Source: Botryllus schlosseri
Lineage: Eukaryota
NCBI GenBank assembly: GCA_051294905.1
Contig: CM119372.1
Coordinates: 36,272,001-36,336,000, forward strand
DNA length: 64,000 bases
Reading direction: 5' to 3'
Of the stretch, positions 1-64,000 are shown piece after piece (position 1 is the stretch's first letter; the number at the start of each line of letters is the position of its first letter). A model generated the notes under the pieces. The model saw only the letters and a list, made by a program, of their open reading frames with translations, was not told the DNA's origin and did not search any database. The position numbers and the translations under genes are program-made.

Positions 1-620
1 TCCAGTCCGAGTCATAGTGTTTTGACTCGAGTCCGAGTCCAAGTCCAAGTGATCATGTTCACTGTTCAATTTTCAGTTCAATCCGGTTCAACTTACTTTT
101 TTCAACTCTGCTGGTGTGATATAGAATGGGTCGGATTTATAATATAGTAATTGAAATAAAATATTAGCTATCCATGTTCTTTATTTGCTTGTAGCTTTCT
201 AGCACCGCCGTAAAAAGTGTAGTGTGTAGTGCAGCGCTATGTTGCGCCAAATACTTTACAAGTCGATCAATATTTATATTTTTGGAATGAGTATGACAAT
301 TACATTTGATTGCTATCAGTCATAAATTCTAGCCTATTTACGACGAGTTTCGCTATCACAGGCGAGGCTTGGCCCGTTTGTGCCTCATATGTGCCATTAC
401 CTCTTTATTCGCGGTTTATTTTCGAACAATGAATATAAAAATTACATGATTTGGGAGTGAAATTGTTTGAAATCAAGTCATTCATAGACATCGATAGAAA
501 ATACCAATGATCATTGAAGGGTTCACAATTTTCCCTCACACATCCCTGACGACATATGAGGCACTGCCTCACTTGCCTGACCTATAACCCCACGTCACTG
601 ACTTATCACACCTTGCAGTG

Positions 621-1015
621 CAGGGGTGTCAAACATACGGCCCGCCAGACGATTTTATCCGGCCCGCACATCCTAAAAACGCATACTCCGGCCTAACGCC
701 AGATTACGACTAAAACAAAACGAGCATAAAAATATGCAAACATATAACGTCGTTACAGCTGTATTCAACCGGCCAATCATAGTATTTTGTCAATTCCGTT
801 ATTTGCGAATAACGATGGTGCTAGAACAGAACCACTATTGTCCTTAACGTCATGCAATCCCTACTATTATTTATATAGACCTGATAATACAGTAGTTATA
901 AGTGCAAAACAAGGACATGGATATTGAGGTAAACTTTTGGAACAATTAGACTGGTCCGGCCCGCGAGTGATCTGAAGGTTTGAATCTGGCCCGCGACGCA
1001 ACTTTAGTTCGACTG
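621..1015. mobile_element. hAT-type MITE (CAGGGGTGTCAAAC family), right end degenerate
   Basis: Begins CAGGGGTGTCAAACATACGGCCCGC and has GGCCCGCGA subterminal motifs near 960-1010; clearly similar to the copy at 27098-27634 and the end fragment at ~21310-21358. Confidence 0.6.
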
Positions 1016-1312
1016 TAATGGATAGCATATTTACAGCTGTATTAACTATGTTTGGTTGAACCTTCGCATATGGGCAGAAATATATGACGCACACTACTAA
1101 TCTCATATAATAGTGCTATCAACGTCACGAATTTTCGATTGTGACGTAACAGTTGATTGACATGTATGGCTCTTTGAGAGTTGCAAGTCAAAATATTGGG
1201 TCAATATGACTCTTCGGTCGAAAAAGGTTCTCGACCCCTGTTGTATATAAACCGGTATATACTGTCAGCTGTTTTAGTGTATCCTCGTTTTGTTTCTAAT
1301 ACTAGGTTATAC

Positions 1313-1754
1313 TAGGCTTACCATATTTCGGAAATGAAAAAAGAGGACACTTTTTCAGAAATTTCAGGCATGCAAAACTGGAGAAGAATTCTCAAAAACC
1401 GGTAAATTTCACCCGCTCCATGATCGGTTGACTAAAAAAAAAAAAAAAAAGGTCATCACTTCCGCTCAGAGCTCAAAAACACGTTTTTCACTCCTCATTG
1501 CTAGGTGGATGACTAAAAAAAAAAAAAAGTTCTTCATTTCGCTCAGAGCTGGAATCACCGCTTTTCCCTCCGAAATACCCGCCGGAGCTTCACTTCTGCG
1601 CTATCACTCGCAATTTCCTCTATATCTGACCTAAATTTTCAAAAAAGAGGACAGAATCTCAAAAAAGAGGACAAAAGGGCGTCCTCCGAGGACACTTTCA
1701 AAAAAGTCAAAAAAGAGGACAAATCCTCTTAAAAGAGGACGTATGGTAAGCCTA
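1313..1754. mobile_element. MITE with TAGGCTTACCATA...TATGGTAAGCCTA inverted termini
   Basis: Inverted terminal repeats plus repeated AAAAAGAGGAC motifs; related copy at 12026-12420. Confidence 0.65.
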
Positions 1755-3462
1755 CCAAACTTCCTTCTACGAGTGACGCACATGCTATCACGTTGAAAGA
1801 GCGGTGTTATATTGGCACCGGAAAGCGTTCGTAATCTGCATTATGGCCAAGCATATTCATTATCCACTTCCTGATGATTCACATGCCCAATCGATAACAT
1901 CATATGTAGATTGATTACTTTCTGTGACGCATCTTGATTACCTTAATACCACGCAATTTAATGGGTGCTTAGCCGTCCTCGTGGCTACTCATCACTACAG
2001 ATTCGTTCGTTCGGTGATGTAGAATATTCACCAGTTCAAAACCACGCAAGATTGCGATAGAATAGAAAGAGAGGAAGATACCGAAACGACTTGGAGTACA
2101 GTCTTTTAAATCAGACATCTAACTTGATTCAAATTTGGAAATTGCTAGTGCGACTTGTGCGAAAAATATAAGATAAAATGTGCGGTGTATATGCAACTCC
2201 ATATTAAAGGATGCTTGGATGCTTTGTTAAATCGTTTCGTAATTCTAAGAATATACACAAGGCTAAACGCATGTTAATAAAAATCGTCAAAATTTACATC
2301 AGTGATTGGGAATCACAGTCAAACTTATGACGAGCTTATTTGCCGACTTATACGAGGCATCAGTGCACTTGGTATATAAATACTAGTCCTCCTTCGGTCA
2401 TGAGATTTTAACTCGTTAAAATACGTATTTGACTGATAGTACAACCAAGTCCTCTTTTGTTGGTGACAAATGAATTCATATTGCTATAATTTGTTATGGA
2501 TCATCAAAATAATGTGAATCCATCTGATCTCTTTTGCTTTCTCGACATCATAAAATAAATAGCTATTCTCGACGCATCTTCGTTTCACAAGTATAAAATG
2601 TAGGCTTGCAAATATATGGTCCATGTACTTGGATAGGTGCGGCATATAATAGATGAAGTGGATATTCGCCCGTGAATTCTGTTCAGCTGTATGCAGTCTC
2701 ATCTCGTATATTAGGGTGATGGTTCTTTGGCCGGGTCCTTGAGAGTACAAGAGGTACCCTGAGCAAGTCTAACGGGTTCCGCTTCACATTTTCAGACATT
2801 CTCCACTCCTGATCATGAGTCGTGGTACCACGCCTGTCTTGGCCATCATTGTCTGCAGGCGATTAGGGTTGAAAAGTTGTCATGTCGAAATGTGACTGTT
2901 CTGATGGTACGTCGTGTAAAGTGTCGTGCCCAGTGGATGTTGGTGTTCAGAATCGAGACCCGGTTATTCTCAAATGCTGATTTTATCCACAATATTTATT
3001 AGCTCATTTGAAATTAAGCAATTGGTATCACGCAGTTACGTTTCGATCCAACAATACGAAGACACTTTTCAAGGGGAAGCCTCGTATTTCAAGCTGGTAT
3101 CTGAAAGGGAATAGCTGATGTCACACTGATGTGCAATTAATATTCCTTATGCTGTTTTCACTTCGTATGAAAATCATATTTTCATGTTTGGGTTCTTAAA
3201 ACTTTATTGGTACACAGTTAATTGCGTGGTCCAGTGATCTATTGTAATTTTTCTCTATCACAATTATGTGCATATAATCGAGTAAATTTATTGCGACTGC
3301 GTGTGGGACATGTAATCTCATAATACTAGAATTGTGTGCAGTCCTCATTGTCGACACTTGATGTTGCAAACGTATTCTCTTAGCTTTCAGGAATGTCTAC
3401 TCAATACTCTAATCAGTTTATTGCCTAAGGATTCTTACATCTGCCCCACAACTTCATGAGTC

Positions 3463-4518
3463 ATGGCGTGTATGGACGGGGACCTCGTCCCGTTGGCATA
3501 CGACGGCGTTGAGATGGACCCGGATCACGTTATAACAGCGGAATCTATTTTATGCGGGATTGCCGTCTACCTCTGCGTTTTCCAATGGCTTTATGTTTAT
3601 CGACATCACGTGAGGCGCGAATCAAAGAATTCAAAAACGATGGTTTCGAGCATTCTATTGGCGGTGTGCTGCGTAGTGTTGCTTCTGGGAGAGGTCATGG
3701 ATGTCGTGGCGATGGTGTACGCGAATGTGTATGTTACAGCAAGGGAAAATTACTGCGTGGCTTTGAAGACCATCAACGATGCCGAAAATTATTCGGACAA
3801 TCGCCATAACCTGTCAGAGGACTTTCCAAACGTGGTGCGCTACTGCGATATCTCTTCGTTCAACTTCGAAACCTTCCCAAGTGATCCAGCATGTCCCGAA
3901 AAAGAACGAAACGACGCCATAGACTATGATCTAGCTGGCCGCTACTGCGGCTTTATAGCGTACGCGATTTCTCTCGCGGTTATATACGGCGTTATATGGC
4001 AAAGGCAGAGGTCGATTTATCGAGAAACGGCCTTGTCTCACCTGTCAAATACCGTAACGAGGTTTATTAGTAAATATTTTATAGTTTACGTGACAGCGCT
4101 TACGATTGGGAATGTAACAGTATGCATGTATTTTTTCAATGATTACTCGTTGAATGTCACTACCAACCTGTTGCAATCAGGGTCGTTTACCGCACTGCTG
4201 TTGCTGTTTCCCTGGGCGGTACAACTGCCCATGCTGATTCTGTTTATATATCCGCTCATCAGAGTCAAAGATTTCAATCGTAACTCGAATATCGTGACCC
4301 ATCCGAAATACGTTCGACTCATAAAACGGATTATTGTTCTTACGTCGGCTTGTCTGGCCTCTGATACTGTGATGGCGGTAGCTACCGGGTATACTTTCGT
4401 GCTAATAAATTCCCGATTCACAATCCCCCACATTAACATCACGGTCAATCTAATTTGCGTGAACTTAATCGCGACGGATTGGAAATCGCGGCTTGTCCCG
4501 TGGATGGCTGCATGCTGA
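3463..4518 (+). CDS. Orphan 7TM (GPCR-like) membrane protein, paralog 1 (351 aa)
   Basis: Single-exon ORF with seven hydrophobic segments; WQRQRSIY after segment 3, LFIYPL in segment 5, DWKSRLVPW after segment 7; paralogous to three other ORFs in the window. Confidence 0.85.
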   Translation: MACMDGDLVPLAYDGVEMDPDHVITAESILCGIAVYLCVFQWLYVYRHHVRRESKNSKTMVSSILLAVCCVVLLLGEVMDVVAMVYANVYVTARENYCVALKTINDAENYSDNRHNLSEDFPNVVRYCDISSFNFETFPSDPACPEKERNDAIDYDLAGRYCGFIAYAISLAVIYGVIWQRQRSIYRETALSHLSNTVTRFISKYFIVYVTALTIGNVTVCMYFFNDYSLNVTTNLLQSGSFTALLLLFPWAVQLPMLILFIYPLIRVKDFNRNSNIVTHPKYVRLIKRIIVLTSACLASDTVMAVATGYTFVLINSRFTIPHINITVNLICVNLIATDWKSRLVPWMAAC

Positions 4519-4749
4519 GGGACATGCGTCGATGCCGAAGCAAATAGCGAATCGGGTGTACCAAATATGGAGATTGCAAGCGACCCACGACCATGAATGG
4601 GACCACTTAGACGTGCGTTTTTGGCGAGTTATCGTAGTGCTATATTCCACTGCTGCAACACCGAGGTCGACTCCAGAATTTCTACCAAGGTCTTGGAGGT
4701 TTATCTAGGAATATCCTCGGAATCTCATCCGCGGAGGCAGTGCCTTGTA

Positions 4750-4950
4750 AAATCGCGGCTTGTCCGTGGATGGCTGCATGCTCCTGGACAAGCGTCGATG
4801 CCGAAACAAATAGCGAATCGGGTGTGGCAAGCGTGAAGATTACAGGCGACCCGCGACTGTGAACTGTGATCACTGAGACGTGCGTTCGTGACGAGATATC
4901 GTAGATATCGTTCCACAGTTGCAACACCAATGGTTCGCGACCAAGGTCGG
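4750..4950 (+). pseudogene. Orphan 3' tail of a 7TM paralog (second copy of 4483-~4690)
   Basis: AAATCGCGGCTTGTCCGTGGATGGCTGCATGC repeats 267 bp after 4483; with a 1-bp deletion it encodes WMAACSWTSVDAETNSESGVASVKITGDPRL*. Confidence 0.8.
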
Positions 4951-6154
4951 CTTCATAGTCCCTACATATGTTTTTTTAACCCTACAGACGATATACACGC
5001 GATATAGTCGACGTATATACAATATGGATCGGTTAGAGCCCTCGAAATCGTCGTCGGATCATTGGTATGAAATGAATGTTCAGATGTTGATGACCAACGG
5101 CTCGTTGGCGACGACTATAAAAATGCATCATAGCGATGTGAATCATAGTCAAACTGATGAGCGTGTTTGCCAACTTATACCCGGTAACAGTGCACTTGGT
5201 ATATATATATTAGCCCTGTATCAATTGTATAAATTTACCTCTTTAAAATAAGCATTTATTGAATAGTGCCATCGAATCTACTTATGGTGGTGACAAATGG
5301 ATTCATCTTGCTGTAATGTCTTAGTTTCAAAATTTAAATATGTAGATTTGCAAGTACATTTTCGAAGCACTTGGATAGGCGGGACTTGTAATGGATGAAG
5401 TAGAAATTCGCGCGTGAATTCTGTACACCCGGGTGTAGTCTCATCTCGTATATTAGGGCGATGGTTCTTAGAGGGGGTCCATGGAAAACCGTGGTTACCT
5501 GAGCAAGTCTCAAGGGTTCCGCTGGACGTCAATAGATATACTCGACTCGTACACATGAGTCGTGGTAACACGCCAGTCTTGAATGCGCGCAAGTAGACGT
5601 GATTAGTTGTCGAATCGTGATTTGTGTGGTGGTACGTCGTGTACAGTGACGTAGGCTACTCGGGGGATGTTGGGGTTTGCAATCTAAACCACGTTATTCT
5701 CAAATGCTGATTCTATCTCCAATAGTTATAAGCTCATTTGAAATTAAGCAACTGGTGTTACGCTGTTACATCTCGACCGAACAATATAAGTCACTTTCCA
5801 AAATGAAACCTCGAGTTTCGAGCTGGTATCTGAATGGGAATAGCGGTAGTCACTCTGATGTGCAATTTATATTCATAAATCATATTTTTGTGTTTAGGCC
5901 CATTTAAAACTGTACTGATGCACAGTTCATTTTTGCTGCAATAATCTTTAGTAATTCTGTTCTATAGCAATTATGTGTATATAATTAAGTAAATCCCTTG
6001 TTACTGTGTGTAGGACATTTGAGCTCATAATACTAGGATTGTGCAGTCTTCATTGTCGACACTAGATGTTGCGAAGGAATTCTTTTTACGTTCAAGAAAA
6101 TCACGGTACTCAATGCGGAAGGATTCTCACACAAGCGCCACAATTCTGTAAGTC

Positions 6155-7228
6155 ATGACGTGTATGGATGGGGACCCGGTGCCGTTGGCATACGATGGCG
6201 TTGAGATGAACCCGGATCACGTTATAGCAGCAGAATCCATTTTGTGCGGGATTGCCGTCTACCTCTGCGTTGTCCAATGGCTTTATATTTATCGACATCG
6301 CGTAAGCCGCGAATCCAAGAATTCAAAAGCGATGGTTTCGAGCATTCTATTGGCGGTGTGCTGCGTAGTGTTGCTTCTTTCGGAGGTCATGGATATCGTG
6401 TCGATGGTATATGCGAATGTGTATGTTACAGCGCGGGAAAATTACTGCCTTGCTTTGAGGACTATCAACGATGCCAAGAATCATTCGAACAGTCCGCAAA
6501 ATCTGTCTGTGGATTTTGCAGACGTCATACGCCACTGTGATTTAGCTACATTGAACTTCGAAACGTTCCCAAGTGAACCAGCGTGTCCAGAAAAAGAACG
6601 AAACAGCGCCAAAGTCTCTGATATAGCTGATCGCTACCTCGGCTTTATCGCATACGCGATTTCTCTAGCGGTTATATACGGCGTTATATGGCAAAGGCAG
6701 CGGTCGATTTATCGGGAAACGGCTCTGGCCCACCTGTCCAATAACGTGACTAGGTTCATCAGTAAATATTTTATAGTTTACGTGACAGCCTTAACGATTG
6801 GGGATGTAACGGTCTGCATGTATTTTTTCAATGATTACTCGTTACATGTCGCTACCAACCTGTTACAATCAGGGTCGTTTACTGCATTGCTGTTGCTGTT
6901 TCCCTGGGCGGTCCAACTGCCCCTGCTGATTCTGTTTATATATCCGCTCATCAGAGTCAAAGATTTCAATCGTAACTCGAATATCGTGACTCACCCGAAG
7001 TACGTCCGACTTATAAAACGCATTATTGTTCTGACGACGGCGTGTCTTGCGTCCGACACTGTCGTAGCGGTAGCAACAGGGTATATTTTCGTGATCATAA
7101 ATTCCAGATTCACACTCCCCCACATTAACATCACGGTCAATCTGATTTGCGTGAGCTTGATCGCGAGTGATTGGAAATCAAATATTATATTTTCGGTTTC
7201 AGAGCGACAGTATCTTACGCTAAGATAA
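6155..7228 (+). CDS. Orphan 7TM (GPCR-like) protein, paralog 2 (357 aa), with replaced C-terminus
   Basis: Very similar to paralog 1 up to DWKS (7179), then unrelated NIIFSVSERQYLTLR* instead of the family RLVPW tail. Confidence 0.8.
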   Translation: MTCMDGDPVPLAYDGVEMNPDHVIAAESILCGIAVYLCVVQWLYIYRHRVSRESKNSKAMVSSILLAVCCVVLLLSEVMDIVSMVYANVYVTARENYCLALRTINDAKNHSNSPQNLSVDFADVIRHCDLATLNFETFPSEPACPEKERNSAKVSDIADRYLGFIAYAISLAVIYGVIWQRQRSIYRETALAHLSNNVTRFISKYFIVYVTALTIGDVTVCMYFFNDYSLHVATNLLQSGSFTALLLLFPWAVQLPLLILFIYPLIRVKDFNRNSNIVTHPKYVRLIKRIIVLTTACLASDTVVAVATGYIFVIINSRFTLPHINITVNLICVSLIASDWKSNIIFSVSERQYLTLR

Positions 7229-8102
7229 ATTTCTCGCTCGGGCGCAAGCTATCACATTCCATATCTGTTATTATAGTTGTGTTCAGTTGTCCCACTGTGC
7301 AGTATAGTGCATTTCGCATCTATCCGTAGGTTAGTTGTCTATACTCTATGTCGGGAGCTTCAACATTGTTTGATTTTGCAATGCGCATTTTGCAATCACA
7401 ATTTATAGCAGTAATCGTTAGATAATGGAAGTGATTAGTGATTAGTATCCTGTGCATTATTTAACGTGATATGGCACATTTCTTTGTAGACTGTTACTTT
7501 CAAATCCATACAGATGTAAAATCAAGCACGTAGCTTATAGAGCAGTTTAATGTGAGTATACTGTAATGCAGTGTAATAACTTATGTTTGTCAGTAAGCAC
7601 GCAATGAGTTACATCCTGACTAACTGTAATCTTTATTACCGCGCAGTGCTGTGAATTTTGTCAAATGGCATCAACGCAAGGAGAATGGAAAGACTGGAAA
7701 GAGCAGAATTTGTTTATGCTTCAATTGGTGATTATGACGCTCCCATAATAACATATGCGATCTTGCGATCAATTAACCTATGGGGATAGCGGCTGAGGGT
7801 CTTGTGAATTGTGATTGATAGTGGCGGTAGTTAGGCGAAATCTAAGCTGTATAACGCTTCCACAGAGTGACGTAAAATAGCGGCTTCAGGAAGGCATTTA
7901 TGATCTGAGAAACTGCTCGAACACTCTGCAATTGTGACCGCGTCAAGAATTTTAGGGGCTTTCGTCACTAGGTCACGCCACTGGACTTGCATTGACGGTA
8001 AACCGCCCAGGGTGTTATGTTTCAGACAAGTTCCGCTTCTGCTTTATGAATTTTAGCGCAAACTACTTACTGTTCGCAGATTGGGTTCTGAAAGTCTTAA
8101 AC

Positions 8103-9437
8103 CAGTGGTGCTAAACCTTGCCTCAAGCGCCCCCCAAGGGGCGCTGGCGATTTTAAAGGGGGCGGAAACGCTCAGGGGGCGATATGGGGGGCGCTGGGCT
8201 CATGGGGGCGATAAGGGAGCGCTGAAGAAAAATGGCTTCGCAGTAGATGATGTGGTAGCAGGACATATCCTTAACGATTATTCAGAACGAATTAACATTC
8301 TACAAAACATGTCAAATCCCGAAATTTTTGGTCGCGCTCCGCGACGATGTTTGCTACTTATGTTTTCATAAATGTAGTGGGTTATTATAATTCATATAAA
8401 ACGAATTGCGCGTACTTATAGATCGTCAATTTCCCGTTATTTAAAACACTGCCGTCACGCTTGCTAGGGTTATTTTCAACAAAATGTTTCGAGTTAGGTA
8501 ATGTATCCCGCAGCGCACAGCGTGTGAAAATCGAAGAATGAGCCACTGTATATCACGTTTGAATGAGAGTTAGAGCCTCTTGTACATAAAATAAATTTTA
8601 AAGCTTTGTGCACGAAATGAATAACTTTGAGAGCTACAAAATTAAATCGTCAGAATAGTTCTTCATCGTATCACAAAGGATGATCTCGTGCTGTGGTTCA
8701 CGACTTCACATGAACGTTCTATAATATGAGTTGCTTTGTTTGGAATACCTTCATGTTAAAATAAATAAATGGGCACAGTACTAAATTCAATGTGAGCAGA
8801 TATATGCATCCCATTCTCAGTTGACTTACTTATAGTTACACAAAGCACTAAGACAAAATCCAATACCACCAATTTCCAGGCCACTCGCCGAAGTGAATTC
8901 GGGAGGGTTCGAATCACGGGTGTGAGACCGTACCCGAAAGTTGTTATAACAACCTTGATTTGACCCTGAATATACGACACGTAATTAATATATGGTTTAT
9001 TATAGTCGAATGGTCCTCGAGCGCGATTAAAGCACGAAATATTTACAATATACCAACAGCTCACTCAGCGCTACTGGTAAATCTGATTACGTGGGCTGAG
9101 AGGATAAAAAAATTATAGTGACATATATATGCAATTACAACCTATTTCATTCATGCATTATTGTAAATATTTGCTCTAAGGGTGACCAGGCCACATAAAA
9201 TTAGCTGACCATCGAAATCGCGCGACGGGATTATTGGGGGCGAAGCCCTCATGAGTTTGGTTAATCACGCTATGCGTGCCTAAGACAATCGTTTTTAGGG
9301 GGGTTGACGAAGTGCTGTAACGGCCCTCCGTCTCACCCATTGTCTTAATTACAGTCCTTACAATATGAGGTGGGGGGCGCTGGAGCACGATAATTTTTGA
9401 AAGGGGGCGCTGGAAGAAAAAAGGTTAAGAACAACTG
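8103..9437. mobile_element. Non-autonomous hAT-type element
   Basis: CAGTGGTGCTAAACCTT ... AAGGTTAAGAACAACTG termini with GGGGGCGCTG subterminal repeats at both ends; TSD not clearly preserved. Confidence 0.55.
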
Positions 9438-9440
9438 TGT

Positions 9441-10232
9441 TAGGGTGTTTGGAGGAATTTTATAGTGCAACTTTTTGCAACTTTTCCCTACCTTTCATGC
9501 CAATTTTTACTGCAACTTCTATCAAATATTGCATTAAAATGTAAAGGAGTGATTTGAAAACATGCTATAAACTATTTGTAGGATGGTTCTATTCTCTTTG
9601 ATATGCAAAATAAAGAGCTATATGATGGGTTAACTGCATCTCACTGTTATCTATGACCCAATGGCTTGCAAGCAAGATGTTTCACTACCCCTGCCAAGAA
9701 CGACCGTGCCCAAACGATAGATAAATAGATCGCTTTATTAATTCTGTCGTTTGAATTTGAAATAGTTTTCCATTTCACGAGCGCCCAGGCGAGACTGCCG
9801 AAAATTACATTTTCACTAGGTCACCTTCACCTTTTTCAGGCTATTGTCTGCGTTGAAGTCACCGAGAGTGAGTTTTCTGTAATGCCTTGGGTCAAGTTTG
9901 CAGATCTAGACGGTTTGGGGTGTGTTATTTAACTTGTCTGAGGGGGTTGGGATTATCGCTATGCTCTTTGGCTTTTTGTTCCCGCATTGCGTAATTTTCT
10001 AGCTATGTGCCCGAAAAAATGTAATTTATGGCGGTTTCGCTAGACCGTGCGTTAAATGGCAATAAAGTAACAGATTTCACAGCTCTGCCGGAATTAGGTT
10101 ATACAACGGAACCTTTCGAGTATCTCATACCCTCATAATTCAACAAAAATTTTAAATGCAACTTTTTAGTGCAACTTTTGGTAAAATTAAATGCAACTAT
10201 GTCGCGATTTTAGTGCAACAAAAACTAGCCCT
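9441..10232. mobile_element. Probable MITE (TAGGG...GCCCTA) with repeated TGCAAC motifs
   Basis: TAGGG start, CTAGCCCTA end and multiple AGTGCAAC/ATGCAAC subterminal repeats near both ends. Confidence 0.4.
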
Positions 10233-10999
10233 AGTAATCAGCTTATCAAATTTTGAGCTGTGCCACGAAACATTTTCAAATTAGACAAGGAGTAACGACT
10301 ATGAAAGGTTGGGAACCACCGGAAGTGCGGTCTTTATATAGCTGGGTGGTGCAGTGCGCACCAGCATAGACTGATAAATATTCTCATCGGTGTGACATGA
10401 AGATGACTTAACGATGTACAACTACGCTCCTTGCATTTTTGAAGTCATCATCCCCCACCAGCTCTACCGCTAACTCTGATCATGTGGGTGGAGAGAGGAT
10501 CAAATTGTATAGTAATATATGGAAGAACCAATATTATTGACAGAGGTGGTCAAAGTAGTTAAGAAAGCTACTCAAATAGAAGTAGAAGTAGCGACGAAAA
10601 AATCTACTCAAGTACGAGTAGAAGTACTTCTTCCATAAGCAACCACAAACTACTTGAAGTAGAAGTAGAGTTGACCTACTTAAAATCTACTCAAGTAAGT
10701 AAGTAGTTGTGAAAACGATCCTAATTCGTTCACATGGATTGTCAAAAGGTGATATTTGAACTATTCGAAAGGTGCCGAGCTCGATTCATATTGATGCATA
10801 CGAGAAGGTATCCAATTTTCGACAGCATAAGCATTCGTCCGCATCATCTGTTTTCTCGAACAACACGTTTTAGAAAATATCATGGTATGGCGCCCTACTC
10901 CATATTACAAGGCCCTTAGTTTAGTAGAAGAGCAATACGGAGATGTTGTATAGGATACGGTGTAAACACTTTGCGCGATTAGTAAACGTTAATAAAAAA

Positions 11000-11570
11000 T
11001 ATGGTGGACCGTGAAAATTCCATATTGTATAGCTTTATTTTCGGAAATTAGAGGCATTACACACTTGCACACTCGCTGTCAATCAAGGAACTACGATCGC
11101 AAATCGCCAAACACTGTGAGGAAAGATGGAATGATGAATTCATGGAATCAGATGATTATTCGCAATATCGCGAAATATTTGCTTCGCAAGCAATCTTGCC
11201 AAGCTGCAGCATATCCTCACGAAATATCTCATCAATTCTGTAAGATTGCAGACGAGCCACTGCAGACTCCACTGGCACCTTCGCAGAATCGGATGTCACA
11301 GCACGGGTTTATGCGATACGTGCGATATCGACGAGACGGTCGACCAATTTTTAATTCATTGCGAACGCTACTCGAACCACTGCGATCACTTGAAGACGAC
11401 AGCGGCGAATCTAGGTATACCGTTTCAGCTCACAAAACTACCAGTGGCTGAATCCGTTATCCTCACCGACTGACAGTTGTGACGCTAATGGATCTATCAG
11501 ACTCTTGAGACCTGGTGTAAAAGGCCATAGTAGCCACACACCATATGAACAATACTAACAACAACAACAC
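11000..11570 (+). mobile_element. 3' remnant of an I/Nimb-like non-LTR retrotransposon
   Basis: Translation RLQTSHCRLHWHLRRIGCHSTGLCDTCDIDETVDQFLIHCERY resembles the C-terminal CCHC region of I-group LINE ORF2; followed by an (AAC)n tail at ~11558-11569. Confidence 0.65.
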
Positions 11571-12025
11571 TTGCATTTATACTTCAACATGTATGTTATC
11601 GACAGACAAGAACCGATATTAATTAGAACTCAAAGTATATGATACTGGGAATTGAAAGTGAATCATAAATACTACTGCTAAAACCGGAACATGTATTTCA
11701 TGTCTTTAGTCCAGAAAGTTTCAAAGGTGGTATGCTAAAACAGCTCTAAAACTAAAAAAAAGTAAGAGTCCACTTTTCCAGATTAGGACACGTCATGGAC
11801 ATGCTAGATTACGATATGATAAGTAACTGCTGGATTGCGAAACGTCAGTTTCAAAGATTGTGAAGAGCCATATGTACTGTGATGAAATATTTCATATGGG
11901 CGAAGGGCGACAATGTGGTGTGAACTGCGCTGTGAGGAATACAAGATATTGAACGGTAGACATGCGGACGTAGGAATTTGGAATATGAAATATGATTGTT
12001 AAATCGCAAGTCGAATTCCTCTTGT

Positions 12026-12420
12026 CAGGGTTACCATATTTTGGAAATCTGAAAGGGAGAACACTTTTCAAAATTTTCAGACTTACCACACTGAAGTAAA
12101 ATCCTGAAATAATGGTAAATTTCTCGCGGGTTTCTGGTTGGTTGACTATAAAAAAAAAAGGTCACTTTTCCGGCTCGGTTCCAGAAGTTACCACTTTTGT
12201 CGAATTCTCCGTTGGTTGAATAAAATAAACAGGTCAACTTTCCGGCTAAGCTTCCGGAATAGCCGCCTGAGCGTTACTTCAGTGCTGATTCACTGTATCT
12301 CGGTCGAATTTTACCCTATATTTAACCAAAATTCTCAAAAAAGAGGACATTTGGGCGTCGTCCGAGAACTCTTTCAAAAAAAGGACAAATCCTCTTAAAA
12401 GAGGACGTATGGCAACCCTA
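12026..12420. mobile_element. MITE, same family as 1313-1754
   Basis: CAGGGTTACCATAT...GTATGGCAACCCTA termini; shares AAAAAAGAGGACA...AAATCCTCTTAAAAGAGGACGTATGG. Confidence 0.65.
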
Positions 12421-12856
12421 TCTTAAGTCCAGGGACCTATTGGATAGGAAGTGACACAGCAGTGCGATCAAACATATTTGAATTATATATTTCTGTAACT
12501 AATATATTTCCATGTAAACGGCATGTAACGATTCGGCATTGGAGTTTTCGCTTCTGTGAATGATTAGTTTTTGGTCCATTTTCCCATAAAACTCCGGACT
12601 CATTCTCGAATTAGAGAGAGACCTCAACGCCGTAGCCTGGTGATTATTATATGGCCTACGAGCAATGTTCCCTCTAAGCTGCGCACGTGCGCAAATGCGC
12701 AGTGCTGAGACGGTCTCTGCGCACAGAAAATCTCCGTTGCGCACAAAAAATCCGAAGTGATGACCTTTTTTTTTAGTCATTACGCACTGTTGTCCAAGGG
12801 TCTGCGCAGTAGGTTGGTGATCGTGCGCAGGCTTGGCAAAAATTCGAGGGAACATT

Positions 12857-14262
12857 AGTAGTTGTATAGATCGCTCGTGATGTGACAAGGGCTCTTATGG
12901 GTGCGGCGGCGAATCGCCTGGAAACTCGTGGTGGCGAATCGCATTTTTAGACCCCCCTCTCGGCCGCGATTCGCCATGTGTTCTTATGGGTGCGGTCGTT
13001 ATTCGCACTTTCAGGTATAGGCCGTGGCGGTGATTCGCCGTGAAAACTCGTGGTCGTGACTCGCCTTTTTTGCTATAGGCGGAGGCGGTGATTCGCCATG
13101 TATTCTTACGGGATCTGTGGTGATTCGCCATGTGTTCTTATGGGTGCGGTCGTGATTCGCACTTTCAGGCATCTCTCGACCGGTGTTGAATATGTATCAA
13201 GTAAATAGTCATGTGAATGAATCTTTGTTAATGTGTATATCATGAAAACTCGTGGTCGTGACTCGCCTTTTTTACTATAGGTGGTGACGGTGATTCGCCT
13301 GCCGTGTATTCTTACGGGATCTGTGGTGACTCGCCATGTGTTCTTATGGTTGCGGTCGCAAGCGGCCATTGCGTCTTATGGCGGGGGTGGCGAGCGGTTA
13401 TTGCGTCTTATGGGTGCGGTCGCATGCGGCTATTGTGTCTTATGGGTGCGGCCGTGAATTGCCCTTTCGGTATAGGCATCTCTCGCACGTCGTACTTTCG
13501 CATGTCGTGCTTTCGCGTATAGGTTGTGTTGGTGACTCGCCATGTGTTCTTATGGGTGCGTCGGCATATCGTACTTTCGGGTATAGGAATCTCTCACACG
13601 GTGTTGAATATGTATCAAGTAAATAGTCACGAGTATCACTAAACAGGAAATTCACTAAACCGCAGTGCATTGTGCGATTTTGAAAAACAGATGTTTGCGC
13701 TTGCGTTTTGATATGTCTGACCTACTAAATACGTCCGTTTTGCGAACACGGCTTGTTGTGAGGATTACGCAGCGCGTGCGGCCTATATTTCGAATGACCT
13801 GTGTGCTGAATTGTTTCCCGTCCAACCGTGTGCTACTATCGATTATTACGCTAGTCCAGTCAGTGCGAAATAGTTTGCTAAATCTAGGAATCAGTCGCAT
13901 GGTGTTACTTTAGTAATTAGTTTACCATAGAACCGACGTAGACGGTGATTCGAATACCGACAAATTTTCACTTATTTCTGACCCAACCCTATTCCTCTGT
14001 GAAGTTGACGCTTATTCAAAAAGGTGTGAAATAATTGTAAAATCCTAATCCGAAACCGATTATTTCGACTTTGGCGCAGTGCGCATTGAAATAGGATTGA
14101 TGAACATGACTAGCAACTTCCGCACAGTCCCGTTTCGATATTATACAAACATTGATTTGAAACAAGTAATATAACATTACAACTCTATTCACGATCCTGC
14201 TTTCCATTTGTCAAAGAGCTATTTTAACATCTTACCATACTCAAAAGAATTATTCACAACAT
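12857..14262 (+). repeat. Left TIR (1406 bp)
   Basis: Reverse complement of 19719-21188; the ORF track shows mirror-image near-identical ORFs in both arms. Confidence 0.95.
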
Positions 14263-14329
14263 GATGATGAGACTTGAGAACATGAATTTGTTTCCATGAT
14301 GTTTGTACACCGACACATTGTATGTACAC

Positions 14330-14944
14330 TAGGGCTGTTCAAAAATAACTTTTTTTTCCGGATTCCAGCCATTCAGTGATTAAATTGTCAGGTTACCTTA
14401 AAAAACGCTGCACACCAAATTTGGTTCAATTCTAACAAGTATAGGGCTCCGCGGATGCAATTAAAATTTTAAATTTATATAGGAAAATTGAAAAAAAAAA
14501 TTTTCAAATTTTTCGGTCAACCCCATGAAATTGTTGAGCTGTCTTCAGAGACGATGCAAAAAAAATTTGACTCAATTCGGACTAGTAGAAGTGGAGTTAT
14601 TGGAGTTTTTCGTTGATAATTCTCCAATTATCCTTGATTGGTGGATAATCCGAGAATTATCAACGAAAAACTCAAATAACTCCGTTTCTACAGGTTGGAA
14701 TTGACTCAAATTTCATTTGCATGGTCTTTGAAGACATCTCAACATTTTCATGGGGTTGAGAGAAAAATTTGAATTTTTTTTTTAAATTTTACGTAGTAAA
14801 TTAAAAATTTTAATTGGCTCTGCGGACGCTTAGACATGTTCGAATTGAACCAAATTTGGTGTGCAGCCTTTGTTGTGGCAACCTGACAATTTAATCAGTG
14901 AATGGCTGGAATCAGGAAAAAAAAGTTATTTTTGAACAGCCCTA
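14330..14944. mobile_element. Palindromic hAT-type MITE (615 bp) inside the Polinton
   Basis: TAGGGCTGTTCAAAAATAAC...GTTATTTTTGAACAGCCCTA; perfect 8-bp TSD ATGTACAC (14322-14329, 14945-14952); the whole element is an imperfect hairpin. Confidence 0.9.
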
Positions 14945-15585
14945 ATGTACACCTCGTTTACGCGAATACTTGGTATGTATGAACAATCGTGACGTACTTG
15001 ATGTGATGGTGTATGCATTGGTATTTTTCATGGAGACAAAACACGGTCTGTAACATGTTTACTTGAATATTGGTCGTTGGTTCATGAGTGAATATCCGGA
15101 TCCGGTCCACATACTTTCTCATATTAGTGACCCGGTTTCAGCTGACTGGAGCGACATGTATTGACCAGTAAAGACACAATATAGTAAACAGACCTGAGGA
15201 AACCTGCAAGTAACCCAGAGTTGTTAGCGCGATGGGGAACATAAATTCATCCGTTTTCCGAACATCATTATCCGTGTACCAACCAGTTACCAAAGTCGAG
15301 GAAGTGTTTTATTCAGACATTTTGACTCTGGAAAATCCAAAGCGCGAACCCCGGACATCGCGGACATATCGGAAACCCCTTTATTCGCCAATTCCGAAAA
15401 CATACATGTCGATGTACAACAGCACATTGTTATTGCATGCGAGTAACCAATGAATTTGATGGGATGCATCAGAGCAAGTGAATATTTGATTAGACAAATG
15501 TATCGGAGTCATTGTTGGTGTATATTTTGTCACTGTCCGTTGTAACAATATACAAAAATATCAAATTTTACGGTGTGGTGGTCAG

Positions 15586-16195
15586 TTTTCAAAACGAAAA
15601 TGGTATTGTTACCCAGGGAAAAGATAGATTTCCAAGTGAAAACGGTATTGGTACTCAGGTGAATGATAGTTTTCCAAACGAAAAATGTTTGTTACTCAGG
15701 TAGAAAATATATTTCCAAAAGAAAATGGATAGTTACTTTAGGTAAAAGTATTTTTCCAAGTGAAAATGGTTTGTTGTTGTAGGAAAAAAAAAATTGCAAA
15801 CGAAAAGGGTTTTGTTACTCTAGGAAAGGATAGAACCCAAAGTGAAAATGTATTGCTACTCTGGGTAAACGATAGATCTCCAAAGGAAAGTAATGGTTTT
15901 ACTCAGGTAAACGACGACCCGCCGAGTGAAAATGGTTTGTTGCTTAGGGAAAAAATATATTTCCAAGTGAAAATGGTTTGTTACCCGGGGGAAAAATATA
16001 TTTGCAAGTGAAAAAGGTTTGTTACCCAGGGAAAAATCGATTTCCAAAGGTAAGGGGGCTTGTTACTCTTGGAAACGATGGACCCCCAAGTGAAAATGTT
16101 TTGTTACTCTGATTAAACGATAAATCTCCTAAGAATAATGGTATTTTTACTCAGGTAACGGCCGACCTCCAGGTGAAAATGGAAATTTTACTAGG
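15586..16195. repeat. Degenerate minisatellite, ~41-42 bp unit, ~14-15 copies
   Basis: Recurring TTCCAAGTGAAAATGGTTTGTTACTCAGG(G/T)AAA motif; GAAAA anchors at 15596, 15638, 15680, 15721 and onward. Confidence 0.85.
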
Positions 16196-19100
16196 GTAGG
16201 TATCGTATGTTTAGTGTCGTTGGTGCTGTTAAACGTTGTCGCCGGTAGCCGTTGGGATACTATTACGAGTGTGAAAAGGATTTACACGTCCTGTGCAGAG
16301 TATCGCGATAGTGAACATATTTTTCACGTGATGAAACAAGATCGCTGTTTAAATTTTATTGCATATCGATTACCGAGTTGCTGTACAATAGAGATGACTC
16401 TACATTAGACCGTGCTGTGTACTTCGATTAAAACCACAAGACCACATGTAAATGTATTCACACAACTCGATGATGTTGATATAGTGTTACTAAAATGAAT
16501 TATTACCTATTTACGCAACATAAAAATAACAATTCATGTCGTAGTAAGTAGGTTTCGTGAACTCGTGCTTGATGAAAACGAATGGTGACAAGTATGTGTT
16601 TGTGTTTGAGTGAAAAATAATTATTTAGAGTAGTGACATTTTGTGACCAACGAATGCAAATCGATCATGATATTACAATAGACGCTTTCGTCAACATAAC
16701 GACTTGGCGCAGGAGAAACACTTTCACGTTTTTTCAATAACTGGATTCTCGAGACTTGTTACTTGTACCATGTACCGTTGGTGACTATAACGGCCATTTT
16801 GTATGATAGTACGTTTAGCTGTTTTGTTGCTAGGGCAATCACTTGATGACTCAGCACTTTTTGTTAGCAAAGTAGATTGATTTGTGTGTAAGATGTAAGC
16901 ACCGTAACTAGAAAACATATGTACTCTGTTGTTGGAGTAGCTGATTTATTGCTATGACATGGACATATCCTGAAGCCTTGGTTGGTTTGTTGTCTTACGA
17001 AAGAAGAGGCGACCTCGGTGTCGTAAATTGTGTTAACTAAACCCGGATGGATACCACAATTGTGTTGGACTTACACATGATATTCGCATACTGTACACAT
17101 ACAAACTTTTGTGTAAACAACGCTGATGTTTCTGTTAATACTAGTTCTGTGTTGAACTATTTGATTATTAAGATAAATGAACAACCATTCAGACAATAAA
17201 GGTCTTGAGGTATCGAAACAGTTTGAAAGCGTCACCAATCATTGTACAGGTTCGTAGCATGGGAATATCGAGTATTTTCGTGTAACATGAATATATTTCA
17301 TATGCCTTCGGTAAGAAATGAGTTGCGTGGGGTAATCATACACAACCTACAAAAGTTAAACTTGTAGCGTTTGATTGCCTACTTTTTATCAATGTCTTTG
17401 TGATGTTAAAAGACGGCTGAGTTTACATTTACATTAAGCGGAGCAACTCGAGAAATATGAGTATCAATATGAGTGGTATATTATTTTTCGCGATATGCAA
17501 CCAATCTTCTAAGCATAACTTGTCAAAAATTTATCGTGTCGTAGAAACACCTGTTGTTACGAATTCGAAAGAAATGTACTTCGATTATCACGACGATGGA
17601 AATTAAGATCAATGCGGTATTTCGGAGATGGATGTGTATCGTTTGGTATGCTCCCCTATCCCTAAATGTCGGTTAGTTAAACGATACATTTACAAGCTTA
17701 GCGAAATCTTGATTTACAAATAACAGCTTGATGATGTAAAGCTCAACCACGCAAATGTGTTCATTGCAAAGTATTTGACACAAACAAAATGTCGAATGGA
17801 GACCATCACATTGGTTTCATTTCGAGTGAGTGAAAATTGTTTTCTGTTGGCCAGGTTGGACACATTTGACAAACATCGTACACATTGTATCTTCGTGCTG
17901 GTAACGACTTTCAGCGGCTTGGTTTCATGTCGGGAATTATTATTTGAGGGTTCAAGAATGATTTCAATCAATACTAGAAATGAACAACAATGCAAAACAC
18001 GTTTAGCAAATAACAGTGTAGCAAGTACTTTTTTGATATTAAGAGTGTTGGGCACTAGACACTTCTAGTTGAATTGGATGCATCTAACAAACATATCACA
18101 ATTTACTTTTGCAATAATCAAAGTCTTAGAGTGTATAACCTCGCGATATTTTACATTTAGCACGCACAATGGGGAGTTACTGAAATGATTAGGAATTGAT
18201 CGCTAGCTTCGAACGGTACTCGATAGTCAAAGTGATATTTTCACACTCTGTAAAGTGCATATGTTTCAATTCTCTGTCACAAATTCCGACAATAAATCGT
18301 TGGATTCAATAGTAACGATATTGTGATATACTGATTCTACACTTAGTCGTTTCAATTACCCGTTGGGAATCGGGATAATAAAGCATTTTGTATCGGATGT
18401 TCAATGTATGAATACTGGAATTATTACATCTTTAGTGCTGTTTATCGCAAACGATAGATTTTAATAATTGTACTGATTGTTGAATGTAATAATACCGATA
18501 TTGTCGTTTCACCTTTAGTCTTGGTTACTGGAAATATTTTTTGATATCCGCGATACGCAGAGTGATTTTTACCAAGGTGGAGTAATTTTCATATCAAGAA
18601 CATTTCAGACACACATAGTTTTACAGCTTAATATGTTAATAACATTGGTACTGAAAAGTTTGTTGCTGTCATAACATTTACCACAACGCCGGGTCTAATT
18701 AACGCAAATAATTTAATAATAAAGTAATGATCAACTATTACAAAATCTCATATGTCAAATCAACGTGTCAATCCTTATGTTCACAGCATGATAACTTTGA
18801 ATATAACACCATCGTTCGATTGTAAGAAATGAATTCTCAACTACGTTGGTCGGACTTCCAAATCTCGTATACTCAAACATATTATGTTAATCTCAAGTCG
18901 CCGACACTGAGATGTAATTACTTTTGTCTTACAAAATATACCGAGTAGTAATTCGTTTGTCTTGCAGAATATACCGCGTAGTAATTCCTCTATCTTACAG
19001 AATAGTAACGACTTTTCAAGTTGAATAAAAAAATATGTGTAGGGATATGAATACAACCTAGCTTGTTATGGATTTTAGGTTTTAGTGATTGTATGGATTC

Positions 19101-19718
19101 GTGTATGTTTGGCTGTTTTTCATACTGATACTGTTTGAGTTGGTCGGGTAAGTTACAAACGGATTTACTTGACAATGTTTTCGTGGTTGACTCTTTGAAT
19201 ATGGTAAGATGGTGAGATGTCGAGACGTAATATTATTTCCGTACACTTAATTACAACCAAACATAACCCGCATTCAAATAAGCCGTAAGCTACAAGTGGA
19301 TTTGAAACTTGATGCTGTTTTGTGGTTAACTCAAGTCAGTAGTCATGTTTGTGTTGATTTCGGGAATGATCATGACGAGTTTGTCGGGTAAATTAGGTAA
19401 TGTGGTAGTAACTATGACCTTACCGAGTTGCTGACATTCAAATATCTTTCACGCTGTAATATACGGATTTAATTGTGATAAATTATTTCTCAGTTATTGT
19501 TCAGACATTCAAATCTCGTATACTCAAAATATAATATGTTCAAGTCAAATCGTATATGCACCGATTAGTAAATACTTTGTCTTCAGAATAGTAACGACCT
19601 TTACAATCGAATAAAAAAAGACCGATCATACGAGTATACAACCAGGATGAATTAATTCAAATTTATGAGTTGTAGTGATGTAATCAAGTAAGTGAAACTA
19701 GATTTTTAACAATTGTTA

Positions 19719-21188
19719 ATGTTGTGAATAATTCTTTTGAGTATGGTAAGATGTTGAAATAGCTCTTTGACAAATGGAAAGCAGGATCGTGAATAGAGTT
19801 GTAATGTTATATTACTTGTTTCAAATCAATGTATGTATAATATCGAAACGGGACTGTGGGGAAGTTGCTAGTCATGTTTATCTATCCTATTTCAATGCGC
19901 ACTACGCCAAAGTCGAAATAATCGGTTTCGGATTAGGATTTTACAATTATTTCACACCTTTTTGAATAAGCGTCAACTTCACAGAGGAATAGGGTTGGGT
20001 CAGAAATAAGTGAAAATTTGTCGGTATTCGAATCACCGTCTACGTCGGTTCTATGGTAAACTAATTACTAAAGTAACACCATGCGACTGATTCCTAGATT
20101 TAGCAAACTATTTCGCACTGACTGGACTAGCGTAATAATCGATAATAGCACACGGTTGGACGGGAAACAATTCAGCGCACAGGTCATTCGAAATATAGGC
20201 CGCACGCGCTGCGTAATCCTCACAACAAGCCGTGTTCGCAAAACGGACGTATTTAGTAGGCCAGACATATCAAAACGCAATCGCAAACATCTGTTTTTCA
20301 AAATCGCACAATGCACTGCGGTTTAGTGAATTTCCTGTTTAGTGATACTCGTGACTATTTACTTGATACATACTCAACACCGTGTGAAAGATTCCTATAC
20401 CCGAAAGTACGATATGCCGACGCATCCATAAGAACACATGGCGAGTCACCAACACAACCTATACGCGAAAGCACGACATGCGAAAGTACGACGTGCGAGA
20501 GATGCCTATACCGAAAGGGCGATTCACGGCCGCACCCATAAGACACAATAGCCGCATGCGACCGCACCCATAAGACGCAATAACCGCTCGCCACCCCCGC
20601 CATAAGACGCAATGGCCGCATGCGACCGCACCCATAAGAATACATGGCGAGTCACCACAGATCCCGTAAGAATACACGGCAGGCGAATCACCGTCACCAC
20701 CTATAGTAAAAAAGGCGAGTCACGACCACGAGTTTTCATGATATACACATTAACAACGATTCATTCACATGACTATTTACTTGATACATATTCAACACCG
20801 GTCGAGAGATGCCTGAAAGTGCGAATCACGACCGCACCCATAAGAACACATGGCGAATCACCACAGATCCCGTAAGAATACATGGCGAATCACGACCGCA
20901 CCCATAAGAACACATGGCGAATCACCACAGATCCCGTAAGAATACATGGCGAATCACCGCCACCGCCTATAGCAAAAAAGGCGAGTCACGACCACGAGTT
21001 TTCACGGCGAATCACCGCCACGGCCTATACCTGAAAGTGCGAATCACGACCGCACCCATAAGAACACATGGCGAATCGCGGCCGAGAGGGGGGTCTAAAA
21101 AGGCGATTCGCCACCACGAGTTTCCAGGCGATTCGCCGCCGCACCCATAAGAGCCCCTGCCACATCACGAGCGATTTATACTACTACT
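19719..21188 (-). repeat. Right TIR (1470 bp; one extra 64-bp internal repeat block)
   Basis: Inverted copy of 12857-14262 with an additional CCCATAAGAACACATGGCGAATCACCACAGATCCCGTAAGAATACATGGCGAATCAC-type block. Confidence 0.95.
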
Positions 21189-21718
21189 AACATTGCCTTC
21201 GAGCATGCTTGACATTTGCTGTCTTTTAGGGAATATTTAAAGAACGTATTTCCAGCAAAAAATCTCAACATTGGTAATATAGGAATTTTTCAATCTAATC
21301 AGAATTACTTCGCGGGCCGGATGAAATCGTCTGGCGGGCCGTATGTTTGACATCCCTGCGGTTTAGAACGTTTGGACGATTTCACTAATAATTCACTATA
21401 TAACACACAACGAAGTAATTATTTCAACAGGCTCGCCCGAATATGCTTAATTATCATTAATTACATGCCCTATATTTCCCAATACGACACCTCACTCAGC
21501 TCTACCGGAAAATCAGATAATTCCGAGAGTCACGAATAATAGTAAATTTTCGCGAGCGGTGCGATTAGGTGACACGGGTCTGCCGGCACTGGGTAGAATG
21601 AATGCGCTCACACGTACTGGTGGAAACATCCATCCAACTGTGGGATCTTGGGTGGGATTCCCCAGAAATGTGTTTTATCACCCTATATGAGTGGCCCAAG
21701 AACAATGGGAGTGTGGGG

Positions 21719-21901
21719 CAATTTTTGGCGAGACTGTGCACACTTACCAACTCACTGCGCAGACATTTGGACAACAGCGCGTAACGACTTAAAAAAAAGG
21801 TCATCACTTCGGAATTTCTGTGCGCAAGTTGGATTTTCTGTGCGCTCAGACCGTGTCAGCACTGCGTATTTGCGCACGTGGGCAGCTTAGATGGAACATT
21901 G
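21719..21901 (-). mobile_element. Inverted copy of the 12663 MITE family
   Basis: Ends GCGCACGTGGGCAGCTTAGATGGAACATTG, the reverse complement of CAATGTTCCCTCTAAGCTGCGCACGTGCGC with few mismatches. Confidence 0.75.
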
Positions 21902-21916
21902 GTGTGGGGGCTGACG

Positions 21917-24400
21917 AGGGAGAGAGAGAGTCTTTATTTTCATCGAACCAAAATACATAACAAACGGCAGTGATGGTGGTACAGAAGATATGCGTGCACA
22001 GTATTCGGTATTAGATAGGAATGATCGATAAGACCGTGAAGGTCATCTAGTCTGATCACACCAGCATCAAACAGGTACACTTGACTCTGAACAGTCTGGC
22101 TGTAAAAAATGTTTACTTAAGAAAGAAAAATAGAAAAAAAATTAGCAAATGATCAATGAAGCAATGTCTGAGCGAGGTATGGCAACAGTGTTAGTGTAAC
22201 GACAAGAGGTGATCAAGTAGGGCTTTTTTGAATCTATTATAAGGCAATTCACGGATATGTGGTGGTAATGCATTCCAGATGATAGGTCCTGAGTAGTCGA
22301 TAGATCTCTTAGTTAGGTTACTATTTGGTGGGGGTAAGTAGATGTTTCCTTTAGACGAGGATCTCGTGTAATGGGAATGGCCATTTTTAGCAGGTATGAA
22401 AAAGTCATCAAACACAGGAGGCAGACTATTGGAAAAATATTTGTGAACAACTTTTGATACTTCGAAGCGATATAGTTCATCAACTCGCAAAATTCGATGC
22501 TTACGGTAGTAAGGCGATAAATTGGTACGTAAAGGTACAGATGAGATCAGCCGTATCGCACGGTTTTGCAGGGTTCGAATTCTGCACAAAAATGTTGTGC
22601 ATGCATTTCCCCATACTACGATTCCATATTGCAGATGAGAGTGGAAAAGAGAGAAGTAGATGGTTCGTAGTACTGATCTGGAAACCAAAGATTGGAGACG
22701 GGTCATTATTCCCGCACACCGAGCTAGTTTTGATATTGTGCATTCAATATGCTGCTTCCAAGACAATTTGGAATCAATGGTGACGCCGAGATATTTTGCT
22801 GAGTCACATATTGAGATTTGTTTATGATTGATGTTCACAGTGAAATTATGACTGGCATTATTTAAAACGAGCATCTCGGTCTTATCTGCATTCAAACTTA
22901 GTTTGTTTGCTTGGAGCCATCTCGACACTTTTGGGAGTTCCCTATTCACAGATGCATGCAAACCATCGACAGTGTTGGAGGTTATGAAGAGGTGAGTATC
23001 ATCAGCAAATAGCGTTGTGCGGAATAAAGATGCATTAACAATGTCGTTAATATAAATGAGGAAAAAAGTCGGTCCAAGGACTGAGCCTTGTGGCACTCCA
23101 CAAGTTATATCTCTGGTAGTCGTTCTTAATGTCCCCAGTTTAACAAATTGTTTGCGGTTTGCCAGGTAGCTTTCAAGTAGAGTTGCTGCAATACCCCTGA
23201 TTTCAGAGTGTTCTAGCTTGTATCTTAAGATTCTGTGGTTAACTGTGTCGAAAGCTTTGCGGAGATCGATAAAAATGCTGCAGCCACTTTCTTTTTGCTT
23301 GATGGTTTTGTAATAGTCCGTTACAATTGATAGTATTGCATGGTTGGTGTTGTGGTTGGATCTGAATCCATGCTGAGTCGGAGACAGTACTGCATTCAAT
23401 TCAAAAAAGTTCTTGAGTCGGCAGTCAATCAGTTTCTCAAAAACCGTGGCAAGATTTGGCAAAACAGATATTGGTCGGTAGTTAAAAATTAGCTTTTTAC
23501 AGCCTTTCTTAAACACTGGCATTACTCTGGCAGTTTTCAGTGCATCTGGGAAAATGCCTAGACGTATCGACTCATTAAAGAAAATGCATATAACATCACC
23601 AATAATATTAAAGACTAGCTTCAGAAAGTGAGTTGGGATGAGATCGGGTCCTACTGCTTTGTTACTTTTCATTTCAGATAATACGATCGCAACTTCTCCT
23701 TTACTTGTCGGCTCAAGAAAAATGGATTTCTGAGGGCCAGGACTCAAGTACGAGAGAAAGTCATCCGAGGAGTTTGGTATTGAAGCTGCAAGATCCGGAC
23801 TAATGTTGCAAAAATACTGATTGAACTTTTTTGCTACTGCAAGCTGGTCTTTGATGATGCTGCCATTCTCGAGTAGCACGATGTCATCAGCACTCTTGGG
23901 AGCATTACCTTTAGTTAGGTTGATAATTTCTCCAATGGTTTTCCATGTGTTCTTGGGATCTTTGGAGCACTCTTCAAATCTTTTTTGGAAGTATGCTTTT
24001 TTGGCATTTTCTTTCATATGCGTCACTTGGTTTGCATATTTTTTGTACACTTTTTTGCCTTCGATGGTGCCTTACAGATAGTAGTGCTTATGCATCCAAT
24101 CCCTTGTTTTGATCGCAACTAGTATGTCATGACCAATCCAGGGTTTCGATTTCAAGCTCCTTGCATTGCGGTTGACTTTCCTAATTGGGAAAGATGTGTC
24201 GAGGGCTGCCCGCAGTTCCTCAATAAATTTTTCAAAATGGCGGTTGTAGTTGTCAATTGTGAGTGGAGGAATTTTGTAGTTGTTGAAGGTATTGCTGACA
24301 ATTTCAATATACTCCTCAATACCGCGAGGGTTTAAGGGCGAAGTGTTTTATTTTTTACCTTGATTCTGTGGCCAGGTATCGCTGTTGTCAGATGTTTTCA
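21917..24400 (-). mobile_element. 5'-truncated CR1/L2-like LINE
   Basis: Contains the RT ORF; upstream KPWI motif (~24140) lies beyond a stop; on the minus strand the 3' end has AATAAA followed by a (CT)n tail at ~21917-21940. Confidence 0.8.
22191..24050 (-). CDS. Non-LTR retrotransposon ORF2 reverse transcriptase (partial, no endonuclease domain)
   Basis: Motifs KAVGPD, NYRPISVL, QHGFR, FIDLRKAFDTV, GVPQGSVLGP, LFADD, KYLGV. Confidence 0.9.
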   Translation of the reverse strand: MYKKYANQVTHMKENAKKAYFQKRFEECSKDPKNTWKTIGEIINLTKGNAPKSADDIVLLENGSIIKDQLAVAKKFNQYFCNISPDLAASIPNSSDDFLSYLSPGPQKSIFLEPTSKGEVAIVLSEMKSNKAVGPDLIPTHFLKLVFNIIGDVICIFFNESIRLGIFPDALKTARVMPVFKKGCKKLIFNYRPISVLPNLATVFEKLIDCRLKNFFELNAVLSPTQHGFRSNHNTNHAILSIVTDYYKTIKQKESGCSIFIDLRKAFDTVNHRILRYKLEHSEIRGIAATLLESYLANRKQFVKLGTLRTTTRDITCGVPQGSVLGPTFFLIYINDIVNASLFRTTLFADDTHLFITSNTVDGLHASVNRELPKVSRWLQANKLSLNADKTEMLVLNNASHNFTVNINHKQISICDSAKYLGVTIDSKLSWKQHIECTISKLARCAGIMTRLQSLVSRSVLRTIYFSLFHSHLQYGIVVWGNACTTFLCRIRTLQNRAIRLISSVPLRTNLSPYYRKHRILRVDELYRFEVSKVVHKYFSNSLPPVFDDFFIPAKNGHSHYTRSSSKGNIYLPPPNSNLTKRSIDYSGPIIWNALPPHIRELPYNRFKKALLDHLLSLH

Positions 24401-24594
24401 TGCGGTGCATTGTATTCATAGTAGCCAGAAAAGCCTACGTTTGGTGCTAGCAATTAGCAAGGTAGCACGACAAGTTGCTTCGTTCGACTACGAAGCAGTC
24501 ACTTCTTCTCTCGCTATTGTCGAAGAGAAGAATTTTATTCGAGTTGGTGTGTGGTCGGTTAAATTCACGGCCTTTGGCCCGGAAGACTGTAAAC

Positions 24595-26273
24595 CAGTGC
24601 TTCTCAACCGGTGGGTCGCAAGGCTATTTCAGCAGGTGGCAGGTGGGTCCTGACGACGTTTTAAATGTTATACTTTCCTATTCAAGTTCCGAAATATTCC
24701 AAACACTTTATATTCTCAAGATTAGAGGAGTAAATGTATATTCTCCTCCTACAAATTTATTGTGTTGCGCCCATAAACGCCACAAGCCACGTTGCCGTGC
24801 TCCCAATAATTCGCGAACCAAATTTTTGTCAGTCATATTAATTGGATCGTGAAATCCGACAGTGCGTCACTGTGTAATGTGTATGCATGAGATTGAAATT
24901 CAGTCTTTCCTTCAAAGTCTTTGCGAACGTTGATCAGTAAATGCATCAATCTAGTCCGAGTTGCTGTTACAATCAGCAAACAATTGCCGTAACGCAAGCT
25001 CCTCATAACTCCTTTGTATTCGACGTAATTGACGAATTGCTGATACGAATTGCTGAATTGCGGTACGCGCTTCTCGTCTGTTATTGTTTGTGGTATACAT
25101 GGTGTTTTCCACTACAATGGTCAGTCATTTACACCAGACCAGTATGTTTTATCATGATTGCGAATCTGCCAACTTGGAGCACGGTCCACTTTCAGACGTT
25201 TTTAGAGCACCGCTTTCGCAGATCGGATGGCGAGGAGCCTAGATAAGCCTTTCACGCCTGTAATCATCTCCTACACATATATATATCGACTTTCAATTAA
25301 ATAATTAAATAAAAGGGCCAAAGAAAACAGGAAACCAAAGAACATCAAGATAATCCGTTTTGGGCCCTTGTTAAGCGCCTCCAGCGTGGGCGGTCGTGGG
25401 CGTCTTCGAGCGAAAGCCCGCGTTGCGCTAGCTCGGTCTCTATTGTCGAGCGCCATGTGGTTCTATTCCAGCCACCTCTGCGCCATGGCTCCGTCGGAAT
25501 GTGGTTGATGATGGCGGCGGCTGGTTGATCGTCTTGATGCCGCACTAGATGACCGATTAGGCGGAATCGTCGTTCAGCAGCCAGCAAACGGCATGGGACC
25601 GTTTTTGTAAGTTTGCGCAGAGCATTGGTGGATATGTGCTCCGGGTGGTGGATGCCGACCTCCTACACGCAGGACCTCAACTGCCGCACCTACACCCCCC
25701 AATTGGTGCATCGATCTCGAAAAGGGGCAAAAATTATCTCATGAACCAACATTAAATATGGAGTAGTTGTTTGCAGATTTATTATTGAACTTCTTTCAAA
25801 TTTTCTTCGCGCCGCGCGCGATTTGACATCCTTCGATGTCTTGGTTTTAATACCCACCTCCCAAATAAAATGATACGCATAATTTGTAGTAATGGGCCTT
25901 TCAGTATCGGCCATTACCAAGACATAAGGAGTTTTGGCAAAATGTGCTCTTAAAAAGGTCGACAAGGAGAAGACCTCTGCCGAAAAGGATCGAAATCTTC
26001 GGCATATAAAATTTTCCATTAACTATAGGCGCCTAAATGGCCGGCTCCAAGTATTGATGTCGTCAAAAATTCATAGTATAGTATATGCAATTGCCGATAT
26101 CATAGACCGAATACCATCATGAATTTGGGAAAATATTCCCGCTAGGCGCGACCGGATGACTGGCGCCCACAAGCAGTGGTTTAAACGTTATTCACGAAAG
26201 GGCTTCTGGTGGGTCGCGTAAGGAAATTTGGATGAAAAGTGGGTCGCGAACTGAAAAAGGATGAGAAGCACTC
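24595..26273. mobile_element. Non-autonomous hAT-type element (1679 bp)
   Basis: CAGTGCTTCTCAACC...GGATGAGAAGCACTC termini, GTGGGTCGC subterminal repeats, perfect 8-bp TSD CTGTAAAC (24587-24594, 26274-26281). Confidence 0.85.
25345..25680 (-). mobile_element. 3' fragment of an RTE-like LINE inside the hAT element
   Basis: RRFRLIGHLVR...RRGGWNRTTWRSTIETEL...AHDRPRWRRL resembles the RTE-clade ORF C-terminus. Confidence 0.65.
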
Positions 26274-27097
26274 CTGTAAACGACTATCGGCAGTAGCACG
26301 TTTCTCTTGTCATGGCAATTTTACATCGACTCATATAGATTCCATCATGAATATATTTAAATGCGAAAAAAAAACCGAAATGTCACTCTCTAGCACCATA
26401 TGCTTGCAAAAACGGTTGCATACGTTACATTTTGCATTGATTTCAATTTTTGAAAGTCTACCGGTCCGCCAATTATTTTTTTAAATTTTACCGGTCCGCG
26501 AGGTGAAAAAGGTTGAGAACCACTGCTCTACGGTTTCATCAATACCACATATACTTCGCACAGTTGCGAGTCGCTGCATCCGATCTTGATCAAGTCTGCA
26601 GCGCGTCCTTCTTAACCGCAGAACGATCGTGTTTCCGAATCTTTTGTCCACCTCAGGTAGTCTGACAGGTCACAATCCTGCTTAGATTTCCCAGTGATTG
26701 TGGTATACAAGTGTGTAATTAACCAGAATAAAGCTTCCAGTTTCGATTCGTTTATCTGCGTCTGCAACAGGTCATGGTCTGTTAACTCGCTATTCTCGTA
26801 TGATCTCAAAGATCAACACCCATTGACACTGCAAACTGTAAGCCTTCCTAATCTGTTCGAACAGGTATTACAGTAAAGCAGGCGTAAGTCATCATGAACA
26901 TGTGAGCAATTGAGCATGCGATATGCATGCTCATGACAATTTAGCATGTGGGTCAAAGTTAAGGTAAGGTTAGGGTTTGGATAAGGGACAATTTGGTGGT
27001 TTCAAGATCACAAGATCAAGTGTGGCATGCTCATTGCTCATATGTCCTTTTCATTGTGTCGAATGCAAAAATGATTGGCAACCAAAGAAATATAAGG

Positions 27098-27634
27098 CAG
27101 AGGCGTCAGACATACGGCACGCGGGCCGCATCCGGTTAAACAAATATATAATTCCAAAATCTATGGTCGCACTGCTGTGTTATTTCCAACGCCGGTCCCC
27201 GGACTTAAGAGAAACCTGAAACGCGATTTATTAATAATAAACCATATTCCAACGTGCGCGTTTACCGGTAAATATCTTATATTCCTCCGAACGCATACGC
27301 GTGGCTGACGTCAGATTACGACTAAAGGAAAGGGGGCATTCAAATATGCCGACTTATATCGTCGCTAGCGCCACTGTTCTGTCGGCTCTTAGCTCTATTC
27401 AACCGGACAATCGATGTGTTTTTACCAATTCCATTGTTCGCGAATCAAGTTGTTACGACTTGTTAGAATAAAACCCTCATGACCCGTGTATTATATGTTT
27501 CGACTTGACAATAAAGTATTCAAGTGAAAAGCAAGAGCACGAGGTAACATTTAGGAATCAGTAGACTTGCCGGCCCGCGAGCGATGTGAAGGCTGGAATC
27601 CGGCCCGCGACGCAATTTGAGTTTGACACCCGTG
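27098..27634. mobile_element. hAT-type MITE, same family as 621-1015
   Basis: CAGAGGCGTCAGACATACGG...GAGTTTGACACCCGTG termini; internal similarity (CAGATTACGACTAAA, TATTCAACCGG). Confidence 0.65.
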
Positions 27635-28450
27635 ATATCACAATAGACTTTTGCCTAATGTCTTTAAATCAGTGATTCTCAACCTTTTTGACATCGCGGA
27701 CTAAAACTTCAATACAAACGTTGCGGACTGATGACATTTCTAAAACTTGAATTCTCTCTAAATTTAATTACGAAAAATGGGTGCAAGCCAATTCTAGTAT
27801 TGGGAACTTCCCTTAATGGTGTCAATGGTATCTTACTGATACTAGATATTTATATGTGGTTCCATTGAATGTTCTGCAAGGCGAAGCTCGTGAAGTCCAG
27901 TTAAAGACCACTAACTCGAACATGGTTGTTTGGCATCCTTCGAAAGAAATACAAGTTTGGTATTTACTAGCCTCTATTATACTGCCAAGGGTCGATTAAT
28001 TGCACAGTCGAAAATTAACGAAGTTTGTGTGAAAGTGTCCGTAGTTTTCGCATATAACTTGTCCGAAAAGAATTGTAGGCTACTTTCTAAACTTGCACCG
28101 TTGTAACAGACGTAGACCGTGAACTCTCAATTGCGACACAGTACAAAAAGTACGGTCCAATCTTCTAAATACGTTTGAATTTTGATTTTTCATTTTTCTA
28201 ATTAATGGACTAGAGCCCAACTTCTTGTATTCTGAAACTGGGATATAAAATTCTAATCTATCTGGCGGACCGACAGGAAACTTGCCACGGACCGGCCGTT
28301 GAGAACCGTAGGTCCGTAGCTTCAAATCACGTCCTGTGTTAATATCTCATATCGACATAAAATTTCCAGTGGCGTATATACAGACGTAGGTGTTTCGGAT
28401 TCGGAATATATATTTAAGCCATACATCGTCATATCCTTGAGAGCTGTCCG

Positions 28451-28591
28451 GCGTGCATGGAAGGGCTGCCGGTGACATTGACGACTACGGGCAAGGGAAT
28501 GGATCCAAATACTGTAATAGCAGGGGAATCTGTTTTATACGGGATCACTTTCTACCTTTGCACAGTTCAAGAGACGTACGTTTCTCGCTAA
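28451..28591 (+). pseudogene. Truncated 5' fragment of a 7TM paralog (closest to paralog 3)
   Basis: Encodes ACMEGLPVTLTTTGKGMDPNTVIAGESVLYGITFYLCTVQETYVSR*, versus MACMEGLPVKLTYTGKEMDPNAVIAGESVLCGITVYL; first ATG lost; upstream CCAGTGGCGTATA...TAGGTGTTT also matches ~30370. Confidence 0.85.
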
Positions 28592-28774
28592 TACATATGT
28601 CGAGAATATTATTGGACATAGGGAAATGGTTGCAATCGATTTATTTATCATCATCTTTGTTACCATGATCATGAAATATTAACGTGACGCCAGAATTTTA
28701 AAAAATGCTCATGCGATCCATTAGTGATATACTATCGAATGTAAACAATAAAACATGGAATGACAACGAGCGAT

Positions 28775-29278
28775 TTTGCAGCTTCGTTCCGCTTCGCTGA
28801 GGCTGAACCAGAATTGTTTTGCGGCAGCCACTAGAGGATTGCTGACAATTCAAAAGCTATCGTCCAGTGCGCAGAATCCAATCCGGTCCTGATCGAAAGC
28901 TACTGTCGCGCCGATTCCGAAAATATAAATTAAAATATGATTAGACACTGGAACCACTCTTAATTCGCCCTCCACGTCTGACATATCGGCATTTTCCGAA
29001 CAATCGGAGAGCGCAATGGGTCATTGTTTTACGGTCATCCGATTTTTCTCAACAATGCAGTTCCAAATGTTGAGGGTGATTTTTGATCAGGTTCCGGAGC
29101 CTGGACCATATTTCAATTTATATTTGAGGAATCAGTGCGACAGTAGCTTTTCATCGAGACCAGATCCAGTGAATTCTGCGCTCTTGACAATAGATTTTGA
29201 GTTGCCAGAAATCTTACGGTCACTGCCGCAAAACAATTCAGAATCCAGCCTCAGCGACGCGGAACGAAGCTGCAAAAG
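28775..29278. mobile_element. MITE-like element with ~140-bp imperfect inverted repeats
   Basis: TTTTGCAGCTTCGTTCCGCTTCGCTGAGGCTG...GCTACTGTCGC at the left is mirrored by GCGACAGTAGC...CAGCCTCAGCGACGCGGAACGAAGCTGCAAAA. Confidence 0.75.
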
Positions 29279-29348
29279 CTGTGATTTGACTACAGTGATC
29301 TGTCTGTCAGCTGGGTGCTGGTAATCAGTCATGATATCATACGGTATG

Positions 29349-30205
29349 CAGGGGCGGGCAACATACGGCCCCCGGGCCGGATCCGACCCGCGGACAGTTT
29401 TCCGTCTCACATGATAATGTGGCCCGCGGCCCCAGTCTCCCGAGATTCCCCACTACTTGCTTACATACATCAAATTAGTGACTGTATGTTATTATATACA
29501 TGTATGCGCAGCGAGCGAGGGTGGAGCTTACACGTAAGTTCGTCGAAGCGAGAAGCAGACTTGCATCATCGGCATATACGATGTACTCAACCCTAATGTT
29601 ATTTGTGGTAATCATGGTTTTTGTCGACGACAACGGTCATTTACACCACGCCGATATTTCCTATTTTTGATTCCGTAACCGTCGACTTGTAGCACGGCAC
29701 ACTTCTAACCTTTTGTAAGACACCGCTTATGCCAGGGGTCGCCAACTCAAAATGGGTCGCGGGCAACTTTCAAAGTTAGAGGCGGCGGGCCGCGTTGAAT
29801 TCACTATCGAGATAAAATAGGCCACACAGTTGAACAATCACACGCTATCTTGTCACCTACTAAACCCTAATGAATTGATATGTTTGTAAATTTGGGGTAC
29901 CGGGCTTATCGAACGCCTTGAAATTTTCATTAAGGATTGCACAGTGTGTATATTGATCAGAGAGAAGCAGACATGGTGGTGCCTGTATGACAATGTTATT
30001 CTGAATTCCACATTGTCTGCGTCATTATTGGCGAGAAATGGCTTCGAAGTTACATTGCTGTCGTTAAAATACATGCAATAAATACGATTTATTCCCTGTA
30101 TATGTGGATAAATGGGCGAATAATGTATCAATTTAGCAATCCGGCCCACCAAGTAGCTAATTTTCCTATATCCGGCCCGCCGACTGGAGAAGTTGCCCGC
30201 CCCTG
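29349..30205. mobile_element. Non-autonomous hAT-type element
   Basis: CAGGGGCGGGCAAC...GTTGCCCGCCCCTG perfect 14-bp TIR; CGGTATG duplicated on both flanks. Confidence 0.8.
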
Positions 30206-30449
30206 CGGTATGTTTGGACATTGTATACACTCGTATGGAATTACTTTAACAATGTGCGCGTATAATATTTCAAAAGTCACATTTCGACTGCAAAGAAACG
30301 CCGAGGGGAATCTTGCCTTTTGTATTTAAATACCGCACTTTATTAATATATCATACCGGCATATCGTGTCCAGTGGCGTATAAACATAGGTGTTTGAGAA
30401 TATTTCTTAACGATATACATAGTCGAATCCTAAGAGAACTCTACGAATC

Positions 30450-31580
30450 ATGGCTTGCATGGAAGGGCTGCCAGTTAAATTGACTTACACAGGCAAGGAA
30501 ATGGATCCAAATGCGGTAATAGCTGGGGAATCTGTTTTGTGCGGGATTACTGTCTACCTTGGCGTAGTTCAATGGACGTACGTTTTCCGGAAACACGCTT
30601 GCCGCGATTGCAAGAGTTCAACATCGATGGTCGCGAACATTATGCTTGCTTCCAGTTGTGTACTAATCCTTTTTTCCCAGATAGTGGAAATCGTTGCGAT
30701 GGTATACACGAATGAATACGTATCGGCGAGGGAAAGATACTGTACCGCGCTGCGAAGTGTCATTCACGCGAAAAATTATTCAAACGACGATGTTAATTCG
30801 TGGAAAAATTTGTCAGGCTTGATACGTTACTGCAACGTATCCGCACAGTACTCCGACACGTCCATCATTTGGTGTCCTGAATCGGAAAGACTGGTCGCTT
30901 ATAGACTTGAATTTGCGGGAAGGTATTGCGGAATGGGCGCCTACGCCATTGCAGTGACGATCGCATATGGCGTGATATGGCAAAGACAGAGATCAATCTA
31001 TGGGGAGCCGGCATTGTCCAACCTGTCCAATAGCATAACAAGGATGATTAGTAAATATTTCATTATTTACTTGATATCAGTTACCTCTGTCGTGGTAATT
31101 GTGTTCATGTACTATTTGTCAGAATATTCAATTTCAAGTGCATTGGACGAAGCGAATGAATTTCCGAAATTCACAATACTAATGTTATTATTTCCGTGGT
31201 CGATTCAACTACCCTTGTTGATTTTATTTGTACTTCCACTGATTAAAGTCAAGAAATTTAATCGCACCTCAAACATTGTGACTGATCCTAAATATGTCCG
31301 ATTAATAATCCGGTTAATCGTTGTCACATCGGCCTGCGTAGTCTCGGATACGGCATTGGCGGTATCGACTAGATATTTCATCGTCATAAATTCTTTTAGA
31401 TTCATTTTTACCCATGTGAACTTCGTCATTAACCTGCTTTGTGTCACTTTAATCGCCACCGACTGGAAATCGAGGCTTGTCCCGTGGGTCGGTTTGTGCT
31501 GTCAAACAAGCCCGCCTGCGTCCAACCCAAATTCAGGTGTTACAAGCTCAGAAAATATGGATAGTGGCACGCGAATGTGA
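30450..31580 (+). CDS. Orphan 7TM (GPCR-like) protein, paralog 3 (376 aa)
   Basis: Intact single-exon ORF with the same motifs (WQRQRSIY, FPWSIQLP, DWKSRLVPW) and a Ser/Thr-rich cytoplasmic tail. Confidence 0.85.
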   Translation: MACMEGLPVKLTYTGKEMDPNAVIAGESVLCGITVYLGVVQWTYVFRKHACRDCKSSTSMVANIMLASSCVLILFSQIVEIVAMVYTNEYVSARERYCTALRSVIHAKNYSNDDVNSWKNLSGLIRYCNVSAQYSDTSIIWCPESERLVAYRLEFAGRYCGMGAYAIAVTIAYGVIWQRQRSIYGEPALSNLSNSITRMISKYFIIYLISVTSVVVIVFMYYLSEYSISSALDEANEFPKFTILMLLFPWSIQLPLLILFVLPLIKVKKFNRTSNIVTDPKYVRLIIRLIVVTSACVVSDTALAVSTRYFIVINSFRFIFTHVNFVINLLCVTLIATDWKSRLVPWVGLCCQTSPPASNPNSGVTSSENMDSGTRM

Positions 31581-33721
31581 CTGAGCTCAATCAATTTTTA
31601 TTATTTCATCTCACCATGCTCTGTTTATGCTTGCACTACTGATACGAGTGTTGATTTTGTTATGAGCCAAATTACTTTTTGCACCCATGATTGCGTTAAA
31701 TTGAAACGTACCGTTTGGTTTGATTTTCATTAATTTCATGACTGCAATTGCGATATCAACAATGTAGCAATAGGTAGCTAGGTCTGATTTCGAATAGGGT
31801 ACCAATTGTTAGCGACATTGTAGTCATTCTACGTGTACGTCACTAAGATGTACATTGCAATTTCAAAAACTGTCACGGACGATTAACTAACAATCAAGTA
31901 TGCACCGAGCCATGTCCTATATCGCACTACTTCGGACTATTATTTAGATAACTTTCCGATCTCTCATCACTTTCTACTTCCAGTATATCTTGGGTTTTTC
32001 TTGAAGTTCACCATTTCTGGTTCTCGTTGAACAGGATTTTACCGATGGGCCGCTTGTACTTGAGCTTTTAATTAATGAGTAACGTGACCTATACTGCGTA
32101 AGCTTGAGATCATATTTCCCAATTACAATCTAACATTGCCGCAGTCACACATGATCTGACAGCCGTCGCAGCTCTGTGGTCAGACCTGTGGTCATGCAAA
32201 CTAGGAGAAGCTTCTGCTGACTTTTATAATTTATTTTCAATAGTGACCGTTCTGAATCTGATCGCCCCAGGTTTTAGGACGACTTATCCCAAATACTGCT
32301 ATAGTTTAATATTATGAGAGATGACTTATTTGGGTGGTAGGCTAAATAAACCTAATTTCGTTGCGCGATCTCACCATTAAAACAACCATACCACAGAATA
32401 CCAAGCATTCGAATGTGAATCAACTTACTCTCAATATATTAAAACTCTTTTATCACTGATGACTCCATAATGCTTGGTTATTTATCATGAGATAAGAAAG
32501 TGTCCATTTATATTTACACTGCAAGCCGCTACATCAACGGAGGCAACCCACCAGATCACGGTCACGAATCATCTCCGTCATTTTTGATCCGGAACTGTGG
32601 TGAGAGGCGTCAGTCTGCAGTAACTTGTTACGTAACTCTAACGGATGGATACGTGCCTTATTGGCCGTCTTACAGAACTGGTCTGAAGATACCGTAACGT
32701 CTGCAGTGACAGAGGAAAGAAATGATTTAGCCACGCGTAATTGAAAACAGTGAAGGAAGGGTAGTGCCGGCGGGGTGTAGGCAGAATGAGTTAGCCTGCA
32801 TGATTTATACGATCCCGAAAAAAGTTTTGAGCAATCAGCAGAACATTTCAGCAGTTTGTTGAAGTTCAGTCCCGCATGAAAATGTATATAGTATTATAGG
32901 TACAGTTCAGTAACATCAATGGTTTATGATGTCTAATGCCTAGCAACCATTGCGGGTGTCTCTAGATCTCTGACACTGTTAAAATTGGCTACATCAACAA
33001 CTGAAGCCTCTGCAAATTTTCTAAAGTGGGGTCCTCCCAATTGCTGATGATCTCAATATTCATTCTCCAGAATAAATAGTTTCATGTTGCGTGTAAATAT
33101 ATCGGAAATGACAGCATTTCTAGTTGTTTATGACTTTTTGCCTTCACTGATATGCAGACACGGACAACGTTGTTCTGGGGAGAGTCATTTCGTCAATTCC
33201 TCGGTCAATTTGATGCCGAATGACTTTTCTGTCAATGCTGCATATACGTCCCCGCAGAGATGTCGCATTGCCATTTCCATTTATCGATTTAGGCGTGACG
33301 TAATACCTGAAGGTATCGGCCGGGGTATCTCTGCGTTGACCACCTTGATGCAAATTAGGGTTATCGGTGCTGTGGTCGGTGACAGCAAAGTGTAGAAATA
33401 CAATACATGGGGTAATGTACAGAATAAATACTACACATTCTTGGGGAGTCGGGACAAATAGTAGTTCATTCGAACCGTTAAGTGCAATTATACATCTACT
33501 TCGGGGAGTATTTAGAAATAAGATATTTCACTTACTATCTCCTTGATTTCAATTGCCCGTTATTTAAGGCAAATAAGCTTTAAGCTTATTACTAGCGAAG
33601 GCCAACTAGATTACAACAACTTCAAATTTGTAGAGGAGAACCTCTGCATTAGTAGGCCTATCGGCCGAAGGGTTCCATAAAACTAAAAGTGTTGGGAACC
33701 AGTGGTATCATTCATATAGAG

Positions 33722-35126
33722 CAGGGGTGGCCAACCTTTTTGTTATTCACAGCCGCATTTCGACCAGTCATGTAGCCTACGACCGCATTCCAGGGCATAG
33801 TCGTAATGAACCAGCTGGAAGCCAAATACCCATTTTAAACTGTGCATTAGGGCTGTTCAAAAATAACCTTTTTTCCTGAATCTTGCTGGTTACTTGATTA
33901 AATCGTTAGGTTGCCTTAAAAAACGACGCACACCAAATTTGAATTCATTCCAATCAATATTCGCGGATTTCGTAGAGTTTGAAAATTTTGAATTTGCCTA
34001 AAAATGCTAAAAAAATTTTTCAAATTTTCCTTCCAACCTTATGAAATTGTTGCGCTGTCTTCAAAAACGATGGAAAACAAATTTGACTCAATTCCAAGCT
34101 GCAGAAACGGAGTTATTCAAGTTTTTTGATGATAATTCTGGGATGATCCACCAATCAAGGATAATCCCAGAATTATCAAAGAAAAACTGAAATAACTCCA
34201 CTTCTACGGCTTCGAATTGAGTCAAATTGGTTTTGCATCGTTTTTGAAGACAGCGCAACAATTTCATGGGGTTGGCAGAAAAATTTGAAAAAATTTTTTT
34301 TTTGCATTTTTAGGCAAATTCAAAATTTTCAAACTCTACGAAATCCGCGAATATTGGTTGGAATGAATTCAAATTTGGTGTGCGTCGTTTTTTAAGGCAA
34401 CCTAACGATTTAATCAAGTAACCAGCAAGATTCAGGAAAAATGGTTATTTTTGAACAGCCCTACTGTGCATGTCCATTTTCGGCTTACTAGATGCTCTGG
34501 AATCGTGAGTGATATGAATAGATTCCTGAAATGAGCATGGTCGCGCGAAGCGCGAAACTGTTTCAGATTCACGAATAGATTTCGTCATTAATATTAGTAG
34601 TTTCACATATTCATATCAAACGTTTATCCTTTCTCAGCCCATGTGATCAGATTACCCCGTAGAGTTGATGGAGTGTGTGTTTTCGAAATTTTAGGTCAAG
34701 TTATAAATGATGATAGATCTTCGGGTGGGCAAATTGTAATAAGTCACTTTGTTGCATGCTGTTACGTCTTGACCTCTCATCAGGATTGTCGGTATAGTGC
34801 AAAGATATTGGAATCGCCCTATCGTACTAGAAACAAATTTCTTTCGTGAGGAAGACACGATTCCAAGTTTCTTATATACGAGACGCATCATTTTTCTCTG
34901 TTGTTCATAACTGTATACTGCGGTGCTCAGATTGCAAAGAGCGCGACTATGTTAAAATCGAAAAATGAAGTCGCATTGAATCGTGCACCGCGAGAAGACA
35001 ATTTCAAGAATAATTAAAATCTCTTAAAAAATCGGAAGTCAATTCGTAAATTCGATTTTCATGTTGACGGCCGCCAACACATACTAATTGAATTACGTGT
35101 CCACGGCCGCAGGTTGGCCACCCCTG
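33722..35126. mobile_element. Non-autonomous hAT-type element hosting a nested MITE
   Basis: CAGGGGTGGCCAACC...GGTTGGCCACCCCTG perfect TIR; flanks ATATAGAG and ATATAGGA. Confidence 0.8.
33848..34463. mobile_element. Palindromic hAT-type MITE (616 bp), same family as 14330-14944
   Basis: TAGGGCTGTTCAAAAATAAC...TTATTTTTGAACAGCCCTA; perfect TSD CTGTGCAT (33840-33847, 34464-34471). Confidence 0.9.
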
Positions 35127-35317
35127 ATATAGGATTTCAGTAAATATCAAGTGTTGAGACGGGCATGGTACTTTTCCCATAACCTGCTTTTGATAAGTGG
35201 TGGCAACGTTGCCAGCAAATATCAGGTTCTATGTATCACACAGACGTTCCGTTTAATTTCACGTTATCCCAATCATTTGTATGCATTCGATTTCAGGAAA
35301 TTCGGCATTTGCAAATC

Positions 35318-36433
35318 ATGGCCTGCATGGAAGGACAAGCAGTGCCGTTGACCTTCAACGGCGTTGAAATGGATCCGAATAGCGTTATAGCGGGAGAGGC
35401 TACTTTATGCGCAATCACTGTTTACCTAGGAGTGGTTCAGGTGATCTATATCTTCCGTGAACACGCCTGCAGCGGGCGAACGAATTCACAGAAAATGATT
35501 CAAAGTATTCCGTTAGCGATCAGCTGTATACTGGTGCTAGCTTCGGAGATAGTGGAAATCGTTGCGATGTCTTACGCCAATGATTACATCAACGCAAGGG
35601 AATCCTACTGCTCCGCAATAAGGAATATCAGCTATGTAGACACTTCGTGGAGCAACCAATCATTCATTTTCAGAAATTACTCAAACTTCATTCGTTACTG
35701 CAATATAACCTCCTTCAACTTTGAAACATTCCCATCTGATCCGCCGTGCCCGCAACAGAAGAAGCAAAACGCCATTAACCTGGATTACGCGGGGAGGTAT
35801 TTCAGCTTTGTAGCGTACGGGACTTCAATCGTAATCATTTTCGTCTTGATATGGCAAAGACAGAGAGTGATTTATCGAGAATCGGCGTTATCCCACCTGT
35901 CAAATAAATTCACAAGATTCATCAGCAAGTATTTTGTTGCCTACATTCTTGTTGTTGCGATTCTCAATGTCGCTTTGTTCATGTATTTTTTTAGCGAATA
36001 CTCTCTGGAATTTACGGTGTTAGACACCGAGAGATTCACGATACTGCTGCTGCTACTGCCGTGGTCAATACAGCTCCCGATGCTGTTGCTTTTCATATAT
36101 CCGCTGGTTAAGGTCCGAAATTTCAATCGCACCTCAGACATTGCCACTCACCCGAAATATATCCAACTGATGAAAAGGATAACTGTATTAACAGCGGCGT
36201 GCCTGTTCTCCGATACCGCTATGGCGATATCCACAAGCTATTTCGTCGTGGTGATAAATTTTAGGTTTATATTCGCCCACGTGAATTTTATCATCAATCT
36301 GATTTGCGTCAATTTAATCGCAACCGATTGGGACTCGCGGCTCGCTCCATGTCTGCGAATTTGCCGACGCGTGCCAAAAACGGAATCGGATGTTAGCATC
36401 TCGGAACGTGCGACAACGGAGTCCCGAGTATGA
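35318..36433 (+). CDS. Orphan 7TM (GPCR-like) protein, paralog 4 (371 aa)
   Basis: Start set at MACMEG (35318) by homology with the paralogs, not at the ORF-track ATG 35231; same seven segments and motifs (WQRQRVIY, LFIYPL, DWDSRLAP). Confidence 0.85.
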   Translation: MACMEGQAVPLTFNGVEMDPNSVIAGEATLCAITVYLGVVQVIYIFREHACSGRTNSQKMIQSIPLAISCILVLASEIVEIVAMSYANDYINARESYCSAIRNISYVDTSWSNQSFIFRNYSNFIRYCNITSFNFETFPSDPPCPQQKKQNAINLDYAGRYFSFVAYGTSIVIIFVLIWQRQRVIYRESALSHLSNKFTRFISKYFVAYILVVAILNVALFMYFFSEYSLEFTVLDTERFTILLLLLPWSIQLPMLLLFIYPLVKVRNFNRTSDIATHPKYIQLMKRITVLTAACLFSDTAMAISTSYFVVVINFRFIFAHVNFIINLICVNLIATDWDSRLAPCLRICRRVPKTESDVSISERATTESRV

Positions 36434-37640
36434 TGGAATGATCATTGAAGCCTATTTATCCGAATTGTTTGACCAGCTGTCGGAATCCTATGCCTAAATT
36501 GAGATCAATTTTTTTGCAACTGTACTGATCTGTTTTGAATTCGGTGAATAAGTATATCGATCACTACACAACAGTATTTTTGTACAGCTCTGTCTTTTTA
36601 CTGCCACTCGATGTTTTATGGGGCGCTATGGGCTGCAATATCGAAATAATTTTTTCGTATTATCGTCACTTTTCAATTTATCACCATATGTTGATATCGT
36701 TACATTGCGAATTACTCGTTGTGTGCTTTGAATTGTTATTTCATACGTCTCCAATCCGTAATCCGTAAAACAAGTCAATCAGTGCGCGTGAGTAGAGGTC
36801 ACCCGAAAAAAATGAACAGGAATTAAAAAAAATAGAGGTGGAGGCTGAAGGCAGGCATTTCCAGAAGATTTGGAACACTAAATATTTGTTTACTTGAGTC
36901 AAAGGGAAACTCGTCATGTTAGTTTTTGGTGAGTGGGGCGTCGTGTTTAGAGAGAGAGAGAGAGATCTTGAGCGGGCATTATGAGAAGAACGCAGTAAAT
37001 ACTGACACTCGTTGGCCGAGGCCGAGAAAGCGCGGATCTCAGAGCCTCCGCCAGCGAAGCTTTCCGAATAATAAGGCTGATAAGTGATAAATACCACAGA
37101 GGCACACGAGGAATACCAACGATGTAATATCTCAAATACGTTTTGGCGTCTCAATAGAAAAAATGGTCTGGGTGGTTAATGTGATTGTTTCATATTTCGC
37201 ATTGTTTTGAATAGCCTACTGAGACTGAGTGAATAAATAATAGCTTTCTCATAACCTAATTTTAACACATCCACTTAGCTGCTTGCGTTAACAATGTAAT
37301 TCTAATTCTATTTAGAAATGGAGTACGCCTCGAAATATAGTTCAAACTTTATGCTTGGCCCGCCCACCTATTTTGTACTTCTCATTTGGCCCGCCCGGAA
37401 AAATAATTTCCCACACCTGAGTTACAATATAGAATCTGTGCATGGATGATACGGCGCGATTATGATATTTAAAACCGAAATATAATTAGGTAGGCTATAT
37501 TGCCATTGTTGAAACCTGGAGGTTTCAGAACAAATTAAACTCATCATTCCGAGTTCAAGAAACATCTCTCTCAGGCTGCTTCACGTCTCCCTGCGGATGC
37601 TTTCACACCAGGCCCCCTCCCAATCTAAGAACCACTGGTC

Positions 37641-38519
37641 GGGTAGAGTGGGGAGATATTGTCCCCGCTCTACAACGATCGTATGGAAAGTCGAAGTATC
37701 AATTATCATATCTGAAATTATCAGTCATCTATATGTCCACCAATTTGACGTTTTGCTACATGGGTGAGGCAAAACGCCTACAATGGCTTTTACCCCGTTA
37801 TACCCCACTAAATATAGCATGCCATTCTGTAACCGACAAATATATTTAATCTCTATGCAGACCTATACATGCTTCTCTGCCTCATCATGGCGTACCGGAT
37901 CGTTTGAAAACAAATTTCATCCAGAAATGCCAAGTGATTTTGAAAGTCAAGAAACAAGTCGGCAGTTCTTGAAATATATATTGTTTAGTCGAAGGGATAG
38001 CCTATATTCCACAGCTGGATAGCCATTTTGATTGGTATGGCGTTCTCCGAGAAGGCATCCTAGATGAACCCATAATCGGCTACTCAATCCACCATTACTG
38101 GACTTTAAGGGGTGGGGCGTTTTACCCCACGGGTGGGTTAGAGGTTTTAGCCTCGGGTCGCCATTGTTTGTGGATCAGCTACCAAGTGGTTATTGTGTAA
38201 ATTCGCCTTCGGAGTGTGTCTTAAATCCAACTACGCGCAGTGAAATCATAAATAGAACCGTAAAATTGTCCGTAGCTTCCGTTAAATATGACATTTCACG
38301 TGGTTGTAAAAGGCTTTCTTTTGGTAAGAACACGTGTAAAAGTCGTAAAATCTCACAAAACATTACAAATCTTCATCCGGGTGTGGAAATCAAAGTGGCA
38401 GTTTCGTCTGACCATTAGGCAATATTTGCGATACTGTGACGCATTCAACGCTCGCTTCGTTCTGTCATATTGATGGTGGGCGTCTTACCTCGCCTGGGCG
38501 TTTTACCATACTCTACCCT
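37641..38519. mobile_element. Degenerate MITE with GGGTAGAGTGGGG / TACTCTACCC termini
   Basis: Short imperfect inverted termini and repeated GGGCGTTTTACC motifs. Confidence 0.4.
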
Positions 38520-40269
38520 ACATACACACTCTAGCACTACACAGATACCGAGCTGCACGCTAAGCCATCCACGCCAAACTCCGCGAAAACTCGTGCATCC
38601 AGGTAAGCCACATTTACGTGCTCACCGAGTGCAGCATAAATTCAGAACGGTAATATTATATTTGCGAAACCCAAGATTCCACGTACGGATCGCGGGCAAT
38701 ACGATAGGCTCCCGCTCTAAAGATACTATATATCGGGGTTGGTAACCCCCAGCACGCCGAATGTTTTGACGCACACGGCATACTATAACCTTGCTTGTTC
38801 AAAAAGTGAAACAGAAATTTGTTAAATGTACAAAAATGTACAAAAATCAACTTAAAATAAAGTATTTTATAGCATATTTATTTATCTTGAAATTTTTCCC
38901 GCGTTTGGCGCGATATACTGGAGCTGGATTTCTTGATTATAATGTGAGAGCCCCCAACTATGTATATATATAGAGAGAGAAAAAATATTTTTTAAAATAT
39001 GCATAATGTACAGTAATGACTCCAACCGTATTAGCAATTTTACCATGTAACAAAAAATTAGTTGAGCCGATTTTTTTGATATTTCCCATACCAAATTCCT
39101 TGATACAACATGTTAACGGCATTTTCTTGCCACAAGTATCGTCTAAAAATGTCATATTAATGTTTTTAAACTTACCACACCATGTATTTCAAGCTCCTTT
39201 ATTTAATACCCTTTCAACTGTGATGTCACATTGATCCATCATTCAATTCATAATAGTTGGTTGTTAGTAATAATCATCTTCTCAGTCTCAGTTAGTCAGT
39301 ATTGGCCACAGAAAGCAATCTCAAATTCATTTTCGTTTCGTTCTGTTAATGCACTGATTGTGGACCTATACCGAGTATAATCTCAATATTAATGTCAAAA
39401 TCACAAATGTAATCTGCCTGCTTGCTGTTTTTGCTATATCTGTGCCTGTATATCAGTTTGAAAAGTTATAAGTACAAAATATAGATAGAACTAAGGTTCT
39501 TTACATTTATTAACTGTACTTTAGCATGAAAATTGGAGAGAAAGATAAAAACTGGGCATTTCATGAAATCTGCGAAACATGCCGATGAAATGTGGATGGA
39601 TGGCTAAGTGTCTTAAGGGATCACAAAGAAGTTAACGCGTCTTTCTTCTTGATCCAGTCATGGGAAAATATAACAAATCAAGATGATTAGATATTGAGTT
39701 GACTCGTGAGTGTGCTACTGCCCTTCAAGGAAGCAAAGCAGAAAGTCGAAGGAGAAAATATTGTAATATACTCTTGCATTTCTCCGGCAGTGCTTGGCTA
39801 ACTGAAAGCAATGGAATAACTAAAAAATGAAATCTCCACAATTGCAAGAAACTGACAGCTAATCTTAAATACTCTGTTTTTAAAAGGTTGCTGCCACCTG
39901 CCATATATATATTATCGGGACAATAGACTTGCATCTCTTCTTGATCCACGATGTAAAAACAGCTGAATTGAAGATGACGTTGGAAAGGAAGAAGCAATAC
40001 GTTTGTAATTTGTAATTGAGCTGAATATAATTGATTACATTTTTCATGTAATTGTAGTTGTAATTAGTTATTTTTAGTGTAGAGTAATTGTAATGTAATT
40101 GAAACAAGCAAGGCGGTAATTGTAATTGTGATTATAATTGAGCTGAATTAATGTATTTGATCCTACTCTGATTAGTTGTGGTTTTTGCAGTGGCTCGAAT
40201 GCAGTTTTACTGACAGCCCCCCAGCAGAGGATTCCATACTGTAACTTCGATTGGATTAGGGATTTAAAG

Positions 40270-42946
40270 CAGTGGCGGCTCGTCATATAGGGCAACTGGG
40301 GCATTGCCCCACCTAAAATTATGTTCAATAACAATTATTTACCATTTATAGACGCACAGCAATCAATATATGCCGAAATCACAGCGAAAATCGCATTCTT
40401 CTTGTGCTTCCGTTCGTAAATGCCCGTATATAGCGAAGTGTCTCCGAAAATCGAATTCTCTTCTGTGTGTTCGCTTTGCAAATTCCTAGCCGGGGCATAC
40501 CCCGGTAGCGCTCAAAACAAGCTTTCATTGTCTATTCTCTCAAAGCCGCGCACAATAACGAAACGGTGATTTACTCTCTCCTATTCATAAAATTACCGAG
40601 CAAGTGGGGCAACATTGCCTTGTTGCCCCTAAGATGTGATGCAACAATCGTATCTATATCTGAACTCGGTTACCGTCATATGTGTTGAGTCGACCTTTGC
40701 TGGTATAGGTCGATTTTGACGGTGTTTCACAACATGATAATTCTTGAAACTTGGTGTGTTATGTCGTGATGGTTGTATTTAACACTGCCCCAAGTTTCAG
40801 GGTTGCTACTTAAAAATTAGGGTAGTAATTCTGTTTCCAAAGTTGAGTGTGTGCTGATCCGTTACGTATCGCAAACAGATTTTACTCAAAAGCCGGTATT
40901 GGTGTCCATTGATTTTGACGATGTTCCATGCCGAGATCGGTCATGACATTTGGCACAGTAAGTCATAAAGTTAGTATCGAACGCTGTACCAAGTTTTAAG
41001 TTTGTCACTGAACTATGTTAGTTGTAATTTCGTTTCCTAAGTCGAGTGAGAGCTGTCTCGTCATTTATCGCTATCAGATTTTACGCAAAGCCGGTATTGG
41101 TCTCTATTGATTTTAACGTGGCTCCTTACCTATAGATCTGTCATGAGCTTTTGCACGGTATGTCTTGATTCTAGTATCGAACGCTGTGCCAAGTCTCAAG
41201 GCTGACACTAAATGATTGGGGCAGTAATTTCGTTATCGAAGTCGAGTATGGTAGAGATGTGCGCTGATCTGACACTTACCGTACCTAACGCATTGCGGGC
41301 TTCACGCGAAAGCCGGTGTGTCTGTGATAACGTTAACTGTGTTCCTTACTGAGATAGGTGATGCGATGATGATATCATGAAACTGTTTACTAACATTCCT
41401 GGTTTACATTCAAATATTTACTTTTATGTATATTCTCCAATGTCAATTTCACCGTGAAATTGTGGCCTTCAATCCATTTGCTTACAACCCCCTGTCAAGC
41501 GCGATAGCTGTTTTGTTTCCGATGAAGGCTAACAGCTGATCACTTGATCAGCCTATTCCTCAGTAAATTTTACGTAAAATTCGGTGTTGGTCTGTTCGTA
41601 TTAATTTTGACAGTGTACCATACCGAAAAGGGTCATGACGCCTACTTCTCGATGATGTCATGTAACAGTGTACTAAGTTTATGGCTTTCATTCACGTATT
41701 TATTCGGTAATATATATTCCAATGTCGATTAAGCAGCAGACTTCTAGACAGTAAGCCATTCGTATCGTCATATCACAAAATCCAACCGGGATTCTAGCAA
41801 CCTCAACATATTGTTTGATGGCATGGAACGTTATGACTGTTGATGAGAGAATTAAAAGATATGAAATTCGGTCAATATATAGAGAAACACGCATGAATTG
41901 GAGGTAAATCGCGCAGAGCGCAAATTTTTTTTCAGTTGACCGCTTCTTCGCGCCCTCCTTCAGATGCTTTCAGGTTGGGAACCACTGCTTTAGAGCATTA
42001 CTTAGAGGCAAAGAGACTCGGTCGTTATCAGCCTACAAATTGTCCATTGATGTAATCGTACGCGGGAGGAAAGCGCACTCTTACCTTTTTCCCAACGTAT
42101 TTCGATAAAAAATGAATAGCTGAGGTATAAGCGAGGATATAAGGACGCCTTGTTATACACTTTTACTCTGCTGGAGCCAGAGGCAGTGTCTCTAGTTGGA
42201 ACAAAATTGGGTATCGTGATCTGAAGCATGTGGTTTCTACTGCAAACGGTGTCTCGATATTACTCGATGGTCGACATTACTCGGCTAGAGTTGACTGGTT
42301 TATATTCCAATACATCTTTTTTCCGAAGTATTGATCACTGGTGAACTTTCAAAATTCCTATAGTTGAAAAAAATCGCTTTCTATCAACTTTGCTGCAGCA
42401 ACTAGCTTTTTTAATATCATATTGACCACCCCGATTTCATCCGCAGAATCCGAGCGTGGTTTCAAGACATTAAAACGCATCGAGACTTCTCTTAGAATCG
42501 GGATGTGTAAAGATATAGGCTCGATGAGTTCGTACATGTGCTCAGGATTCTTAGCGCTGTCGGTATAGGTATTCCAGATTTCAATGAACTCGTCATTCAA
42601 CATTTTGCAACTATGAAATCACGCCGCGCGCAATACGCCTACTGATACAAACGTTAAAATATGCGGGTATGAAGTACTGTACTTCATATTTTCTTCCGAA
42701 TGATTTGAAGAGTATCAGCTCGAAAAGCTTCGGGTTTTAATATATTTCTGTCATGAATATATTAATAAAATTTGAAATGTGTAAGCCTAGTTAACCATGC
42801 CTAATGTCTAGACACCATAAAAACTGTGTGTGACCACCACGAAGTCACATTTTCACGTCGGAATACACTATTGTGGCGTCATTTGGATTATTAAAATCGC
42901 GTGCACCCCTTTCCCCACCACCAGATATTGTCACGAGCGGCCACTG
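40270..42946 (+). mobile_element. Degenerate hAT element with a transposase C-terminal remnant
   Basis: CAGTGGCGGCTCGT...ACGAGCGGCCACTG termini; flanks ATTTAAAG and CTTTGAAG; ~42410-42645 translates as ILTTPISSAESERGFKTLKRI...IPDFNELVIQHFATMKSRRA (hAT dimerisation-like). Confidence 0.75.
40700..41330. repeat. Degenerate tandem repeat, ~198-199 bp x3
   Basis: GATTTT(G/A)ACG anchors at 40712, 40911 and 41109; shared GTAATTTCGTT..AAGTCGAGT and AAAGCCGGT motifs. Confidence 0.75.
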
Positions 42947-43422
42947 CTTTGAAGAGTATCAGAAGAACCCAGGCTGGTATGAAACGTCTAAAGCTGTAGA
43001 ACAGGCCATGCTTCGGTGATAATCTAGTATCTATACTAGGGACTGAATCTGACTCTTCCAGGACATATGTCAGAGTCCAGTAAAACCCCGAGGTATTTGG
43101 CGTTTTTATTGTGGAAAGCGAGCTGACCAGCGATGTTAACGGTTAGGTTTTTTTTAATTCAGTGTCAGGGATTTCGACGCGTATATGTAAAGATTATTTT
43201 GAGTCATCCAGTCATGCCCCTCACTTGGGCATTTTGTCACTAGTCAGGGCATTCAGTTCTGACGTCGAAGATGCCGATGAGAGGCGTTGAGTATCATCAG
43301 TGAGCAGTATGGTGATGATAATAATAATAATCAATAATCGTCGAGTTATATTTTCATCTGAACAAGACAATCAATCAATCAATCAGGTTTAATAATATTT
43401 TCATCGTTTCAAAACATCACAA

Positions 43423-44870
43423 GATGGGGTTGAATATCTTCCTTTAGGGTCCCAACATGAGTAATTCTTCAATTATATATGTATCGAGTTTGTCGGAAAT
43501 TCAGGTGTGTCTATGTATTGAACGGCGCGATATTCCATCGAATTCAATCGGATTCTGTTCTGTTCCTGAGTTATTCCGAAGCTTATTGTTTGTCAATATT
43601 TCTTCCATATGGGTACTTACGTCCATTGATGGGGTTGAATATCTTCCTTTAGGATCCCAACATGGGTAATTCTTCAATTATATATGCATCGAGTTTGTCG
43701 AAGATTCAAGTGTATCTATGTATTGAACAACGCGATATTCCACCGAATTCATTCGGATTTTGTTCTGTTCCTGAGTTATTCCGAACCCGAATACTCGTGA
43801 ATAATTCTTTATTAGGGGTACTTACGTCCACAGATGGGGTTGAATATCTTCCTTTAGGATCCCAACATGGGTAATTCTTCAATTATATATGCATCGAGTT
43901 TGTCGGAAATTCAGGTGTATCTATGTATTGAACGGCGCGATATTCCATCGAATTCAATCGGATTCTGTTCTGTTCCTGAGTTATTCCGAAGCTTATTGTT
44001 TGTCAATATTTCTTCCATATGGGTACTTACGTCCATTGATGGGGTTGAATATCTTCCTTTAGGGTCCCAACATGGGTAATCTTCAATTATATATGTATCG
44101 AGTTTGTCGGAGATTCAGGTGTATCTATGTATTGAAAGACGCGATATTCCACCGAATTCATTCGGATTCTGTTCTGTTCCTGAGTTATTCCGAACCCGAA
44201 TACTCGTGAATAATTCTTTATTAGGGGTACTTACGTCCACGGATGGGGTTGAATATCTTCCTTTAGGATCCCAACATGGGTAATTCTTCAATTATATATG
44301 TATCGAGTTTGTCGGAAATTCAGGTGAATCTATGTATTGAACGGCGCGATATTCCGTCGAATTCAATCGGATTCTGTTCTGTTCCTGAGTTATTCCGAAG
44401 CTTATTGTTTGTCAATATTTCTTCCATATGGGTACTTACGTCCATTGATGGGGTGGAATATCTTCCTTTAGGGTCCCAACATGGGTAATTCTTCAATTAT
44501 ATATGTATCGATTTGTCGGAGATTCTAGTGTATCTATGTATTGAACGACGCGATATTCCACCGAATTCATTCGGATTTTGTTCTGTTCCTGAGTTATTCC
44601 GAACCCGAATACTCGTGAGTAATTCTTTATTAGGGGTACTTACGTCCACAGATGGGGTTGAATATCTTCCTTTAGGATCCCAACATGGGTAATTCTTCAA
44701 TTATATATGTTTCGAGTATGTCGGAAATTCAAGTGTGTCTATGTATTGAACAACGCGATATTTCATCGAATTGGTTGTGATTCTAGTCTGTTCCTAATTC
44801 GTGAGTTATTTCAAACCACTTTATTTGTAAATCTGTTCTACAGTTGGGTACCTGTGTCTACTGATTGAGT
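43423..44870. repeat. 205-bp satellite, six full monomers plus one diverged, in A/B dimeric higher-order repeat
   Basis: GATGGGGT(T/G)GAATATCTTCC anchors at 43423, 43628, 43833, 44038, 44242, 44447, 44651; alternating diagnostic blocks GCTTATTGTTTGTCAATATTTCTTCCATATG (A) and CCCGAATACTCGTGA..AATTCTTTATTAG (B). Confidence 0.95.
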
Positions 44871-45316
44871 CGCATTTTTGATCAGAGATCTCTGTAACCT
44901 GTCACAAAAAACTATTGTAAAATCTGGCAAGTGGTTTTGGGGATTCGGGTAAAAATTATAAACTGGTAAATATCATGTTGTTCCTGATGTGTTTTGTGTT
45001 TCACCTGAACATATATAATTCCCGAGAATTCTATGGGGCATTTCCACTTCATTCTGAACACTAGAGGCGATAAAGATAACTCGACCCAAAACTGTTTTGT
45101 TGCTATATGCTTTACTATGGGACTGGAGTTAACATGGACATTATTTCGTCACTTGATGCACAACGAGGATGGTGAAAGTATTCATATGAATACAAATCAT
45201 CCATATGGCTATCAAATAGCTTTTAGTGACGAAAATGATGCTGTTTCTTGGCGTCTTATCCTCGTGATGGACATAGACATATCCTGGCAGCTTACGTTGC
45301 TGTTGCTGTTAATTTT

Positions 45317-47176
45317 GGCCCTGTGGATATACGCAGTTCACGCAGTTCACGCAGCTCACGCAGATCACGCAGGTATCACTCTTCCACGTTGTTCTGGAGC
45401 TCAGGTATCAAGTCTGGAGTGTTTTGGGGGATGTGTTCAAGTTTGTTTAGTAATCAGTAGGGCGATTTTTTTTTGACATGTCAAAAAAAGTCAAAATTAG
45501 GTCAAAATTGTAGCGTTAGGTCAAAATTTGTCAAAATTGTTTACAAAATCAAACATTTTTTGACGTCTACATTTAGTTTGTATCGTAGATTTTGTGCTGT
45601 CTGTGAACTTATCATTTGATAATTTACAGCCTGCAGCCTACTGTATAGGCCTACCGTTGTAGACAGCCCATCGTCTGCTCATTGTGAATCATAAACGGTC
45701 AAATGAAACAAATGGTGACATGGTTTTATGGTCAACGTACCGCAATATCCTAACTGAAGCAAGACTGCTTGGGCATTGCATGGTTCTTACATCAAGAAGC
45801 GCAAGCTGAAAAATTGTGATATAGACAACATTGTCAGAATGAAGCAACACAGTTTGTCACCAGCAGTGTACGCACGACTTCAGTGTTGTGAGCCAACAAC
45901 TGCTGCTGTTGATCGTTCTTCCTCCATTCTTGGCAAGCTACTTAGTAAGGACAGACACTTTCCACCCGAGAATGTAGGAAAGTATCTTTCGTTGTACTAC
46001 AACAAATTTTAAATATTCCTCCATAATACGTAATGTAACTACTGCAATTCTTCATAGGGCCAGATTTCGTTAAAATACTAGTTTTTTCATGTAAAAATTT
46101 GTCAGTTTTTGAGCCAAAAACGTTCCTTCAGGCCAATCTACTTTGTAAGGACAGACAGTTCCAACCAGAAATGAAGATAAGTAGTACAATTTTAACATTA
46201 TGTGCGAAAACACCTAATTTGCATACGTGAGGTCAAAATTTGGTCAAATTTCAGTTTTTTTAGGTCAAAAAAAGTCAAAATTTAGATTTTTTAGGTCAAA
46301 ATCTTCCGTTTTTTAGGTCAAAAAAAAATCGCCCTAGTAATCAGGTATCTCGCAGGTAAACCTCCAGCACTTAGGAATCGAACTCTTAAGTCGACCTCGG
46401 ACGTGTGTCTGCGATGTGTTCACGCTATAGTTATCATGTCTTGTGTATATATTTGTCGCCGATTTTTAAATTCGTTGAATTTGCATTTTGCCAGATGGTA
46501 TGAAGCGGCTGAAGGAGACACTTTCGTCAAGTGAGCTAACGACATGGACTAGCATCGAACAGGCGGCCTTGGAAGCAAAATCTATACTGCTACCGGTAGT
46601 GGTAACTTCCAACATTTGGAACGCAGATCCCAAGCGGCGAAAGTTCCTTGATGAAGGAGCGAAAAGGAAGCGAATGTGAAGAACGGGATTTCGTATCTTA
46701 ATTCCCAAATACATCAAGTTGAACGCTTATGTCCATTAATTAAAGAAATAAAACCTCAATGTCGTCGTAGTCAATTCATGGTCTACTTTGGACGTACGTC
46801 ACAAAGATGCGAATTTTCGGACAGATAATATGGAGTTTGCGCAGCTGTTCTCAGATTAGTTGATATCATTATTGATGTAGTGGAATAATTGGCTACTGTA
46901 GCAGACCTCCGTCTGTAGTTGATTACACACGATTCAACAACTGCTGCAGAGCTTTTATTATACGTCTGTCCGCCGAAGCGGCCAGAGGCAAAAGAGGAAG
47001 TGAAAGCACGATGCGATAATACTACAACTGACGTAAGGGGCAGTATATATGTTCACCAATAAAATTGGCAACCTGCGTTGCGAGTTACTTTCAAAGAGGA
47101 AGCTAAAACTCGTTTCCGGCAGATAATAAATGCGTGAACTGTGTGAGCTGCGTGAACTGCGTATATCCACAGGGCC
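45317..47176. mobile_element. Non-autonomous Mutator-like element (9-bp TSD)
   Basis: TIR GGCCCTGTGGATATACGCAGTTCACGCAG at both ends; perfect TSD GTTAATTTT (45308-45316, 47177-47185). Confidence 0.8.
45458..46336 (+). mobile_element. Non-autonomous hAT-type element with a transposase C-terminal remnant
   Basis: TAGGGCGATTTTTTTT...AAAAAAAATCGCCCTA; perfect TSD GTAATCAG (45450-45457, 46337-46344); GGTCAAAA subterminal repeats; ORF 45776-46012 contains PTTAAVDRSSSILGKLLSKDRHF. Confidence 0.85.
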
Positions 47177-49248
47177 GTTAATTTTCGGAAGTCGTATGAT
47201 ATGGCTGTTGTTATATTCCTCATTGTGTAAGGATGATGGTCATTTGATCTTAAAAGATGCATCAATAAGAAACAGAAAGTTATCGGGAGGATGATTCCGT
47301 TTACGAAGAAGAGGTATGTATGACTGGTCCTGGAAAAGTTGTCTGCAGAATATCATTTCACCATCATGATTCATCATGCTTCCCCTGCAGTAAATCAGTT
47401 CACCGATGAGTGTTTTGCGCTATGGGAAATCGTGTAATGTGCAGTTGCTGCTATGAGGTCCTACATCATATAAAAACCATGCGTTTGAATTACAATGAAG
47501 CTGATGAAACTTCAAAGAGAGGCAGTCTCATCTGTTTTCAATGAATGAGGTTGCAGAAGAGACGTCTATGCCAAAAGGCAAAAGCTGTTGCAAAAAATAG
47601 ACCGTAGAGTCATCAGTCATGGCATCTTGTTATGACAATTAAACAATTTGGGAAAGGGCTCGCTGAATCTATAGCGATTCACCCGTTATCAAAAGAACTA
47701 AGAAGCATAGGCCTACTTAGTGAAAAGCAACCAGCATTCCAATGATAAATCCATTAAATATTGTACCATTACTTTTTTCAAGTACAGTCACTTCAACCTC
47801 TTCTATGACATTATGATGCCTATGGATTGAATTAGAGCTGTTGGACATTGAACCCAGAAGAGTATATCAATGAAGCTGTGTAAAGCCATGGATGATTATG
47901 AGCCAGACCAGAGTGGACGGTTATTGACTATTGTCGGTTGCTCGCTACCGGGACTCTTGTTATATGTATCTGATACATATTATGTTGGTAGCACAAGGAA
48001 CTTTGCTAAACCTTCTAAATTTTCAAGTACAAATGACCAATGCTCGCGAGCTCATTCTTGTGTTTTACAATCTGCAAGTTTCAGATTAGCATTTGTAGTA
48101 GCGTGACTGACGGTCTGTCTAATATACGAGACGTGAGTCCTCAAGCAGCCATGTATTCAGTGACGACCAAGCACCGAAGCACCTGCGATGTCGTCACACC
48201 CTAGTGGCGCCATAGAGCTACCACTACAGCATTCTCGTTGAATACTCTTGAATATGGTGATGGTATTTGTATCAATTGAGTTCCCACCGTATAGTATTTT
48301 GCTTTGTGTCTTAGGGCAATCCCATACATAGGTTTCTCAAATAGCAGGTTGACATTCCTTCAAGTTAAGAATTGTTATGTATCCAAGTAATAATGAGCAG
48401 GAATAATGCGTTGCTTAGAATTTTACAATCCAAAGTTTGTGCTTACCATACAATTTATTTCCGTGGTCGGTCAATAAATATTCAGGACTCTGCTTTATAG
48501 ACTATAACCGTTCCATTTTATTTCACAAGATAACTGCAAGAATACAACTGGTACATCCTTTCATTGTCAATCATCAGAACGAGTTGGTATTATTAGTATT
48601 TTATCATTTGAAAACACCAACAGATAGTGATGATGAGATTGAAGGATAGGGAGGTATTGAAATGACATAAGGTATTTCAACCAGACAGCTACTTGGCCAA
48701 GATCATAATATATCTATAAAGGGTATGTATTGAATGCAGTCCAATCTGGTGTAGCTTTGCCCGATAAATCGGGAAAATAATAATGATAGAACCATTACAG
48801 TTGGTGATAAGAATAGAATCGTAATTTCAGCACTTCCATCACGACGACTCACGCCAAGAAACAGCATCATTTTCGTCGGCTAACAGCTATTTGATATCCA
48901 TATGGATGATTTATATTGATATGGATACTTTCACCATCCTCGTTGTACGCCAAAAGACTAAATTAGGTTCATGTTTAGTCCAGTCCCATAGTAAAGCATA
49001 TAGCAGCAAAATAGTTTCTGGTCGAGTTATCTTTATCGCCCCTAGTGTTCAGAATGAAGTGGAAATGCCCCATTAGAATCACAGTGGTACAAATCCTGCT
49101 GCAATGGCAATAGGCCAGATTTGTTTATCGTCAAAAAACGGGAAGGGCGGCCACGCTAGGAGTTTAATTCGTTTTTACTATTACCATTACAATGAACTTA
49201 GTAATATTTCGATTACAGATGATATAAATCACCCTTGTTTGCTTCGTA

Positions 49249-51333
49249 ATGGATTATAAAGAAACCACGCGATCCGCTGGGGTCGGACGGGCGGGTTTTA
49301 TCAGAGACCCGTCAGGTCTGCTAATGTCCGTGATTAGGACGTTAGCGTCTAGCGACGACGACAGAAAACGCCAACAGGAAAAACAGCGCCTCGAGGAAGC
49401 TTTCGCAGAGAGCGACGAGAAACTAGATGTATTAGTAGCCAGCAATTACGAAGAATTAGCCAGAACGATCAAACAGTTCGGAAAAATCGGCGAAAGAATT
49501 TCTGATTCGCGCACCCGCATCAAACACGTAAAAGAAAGTCTGTTGCAGTGCAAATCTCTCTTACATTGCAGACAAGACGAACTTCAAAAGCTATGGGTTC
49601 AGGGACAGGAGCATAAGAAAGCCTTAGCCTTGCTCGACGCAATCGAGGACGTGAAAGCAGCACCTGAAAATATTGAACGGTTCATGAAACAAAAGAAATA
49701 TCTTCACAGTACTTTGTTGATAATAAAGATGCTCGGATATCTTAACAAGGATTTAATTAAAGTGGAGGCTCTCGGTGACATCAGGAATGAATTGACAAGC
49801 CGCAAAGTTCACATGCATGAAAACTTCATCAACGAACTGCACAAGCAGATTTACTTCAATTCGTCGGTAGCTACTGATTTTGACGGTCTTCAGAAATGCG
49901 ATTTTGAAAATCTGGAAAAATTCGAAGATTTGGATGAGGATCCCGAAAAAGACCCTTTCAAATTGATGACGATTCTCGTTCTGTGTATCGGGCTGTTGCA
50001 AAAAATCCCGGAAGCTTTAGAAGTCACGAAAGTGAAAATGGACCGTCACATCAACATGATAATCACACACACCACGGTCGAAATATCAGACCTCTACTAC
50101 AAACAAAGCGATCAAAACGATCCAAGAAGATTGCTACAACTGTTGGAGAAGTTATTCAAAAAATTTCGCTGCATAGCCAAAGCACACGAACACGTGCTGT
50201 ACATGTTTTCACACCCGGTAAACAGTCCCAGAGATCCATCCACTGAGTATCAGCTGTACGATATGGAAGAGGTATGGTCCAAAATACAATCAGTGCTGCA
50301 GTTGTTGTTACAAGAGTATCTAGATTTAGAGAATTCAGCCGCCATGACTCAAAACACCGGATTCGGCGACACGGGAAACACGCTAGCCTCACATTTTTCG
50401 CGTAAAAAAGCAACAAGACCACGTGTTGCTAAATTATTCCGTTTCGAAGGATCTTCCCACGCGATATCAATGAATACATACTTGCGTGAACAGAGAGCGG
50501 AACAACGTATTAACGCCGGAAACCCAGACTCTGCAAACTCACACGACTTTGTAGATCACAACATGACCGCGCAGAAAGTGTGTAAGCCCAACTCTCGGAA
50601 TATTACGTACATCTTCGGCCCGTTGAATGTCTTTATAAAGGAAATTGAGAAAGCTATGAAGTACACTGGCGATAAGAAATGTCTTCTAGACGATTTCATC
50701 AACGATTACATCCAAAACGTGTTCATACGGCAAATGCAGTATGAAATGAAAAAGAGTTTTGATGCAGCCAGCAAAGTCACAGACCCTCTACGTGCTTTAA
50801 CTGATGTATCCGACAGCAAAGACCTTGCATCTGCGTGCCCTGCACTGTTACAGAGCACAATTGTCGTAGACAAATGCATGTGGGAATTGCAAACGCTCAT
50901 GACAAACTTAGGCGGTTACCACGATCAATTTTTGGCCATGGCAAGCTCTTTACTGTCCGAGTATAAGGTTACACTGACGCAGTCATATCGCGGAGTCGTA
51001 CAGCCTGAGGAGGACCATCAGATCATCAGCGCGTCGTGGGCGAGGGATAATGTAGTCACCGGGTTTTTGCGTTCGTTAGAAAACTGGAAGCTTCTCCAGC
51101 AAAATCTGAGCAAGGCCGATTTACAGAAGAAATACTCGAAGAAGCTGCTTAAAGATTTTCATAACGAGGCGCAGTATTTCGTGTCGCGATTGGGCCACGG
51201 GTTGATTCCGGAGACGAGATACGTCCGCGATATCAACGACCTCGTGTCTATCGCAAATCTGCACGAAAGTCTCGAGTGGTTCGCGAAACGATTGGATTTG
51301 CTGTTGTCGCAAATCAATCCCAACGCACCGGAG
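49249..51333 (+). CDS. EXOC4: Exocyst complex component 4 (Sec8), coding exon 1 of 5 (695 codons)
   Basis: N-terminal SGLLMSVIRTLASS...EKQRLEEAF, LFRFEGSSHAISMNTYLREQ, IISASWARD, IANLHESLEWF; donor GAG|GTGAGG at 51333/51334, phase 0. Confidence 0.93.
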
Positions 51334-51949
51334 GTGAGGCATTATAGTAACAAGGCTACAATGATTTTCATGGCGCTCAATCATGTGCTGCGTAAGATGT
51401 AGCCTACAGTGAGCTTGCAATAATTTTTGCTTGATGCGATTGTTGATATTGTTCTTTCCAATTCCCTATTAGTTTCTAACAATTACGAGTGTCAGCTGAA
51501 AATATTTGGGTTCATTTCAATATGGATATACTATTCAATTAGCCGACCCCATAATTTGGAAGCTTCGGAGATATTCCTGCCAACTCTGGGTGTACAAAAT
51601 TTCAATTTGTAATATATATAGCCTATTTTGCTGGGTAACATTGACCAGGCCCACCTAGGTATAAACTAGAGGCAATCAGAAGGCTTGGGTACAAAGATTC
51701 AAGCATTAATTATTATGATTTAAGTCGAATAGTGAGAGACAAATTTTTTACCCAATTATCATGATAATTTCACTCAAAGATGCTGCAAACAAAAGTTACT
51801 TTGAGGTACAGAACCTCAGTATAGAATTGAATAATATATTCATATTGAAATAGACTCAAGTATTTTCGGCTGCTACTCTTCAGGGGTACGGTAGCCTAAT
51901 CGTTACTCAACTAGTAGAGAATTGATTAGAATTTTCTACTAGTTGCAGA

Positions 51950-52490
51950 CCCCCAACTAGATTCTGATGACTCGACTTGGCTGGAGTCATTTTCTCAAAA
52001 TACGTAAATGACTCGAGTCAGTCTGTGTCTTGACTCGACTTCGTCTTGAGTCATTGCGCATGACTCGAAAAAATTCATAAGACTCGAGACTCAGACGGCC
52101 AAGACCGACATTTCATTGTAATTTCGAAGAATAGTAATGCAATCACAATATTGGGATCTTGTCTATTAGTGTTCGTACTAAAAAATGCGACCAAAAACTG
52201 CTAAAAGTGAGGAAATTTACTAGCTATATTAGCTATAAATGCGAACCCTTCGATATATCCAAACAGTTATAAAAAGATGGTTTAACAAGGCTTTAACTTG
52301 AAAATGAGCAGTAAACACAATGAGTTGGACTCGGACTCGAGTCATAATACCGTGACTATGACTCGACCCTCTGCTCGATGACTTGGACTCGGTGGTGAAT
52401 GGAAAATGACTCGACTTGTCTCGAGTCAAAACTATAAAATTGAGATTGACTTGGGACTCGGAGTTTTGTGACTTGGTTATAACCCTGCCT
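51950..52490. repeat. Interspersed repeat rich in GACTCGAGTC/GACTCGAC motifs (MITE-like)
   Basis: Clustered GACTCGA/TCGAGTC motifs; related fragments at 1-50 and ~56830-56900. Confidence 0.6.
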
Positions 52491-52678
52491 GACTCTAACG
52501 AGTATCAGCTGGAAATATTCAAGCTCATTTCAATTTGAATATATTATTCAATTGAATATGTAGACTGTAGAGGTACCGTACTTTGTCTACAGACCACCCC
52601 TGTCGATAAAAAACCAAATAAGTGCCGGTCCACCCATTTGCCTGGCCACCAGTATCAGCGGTCCGATCTTTTTTTCAG

Positions 52679-52852
52679 GACACCGTCTTGAACCTGCGTC
52701 AGCTACACCGAGACTACAGCGCGCAGAGCGAGCTTTGCCTGATCTGTCTCCACGTTGAAATACGCATCCACTGTTTCGTTCACTTGACGGAAATGTGCAA
52801 GATGTGCTCCTACGATATTCGCAGCAGTGACAGTTTGGAAAGAGACAACCAG
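52679..52852 (+). CDS. EXOC4: EXOC4 coding exon 2
   Basis: TTTTTTCAG|GAC...CAG|GTACAC; encodes DTVLNLRQ...CLICLHVEIRIHCFVHL...ERDNQ. Confidence 0.88.
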
Positions 52853-53481
52853 GTACACATAGTATGGGAAAGACAGTCCGTAACTGAAGCTATTGTAAAT
52901 GTAATGTATAATGCCATAAAAGTCTACTCGAGTGGCTTTCAAGTTGAGTAGAGAAAGACCTAAATAACTTGAACCAAGATTCGATAACAAAAAGTTTGAT
53001 ATGGCACATCAAAGATAGTCCCTCAGTAGTACTGCAGTAACACTGACAATAGTAATGTTGTAAAACTCTTTCGAGTGGCCTCAGGCGCATAGCCAGCCGA
53101 AAATTAAGGGGGGGGATGCTCGATTTTTTTGAATTTACTAATGTAGCATCAATTCATTAGGGTTAAGTACATGCGTAAATGACGATTATACAATCTCCTC
53201 GTATTGGCGCTTACTCGCGTATGATGAGTTTGTCGACAAGTCCGGAAGTTCTGCCAATTACCGAGTCCCTGATCTGTCGTGAACAATTAAATACGCACGC
53301 TTATCAACGCAATCATGTCCAAACCTTTCCTCCTTTATAACTCAAGCCTTGACACACATCTTCTGATGGTTATGTTTAAGTATTAGCGGAAATCAAGTAC
53401 GCATGCGTTTGCGGACATTCGATGTCATTCGAACGATACGAACCCGACTGTGCCTTCGCCTGGACCTTGTGGCATTTTCAG

Positions 53482-53657
53482 GTGGTGGCGCTTTCCGATT
53501 TCATCGTCGAACTGCAAAAGCTGTTCCAGCCCGTACTACAGCCGCGGAAAATGCGATACATGTTCGAGGGCCTGGGGCAGACCATATCCGCGATTCTCAT
53601 CAACGGCGCCAAATTCATCCCGCGAATCACCCAGCACGGAATCAAGAAGATGTGCAG
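53482..53657 (+). CDS. EXOC4: EXOC4 coding exon 3
   Basis: TTTTCAG|GTG...TGCAG|GTTTGT; encodes VVALSDF...RYMFEGLGQTISAILINGA...GIKKMC(R). Confidence 0.9.
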
Positions 53658-56000
53658 GTTTGTTGGGGCCAATTTCGAAATTGGATACCGTAAACCGGGG
53701 TAACATTGGACAATTCTCAACAATTCCGCTTTGTATCTTGGAAATGCTAGGGTGTAGGGGAGGCAAGTTTTGTGTTTTTTTGGAGTCATGGAGCAAAGAT
53801 AAGAATTAACTAATCCAAAATCTTCATGGTCATAAATAAGTACCTTATTTTTGTAAATTATCCGTAGTTTTTTGCATGCCTTTACCCTCTATTGTTTATG
53901 AAACCTCGTAAATGAGGCTTATTTGGTAAGAGTTGATGAGAGCAGTGACTAAAACTGAAACAAAATAGTATATGTCTGGCCTATTGCATGATTTTTACCT
54001 AATCCCCCCCCCCCAAAAAAAAAAAATTAGGTAGTTTATGAAGGCTAATGCCCCCTTATTCATCCCTTTACTCAATTTTCTCTCATGCCTTCACCAATTG
54101 GGACTTATAATAACGTATGGTGACAATGGGGTATCCCACTGGCAGTGTCAGCAATCGACAGCAAACATAAAGTATGTTAGCGTGATTTATGGCCGATTTC
54201 GAATATATTACTGTTCTAGAAAAGATATATTTTCCCTTTCCTATGTCCTCTGATGGATATATTTGTCGTAATTTACGATATCCCATATTCAGCAGGCGCA
54301 TCTTTAGGAGTGTGTGATAAGTTTTTCAAGTAGCTTACACCCAATTATAATCTCTCAGCTCATTGCCTACCCATTTTTTCATATTTTGGCAAACTCTTAA
54401 TTTATTAACCTTCTCATTCCATTTTAAGAAGCCATCAGGCCGGTCATAAGGGATGTAGTTGACGATACCCTTTGACACAGATGAAGCAGCCACTTTCCAG
54501 AGCTCTAAATATCACATTTTTCACTGTCCAAAGTTGCCCCGTTCTGATAAAATTTGACGGGGTAACTTTGGACATCACATTTTCTTGTATTGATCTAAGG
54601 GTGAGCCCACTGAGATTTTGGCCATGGATTAAGACTATTCAGAGGTATCTGCTGCCAAGTTTTGAATCTATGAATCACATGCTATCTATGTTTGGCTGTA
54701 AGAAGTTTATTGGCCATCAATTTTCACGAAATTGACCCCCTCCATTAATTTATCGATGTTGGGTCAAGTTTATCTGGTAGTGAAATGAATCCACCTTTTA
54801 TAGAGACTACTTGTAGTACTGTTGCCTCATGAAAAAGAATTGGACATCCAGTGGCAACCCTTTTTCATCAATAACCATTTAAATCTTTTACTGCTTAGTG
54901 TCCAAAGTTACCCTTAAGTCCAAAGTTACCCCGGTTTGAGGTAGTTCATTTCATGTAGGTTTTCAAATCTGGGTTTGATAGAACTGGTCCTCGGATAGAA
55001 GTAGAAGTAACGTCTTATAATATTACTCAATTGCGAGTGAAAATAGCAATATCCAATAAATATCAAAACTACTTTGAGCAAGAGTAGAAAATGAAGTTCT
55101 GAAAAGTACTCGTTCTCAATAAGTAGGCAAGTTTCAAAAGTAGATTTTTAGAGCTTCTAGGAGGTACAGAACTCCAATATACGATAGAATAGTATATTCA
55201 TATTGAAATAAACCCGGATATTTTCGGCTGACACTCGTCAGCAACTAGTCGGGGAATTGGAAAGAACATTTTATCAACAATCGTATCACAAAATATGACG
55301 TCACCGGCATGACATTTGAAATAATCGATGCGGGGAGAGCGTTTAAGCTCAATGTTGAATTTTTTAGATGGTACCGGTACACTAACTCCTATAGGCACAA
55401 ACTTGGTTGGCGTGTTCTGACAAAAGTCGACTGTGAGGTACCCAAAGCCCTGAAGCTCGATTCAAACGTAGCTTTGGTCGATGGGTCGCATACTGCTAGC
55501 AGTTGGCCGGAGTTGACTTATGGAAAGTCGTAGGGTTTATGTTTACGACCGACGCTAACTGACTTAAGCCATGTGTTTGTCTTGATTTTCGGGTTGAATC
55601 TTTGTACAAATGCCAATGCAACAACGATCAGATAACCTTACTCGTGTTAACATCGCTATAACCATAAACATATGCCGGTTACGGTATAGTAAAATATAGA
55701 TTTATATAGTACCAATATGTGAATACTGAATTACAAACGAATGTGGGGGCACAATTTCGTATGACGAATCTATAAAGATTAAGTTCATTAAGACAGTGTG
55801 CAACAACTGCGCGAAGAAACAATATCAACAACGTGAGAACGCGTTTGGAATAAGGGATAAACAGATTGCTCTTTCTGTGAGTGCAATAAGCATTATAGAA
55901 GGGTGTAGAGTTTATCTTGAAAAGGTGGTAGAGCCTCCTGTTTACGCCCCTGACAGTGATTTTGCGAAGTTACTTTTCTCAACTACTTACTCTATTGCAG

Positions 56001-56115
56001 GAACATATTCTCGATACAGCAGAGTATCACTCACGCTACCATGTCGCGAGAATCTCATTTGGATTCCGCGCGGCTATTCTACGAAATGCTCTATCATTAC
56101 CCCGATGACTTACAG
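56001..56115 (+). CDS. EXOC4: EXOC4 coding exon 4
   Basis: CTATTGCAG|G AAC...CAG|GTAAGC; phase 2 matches exon 3; encodes (R)[38 protein letters not shown]. Confidence 0.9.
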
Positions 56116-57544
56116 GTAAGCCCGGTAGCGGTAGGATCCCTATCCATAAACTAGCCGGTAATTCTTGAAAAATATCTCTTTACGGCTGGTTGGCTATGCT
56201 ATGGATCGGCAATGCCAATCATTGTGTCATGATAGATTCTAATCACTATTGACCCAATTGATGATATTCGAATTCAGATACTTTGTATTTTGTCATTGGT
56301 CAAAGCAAAGCGATTTAAATTGACAAGTGTTACGAGAGAGTAACAAAGTACTTTTATATCTTTTTGTACTAATCCAGCTGTGACGGGGGATTGGAAGTTG
56401 TCGAAAAACTTACTTGAGGACTCCAAGATGTAGAAGTACTACGTTACGTACCACCTCTGTCTGGGTATCTCAAGCGCGGACGCTACATTGTAGCAAAACC
56501 GCTAAGTAGAGCCTGTATGACCGAAAAAACGATATACTAGCACCCCCACTGTTAACCCGATATAATCAGCTGATATTCAAAAGATATGGCATCTATTATA
56601 AAGGCACATTTACAAAACTTTATACTATTTAGTTTCACAGCCATTGCTATACTTGGACTTGAAATAAACTAGAAAGGCTGTATCTTCACCCCTGTGAGCT
56701 ATAAAAAATACGCCAATATTCGCAGTTAAGCAGTCACAGATTATAGTTATGTCTCACTGTGACGTCACGAAAATTGCTGATGTTTTTACCACTAAGGCAG
56801 ACACCGATATTTCTTTCAAACTGAGCTATTGACTCGATATTTGAAAAAATGACTTGATTCATCAAAAAAAGTCGCGACTCGAGTCATTACAACCGTGCTT
56901 GTGGTATATCGTTAAGGCTAGGACTAGGAAAAGTGGAGAAAGCCCACCTGTAATAGAGTGATTCGATTCTGAATAGGGTTTAAGGCTGTAAGGTTATATT
57001 CTGTCATTCTATTCCTTGTGGTCACATTCAAGGCACATATTTGATCTTTTTGCATCATTACAACAACGCAGCTGTCGCACGAGACAGATTTCGGTTTATG
57101 GTGAAACGCTCTATCATGTTTTGATAGTATCGATCGAATTAGTTGAGAGAAAGTGGTCGCTCATGGCTTGTTTGAAAGAAGGGATCTCTTTCGCTGTGAA
57201 TAGCACGTACTAATTCGCACTAGGTAGGCCTATACGCTGTGGACTTCGTAGGGAAGTAATGAAAACTGGTACGTTTTTACAACAAGACTATCTGGTCTTC
57301 TTGAATAGGTACACGCTTGGTTGCCTTGCTCTCGTCTGGCTTCGTGGCGTAGTTGATTAGGCGTTGAAATTCTGAATCCAATGATATATCACTTGTTAGT
57401 TTCGCGTCCCGTTGAGGTCGTGTTTTACAGTTTGGAAAAGTGAAGCAAAATTTTTCGGAGAAACCCGCCGGTTAGGGCAGAGAGGCACAGATGCAGGAGA
57501 ATCCCAATTCTTAGCTTGAATTTGAACAGCGCTTTTTGTTTCAG

Positions 57545-57748
57545 AACATCGTCGTGGAGCAAGGTGTTCAGTTCGAAGAGACCGAATACGTTGTCGGCAT
57601 AGAGCTTCTTCACCGAAGCCGACCGGGGAGCGGAACAGAAAGCGCAAAGCAGGCGCGCATCCAGAGACTGCGGGAGATTATAAGCGAGCAAATGCATAAG
57701 AGCGAACTAGCGGAGCGTAAAGCTCTGAAAGAACAGGATGACGAATGA
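57545..57748 (+). CDS. EXOC4: EXOC4 coding exon 5 (with stop); spliced product 917 aa
   Basis: TTTTGTTTCAG|AAC; encodes NIVVEQGVQFEETEY...LLHRS...RLREII...DDE*; exon lengths 2085+174+176+115+204 = 2754 nt. Confidence 0.88.
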   Translation, partial: NIVVEQGVQFEETEYVVGIELLHRSRPGSGTESAKQARIQRLREIISEQMHKSELAERKALKEQDDE

Positions 57749-60700
57749 GATTTACCTGCTCCAGGATATGTAATTGAATGTCATATCCATATTGAAATGA
57801 ACCCGAATAGTTTTGGCTGACACTCGTTATGGGTAATCGTCAAAGATTAGTCAAAATGATGTTGTATATACCATCTAAAAATAGTGAATTGAGCTTGAGT
57901 CATCTGTTCACCTTGATTATTCGAAATTTCATGCTGATGACATGGTTGTTGATATAAAATGTTTGTCCAATGATCTATTACTTGCTTTGCTCACAATTAC
58001 CAATGATGGACGTCAGCCGAAAATATCCAGGTTTATTTCGATATGAATATAATACTCAATTTAGTACTGAAGTTCTGTACCACCAAGAGTCTCTTCGAGA
58101 ATATATATTTCCTTTTATTTTCAACAAATCATATAAATGCTCTGCCGGGTAACCGGCGTAATCGAACAGTCAAAAATGCTCTTGCTTGCGGATTTGATGT
58201 CATACACGTTTGTGATTTCACGGTTGGAAAAATCTTCAACTTGCGGTATTGTATGCATGGCTGATGAGTATATTAAAAACGACCGAAGTTTTGACGCTGC
58301 TATCAGCGAAATCTTGATTTGGATGATGAGACAACTGTCTGTGTACTCTGGGGTTTAGCCAGAGTGGTTCTGATGGCACTTTATGCAGCCCCTTGATTTC
58401 ATATTCGGAATTCATGGACTGTGGGAACTTGTAACATTTGATTTCTGCCTCTATTACTAGATTGTATTGGCAAAATTGATTATAAATATATGGATATGAT
58501 TTGTGAGAGTTCGAATCATGAAAAATATATATATATATCTACCCTATTGCTGCGGTGGTGCGTTGGTATTAGTGTTATCGCAGGCTGCTGGTAACCGAGT
58601 ACTGGGCAATAATGCTTCTTGTGGTTAAGTTTGAGTCGAGGCACTTACGGAAATTGTCATGTGGGGCGTGGTCGTAAAACGTAGATACGGTGTGCGTTCA
58701 ATGTTCGTGATGAGCGAAATGGTACTTGCTCAGGCCTGTAGGTGTGAGACGGAAGACTAGTACGTTGTATTCTTGTCTTATTTAATACATTCGTCCTGTT
58801 TATAAGTCAGAACTGTCATCGGTCTTGGGGCATTGGAAAGTACTCAGCCGTATTGTTACGCTTCTTAACGGAAAGTGCTAGAATGACTGTCGACTCTGCG
58901 GAAGCGATGTTCTCCCGCGTATTGTGATTTGCATCACTGAAAGTTGGATACCAGAAGAGAATGGCAATGCTGACTGTCAATGACTCACTGTTGTATGCAG
59001 GACAAATTGTGCATCGTTTGAATTTGCGAATTCGTGTCGTTACAAAATGCAAATTTTACCGAGCGTGATTTCAACAAACGTTGATACAGGCAGTTTTTAT
59101 TGTTGAATCACCCTTGGACTGCATCAGCTGAACGGCCCATTTGGGGTTACAGATGCTATGCTCATCGGTCCAAACGACCACCTCATTGTCTGACCCTGCT
59201 CGCCCCAAGTATCAGCATGACTGCAACTGTGTATTGAAGGCCATGTTGACCAAGCTGTGCGTATCATAGTAGGTTTGTTAAGAAATATAAACCGAAAATA
59301 CCACTAATAATACGAATATTTCAAGACCTCAGATGTTATAACCTTGCAGAAATCTAATGGTCTAAAATTTCAATCCTCCATTTCTTGAGATGATACAACA
59401 GAATCATCTATGTCATGGTTCTGCAACAAGAACTCATAAAGAAATTAGTATGGCCCACAGGCCCAGGTCTACTGAATTAGAATCGCAGATTTTGACACTT
59501 CCTGTTACTTGAGAGAGGCTGTAACTTCGATTGGCTAGGAGGTGCTTCCAAGTTACTATTTGTAAACGACAGTTAACTCATAGCCACTGAATCCCCCCAT
59601 AAATAGAACACCCAAAAATGAGACCACAATGCTTTTCAACCTTTCATATCGGAACATATTCTGAAACAAAATTCACCATCAACAAAGTATTGAAGAGTAG
59701 AAACGATTATTAACAAGTCAAACAACTCGGAATTTTATCGACTGCAGTCACGAAGACACAAATGGAGCATTTTTTGATTTATATTATCCAATATAGCCAT
59801 GTTTATATCAAAGATACTGTTTCAGACTTCCAAGTCCATTAAACTTAACAAACACTGGCAGCGTCCTTGGAAGGGCAATGCATAAATAACATAGATAAAC
59901 TCTGCATTAAAGAAAAAATGACATGTCAAAATAAGTAGAAGTTAATCATGACAAGAACAGTGTTTTATGAACAAACCAATAATGGGCGTAGTCACGGAGT
60001 GAACAGTAATTTGACAACATCAATTATGACATTACTAGAATATTTTCAAGATATATACATTGCTGTTCTCCCCAGGTGTCCAACAAGATTATCTGACTAC
60101 GCCCAAGTAGCTGACATGTCACAGTTCAGGGATATCATTAAAATATTCACACAATCCATTGCACCCAGTAGGGAACTTTCTGCAAAGACCTAGGTGCGTT
60201 ATCTCACAAAATTCCATCGCTTATATACAAAGTTCACTTGTGCTGGCTGCAAACCAATCAAAGAAATATGAAAGAAATCCAGTCTTACGGGCTGTTTGTA
60301 CTGGCATTGATTCGATCTTGAAACCAGTGTAAACAGGGGCTCAAAGGATATTTTCAATACACCTTTATCAGGATTTCACAAGTCACTGGGGGGGGGGGCT
60401 CAGCACAGTCGAGTGCTTGAGGTTTACGATTGATACTAGACTCAAATTCAAATACTCGACCCAACCTTAGGCACTGGCATAAGGAATTAAGCACTGTTCT
60501 TCAAACATGGAAAAGGGAGTATTGGGAATGTCTCTACAACCTCTGTCCAAGTCCTGTAAACAACCCAATACTCAGTGCAATGGTTCTCAACCAGGGTGCG
60601 GTTTGGACTGTTCAGGGGTGCCACAAGAAAATGAGGTATCAGGCACCGTTGCACGGGGTTGTCGTTGACATAATGAAAATTCTGAGTAGCTTCATAGAAG

Positions 60701-61168
60701 CTGATGACTAATAAAAAAGGTCGGCAATATACAAATATATCATACCACTGTCCAGCCCCTGATTCCTATCGTAGCAACTAAAGAATGCCATTACGTCAGC
60801 CTGGCCAAAATTTATGACCTATTTTATGATGACCTATATGCTCAGTACCCAATGCCATTAGAATATGTGACCGAACACTTAGAACAGTGATATGATGTGG
60901 GTTGATGACCTCTTTTAGTCATCAACTTCCCGAATCTTGGACTCGGGGCACTTGACATGCTCGGGTGCAGCGAAGTATTTATAATCTCAGGTTCTTTATG
61001 AGATCAAAAAGGTTGAGAACCAATGCTTTAATATATGTCGTGATCCGGGCCCCATAAGTATTCTGTCAGTCGTTAAGTGCAGTTTTTAATGCATGTAGCT
61101 GGTAGCTTCCACTTCACCCATTACCATGCTATCCTTTCGTAATCCTGTGATAGAATGAAAATCCAATC

Positions 61169-62779
61169 TTATAACAGCTTCACATTCGCGGCTTCATTGT
61201 CTTCTTGCTCCAAATCCTGCACTTTAAACGTGCCCGAATCTCTTTTCCACACCATATTGTAGTTATCAGCGAGAGACTTTTGCTTCTCCACCTCTTTGTG
61301 CATGGCAGTCCCGCCCGCGACTAGTTCAAGTAACATTTGCCGAAACCTTTCGCCCTCTTCCGGGTCCAACTTCATGCTGTCCTCAATGGTGGCTTTTTTC
61401 GAGGCTATCACCCTGATTTCAAAATGGCTATCGTCAGTTTGGTACCCCGCGTCTTCTAGTCCTTGGTTTATTTCTTCTTCCAACTTCTTCCATGCCGGAT
61501 CCATCACTGATTCGTCGTCCGTGGATAATAAATCCTCGGGGGGTATATCCCTGAATTTGTCCACATCATCTATCGTTTGAAACTTCAAATGAACCTTAAC
61601 AGGTTTTTTAGTAAAGAAGCCATTCGCAGGTGCGCCACTTGGCTGTGGAAAATCGTGCCAGCTTGATATCGATGGGTTGCTAATGTATTTAGTTACATAC
61701 TTTTGCACAAATCTAACAGCGTCCGCGGTTGGCACGTTACGGAGCTTAAGCAAATTCGAAACGTCGCCGACTAGTCGCTTTTGTTGGAACGGATTCAATT
61801 TGGCTAAGTCTTCCATACTTACAATGCTTTCAATGACTTTACGAGATATGGCCAAGTCTGGATTAATCATAGCATTGAGAAAACCATCGGTTGCAAAATC
61901 ACTTTGCCCAAAATCATGTGACATTAAGTTTGCAGCTGCTTTTTCAAGAAAAAACGACTCCATCTGCAGCCGCTGTTTAGCTAGCAATTCAGCGTGCTGT
62001 ATCTCTTTTAGAGATTCAACCATTTCAAACTCGCTAAAATCGTGCGTTGAAAGAATGGGCTGACATGAAATGCTCTCCGGTGTAGGTTTTAGCACTGGCT
62101 TTGTCCTGGGGTGTGCGCATATGTAAGGAGTTTTCATAGTCATTATGTAACTGCAAGTTGACGGTTCATCCACTCGTTCTATGTAGGTTTCCAGAGACGA
62201 GTCTTCGCATAAAAATCTTACTTCTGTGTCTCGTTTATGATTGATAACATCACATGCAGTACCATTAACATACGTCTGACTGTGATATCTGTTGATTTTG
62301 TGCCGTTTTGAATTTATATTCTCCTCCAACGCTTCTTTGTTCCAGTCAAAATCCGATTCATAATACCCAAGATGAGTAATATCCCCCTTTTCACCATTAG
62401 CCTCCGAATGGTATTGTAAAATATATCTTCCGTAGCATAGCTCGTAGGTCCACCATCCCTTTATGATCTTAAAACACTCATCTGTCCGCAGAGGTTCCAG
62501 TAGAGACTCGACAGGTGTTGACTTGGGTATTTTATCATCTTCTTTTTCGGTCTTTCTCTCTTTTTCGACGGGCAGACTACAAAAATAATCCTGCCCGTGC
62601 TTTGAAGCGAGCCTCAAGCCATTTTTATCGAGTATATCGTTCTCGTTTAATGGGTTGTGCAGTATTTGCAAAGCATATTTCGAATTGGTCAATTCATCGA
62701 TGTCTAGAAATCCAAGACTGTTCACGAACAGCGCGGAGCAAATACACCATTTCCAAACAGCCCAGTAACCTTGAATCAT
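61169..62779 (-). CDS. OS9: OS-9-like ER lectin (MRH domain, ERAD), intronless CDS, 536 aa
   Basis: Hydrophobic signal peptide; single MRH domain (C...GWWTYELCYGRYILQYH...YHSQTYVNGTACD...TEVRFLC...VDEPSTCSY...ICAHP); C-terminal QKSLADNYNMVW resembles the OS9 LE.NY..VW motif. Confidence 0.85.
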   Translation of the reverse strand: MIQGYWAVWKWCICSALFVNSLGFLDIDELTNSKYALQILHNPLNENDILDKNGLRLASKHGQDYFCSLPVEKERKTEKEDDKIPKSTPVESLLEPLRTDECFKIIKGWWTYELCYGRYILQYHSEANGEKGDITHLGYYESDFDWNKEALEENINSKRHKINRYHSQTYVNGTACDVINHKRDTEVRFLCEDSSLETYIERVDEPSTCSYIMTMKTPYICAHPRTKPVLKPTPESISCQPILSTHDFSEFEMVESLKEIQHAELLAKQRLQMESFFLEKAAANLMSHDFGQSDFATDGFLNAMINPDLAISRKVIESIVSMEDLAKLNPFQQKRLVGDVSNLLKLRNVPTADAVRFVQKYVTKYISNPSISSWHDFPQPSGAPANGFFTKKPVKVHLKFQTIDDVDKFRDIPPEDLLSTDDESVMDPAWKKLEEEINQGLEDAGYQTDDSHFEIRVIASKKATIEDSMKLDPEEGERFRQMLLELVAGGTAMHKEVEKQKSLADNYNMVWKRDSGTFKVQDLEQEDNEAANVKLL

Positions 62780-63088
62780 GACGTTTTCAACAGCTATAGA
62801 CTTTATCTATGAAGTGTATTGCTAAAGAATGTCAAAGAATTAGTGTATCGTAATCGTAATGAACTAAACTGCGATACCCTTTCTCACAGCTGCGCTTGCA
62901 GAAGCCTGTATATTTATTATCAAGTTTTGATACAGACGCATTCATGCATGAAATACAATCGTGTCCTAAACTCGCAACAGAATTGGTAGGCTGTTATAAA
63001 TCGACATCGTACGTTTTATAAATATTTTATCGGTTCCTAACACCACACGATCGTCATGCAATGAATCCTTAATAATCCGAGGAAAATT

Positions 63089-63750
63089 TTGCTAAAGTGT
63101 ATCAATCACGCACCTACTACCGCAAGTTTGAATGCCGTCACCCGTGATCAAATGCCCAAAGTGCATGAGTGGACGTCCCATAATAGCCTTCGGGTTAACG
63201 CTGCGAAATCCCAATTATTGGTCGTGAGCTCCTGCGATAACCTAACCGTTGACATCGCTGGCCAACCAATTTCCAACATTAAAATTGCCAAATACGTTGG
63301 TGTTTTACTGGATTCGGACATGTTCTGGAAGAGTCACATACAATCACTCAAACCACTACTATCGAAGGTATGTGGTTTATTTTGCCGCCTCTTAGCTACA
63401 CTCTGCCAGTCAGCGTGCTGTTGATACTCTTCAACACTCTATTCCTATCAAAGTTACAATACGGAATTCTTTGTTCGGGTGCTGCCTGCAAGAATACAAT
63501 TGATCCAATGCAAAAATTTCAACATCGGATCATCCGTATCATTGCCAAAGCCCCACGGGGGCCTAGATTTGCAACTAATAAATCGCTTCTCAGAAGATTT
63601 GGTGTTCTAAACTTAGAAGATATGAGGAAGCTATAAATTGCCAAGTCTATGTATCAGTTCCATTGCGGTCAATGTCCCTCAAATTTCAACGACTACTTTA
63701 TCTCGGAGACAAAAAGCGCAGAAGTAGGGGAGATGTGACGAATGATTTAC
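63089..63750 (+). pseudogene. Frameshifted C-terminal remnant of a CR1/L2-like LINE ORF2
   Basis: Two overlapping ORFs (LRVNAAKSQLL...AKYVGVLLDS...WKSHI; SKLQYGILC...QHRIIRII) are homologous to the C-terminal part of the 22191-24050 RT. Confidence 0.8.
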
Positions 63751-64000
63751 GTTTTAGGAGGTGTAAAGTAAATTTGGATCGACATTTGCATTTTTCTATA
63801 TCACCATTCAGACTAACAAACCCGCCATAATTTTTGATGTGAGGTATAGGACTTGTATCAAGGTATATAATGGCACATATTTTTTGAATCAATACCATCC
63901 TCCAGTGGACTATTTTCAAGTTAATAACAATATTTATGGGAAGGGGGACCTATGGTACCATAGCCAAATCAAGCAAATTAGATGGCAGAAACTCGCCTAC

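Follow-up and report, generated by a model that had tools for sequence, protein, structure and literature searches.

A gene-less mobile element with Polinton/Maverick ends and a multi-copy interior in Botryllus schlosseri

A mobile element with the ends of a Polinton/Maverick and no genes of its own raises the question of whether it moves in the shape in which it is found, or whether that shape arose after insertion. The element considered here lies in the window, a stretch of 64,000 nucleotides of the Botryllus schlosseri genome (assembly GCA_051294905.1, contig CM119372.1, positions 36,272,001 to 36,336,000), and all coordinates refer to that window.

Ends, target site and inverted arms

The following features define the element and its insertion site.

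12857-21188: gene-less mobile element, 8332 bp
12851..12856, + strand: left copy of the target-site duplication (TSD) AACATT, from the sequence match of both flanks
21189..21194, + strand: right copy of the TSD AACATT, from the sequence match of both flanks
12857..14262, + strand: left inverted arm, 1406 bp, starting AGTAGT, from the arm alignment
19719..21188, - strand: right inverted arm, 1470 bp, ending ACTACT, extent as matched by the left arm
12663..12856, + strand: host hAT-type MITE, 195 bp including base 21195, with its own 8-bp duplication (7/8 letters alike)

When TSD lengths from 2 to 12 were compared, 6 was the only full match (a 6-mer matches by chance in about 3 of 10,000 cases), and this comparison and the reading of the ends bore out the perfect 6-bp TSD AACATT and the AGTAGT termini reported by a first-pass annotation. 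The span given there, 12851..21194, described a real element but included both copies of the TSD. Both termini are (AGT)2 (left, AGTAGTTG; right, on the reverse strand, AGTAGTAG), and the element thus combines three features used to recognise Polintons/Mavericks, the end motif (AGT)2//(ACT)2, a 6-bp TSD and long terminal inverted repeats (TIRs). This is the commonest Maverick end motif, and TIRs of 46-1447 bp have been described in vertebrate Mavericks, compared with arms of 1406/1470 bp here (PMC8097293). The element is a genuine mobile element carrying the Polinton/Maverick end signature.

The insertion point lies one base before the right end of the host MITE, so that the empty site can be read from the split MITE, and the insertion site is fixed by the ends of this MITE and by its own 8-bp duplication. 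Flanks at 12663, the edge of the host MITE, are numerous in the contig runs described below. An inverted match between 12663-12844 and 21720-21901 was considered as one host element around the insertion and was ruled out, the two parts being separate MITE copies. The first description of the locus had overlooked the split host MITE, and likewise the nested 633-bp MITE, the 41-bp tandem array and the old internal duplication described below.

The two arms are 98.2% alike. They differ by 25 substitutions (1.8%; 14 transitions and 11 transversions; K2P 0.018) and by one 64-bp indel, the right arm being longer by two 32-bp units; the earlier claim of 1.4-kb TIRs differing by scattered substitutions only holds for the substitutions and missed the indel. 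At position 14101 both arms carry one letter that is absent from at least 99% of the family depth. The outer ~770 bp of the left arm have a GC content of 51% and are composed of 32-bp units. Fold-back elements of the Mutator group, Drosophila FB among them, likewise have long inverted arms built from modular tandem repeats, often lack genes and are flanked by a duplication of ~9 bp. The modular arms would suit a fold-back origin in another superfamily, Mutator/FB-like or other, in which the Polinton-like ends would be a coincidence and the 32-bp modules transposase-binding sites. We consider this improbable, since the TSD is exactly 6 bp and not 8-11, and since the termini are the Maverick motif named above (PMC8097293); in both its 6-bp duplication and its end motifs the element differs from Drosophila FB.

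Interior contents and the absence of Polinton genes

Between the arms we found the following features, those without a strand being given none.

14263..19718: interior, 5456 bp, 33-38% GC, gene-less, high-copy throughout
14321..14953: nested hAT-type MITE, 633 bp, ends TAGGG...CCCTA, 8-bp duplication ATGTACAC
15232..15453, + strand: candidate 73-codon open reading frame (ORF)
15587..16158: 41-bp tandem array, ~14 copies, 68% matches
17421..18461, + strand: stop-poor frame, 6 stops in 347 codons
18819..19760, + strand: old direct duplication, 18819-19218 versus 19472-19760

The nested MITE, which we take to be of hAT type from its 8-bp duplication and short terminal repeats, has outer arms that are 13% apart and a relative at 33848-34463 with a separate 8-bp duplication (CTGTGCAT). 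The copy number of the 41-bp array differs between family members, as seen at contig joints.

The longest stop-free frames of the interior, 116 and 114 codons, are within the range of shuffled sequences (median 105, 95th percentile 145), in keeping with the ~113 aa limit first noted. Translated frames with stops read as X gave no match to Pfam (0/12 frames) or PHROGs (0/6 frames), and none of the five interior ORFs among the 13 window ORFs searched against Pfam had a family. No gene or remnant of polymerase B, integrase, ATPase, protease or capsid was detected in the element in these searches, which were run without a decayed-Polinton positive control; the absence of Polinton core genes that had been proposed was thereby upheld. 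The candidate ORF at 15232..15453 starts with an N-myristoylation-like motif; its search for relatives was empty, and its best Atlas value (0.86) is a lead at most. Rfam gave no match over 12000-22000. In the ~6 in 100 of the raw RNA run X23 that were read, no defined transcript was seen, with arm and interior bins at depths of 0-4.4 per direction in both directions, and read starts and ends were not piled up on arms or interior, which does not imply silence.

The stop-poor frame at 17421..18461 bears on the alternative that a single autonomous Polinton decayed and shrank in place. Its scarcity of stops is marginal (29/1000 shuffles were as low), and relatives were found neither among 503 candidates nor among 1.84 billion representatives, so that we did not count it as a gene; it is possible that it is a decayed gene of some kind, or chance. 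In vertebrates 96% of Maverick loci are degraded (PMC8097293), and in-place decay would fit that pattern and the presence of such a frame. However, remnants of core genes are absent from the Pfam, PHROGs and relative searches, the 6 stops in 347 codons contrast with 0.45-0.9 expected at the divergence of the arms (P 8e-6 to 4e-4), and the same gene-less interior occurs in very many copies. In-place decay of a single Polinton is close to refuted, and we give it hardly any weight.

The old direct duplication forms a chain with offsets of 653, 587 and 542, and its final block lies inside the right arm, past the border 19718/19719. That block, first spotted by eye, matches at 22/25 letters and was equalled in 1/200 shuffles. 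Tested with gaps, the duplication within the right arm scored 88, against a mean of 84 and a maximum of 108 in shuffles, and did not reach significance. No inverted matches within the interior remain, which is compatible with a deletion through the centre of a palindrome and is no proof of it. A weak opposite-strand match between 20233-20255 and 15242-15264 was equalled in 2-2.5% of shuffles.

Depth of arms and interior in contig runs

Depth was taken from the contigs of three public runs (X1, X4 and X8 are among the labels), and summed contig depth is not copy number. It varies several-fold between bins and more than 10-fold between single sites. Every interior bin was deeply covered in all three runs, and the check for further copies thus found the gene-less interior present many times. 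The family that shares this interior numbers roughly hundreds of copies; estimates of copy number from depth over small-piece depth ranged from 82 to 29,521, depending on the run and the assumption made, and were discarded as figures. Since a gene-less interior in many copies means that the family spread without genes of its own and needs a helper, spread without Polinton genes is strongly indicated.

If all copies had the shape of this element, interior depth would be 0.5 of arm depth. The observed ratios were 1.98, 1.45 and 0.74 in the three runs, values that shorter contigs from a more varied interior could raise artificially; in X8 the ratio, 0.74 overall and 0.34 for three left bins, lies between the two expectations. 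The joint 14262/19715 had a depth of 4048 in X4, so that the route from the arm to the 19718 side is multi-copy. The depth inside the left border relative to that inside the right border was 0.46, 0.24 and 0.30 in the three runs (single sites, noisy). The segment 14263-14320 is multi-copy as well. Among the 15 of 962 joints listed none bypassed the nested MITE, and among the 24 of 6241 loose ends listed none lay at 12857.

Long palindromes are difficult to sequence (PMC8701086), and the lopsided shape could be an assembly error in which palindrome reads were collapsed or mis-joined; none of the 8 contig pieces per run listed, of 143,635, spanned 14262/14263. Against such an error, the arms differ at 25 sites and by the indel, the joins at the outer ends are clean, and letters peculiar to the window have some X1 depth at 22/22 sites checked. 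At these chosen sites the window's own letter accounted for no more than 1 in 150 of the depth in X1 (median; range 25-1657), and in X4 15/22 window-only letters had no depth, contigs being prone to lose rare variants. We regard an assembly error as very unlikely, and even such an error would leave the element a palindromic satellite.

Pattern scans with the arm sequence gave 0 matches in two viral-contig and two metagenome-contig scans. Runs labelled organisms B, C and D contain 0.28-0.33 of the words. Transfer between species was considered and set aside: in X8, the one of these runs that was mapped, the flanking MITEs and the flank bins are covered too (30/30 bins), for which close kinship or a mixed sample suffices.

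Origin of the lopsided shape and comparison with known systems

The reading that we favour, with moderate confidence, is that the element derives from a giant palindromic satellite that depended on Polintons, of which one whole arm (~6.3 kb) and a 1.4-kb stub of the other remain, and that it was made lopsided by a one-sided deletion. It is favoured by interior/arm depth ratios of 1.98, 1.45 and 0.74 rather than 0.5, by the duplication chain that seems to end within the right arm and by the multi-copy path from the arm to the 19718 side. The left arm would be the stub of a formerly longer arm, and the interior (14263..19718) would be the portion of a complete right arm that faces the centre, its left end perhaps a remnant of the spacer; without the nested MITE the right arm so read measures 6285 bp.

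Defective genomes of the copy-back (snap-back) kind, like 'gutless' adenovirus genomes, keep their ends alone and need a helper, and copy-back produces long mirror arms. In the present case a complete Polinton elsewhere in this genome, judged by Polinton gene content, would provide the protein-primed polymerase, the terminal protein and the integrase, and the satellite would contribute only its observed ends, (AGT)2 and the arm, which would serve for replication start and integration. The parent would have had two mirror arms of ~6.2-6.3 kb flanking a short spacer and may have arisen by copy-back during protein-primed strand displacement, which would make the arms alike in each round. The element integrated into the end of the 195-bp MITE and produced the 6-bp duplication observed there. 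A one-sided deletion of ~5-6 kb, most likely after insertion, would have taken out the inner part of the left arm together with most of the spacer, or all of it, and joined 14262 to 14263, after which the arms would have diverged by the 25 substitutions and the one 64-bp slip that we observed. One-sided deletions have been described in palindromes (PMC8701086). The copy studied here is probably a dead end. It differs from copy-back and gutless genomes in being integrated in the germ line with a TSD and amplified as a transposon.

The alternative, which is the model of the first-pass annotation, that a gene-less element of ~8 kb with 1.4-kb TIRs moves in its present shape, mobilised in trans by Polintons, with or without a palindromic ancestry, seems to us possible but doubtful. 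Both ends and the TSD are intact, a TIR of 1.4 kb fits the vertebrate Maverick range of 46-1447 bp (PMC8097293) and 14263-14320 is multi-copy. The arms are 1.8% apart and those of the nested MITE 13%, and all five listed nested-MITE sites look like decay of this copy, so that the cargo seems to predate the most recent homogenisation of the arms; the letter at 14101 is common to both arms and missing from at least 99% of the family depth. However, interior depth was half the arm depth in none of the three runs, the ratio at the inner borders (0.46, 0.24 and 0.30; single sites, noisy) departs from the expected 1, the duplication chain seems to run over the right border, and old cargo and shared arm letters are equally expected from a palindromic parent that carried them. 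A little less probable still, in our view, is that the 8-kb form is a 'gutless' Polinton lineage of its own, derived from giant hairpin satellites, which would need no more than 1.4 kb per end, would carry junk cargo such as the old MITE and the tandem array, and would be copied and integrated by a helper polintovirus and perhaps packaged.

On the preferred reading of a shortened palindrome, the intact ends do not show mobility in the present shape, and the shortening may postdate insertion. The first-pass view of a non-autonomous derivative mobilised in trans stands as regards Polinton-type ends, missing core genes and many interior copies, but its layout of a 1.4-kb TIR and a 5.5-kb interior was probably misread.

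Autonomous Polintons/Mavericks share with the element the (AGT)2//(ACT)2 ends, the 6-bp duplication and long inverted repeats (PMC8097293, PMC3014272), but at 8.3 kb it falls below their 12.7-24.6 kb range and has 0/8 core ORFs (PMC8097293). Pieris polintons without polB are similarly TIR-flanked, lack the polymerase, carry transposon cargo and are apparently still mobile, and some polintons have ~2-kb TIRs bearing genes (bioRxiv 10.1101/2025.02.07.637071). They retain other polinton genes, whereas this element has no recognisable ones and probably represents a single palindrome arm. In C. elegans, long TIRs (744 bp) persist in partial elements and join rearrangements; strains have 3-9 Polintons each, and the available text mentions no amplified gene-less family (bioRxiv 10.1101/2024.01.15.575659). 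Tlr1 of Tetrahymena also has long TIRs, lacks a primed polymerase and is sometimes called a non-autonomous polinton, the use that the phrase has in the literature searched, but it has its own genes and is classed as a polinton-like virus family (PMC5499653).

An amplified gene-less or palindromic Polinton family was found in none of the titles and abstract openings searched, a scope outside which subscription papers and Repbase lie. Kapitonov and Jurka reportedly mentioned non-autonomous Polintons in 2006, and we know of no direct demonstration of Polinton replication. What is new here is that the whole gene-less interior is covered in all three contig runs at a depth of at least about arm level. 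Hundreds of multi-kb gene-less copies contrast with the anole, for which fewer than 10 Polintons and an apparent absence of non-autonomous copies are reported (PMC3014272). The practical warning from this copy is that an apparent long TIR beside a unique interior can turn out to be a broken hairpin, and that the age of the internal shape cannot be read from intact ends; a single shortened copy is less informative than an intact family member would be. Gene-less dependants reveal the cis DNA that Polintons require and the copying mode of their helper. If the 8-kb form were a gutless lineage, it would place an upper limit on how much cis sequence is needed for Polinton replication and integration, and neither full palindromy nor genome-size matching would be necessary.

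Borders, arms and insertion site

The element, a gene-less Polinton/Maverick-like insertion of 8332 bp (12857-21188), is bounded by two exact copies of AACATT, the 6-bp target site duplication that the first-pass annotation had proposed. When duplication lengths of 2 to 12 were compared, a full match was found only at length 6, and a 6-mer would match by chance in about 3 of 10,000 cases. The ends of the element are AGTAGTTG and, on the opposite strand, AGTAGTAG; Polinton insertions are described in PMC8097293 as having 6-bp duplications and (AGT)2//(ACT)2 ends. Set beside these ends, a fold-back element of non-Polinton kind is an improbable reading. The two arms measure 1406 bp (12857-14262) and 1470 bp (19719-21188), and are separated by 25 substitutions dispersed over their length (K2P 0.018) and by one 64-bp indel made of two 32-bp units. 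The earlier figure of about 1.4 kb for the arms stood, but the statement that they differed by scattered substitutions only had overlooked the indel.

Joined to base 21195, the sequence left of the element reads as the right end of a hAT-type MITE, 195 bp long and starting at 12663, a position at which many differing flanks converge in the public contig run X1. This host MITE has its own 8-bp duplication, with 7 of 8 letters matching. Because of the MITE end and its duplication, entry of the element can be placed one base before the end of the host MITE, with six bases duplicated; the insertion site is fixed independently of the element by the host MITE structure. The surroundings are a nest of small transposons. 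A second, inverted copy of the host MITE family lies at 21719-21901; it is apparently bordered left and right by GTGTGGGG, and one of its ends has changed. More hAT-like MITE ends adjoin the element at 12027-12420 and about 21300-21358. Other features of the window are listed here.

Neighbouring features of the window
3460-4518, 6152-7228, 30423-31580, 35183-36433 (+): four related single-ORF genes for multi-pass membrane proteins, 350-416 codons
22191-24071 (-): ORF of 626 codons from a LINE-like retroelement, encoding a reverse transcriptase (RVT_1, E 2e-33)
40816-41247: tandem array of 200-bp units
43423-44795: tandem array of 205-bp units, 6.7 copies, 409-bp higher order
45033-45226 and 48880-49073: 194-bp inverted repeats, 89% alike at a spacing of 3.65 kb; possibly a further DNA transposon
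49228-51402 (+): unbroken Sec8/EXOC4 ORF, 724 codons
61169-62806 (-): unbroken PRKCSH-domain ORF, 545 codons, whose product we take to be OS-9-like

As predicted from their sequences, the four membrane-protein genes are a tandem receptor-like family. No Pfam family was found in the three that were scanned, and one gave Atlas cluster matches of 0.94-0.96, mostly from Chordata, with the automatic name 'Serpentine receptor class gamma'.

Contents of the interior

The 5456-bp interior (14263-19718) lacks a long ORF, as had been noticed from the sequence: its longest stop-free frame has 116 codons, a length within the range of shuffled sequence.

Features of the interior
14321-14953: nested MITE, 633 bp, flanked by an 8-bp duplication; a relative lies at 33848-34463
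15232 (start): 73-codon candidate ORF
15587-16158: 41-bp tandem array
17421-18461: stop-poor frame, 6 stops in 347 codons
18819-19033 and 19472-19619: old direct duplication

The earlier claim that the interior holds no recognisable Polinton gene was borne out by Pfam (0 of 12 frames, covering the left arm and that part of the interior which follows the nested MITE) and PHROGs (0 of 6 frames), stops being read as X in both; an Rfam search gave no match. Protein searches detected no relative of the 73-codon ORF or of the stop-poor frame, whose stops were equally few in 29 of 1000 shuffles. If this frame was once a gene, 0.45-0.9 stops would be expected at the divergence of the arms versus the 6 seen, and its decay would therefore have begun before the arms last matched each other. 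Other family copies diverge onward at 14047, 17225 and 17460 (loose ends in run X8; 17225 also in X4). The first of these could be the point where a helper or another subfamily departs from the shared arm, and the last coincides with the ATG that comes first in the stop-poor frame.

The relative of the nested MITE at 33848-34463 is younger (616 bp, 8-bp duplication CTGTGCAT), with outer arms 1.7% apart and 16-18% from the nested copy. A joint bypassing the nested MITE (14320/14962) was absent among the 15 best-supported joints; this conflicts with the depth at three nested-MITE sites, which suggests that this MITE version is missing from most family copies.

Abundance and shape of the family

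Depth was compared over 11900-19718 in four of the 24 runs listed, namely three public contig runs (X1, X4 and X8) and the raw RNA run X23. All interior bins were deep (118,000-447,000 in X1, 76,000-692,000 in X4, 214-2611 in X8), five arm bins gave 67,000-187,000, 69,000-221,000 and 655-1819, and lone small pieces marked the low end at about 6-13, 46-85 and 3, such summed contig depth not being a copy number. The share held by the letter of the window itself did not exceed 1 in 150 of the depth in X1 (median of 22 sites; range 25-1657), and this letter had zero X4 depth at 15 of the 22. The sites were drawn from 40 of 889 and picked for the near-complete departure of their depth from the window letter, with a bias to extremes. 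This share is an internal measure, independent of the depth scale. The interior is a high-copy repeat, and a family size in the hundreds is a reasonable order of magnitude. Since a gene-less body was amplified, polymerase and integrase would have come in trans; its amplification in all three contig runs supports the main proposal of the first-pass annotation, a gene-less derivative mobilised in trans. Against this background the in-place decay of a single autonomous Polinton is scarcely credible. RNA depth in X23 was 0-4.4 per direction over arms and interior, in both directions, and 10-55 over MITE bins; no defined transcript of arms or interior was seen in that run.

If every copy were lopsided, both arms would stack on one arm and the interior depth would be half of the arm depth. 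The observed ratio was 1.98 (X1), 1.45 (X4) and 0.74 (X8) over 15 bins, three array-touching and three MITE bins being omitted, and 1.88, 1.33 and 0.84 for the non-repetitive parts alone. Contig depth sums can be inflated wherever copies are more variable. The X8 ratio is intermediate between expectations, with a step near 16600. At 25-28 bases inward from the left border, depth reached 0.46, 0.24 and 0.30 of its value inside the right one, but single sites swing more than ten-fold. The path from the arm to the 19718 side is multi-copy, its joint 14262/19715 occurring in 7 contigs of X1 and 3 of X4 (depth 4048). We give little credence to the shape being a mis-assembly. A collinear chain with offsets of 653, 587 and 542 extends the internal duplication. 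The final block of this chain (19736-19760 versus 19194-19218, 22 of 25 letters) falls within the right arm. This block is the best same-strand match between inner arm and interior and was equalled by 1 of 200 shuffles; a gapped alignment over the right-arm region of the chain was not significant. The stretch 14263-21188 minus the nested MITE measures 6285 bp. The depth ratios, the joint, the duplication chain and this length point, all of them indirectly, to a right arm that is whole and a left arm reduced to 1.4 kb. The label of Polinton derivative named the correct kind of element, but what were taken for "long TIRs" are probably left over from a palindrome of far greater length.

Origin of the lopsided copy

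The reading that we prefer, by a modest degree of belief, is a palindromic Polinton satellite that became lopsided. A helper Polinton would copy and integrate the satellite from the satellite's ends, the mirror arms would arise by copy-back, and a post-integration hairpin would lose 5-6 kb on one side. Polinton genes include those for a protein-primed polymerase and for an integrase of retroviral type (PMC6431247), and palindromes in transgene arrays undergo one-sided loss (PMC8701086). A lineage mobile in the lopsided shape is possible at considerably lower probability: by its divergence the nested MITE seems to predate the arm match (13% versus 1.8%), 5 of 5 listed MITE sites fit decay of this copy, and the letter at 14101 is common to both arms and absent from at least 99% of family depth. 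However, a palindromic parent equally accounts for the old MITE and the shared 14101 letter, and we doubt that the lopsided form is a mobile lineage of its own.

The element works like a helper-dependent Polinton derivative, and its lack of recognisable genes and its size exclude it from the autonomous Polintons. Non-autonomous Polintons are reportedly mentioned by Kapitonov and Jurka in 2006. Among the openly accessible papers listed by literature searches, no title or abstract opening describes a Polinton family amplified in gene-less or palindromic form. The nearest published cases among those consulted include butterfly polintons that lack polB and bear cargo (bioRxiv 10.1101/2025.02.07.637071), the TIR remnants and incomplete Polintons known from C. 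elegans (bioRxiv 10.1101/2024.01.15.575659) and Tlr1 (PMC5499653); in the anole, non-autonomous copies are reported as apparently absent (PMC3014272). The element of B. schlosseri is real and belongs to an abundant gene-less family with Polinton ends, for which we infer a helper and a palindromic parent; this copy was probably shortened and left at a dead end.
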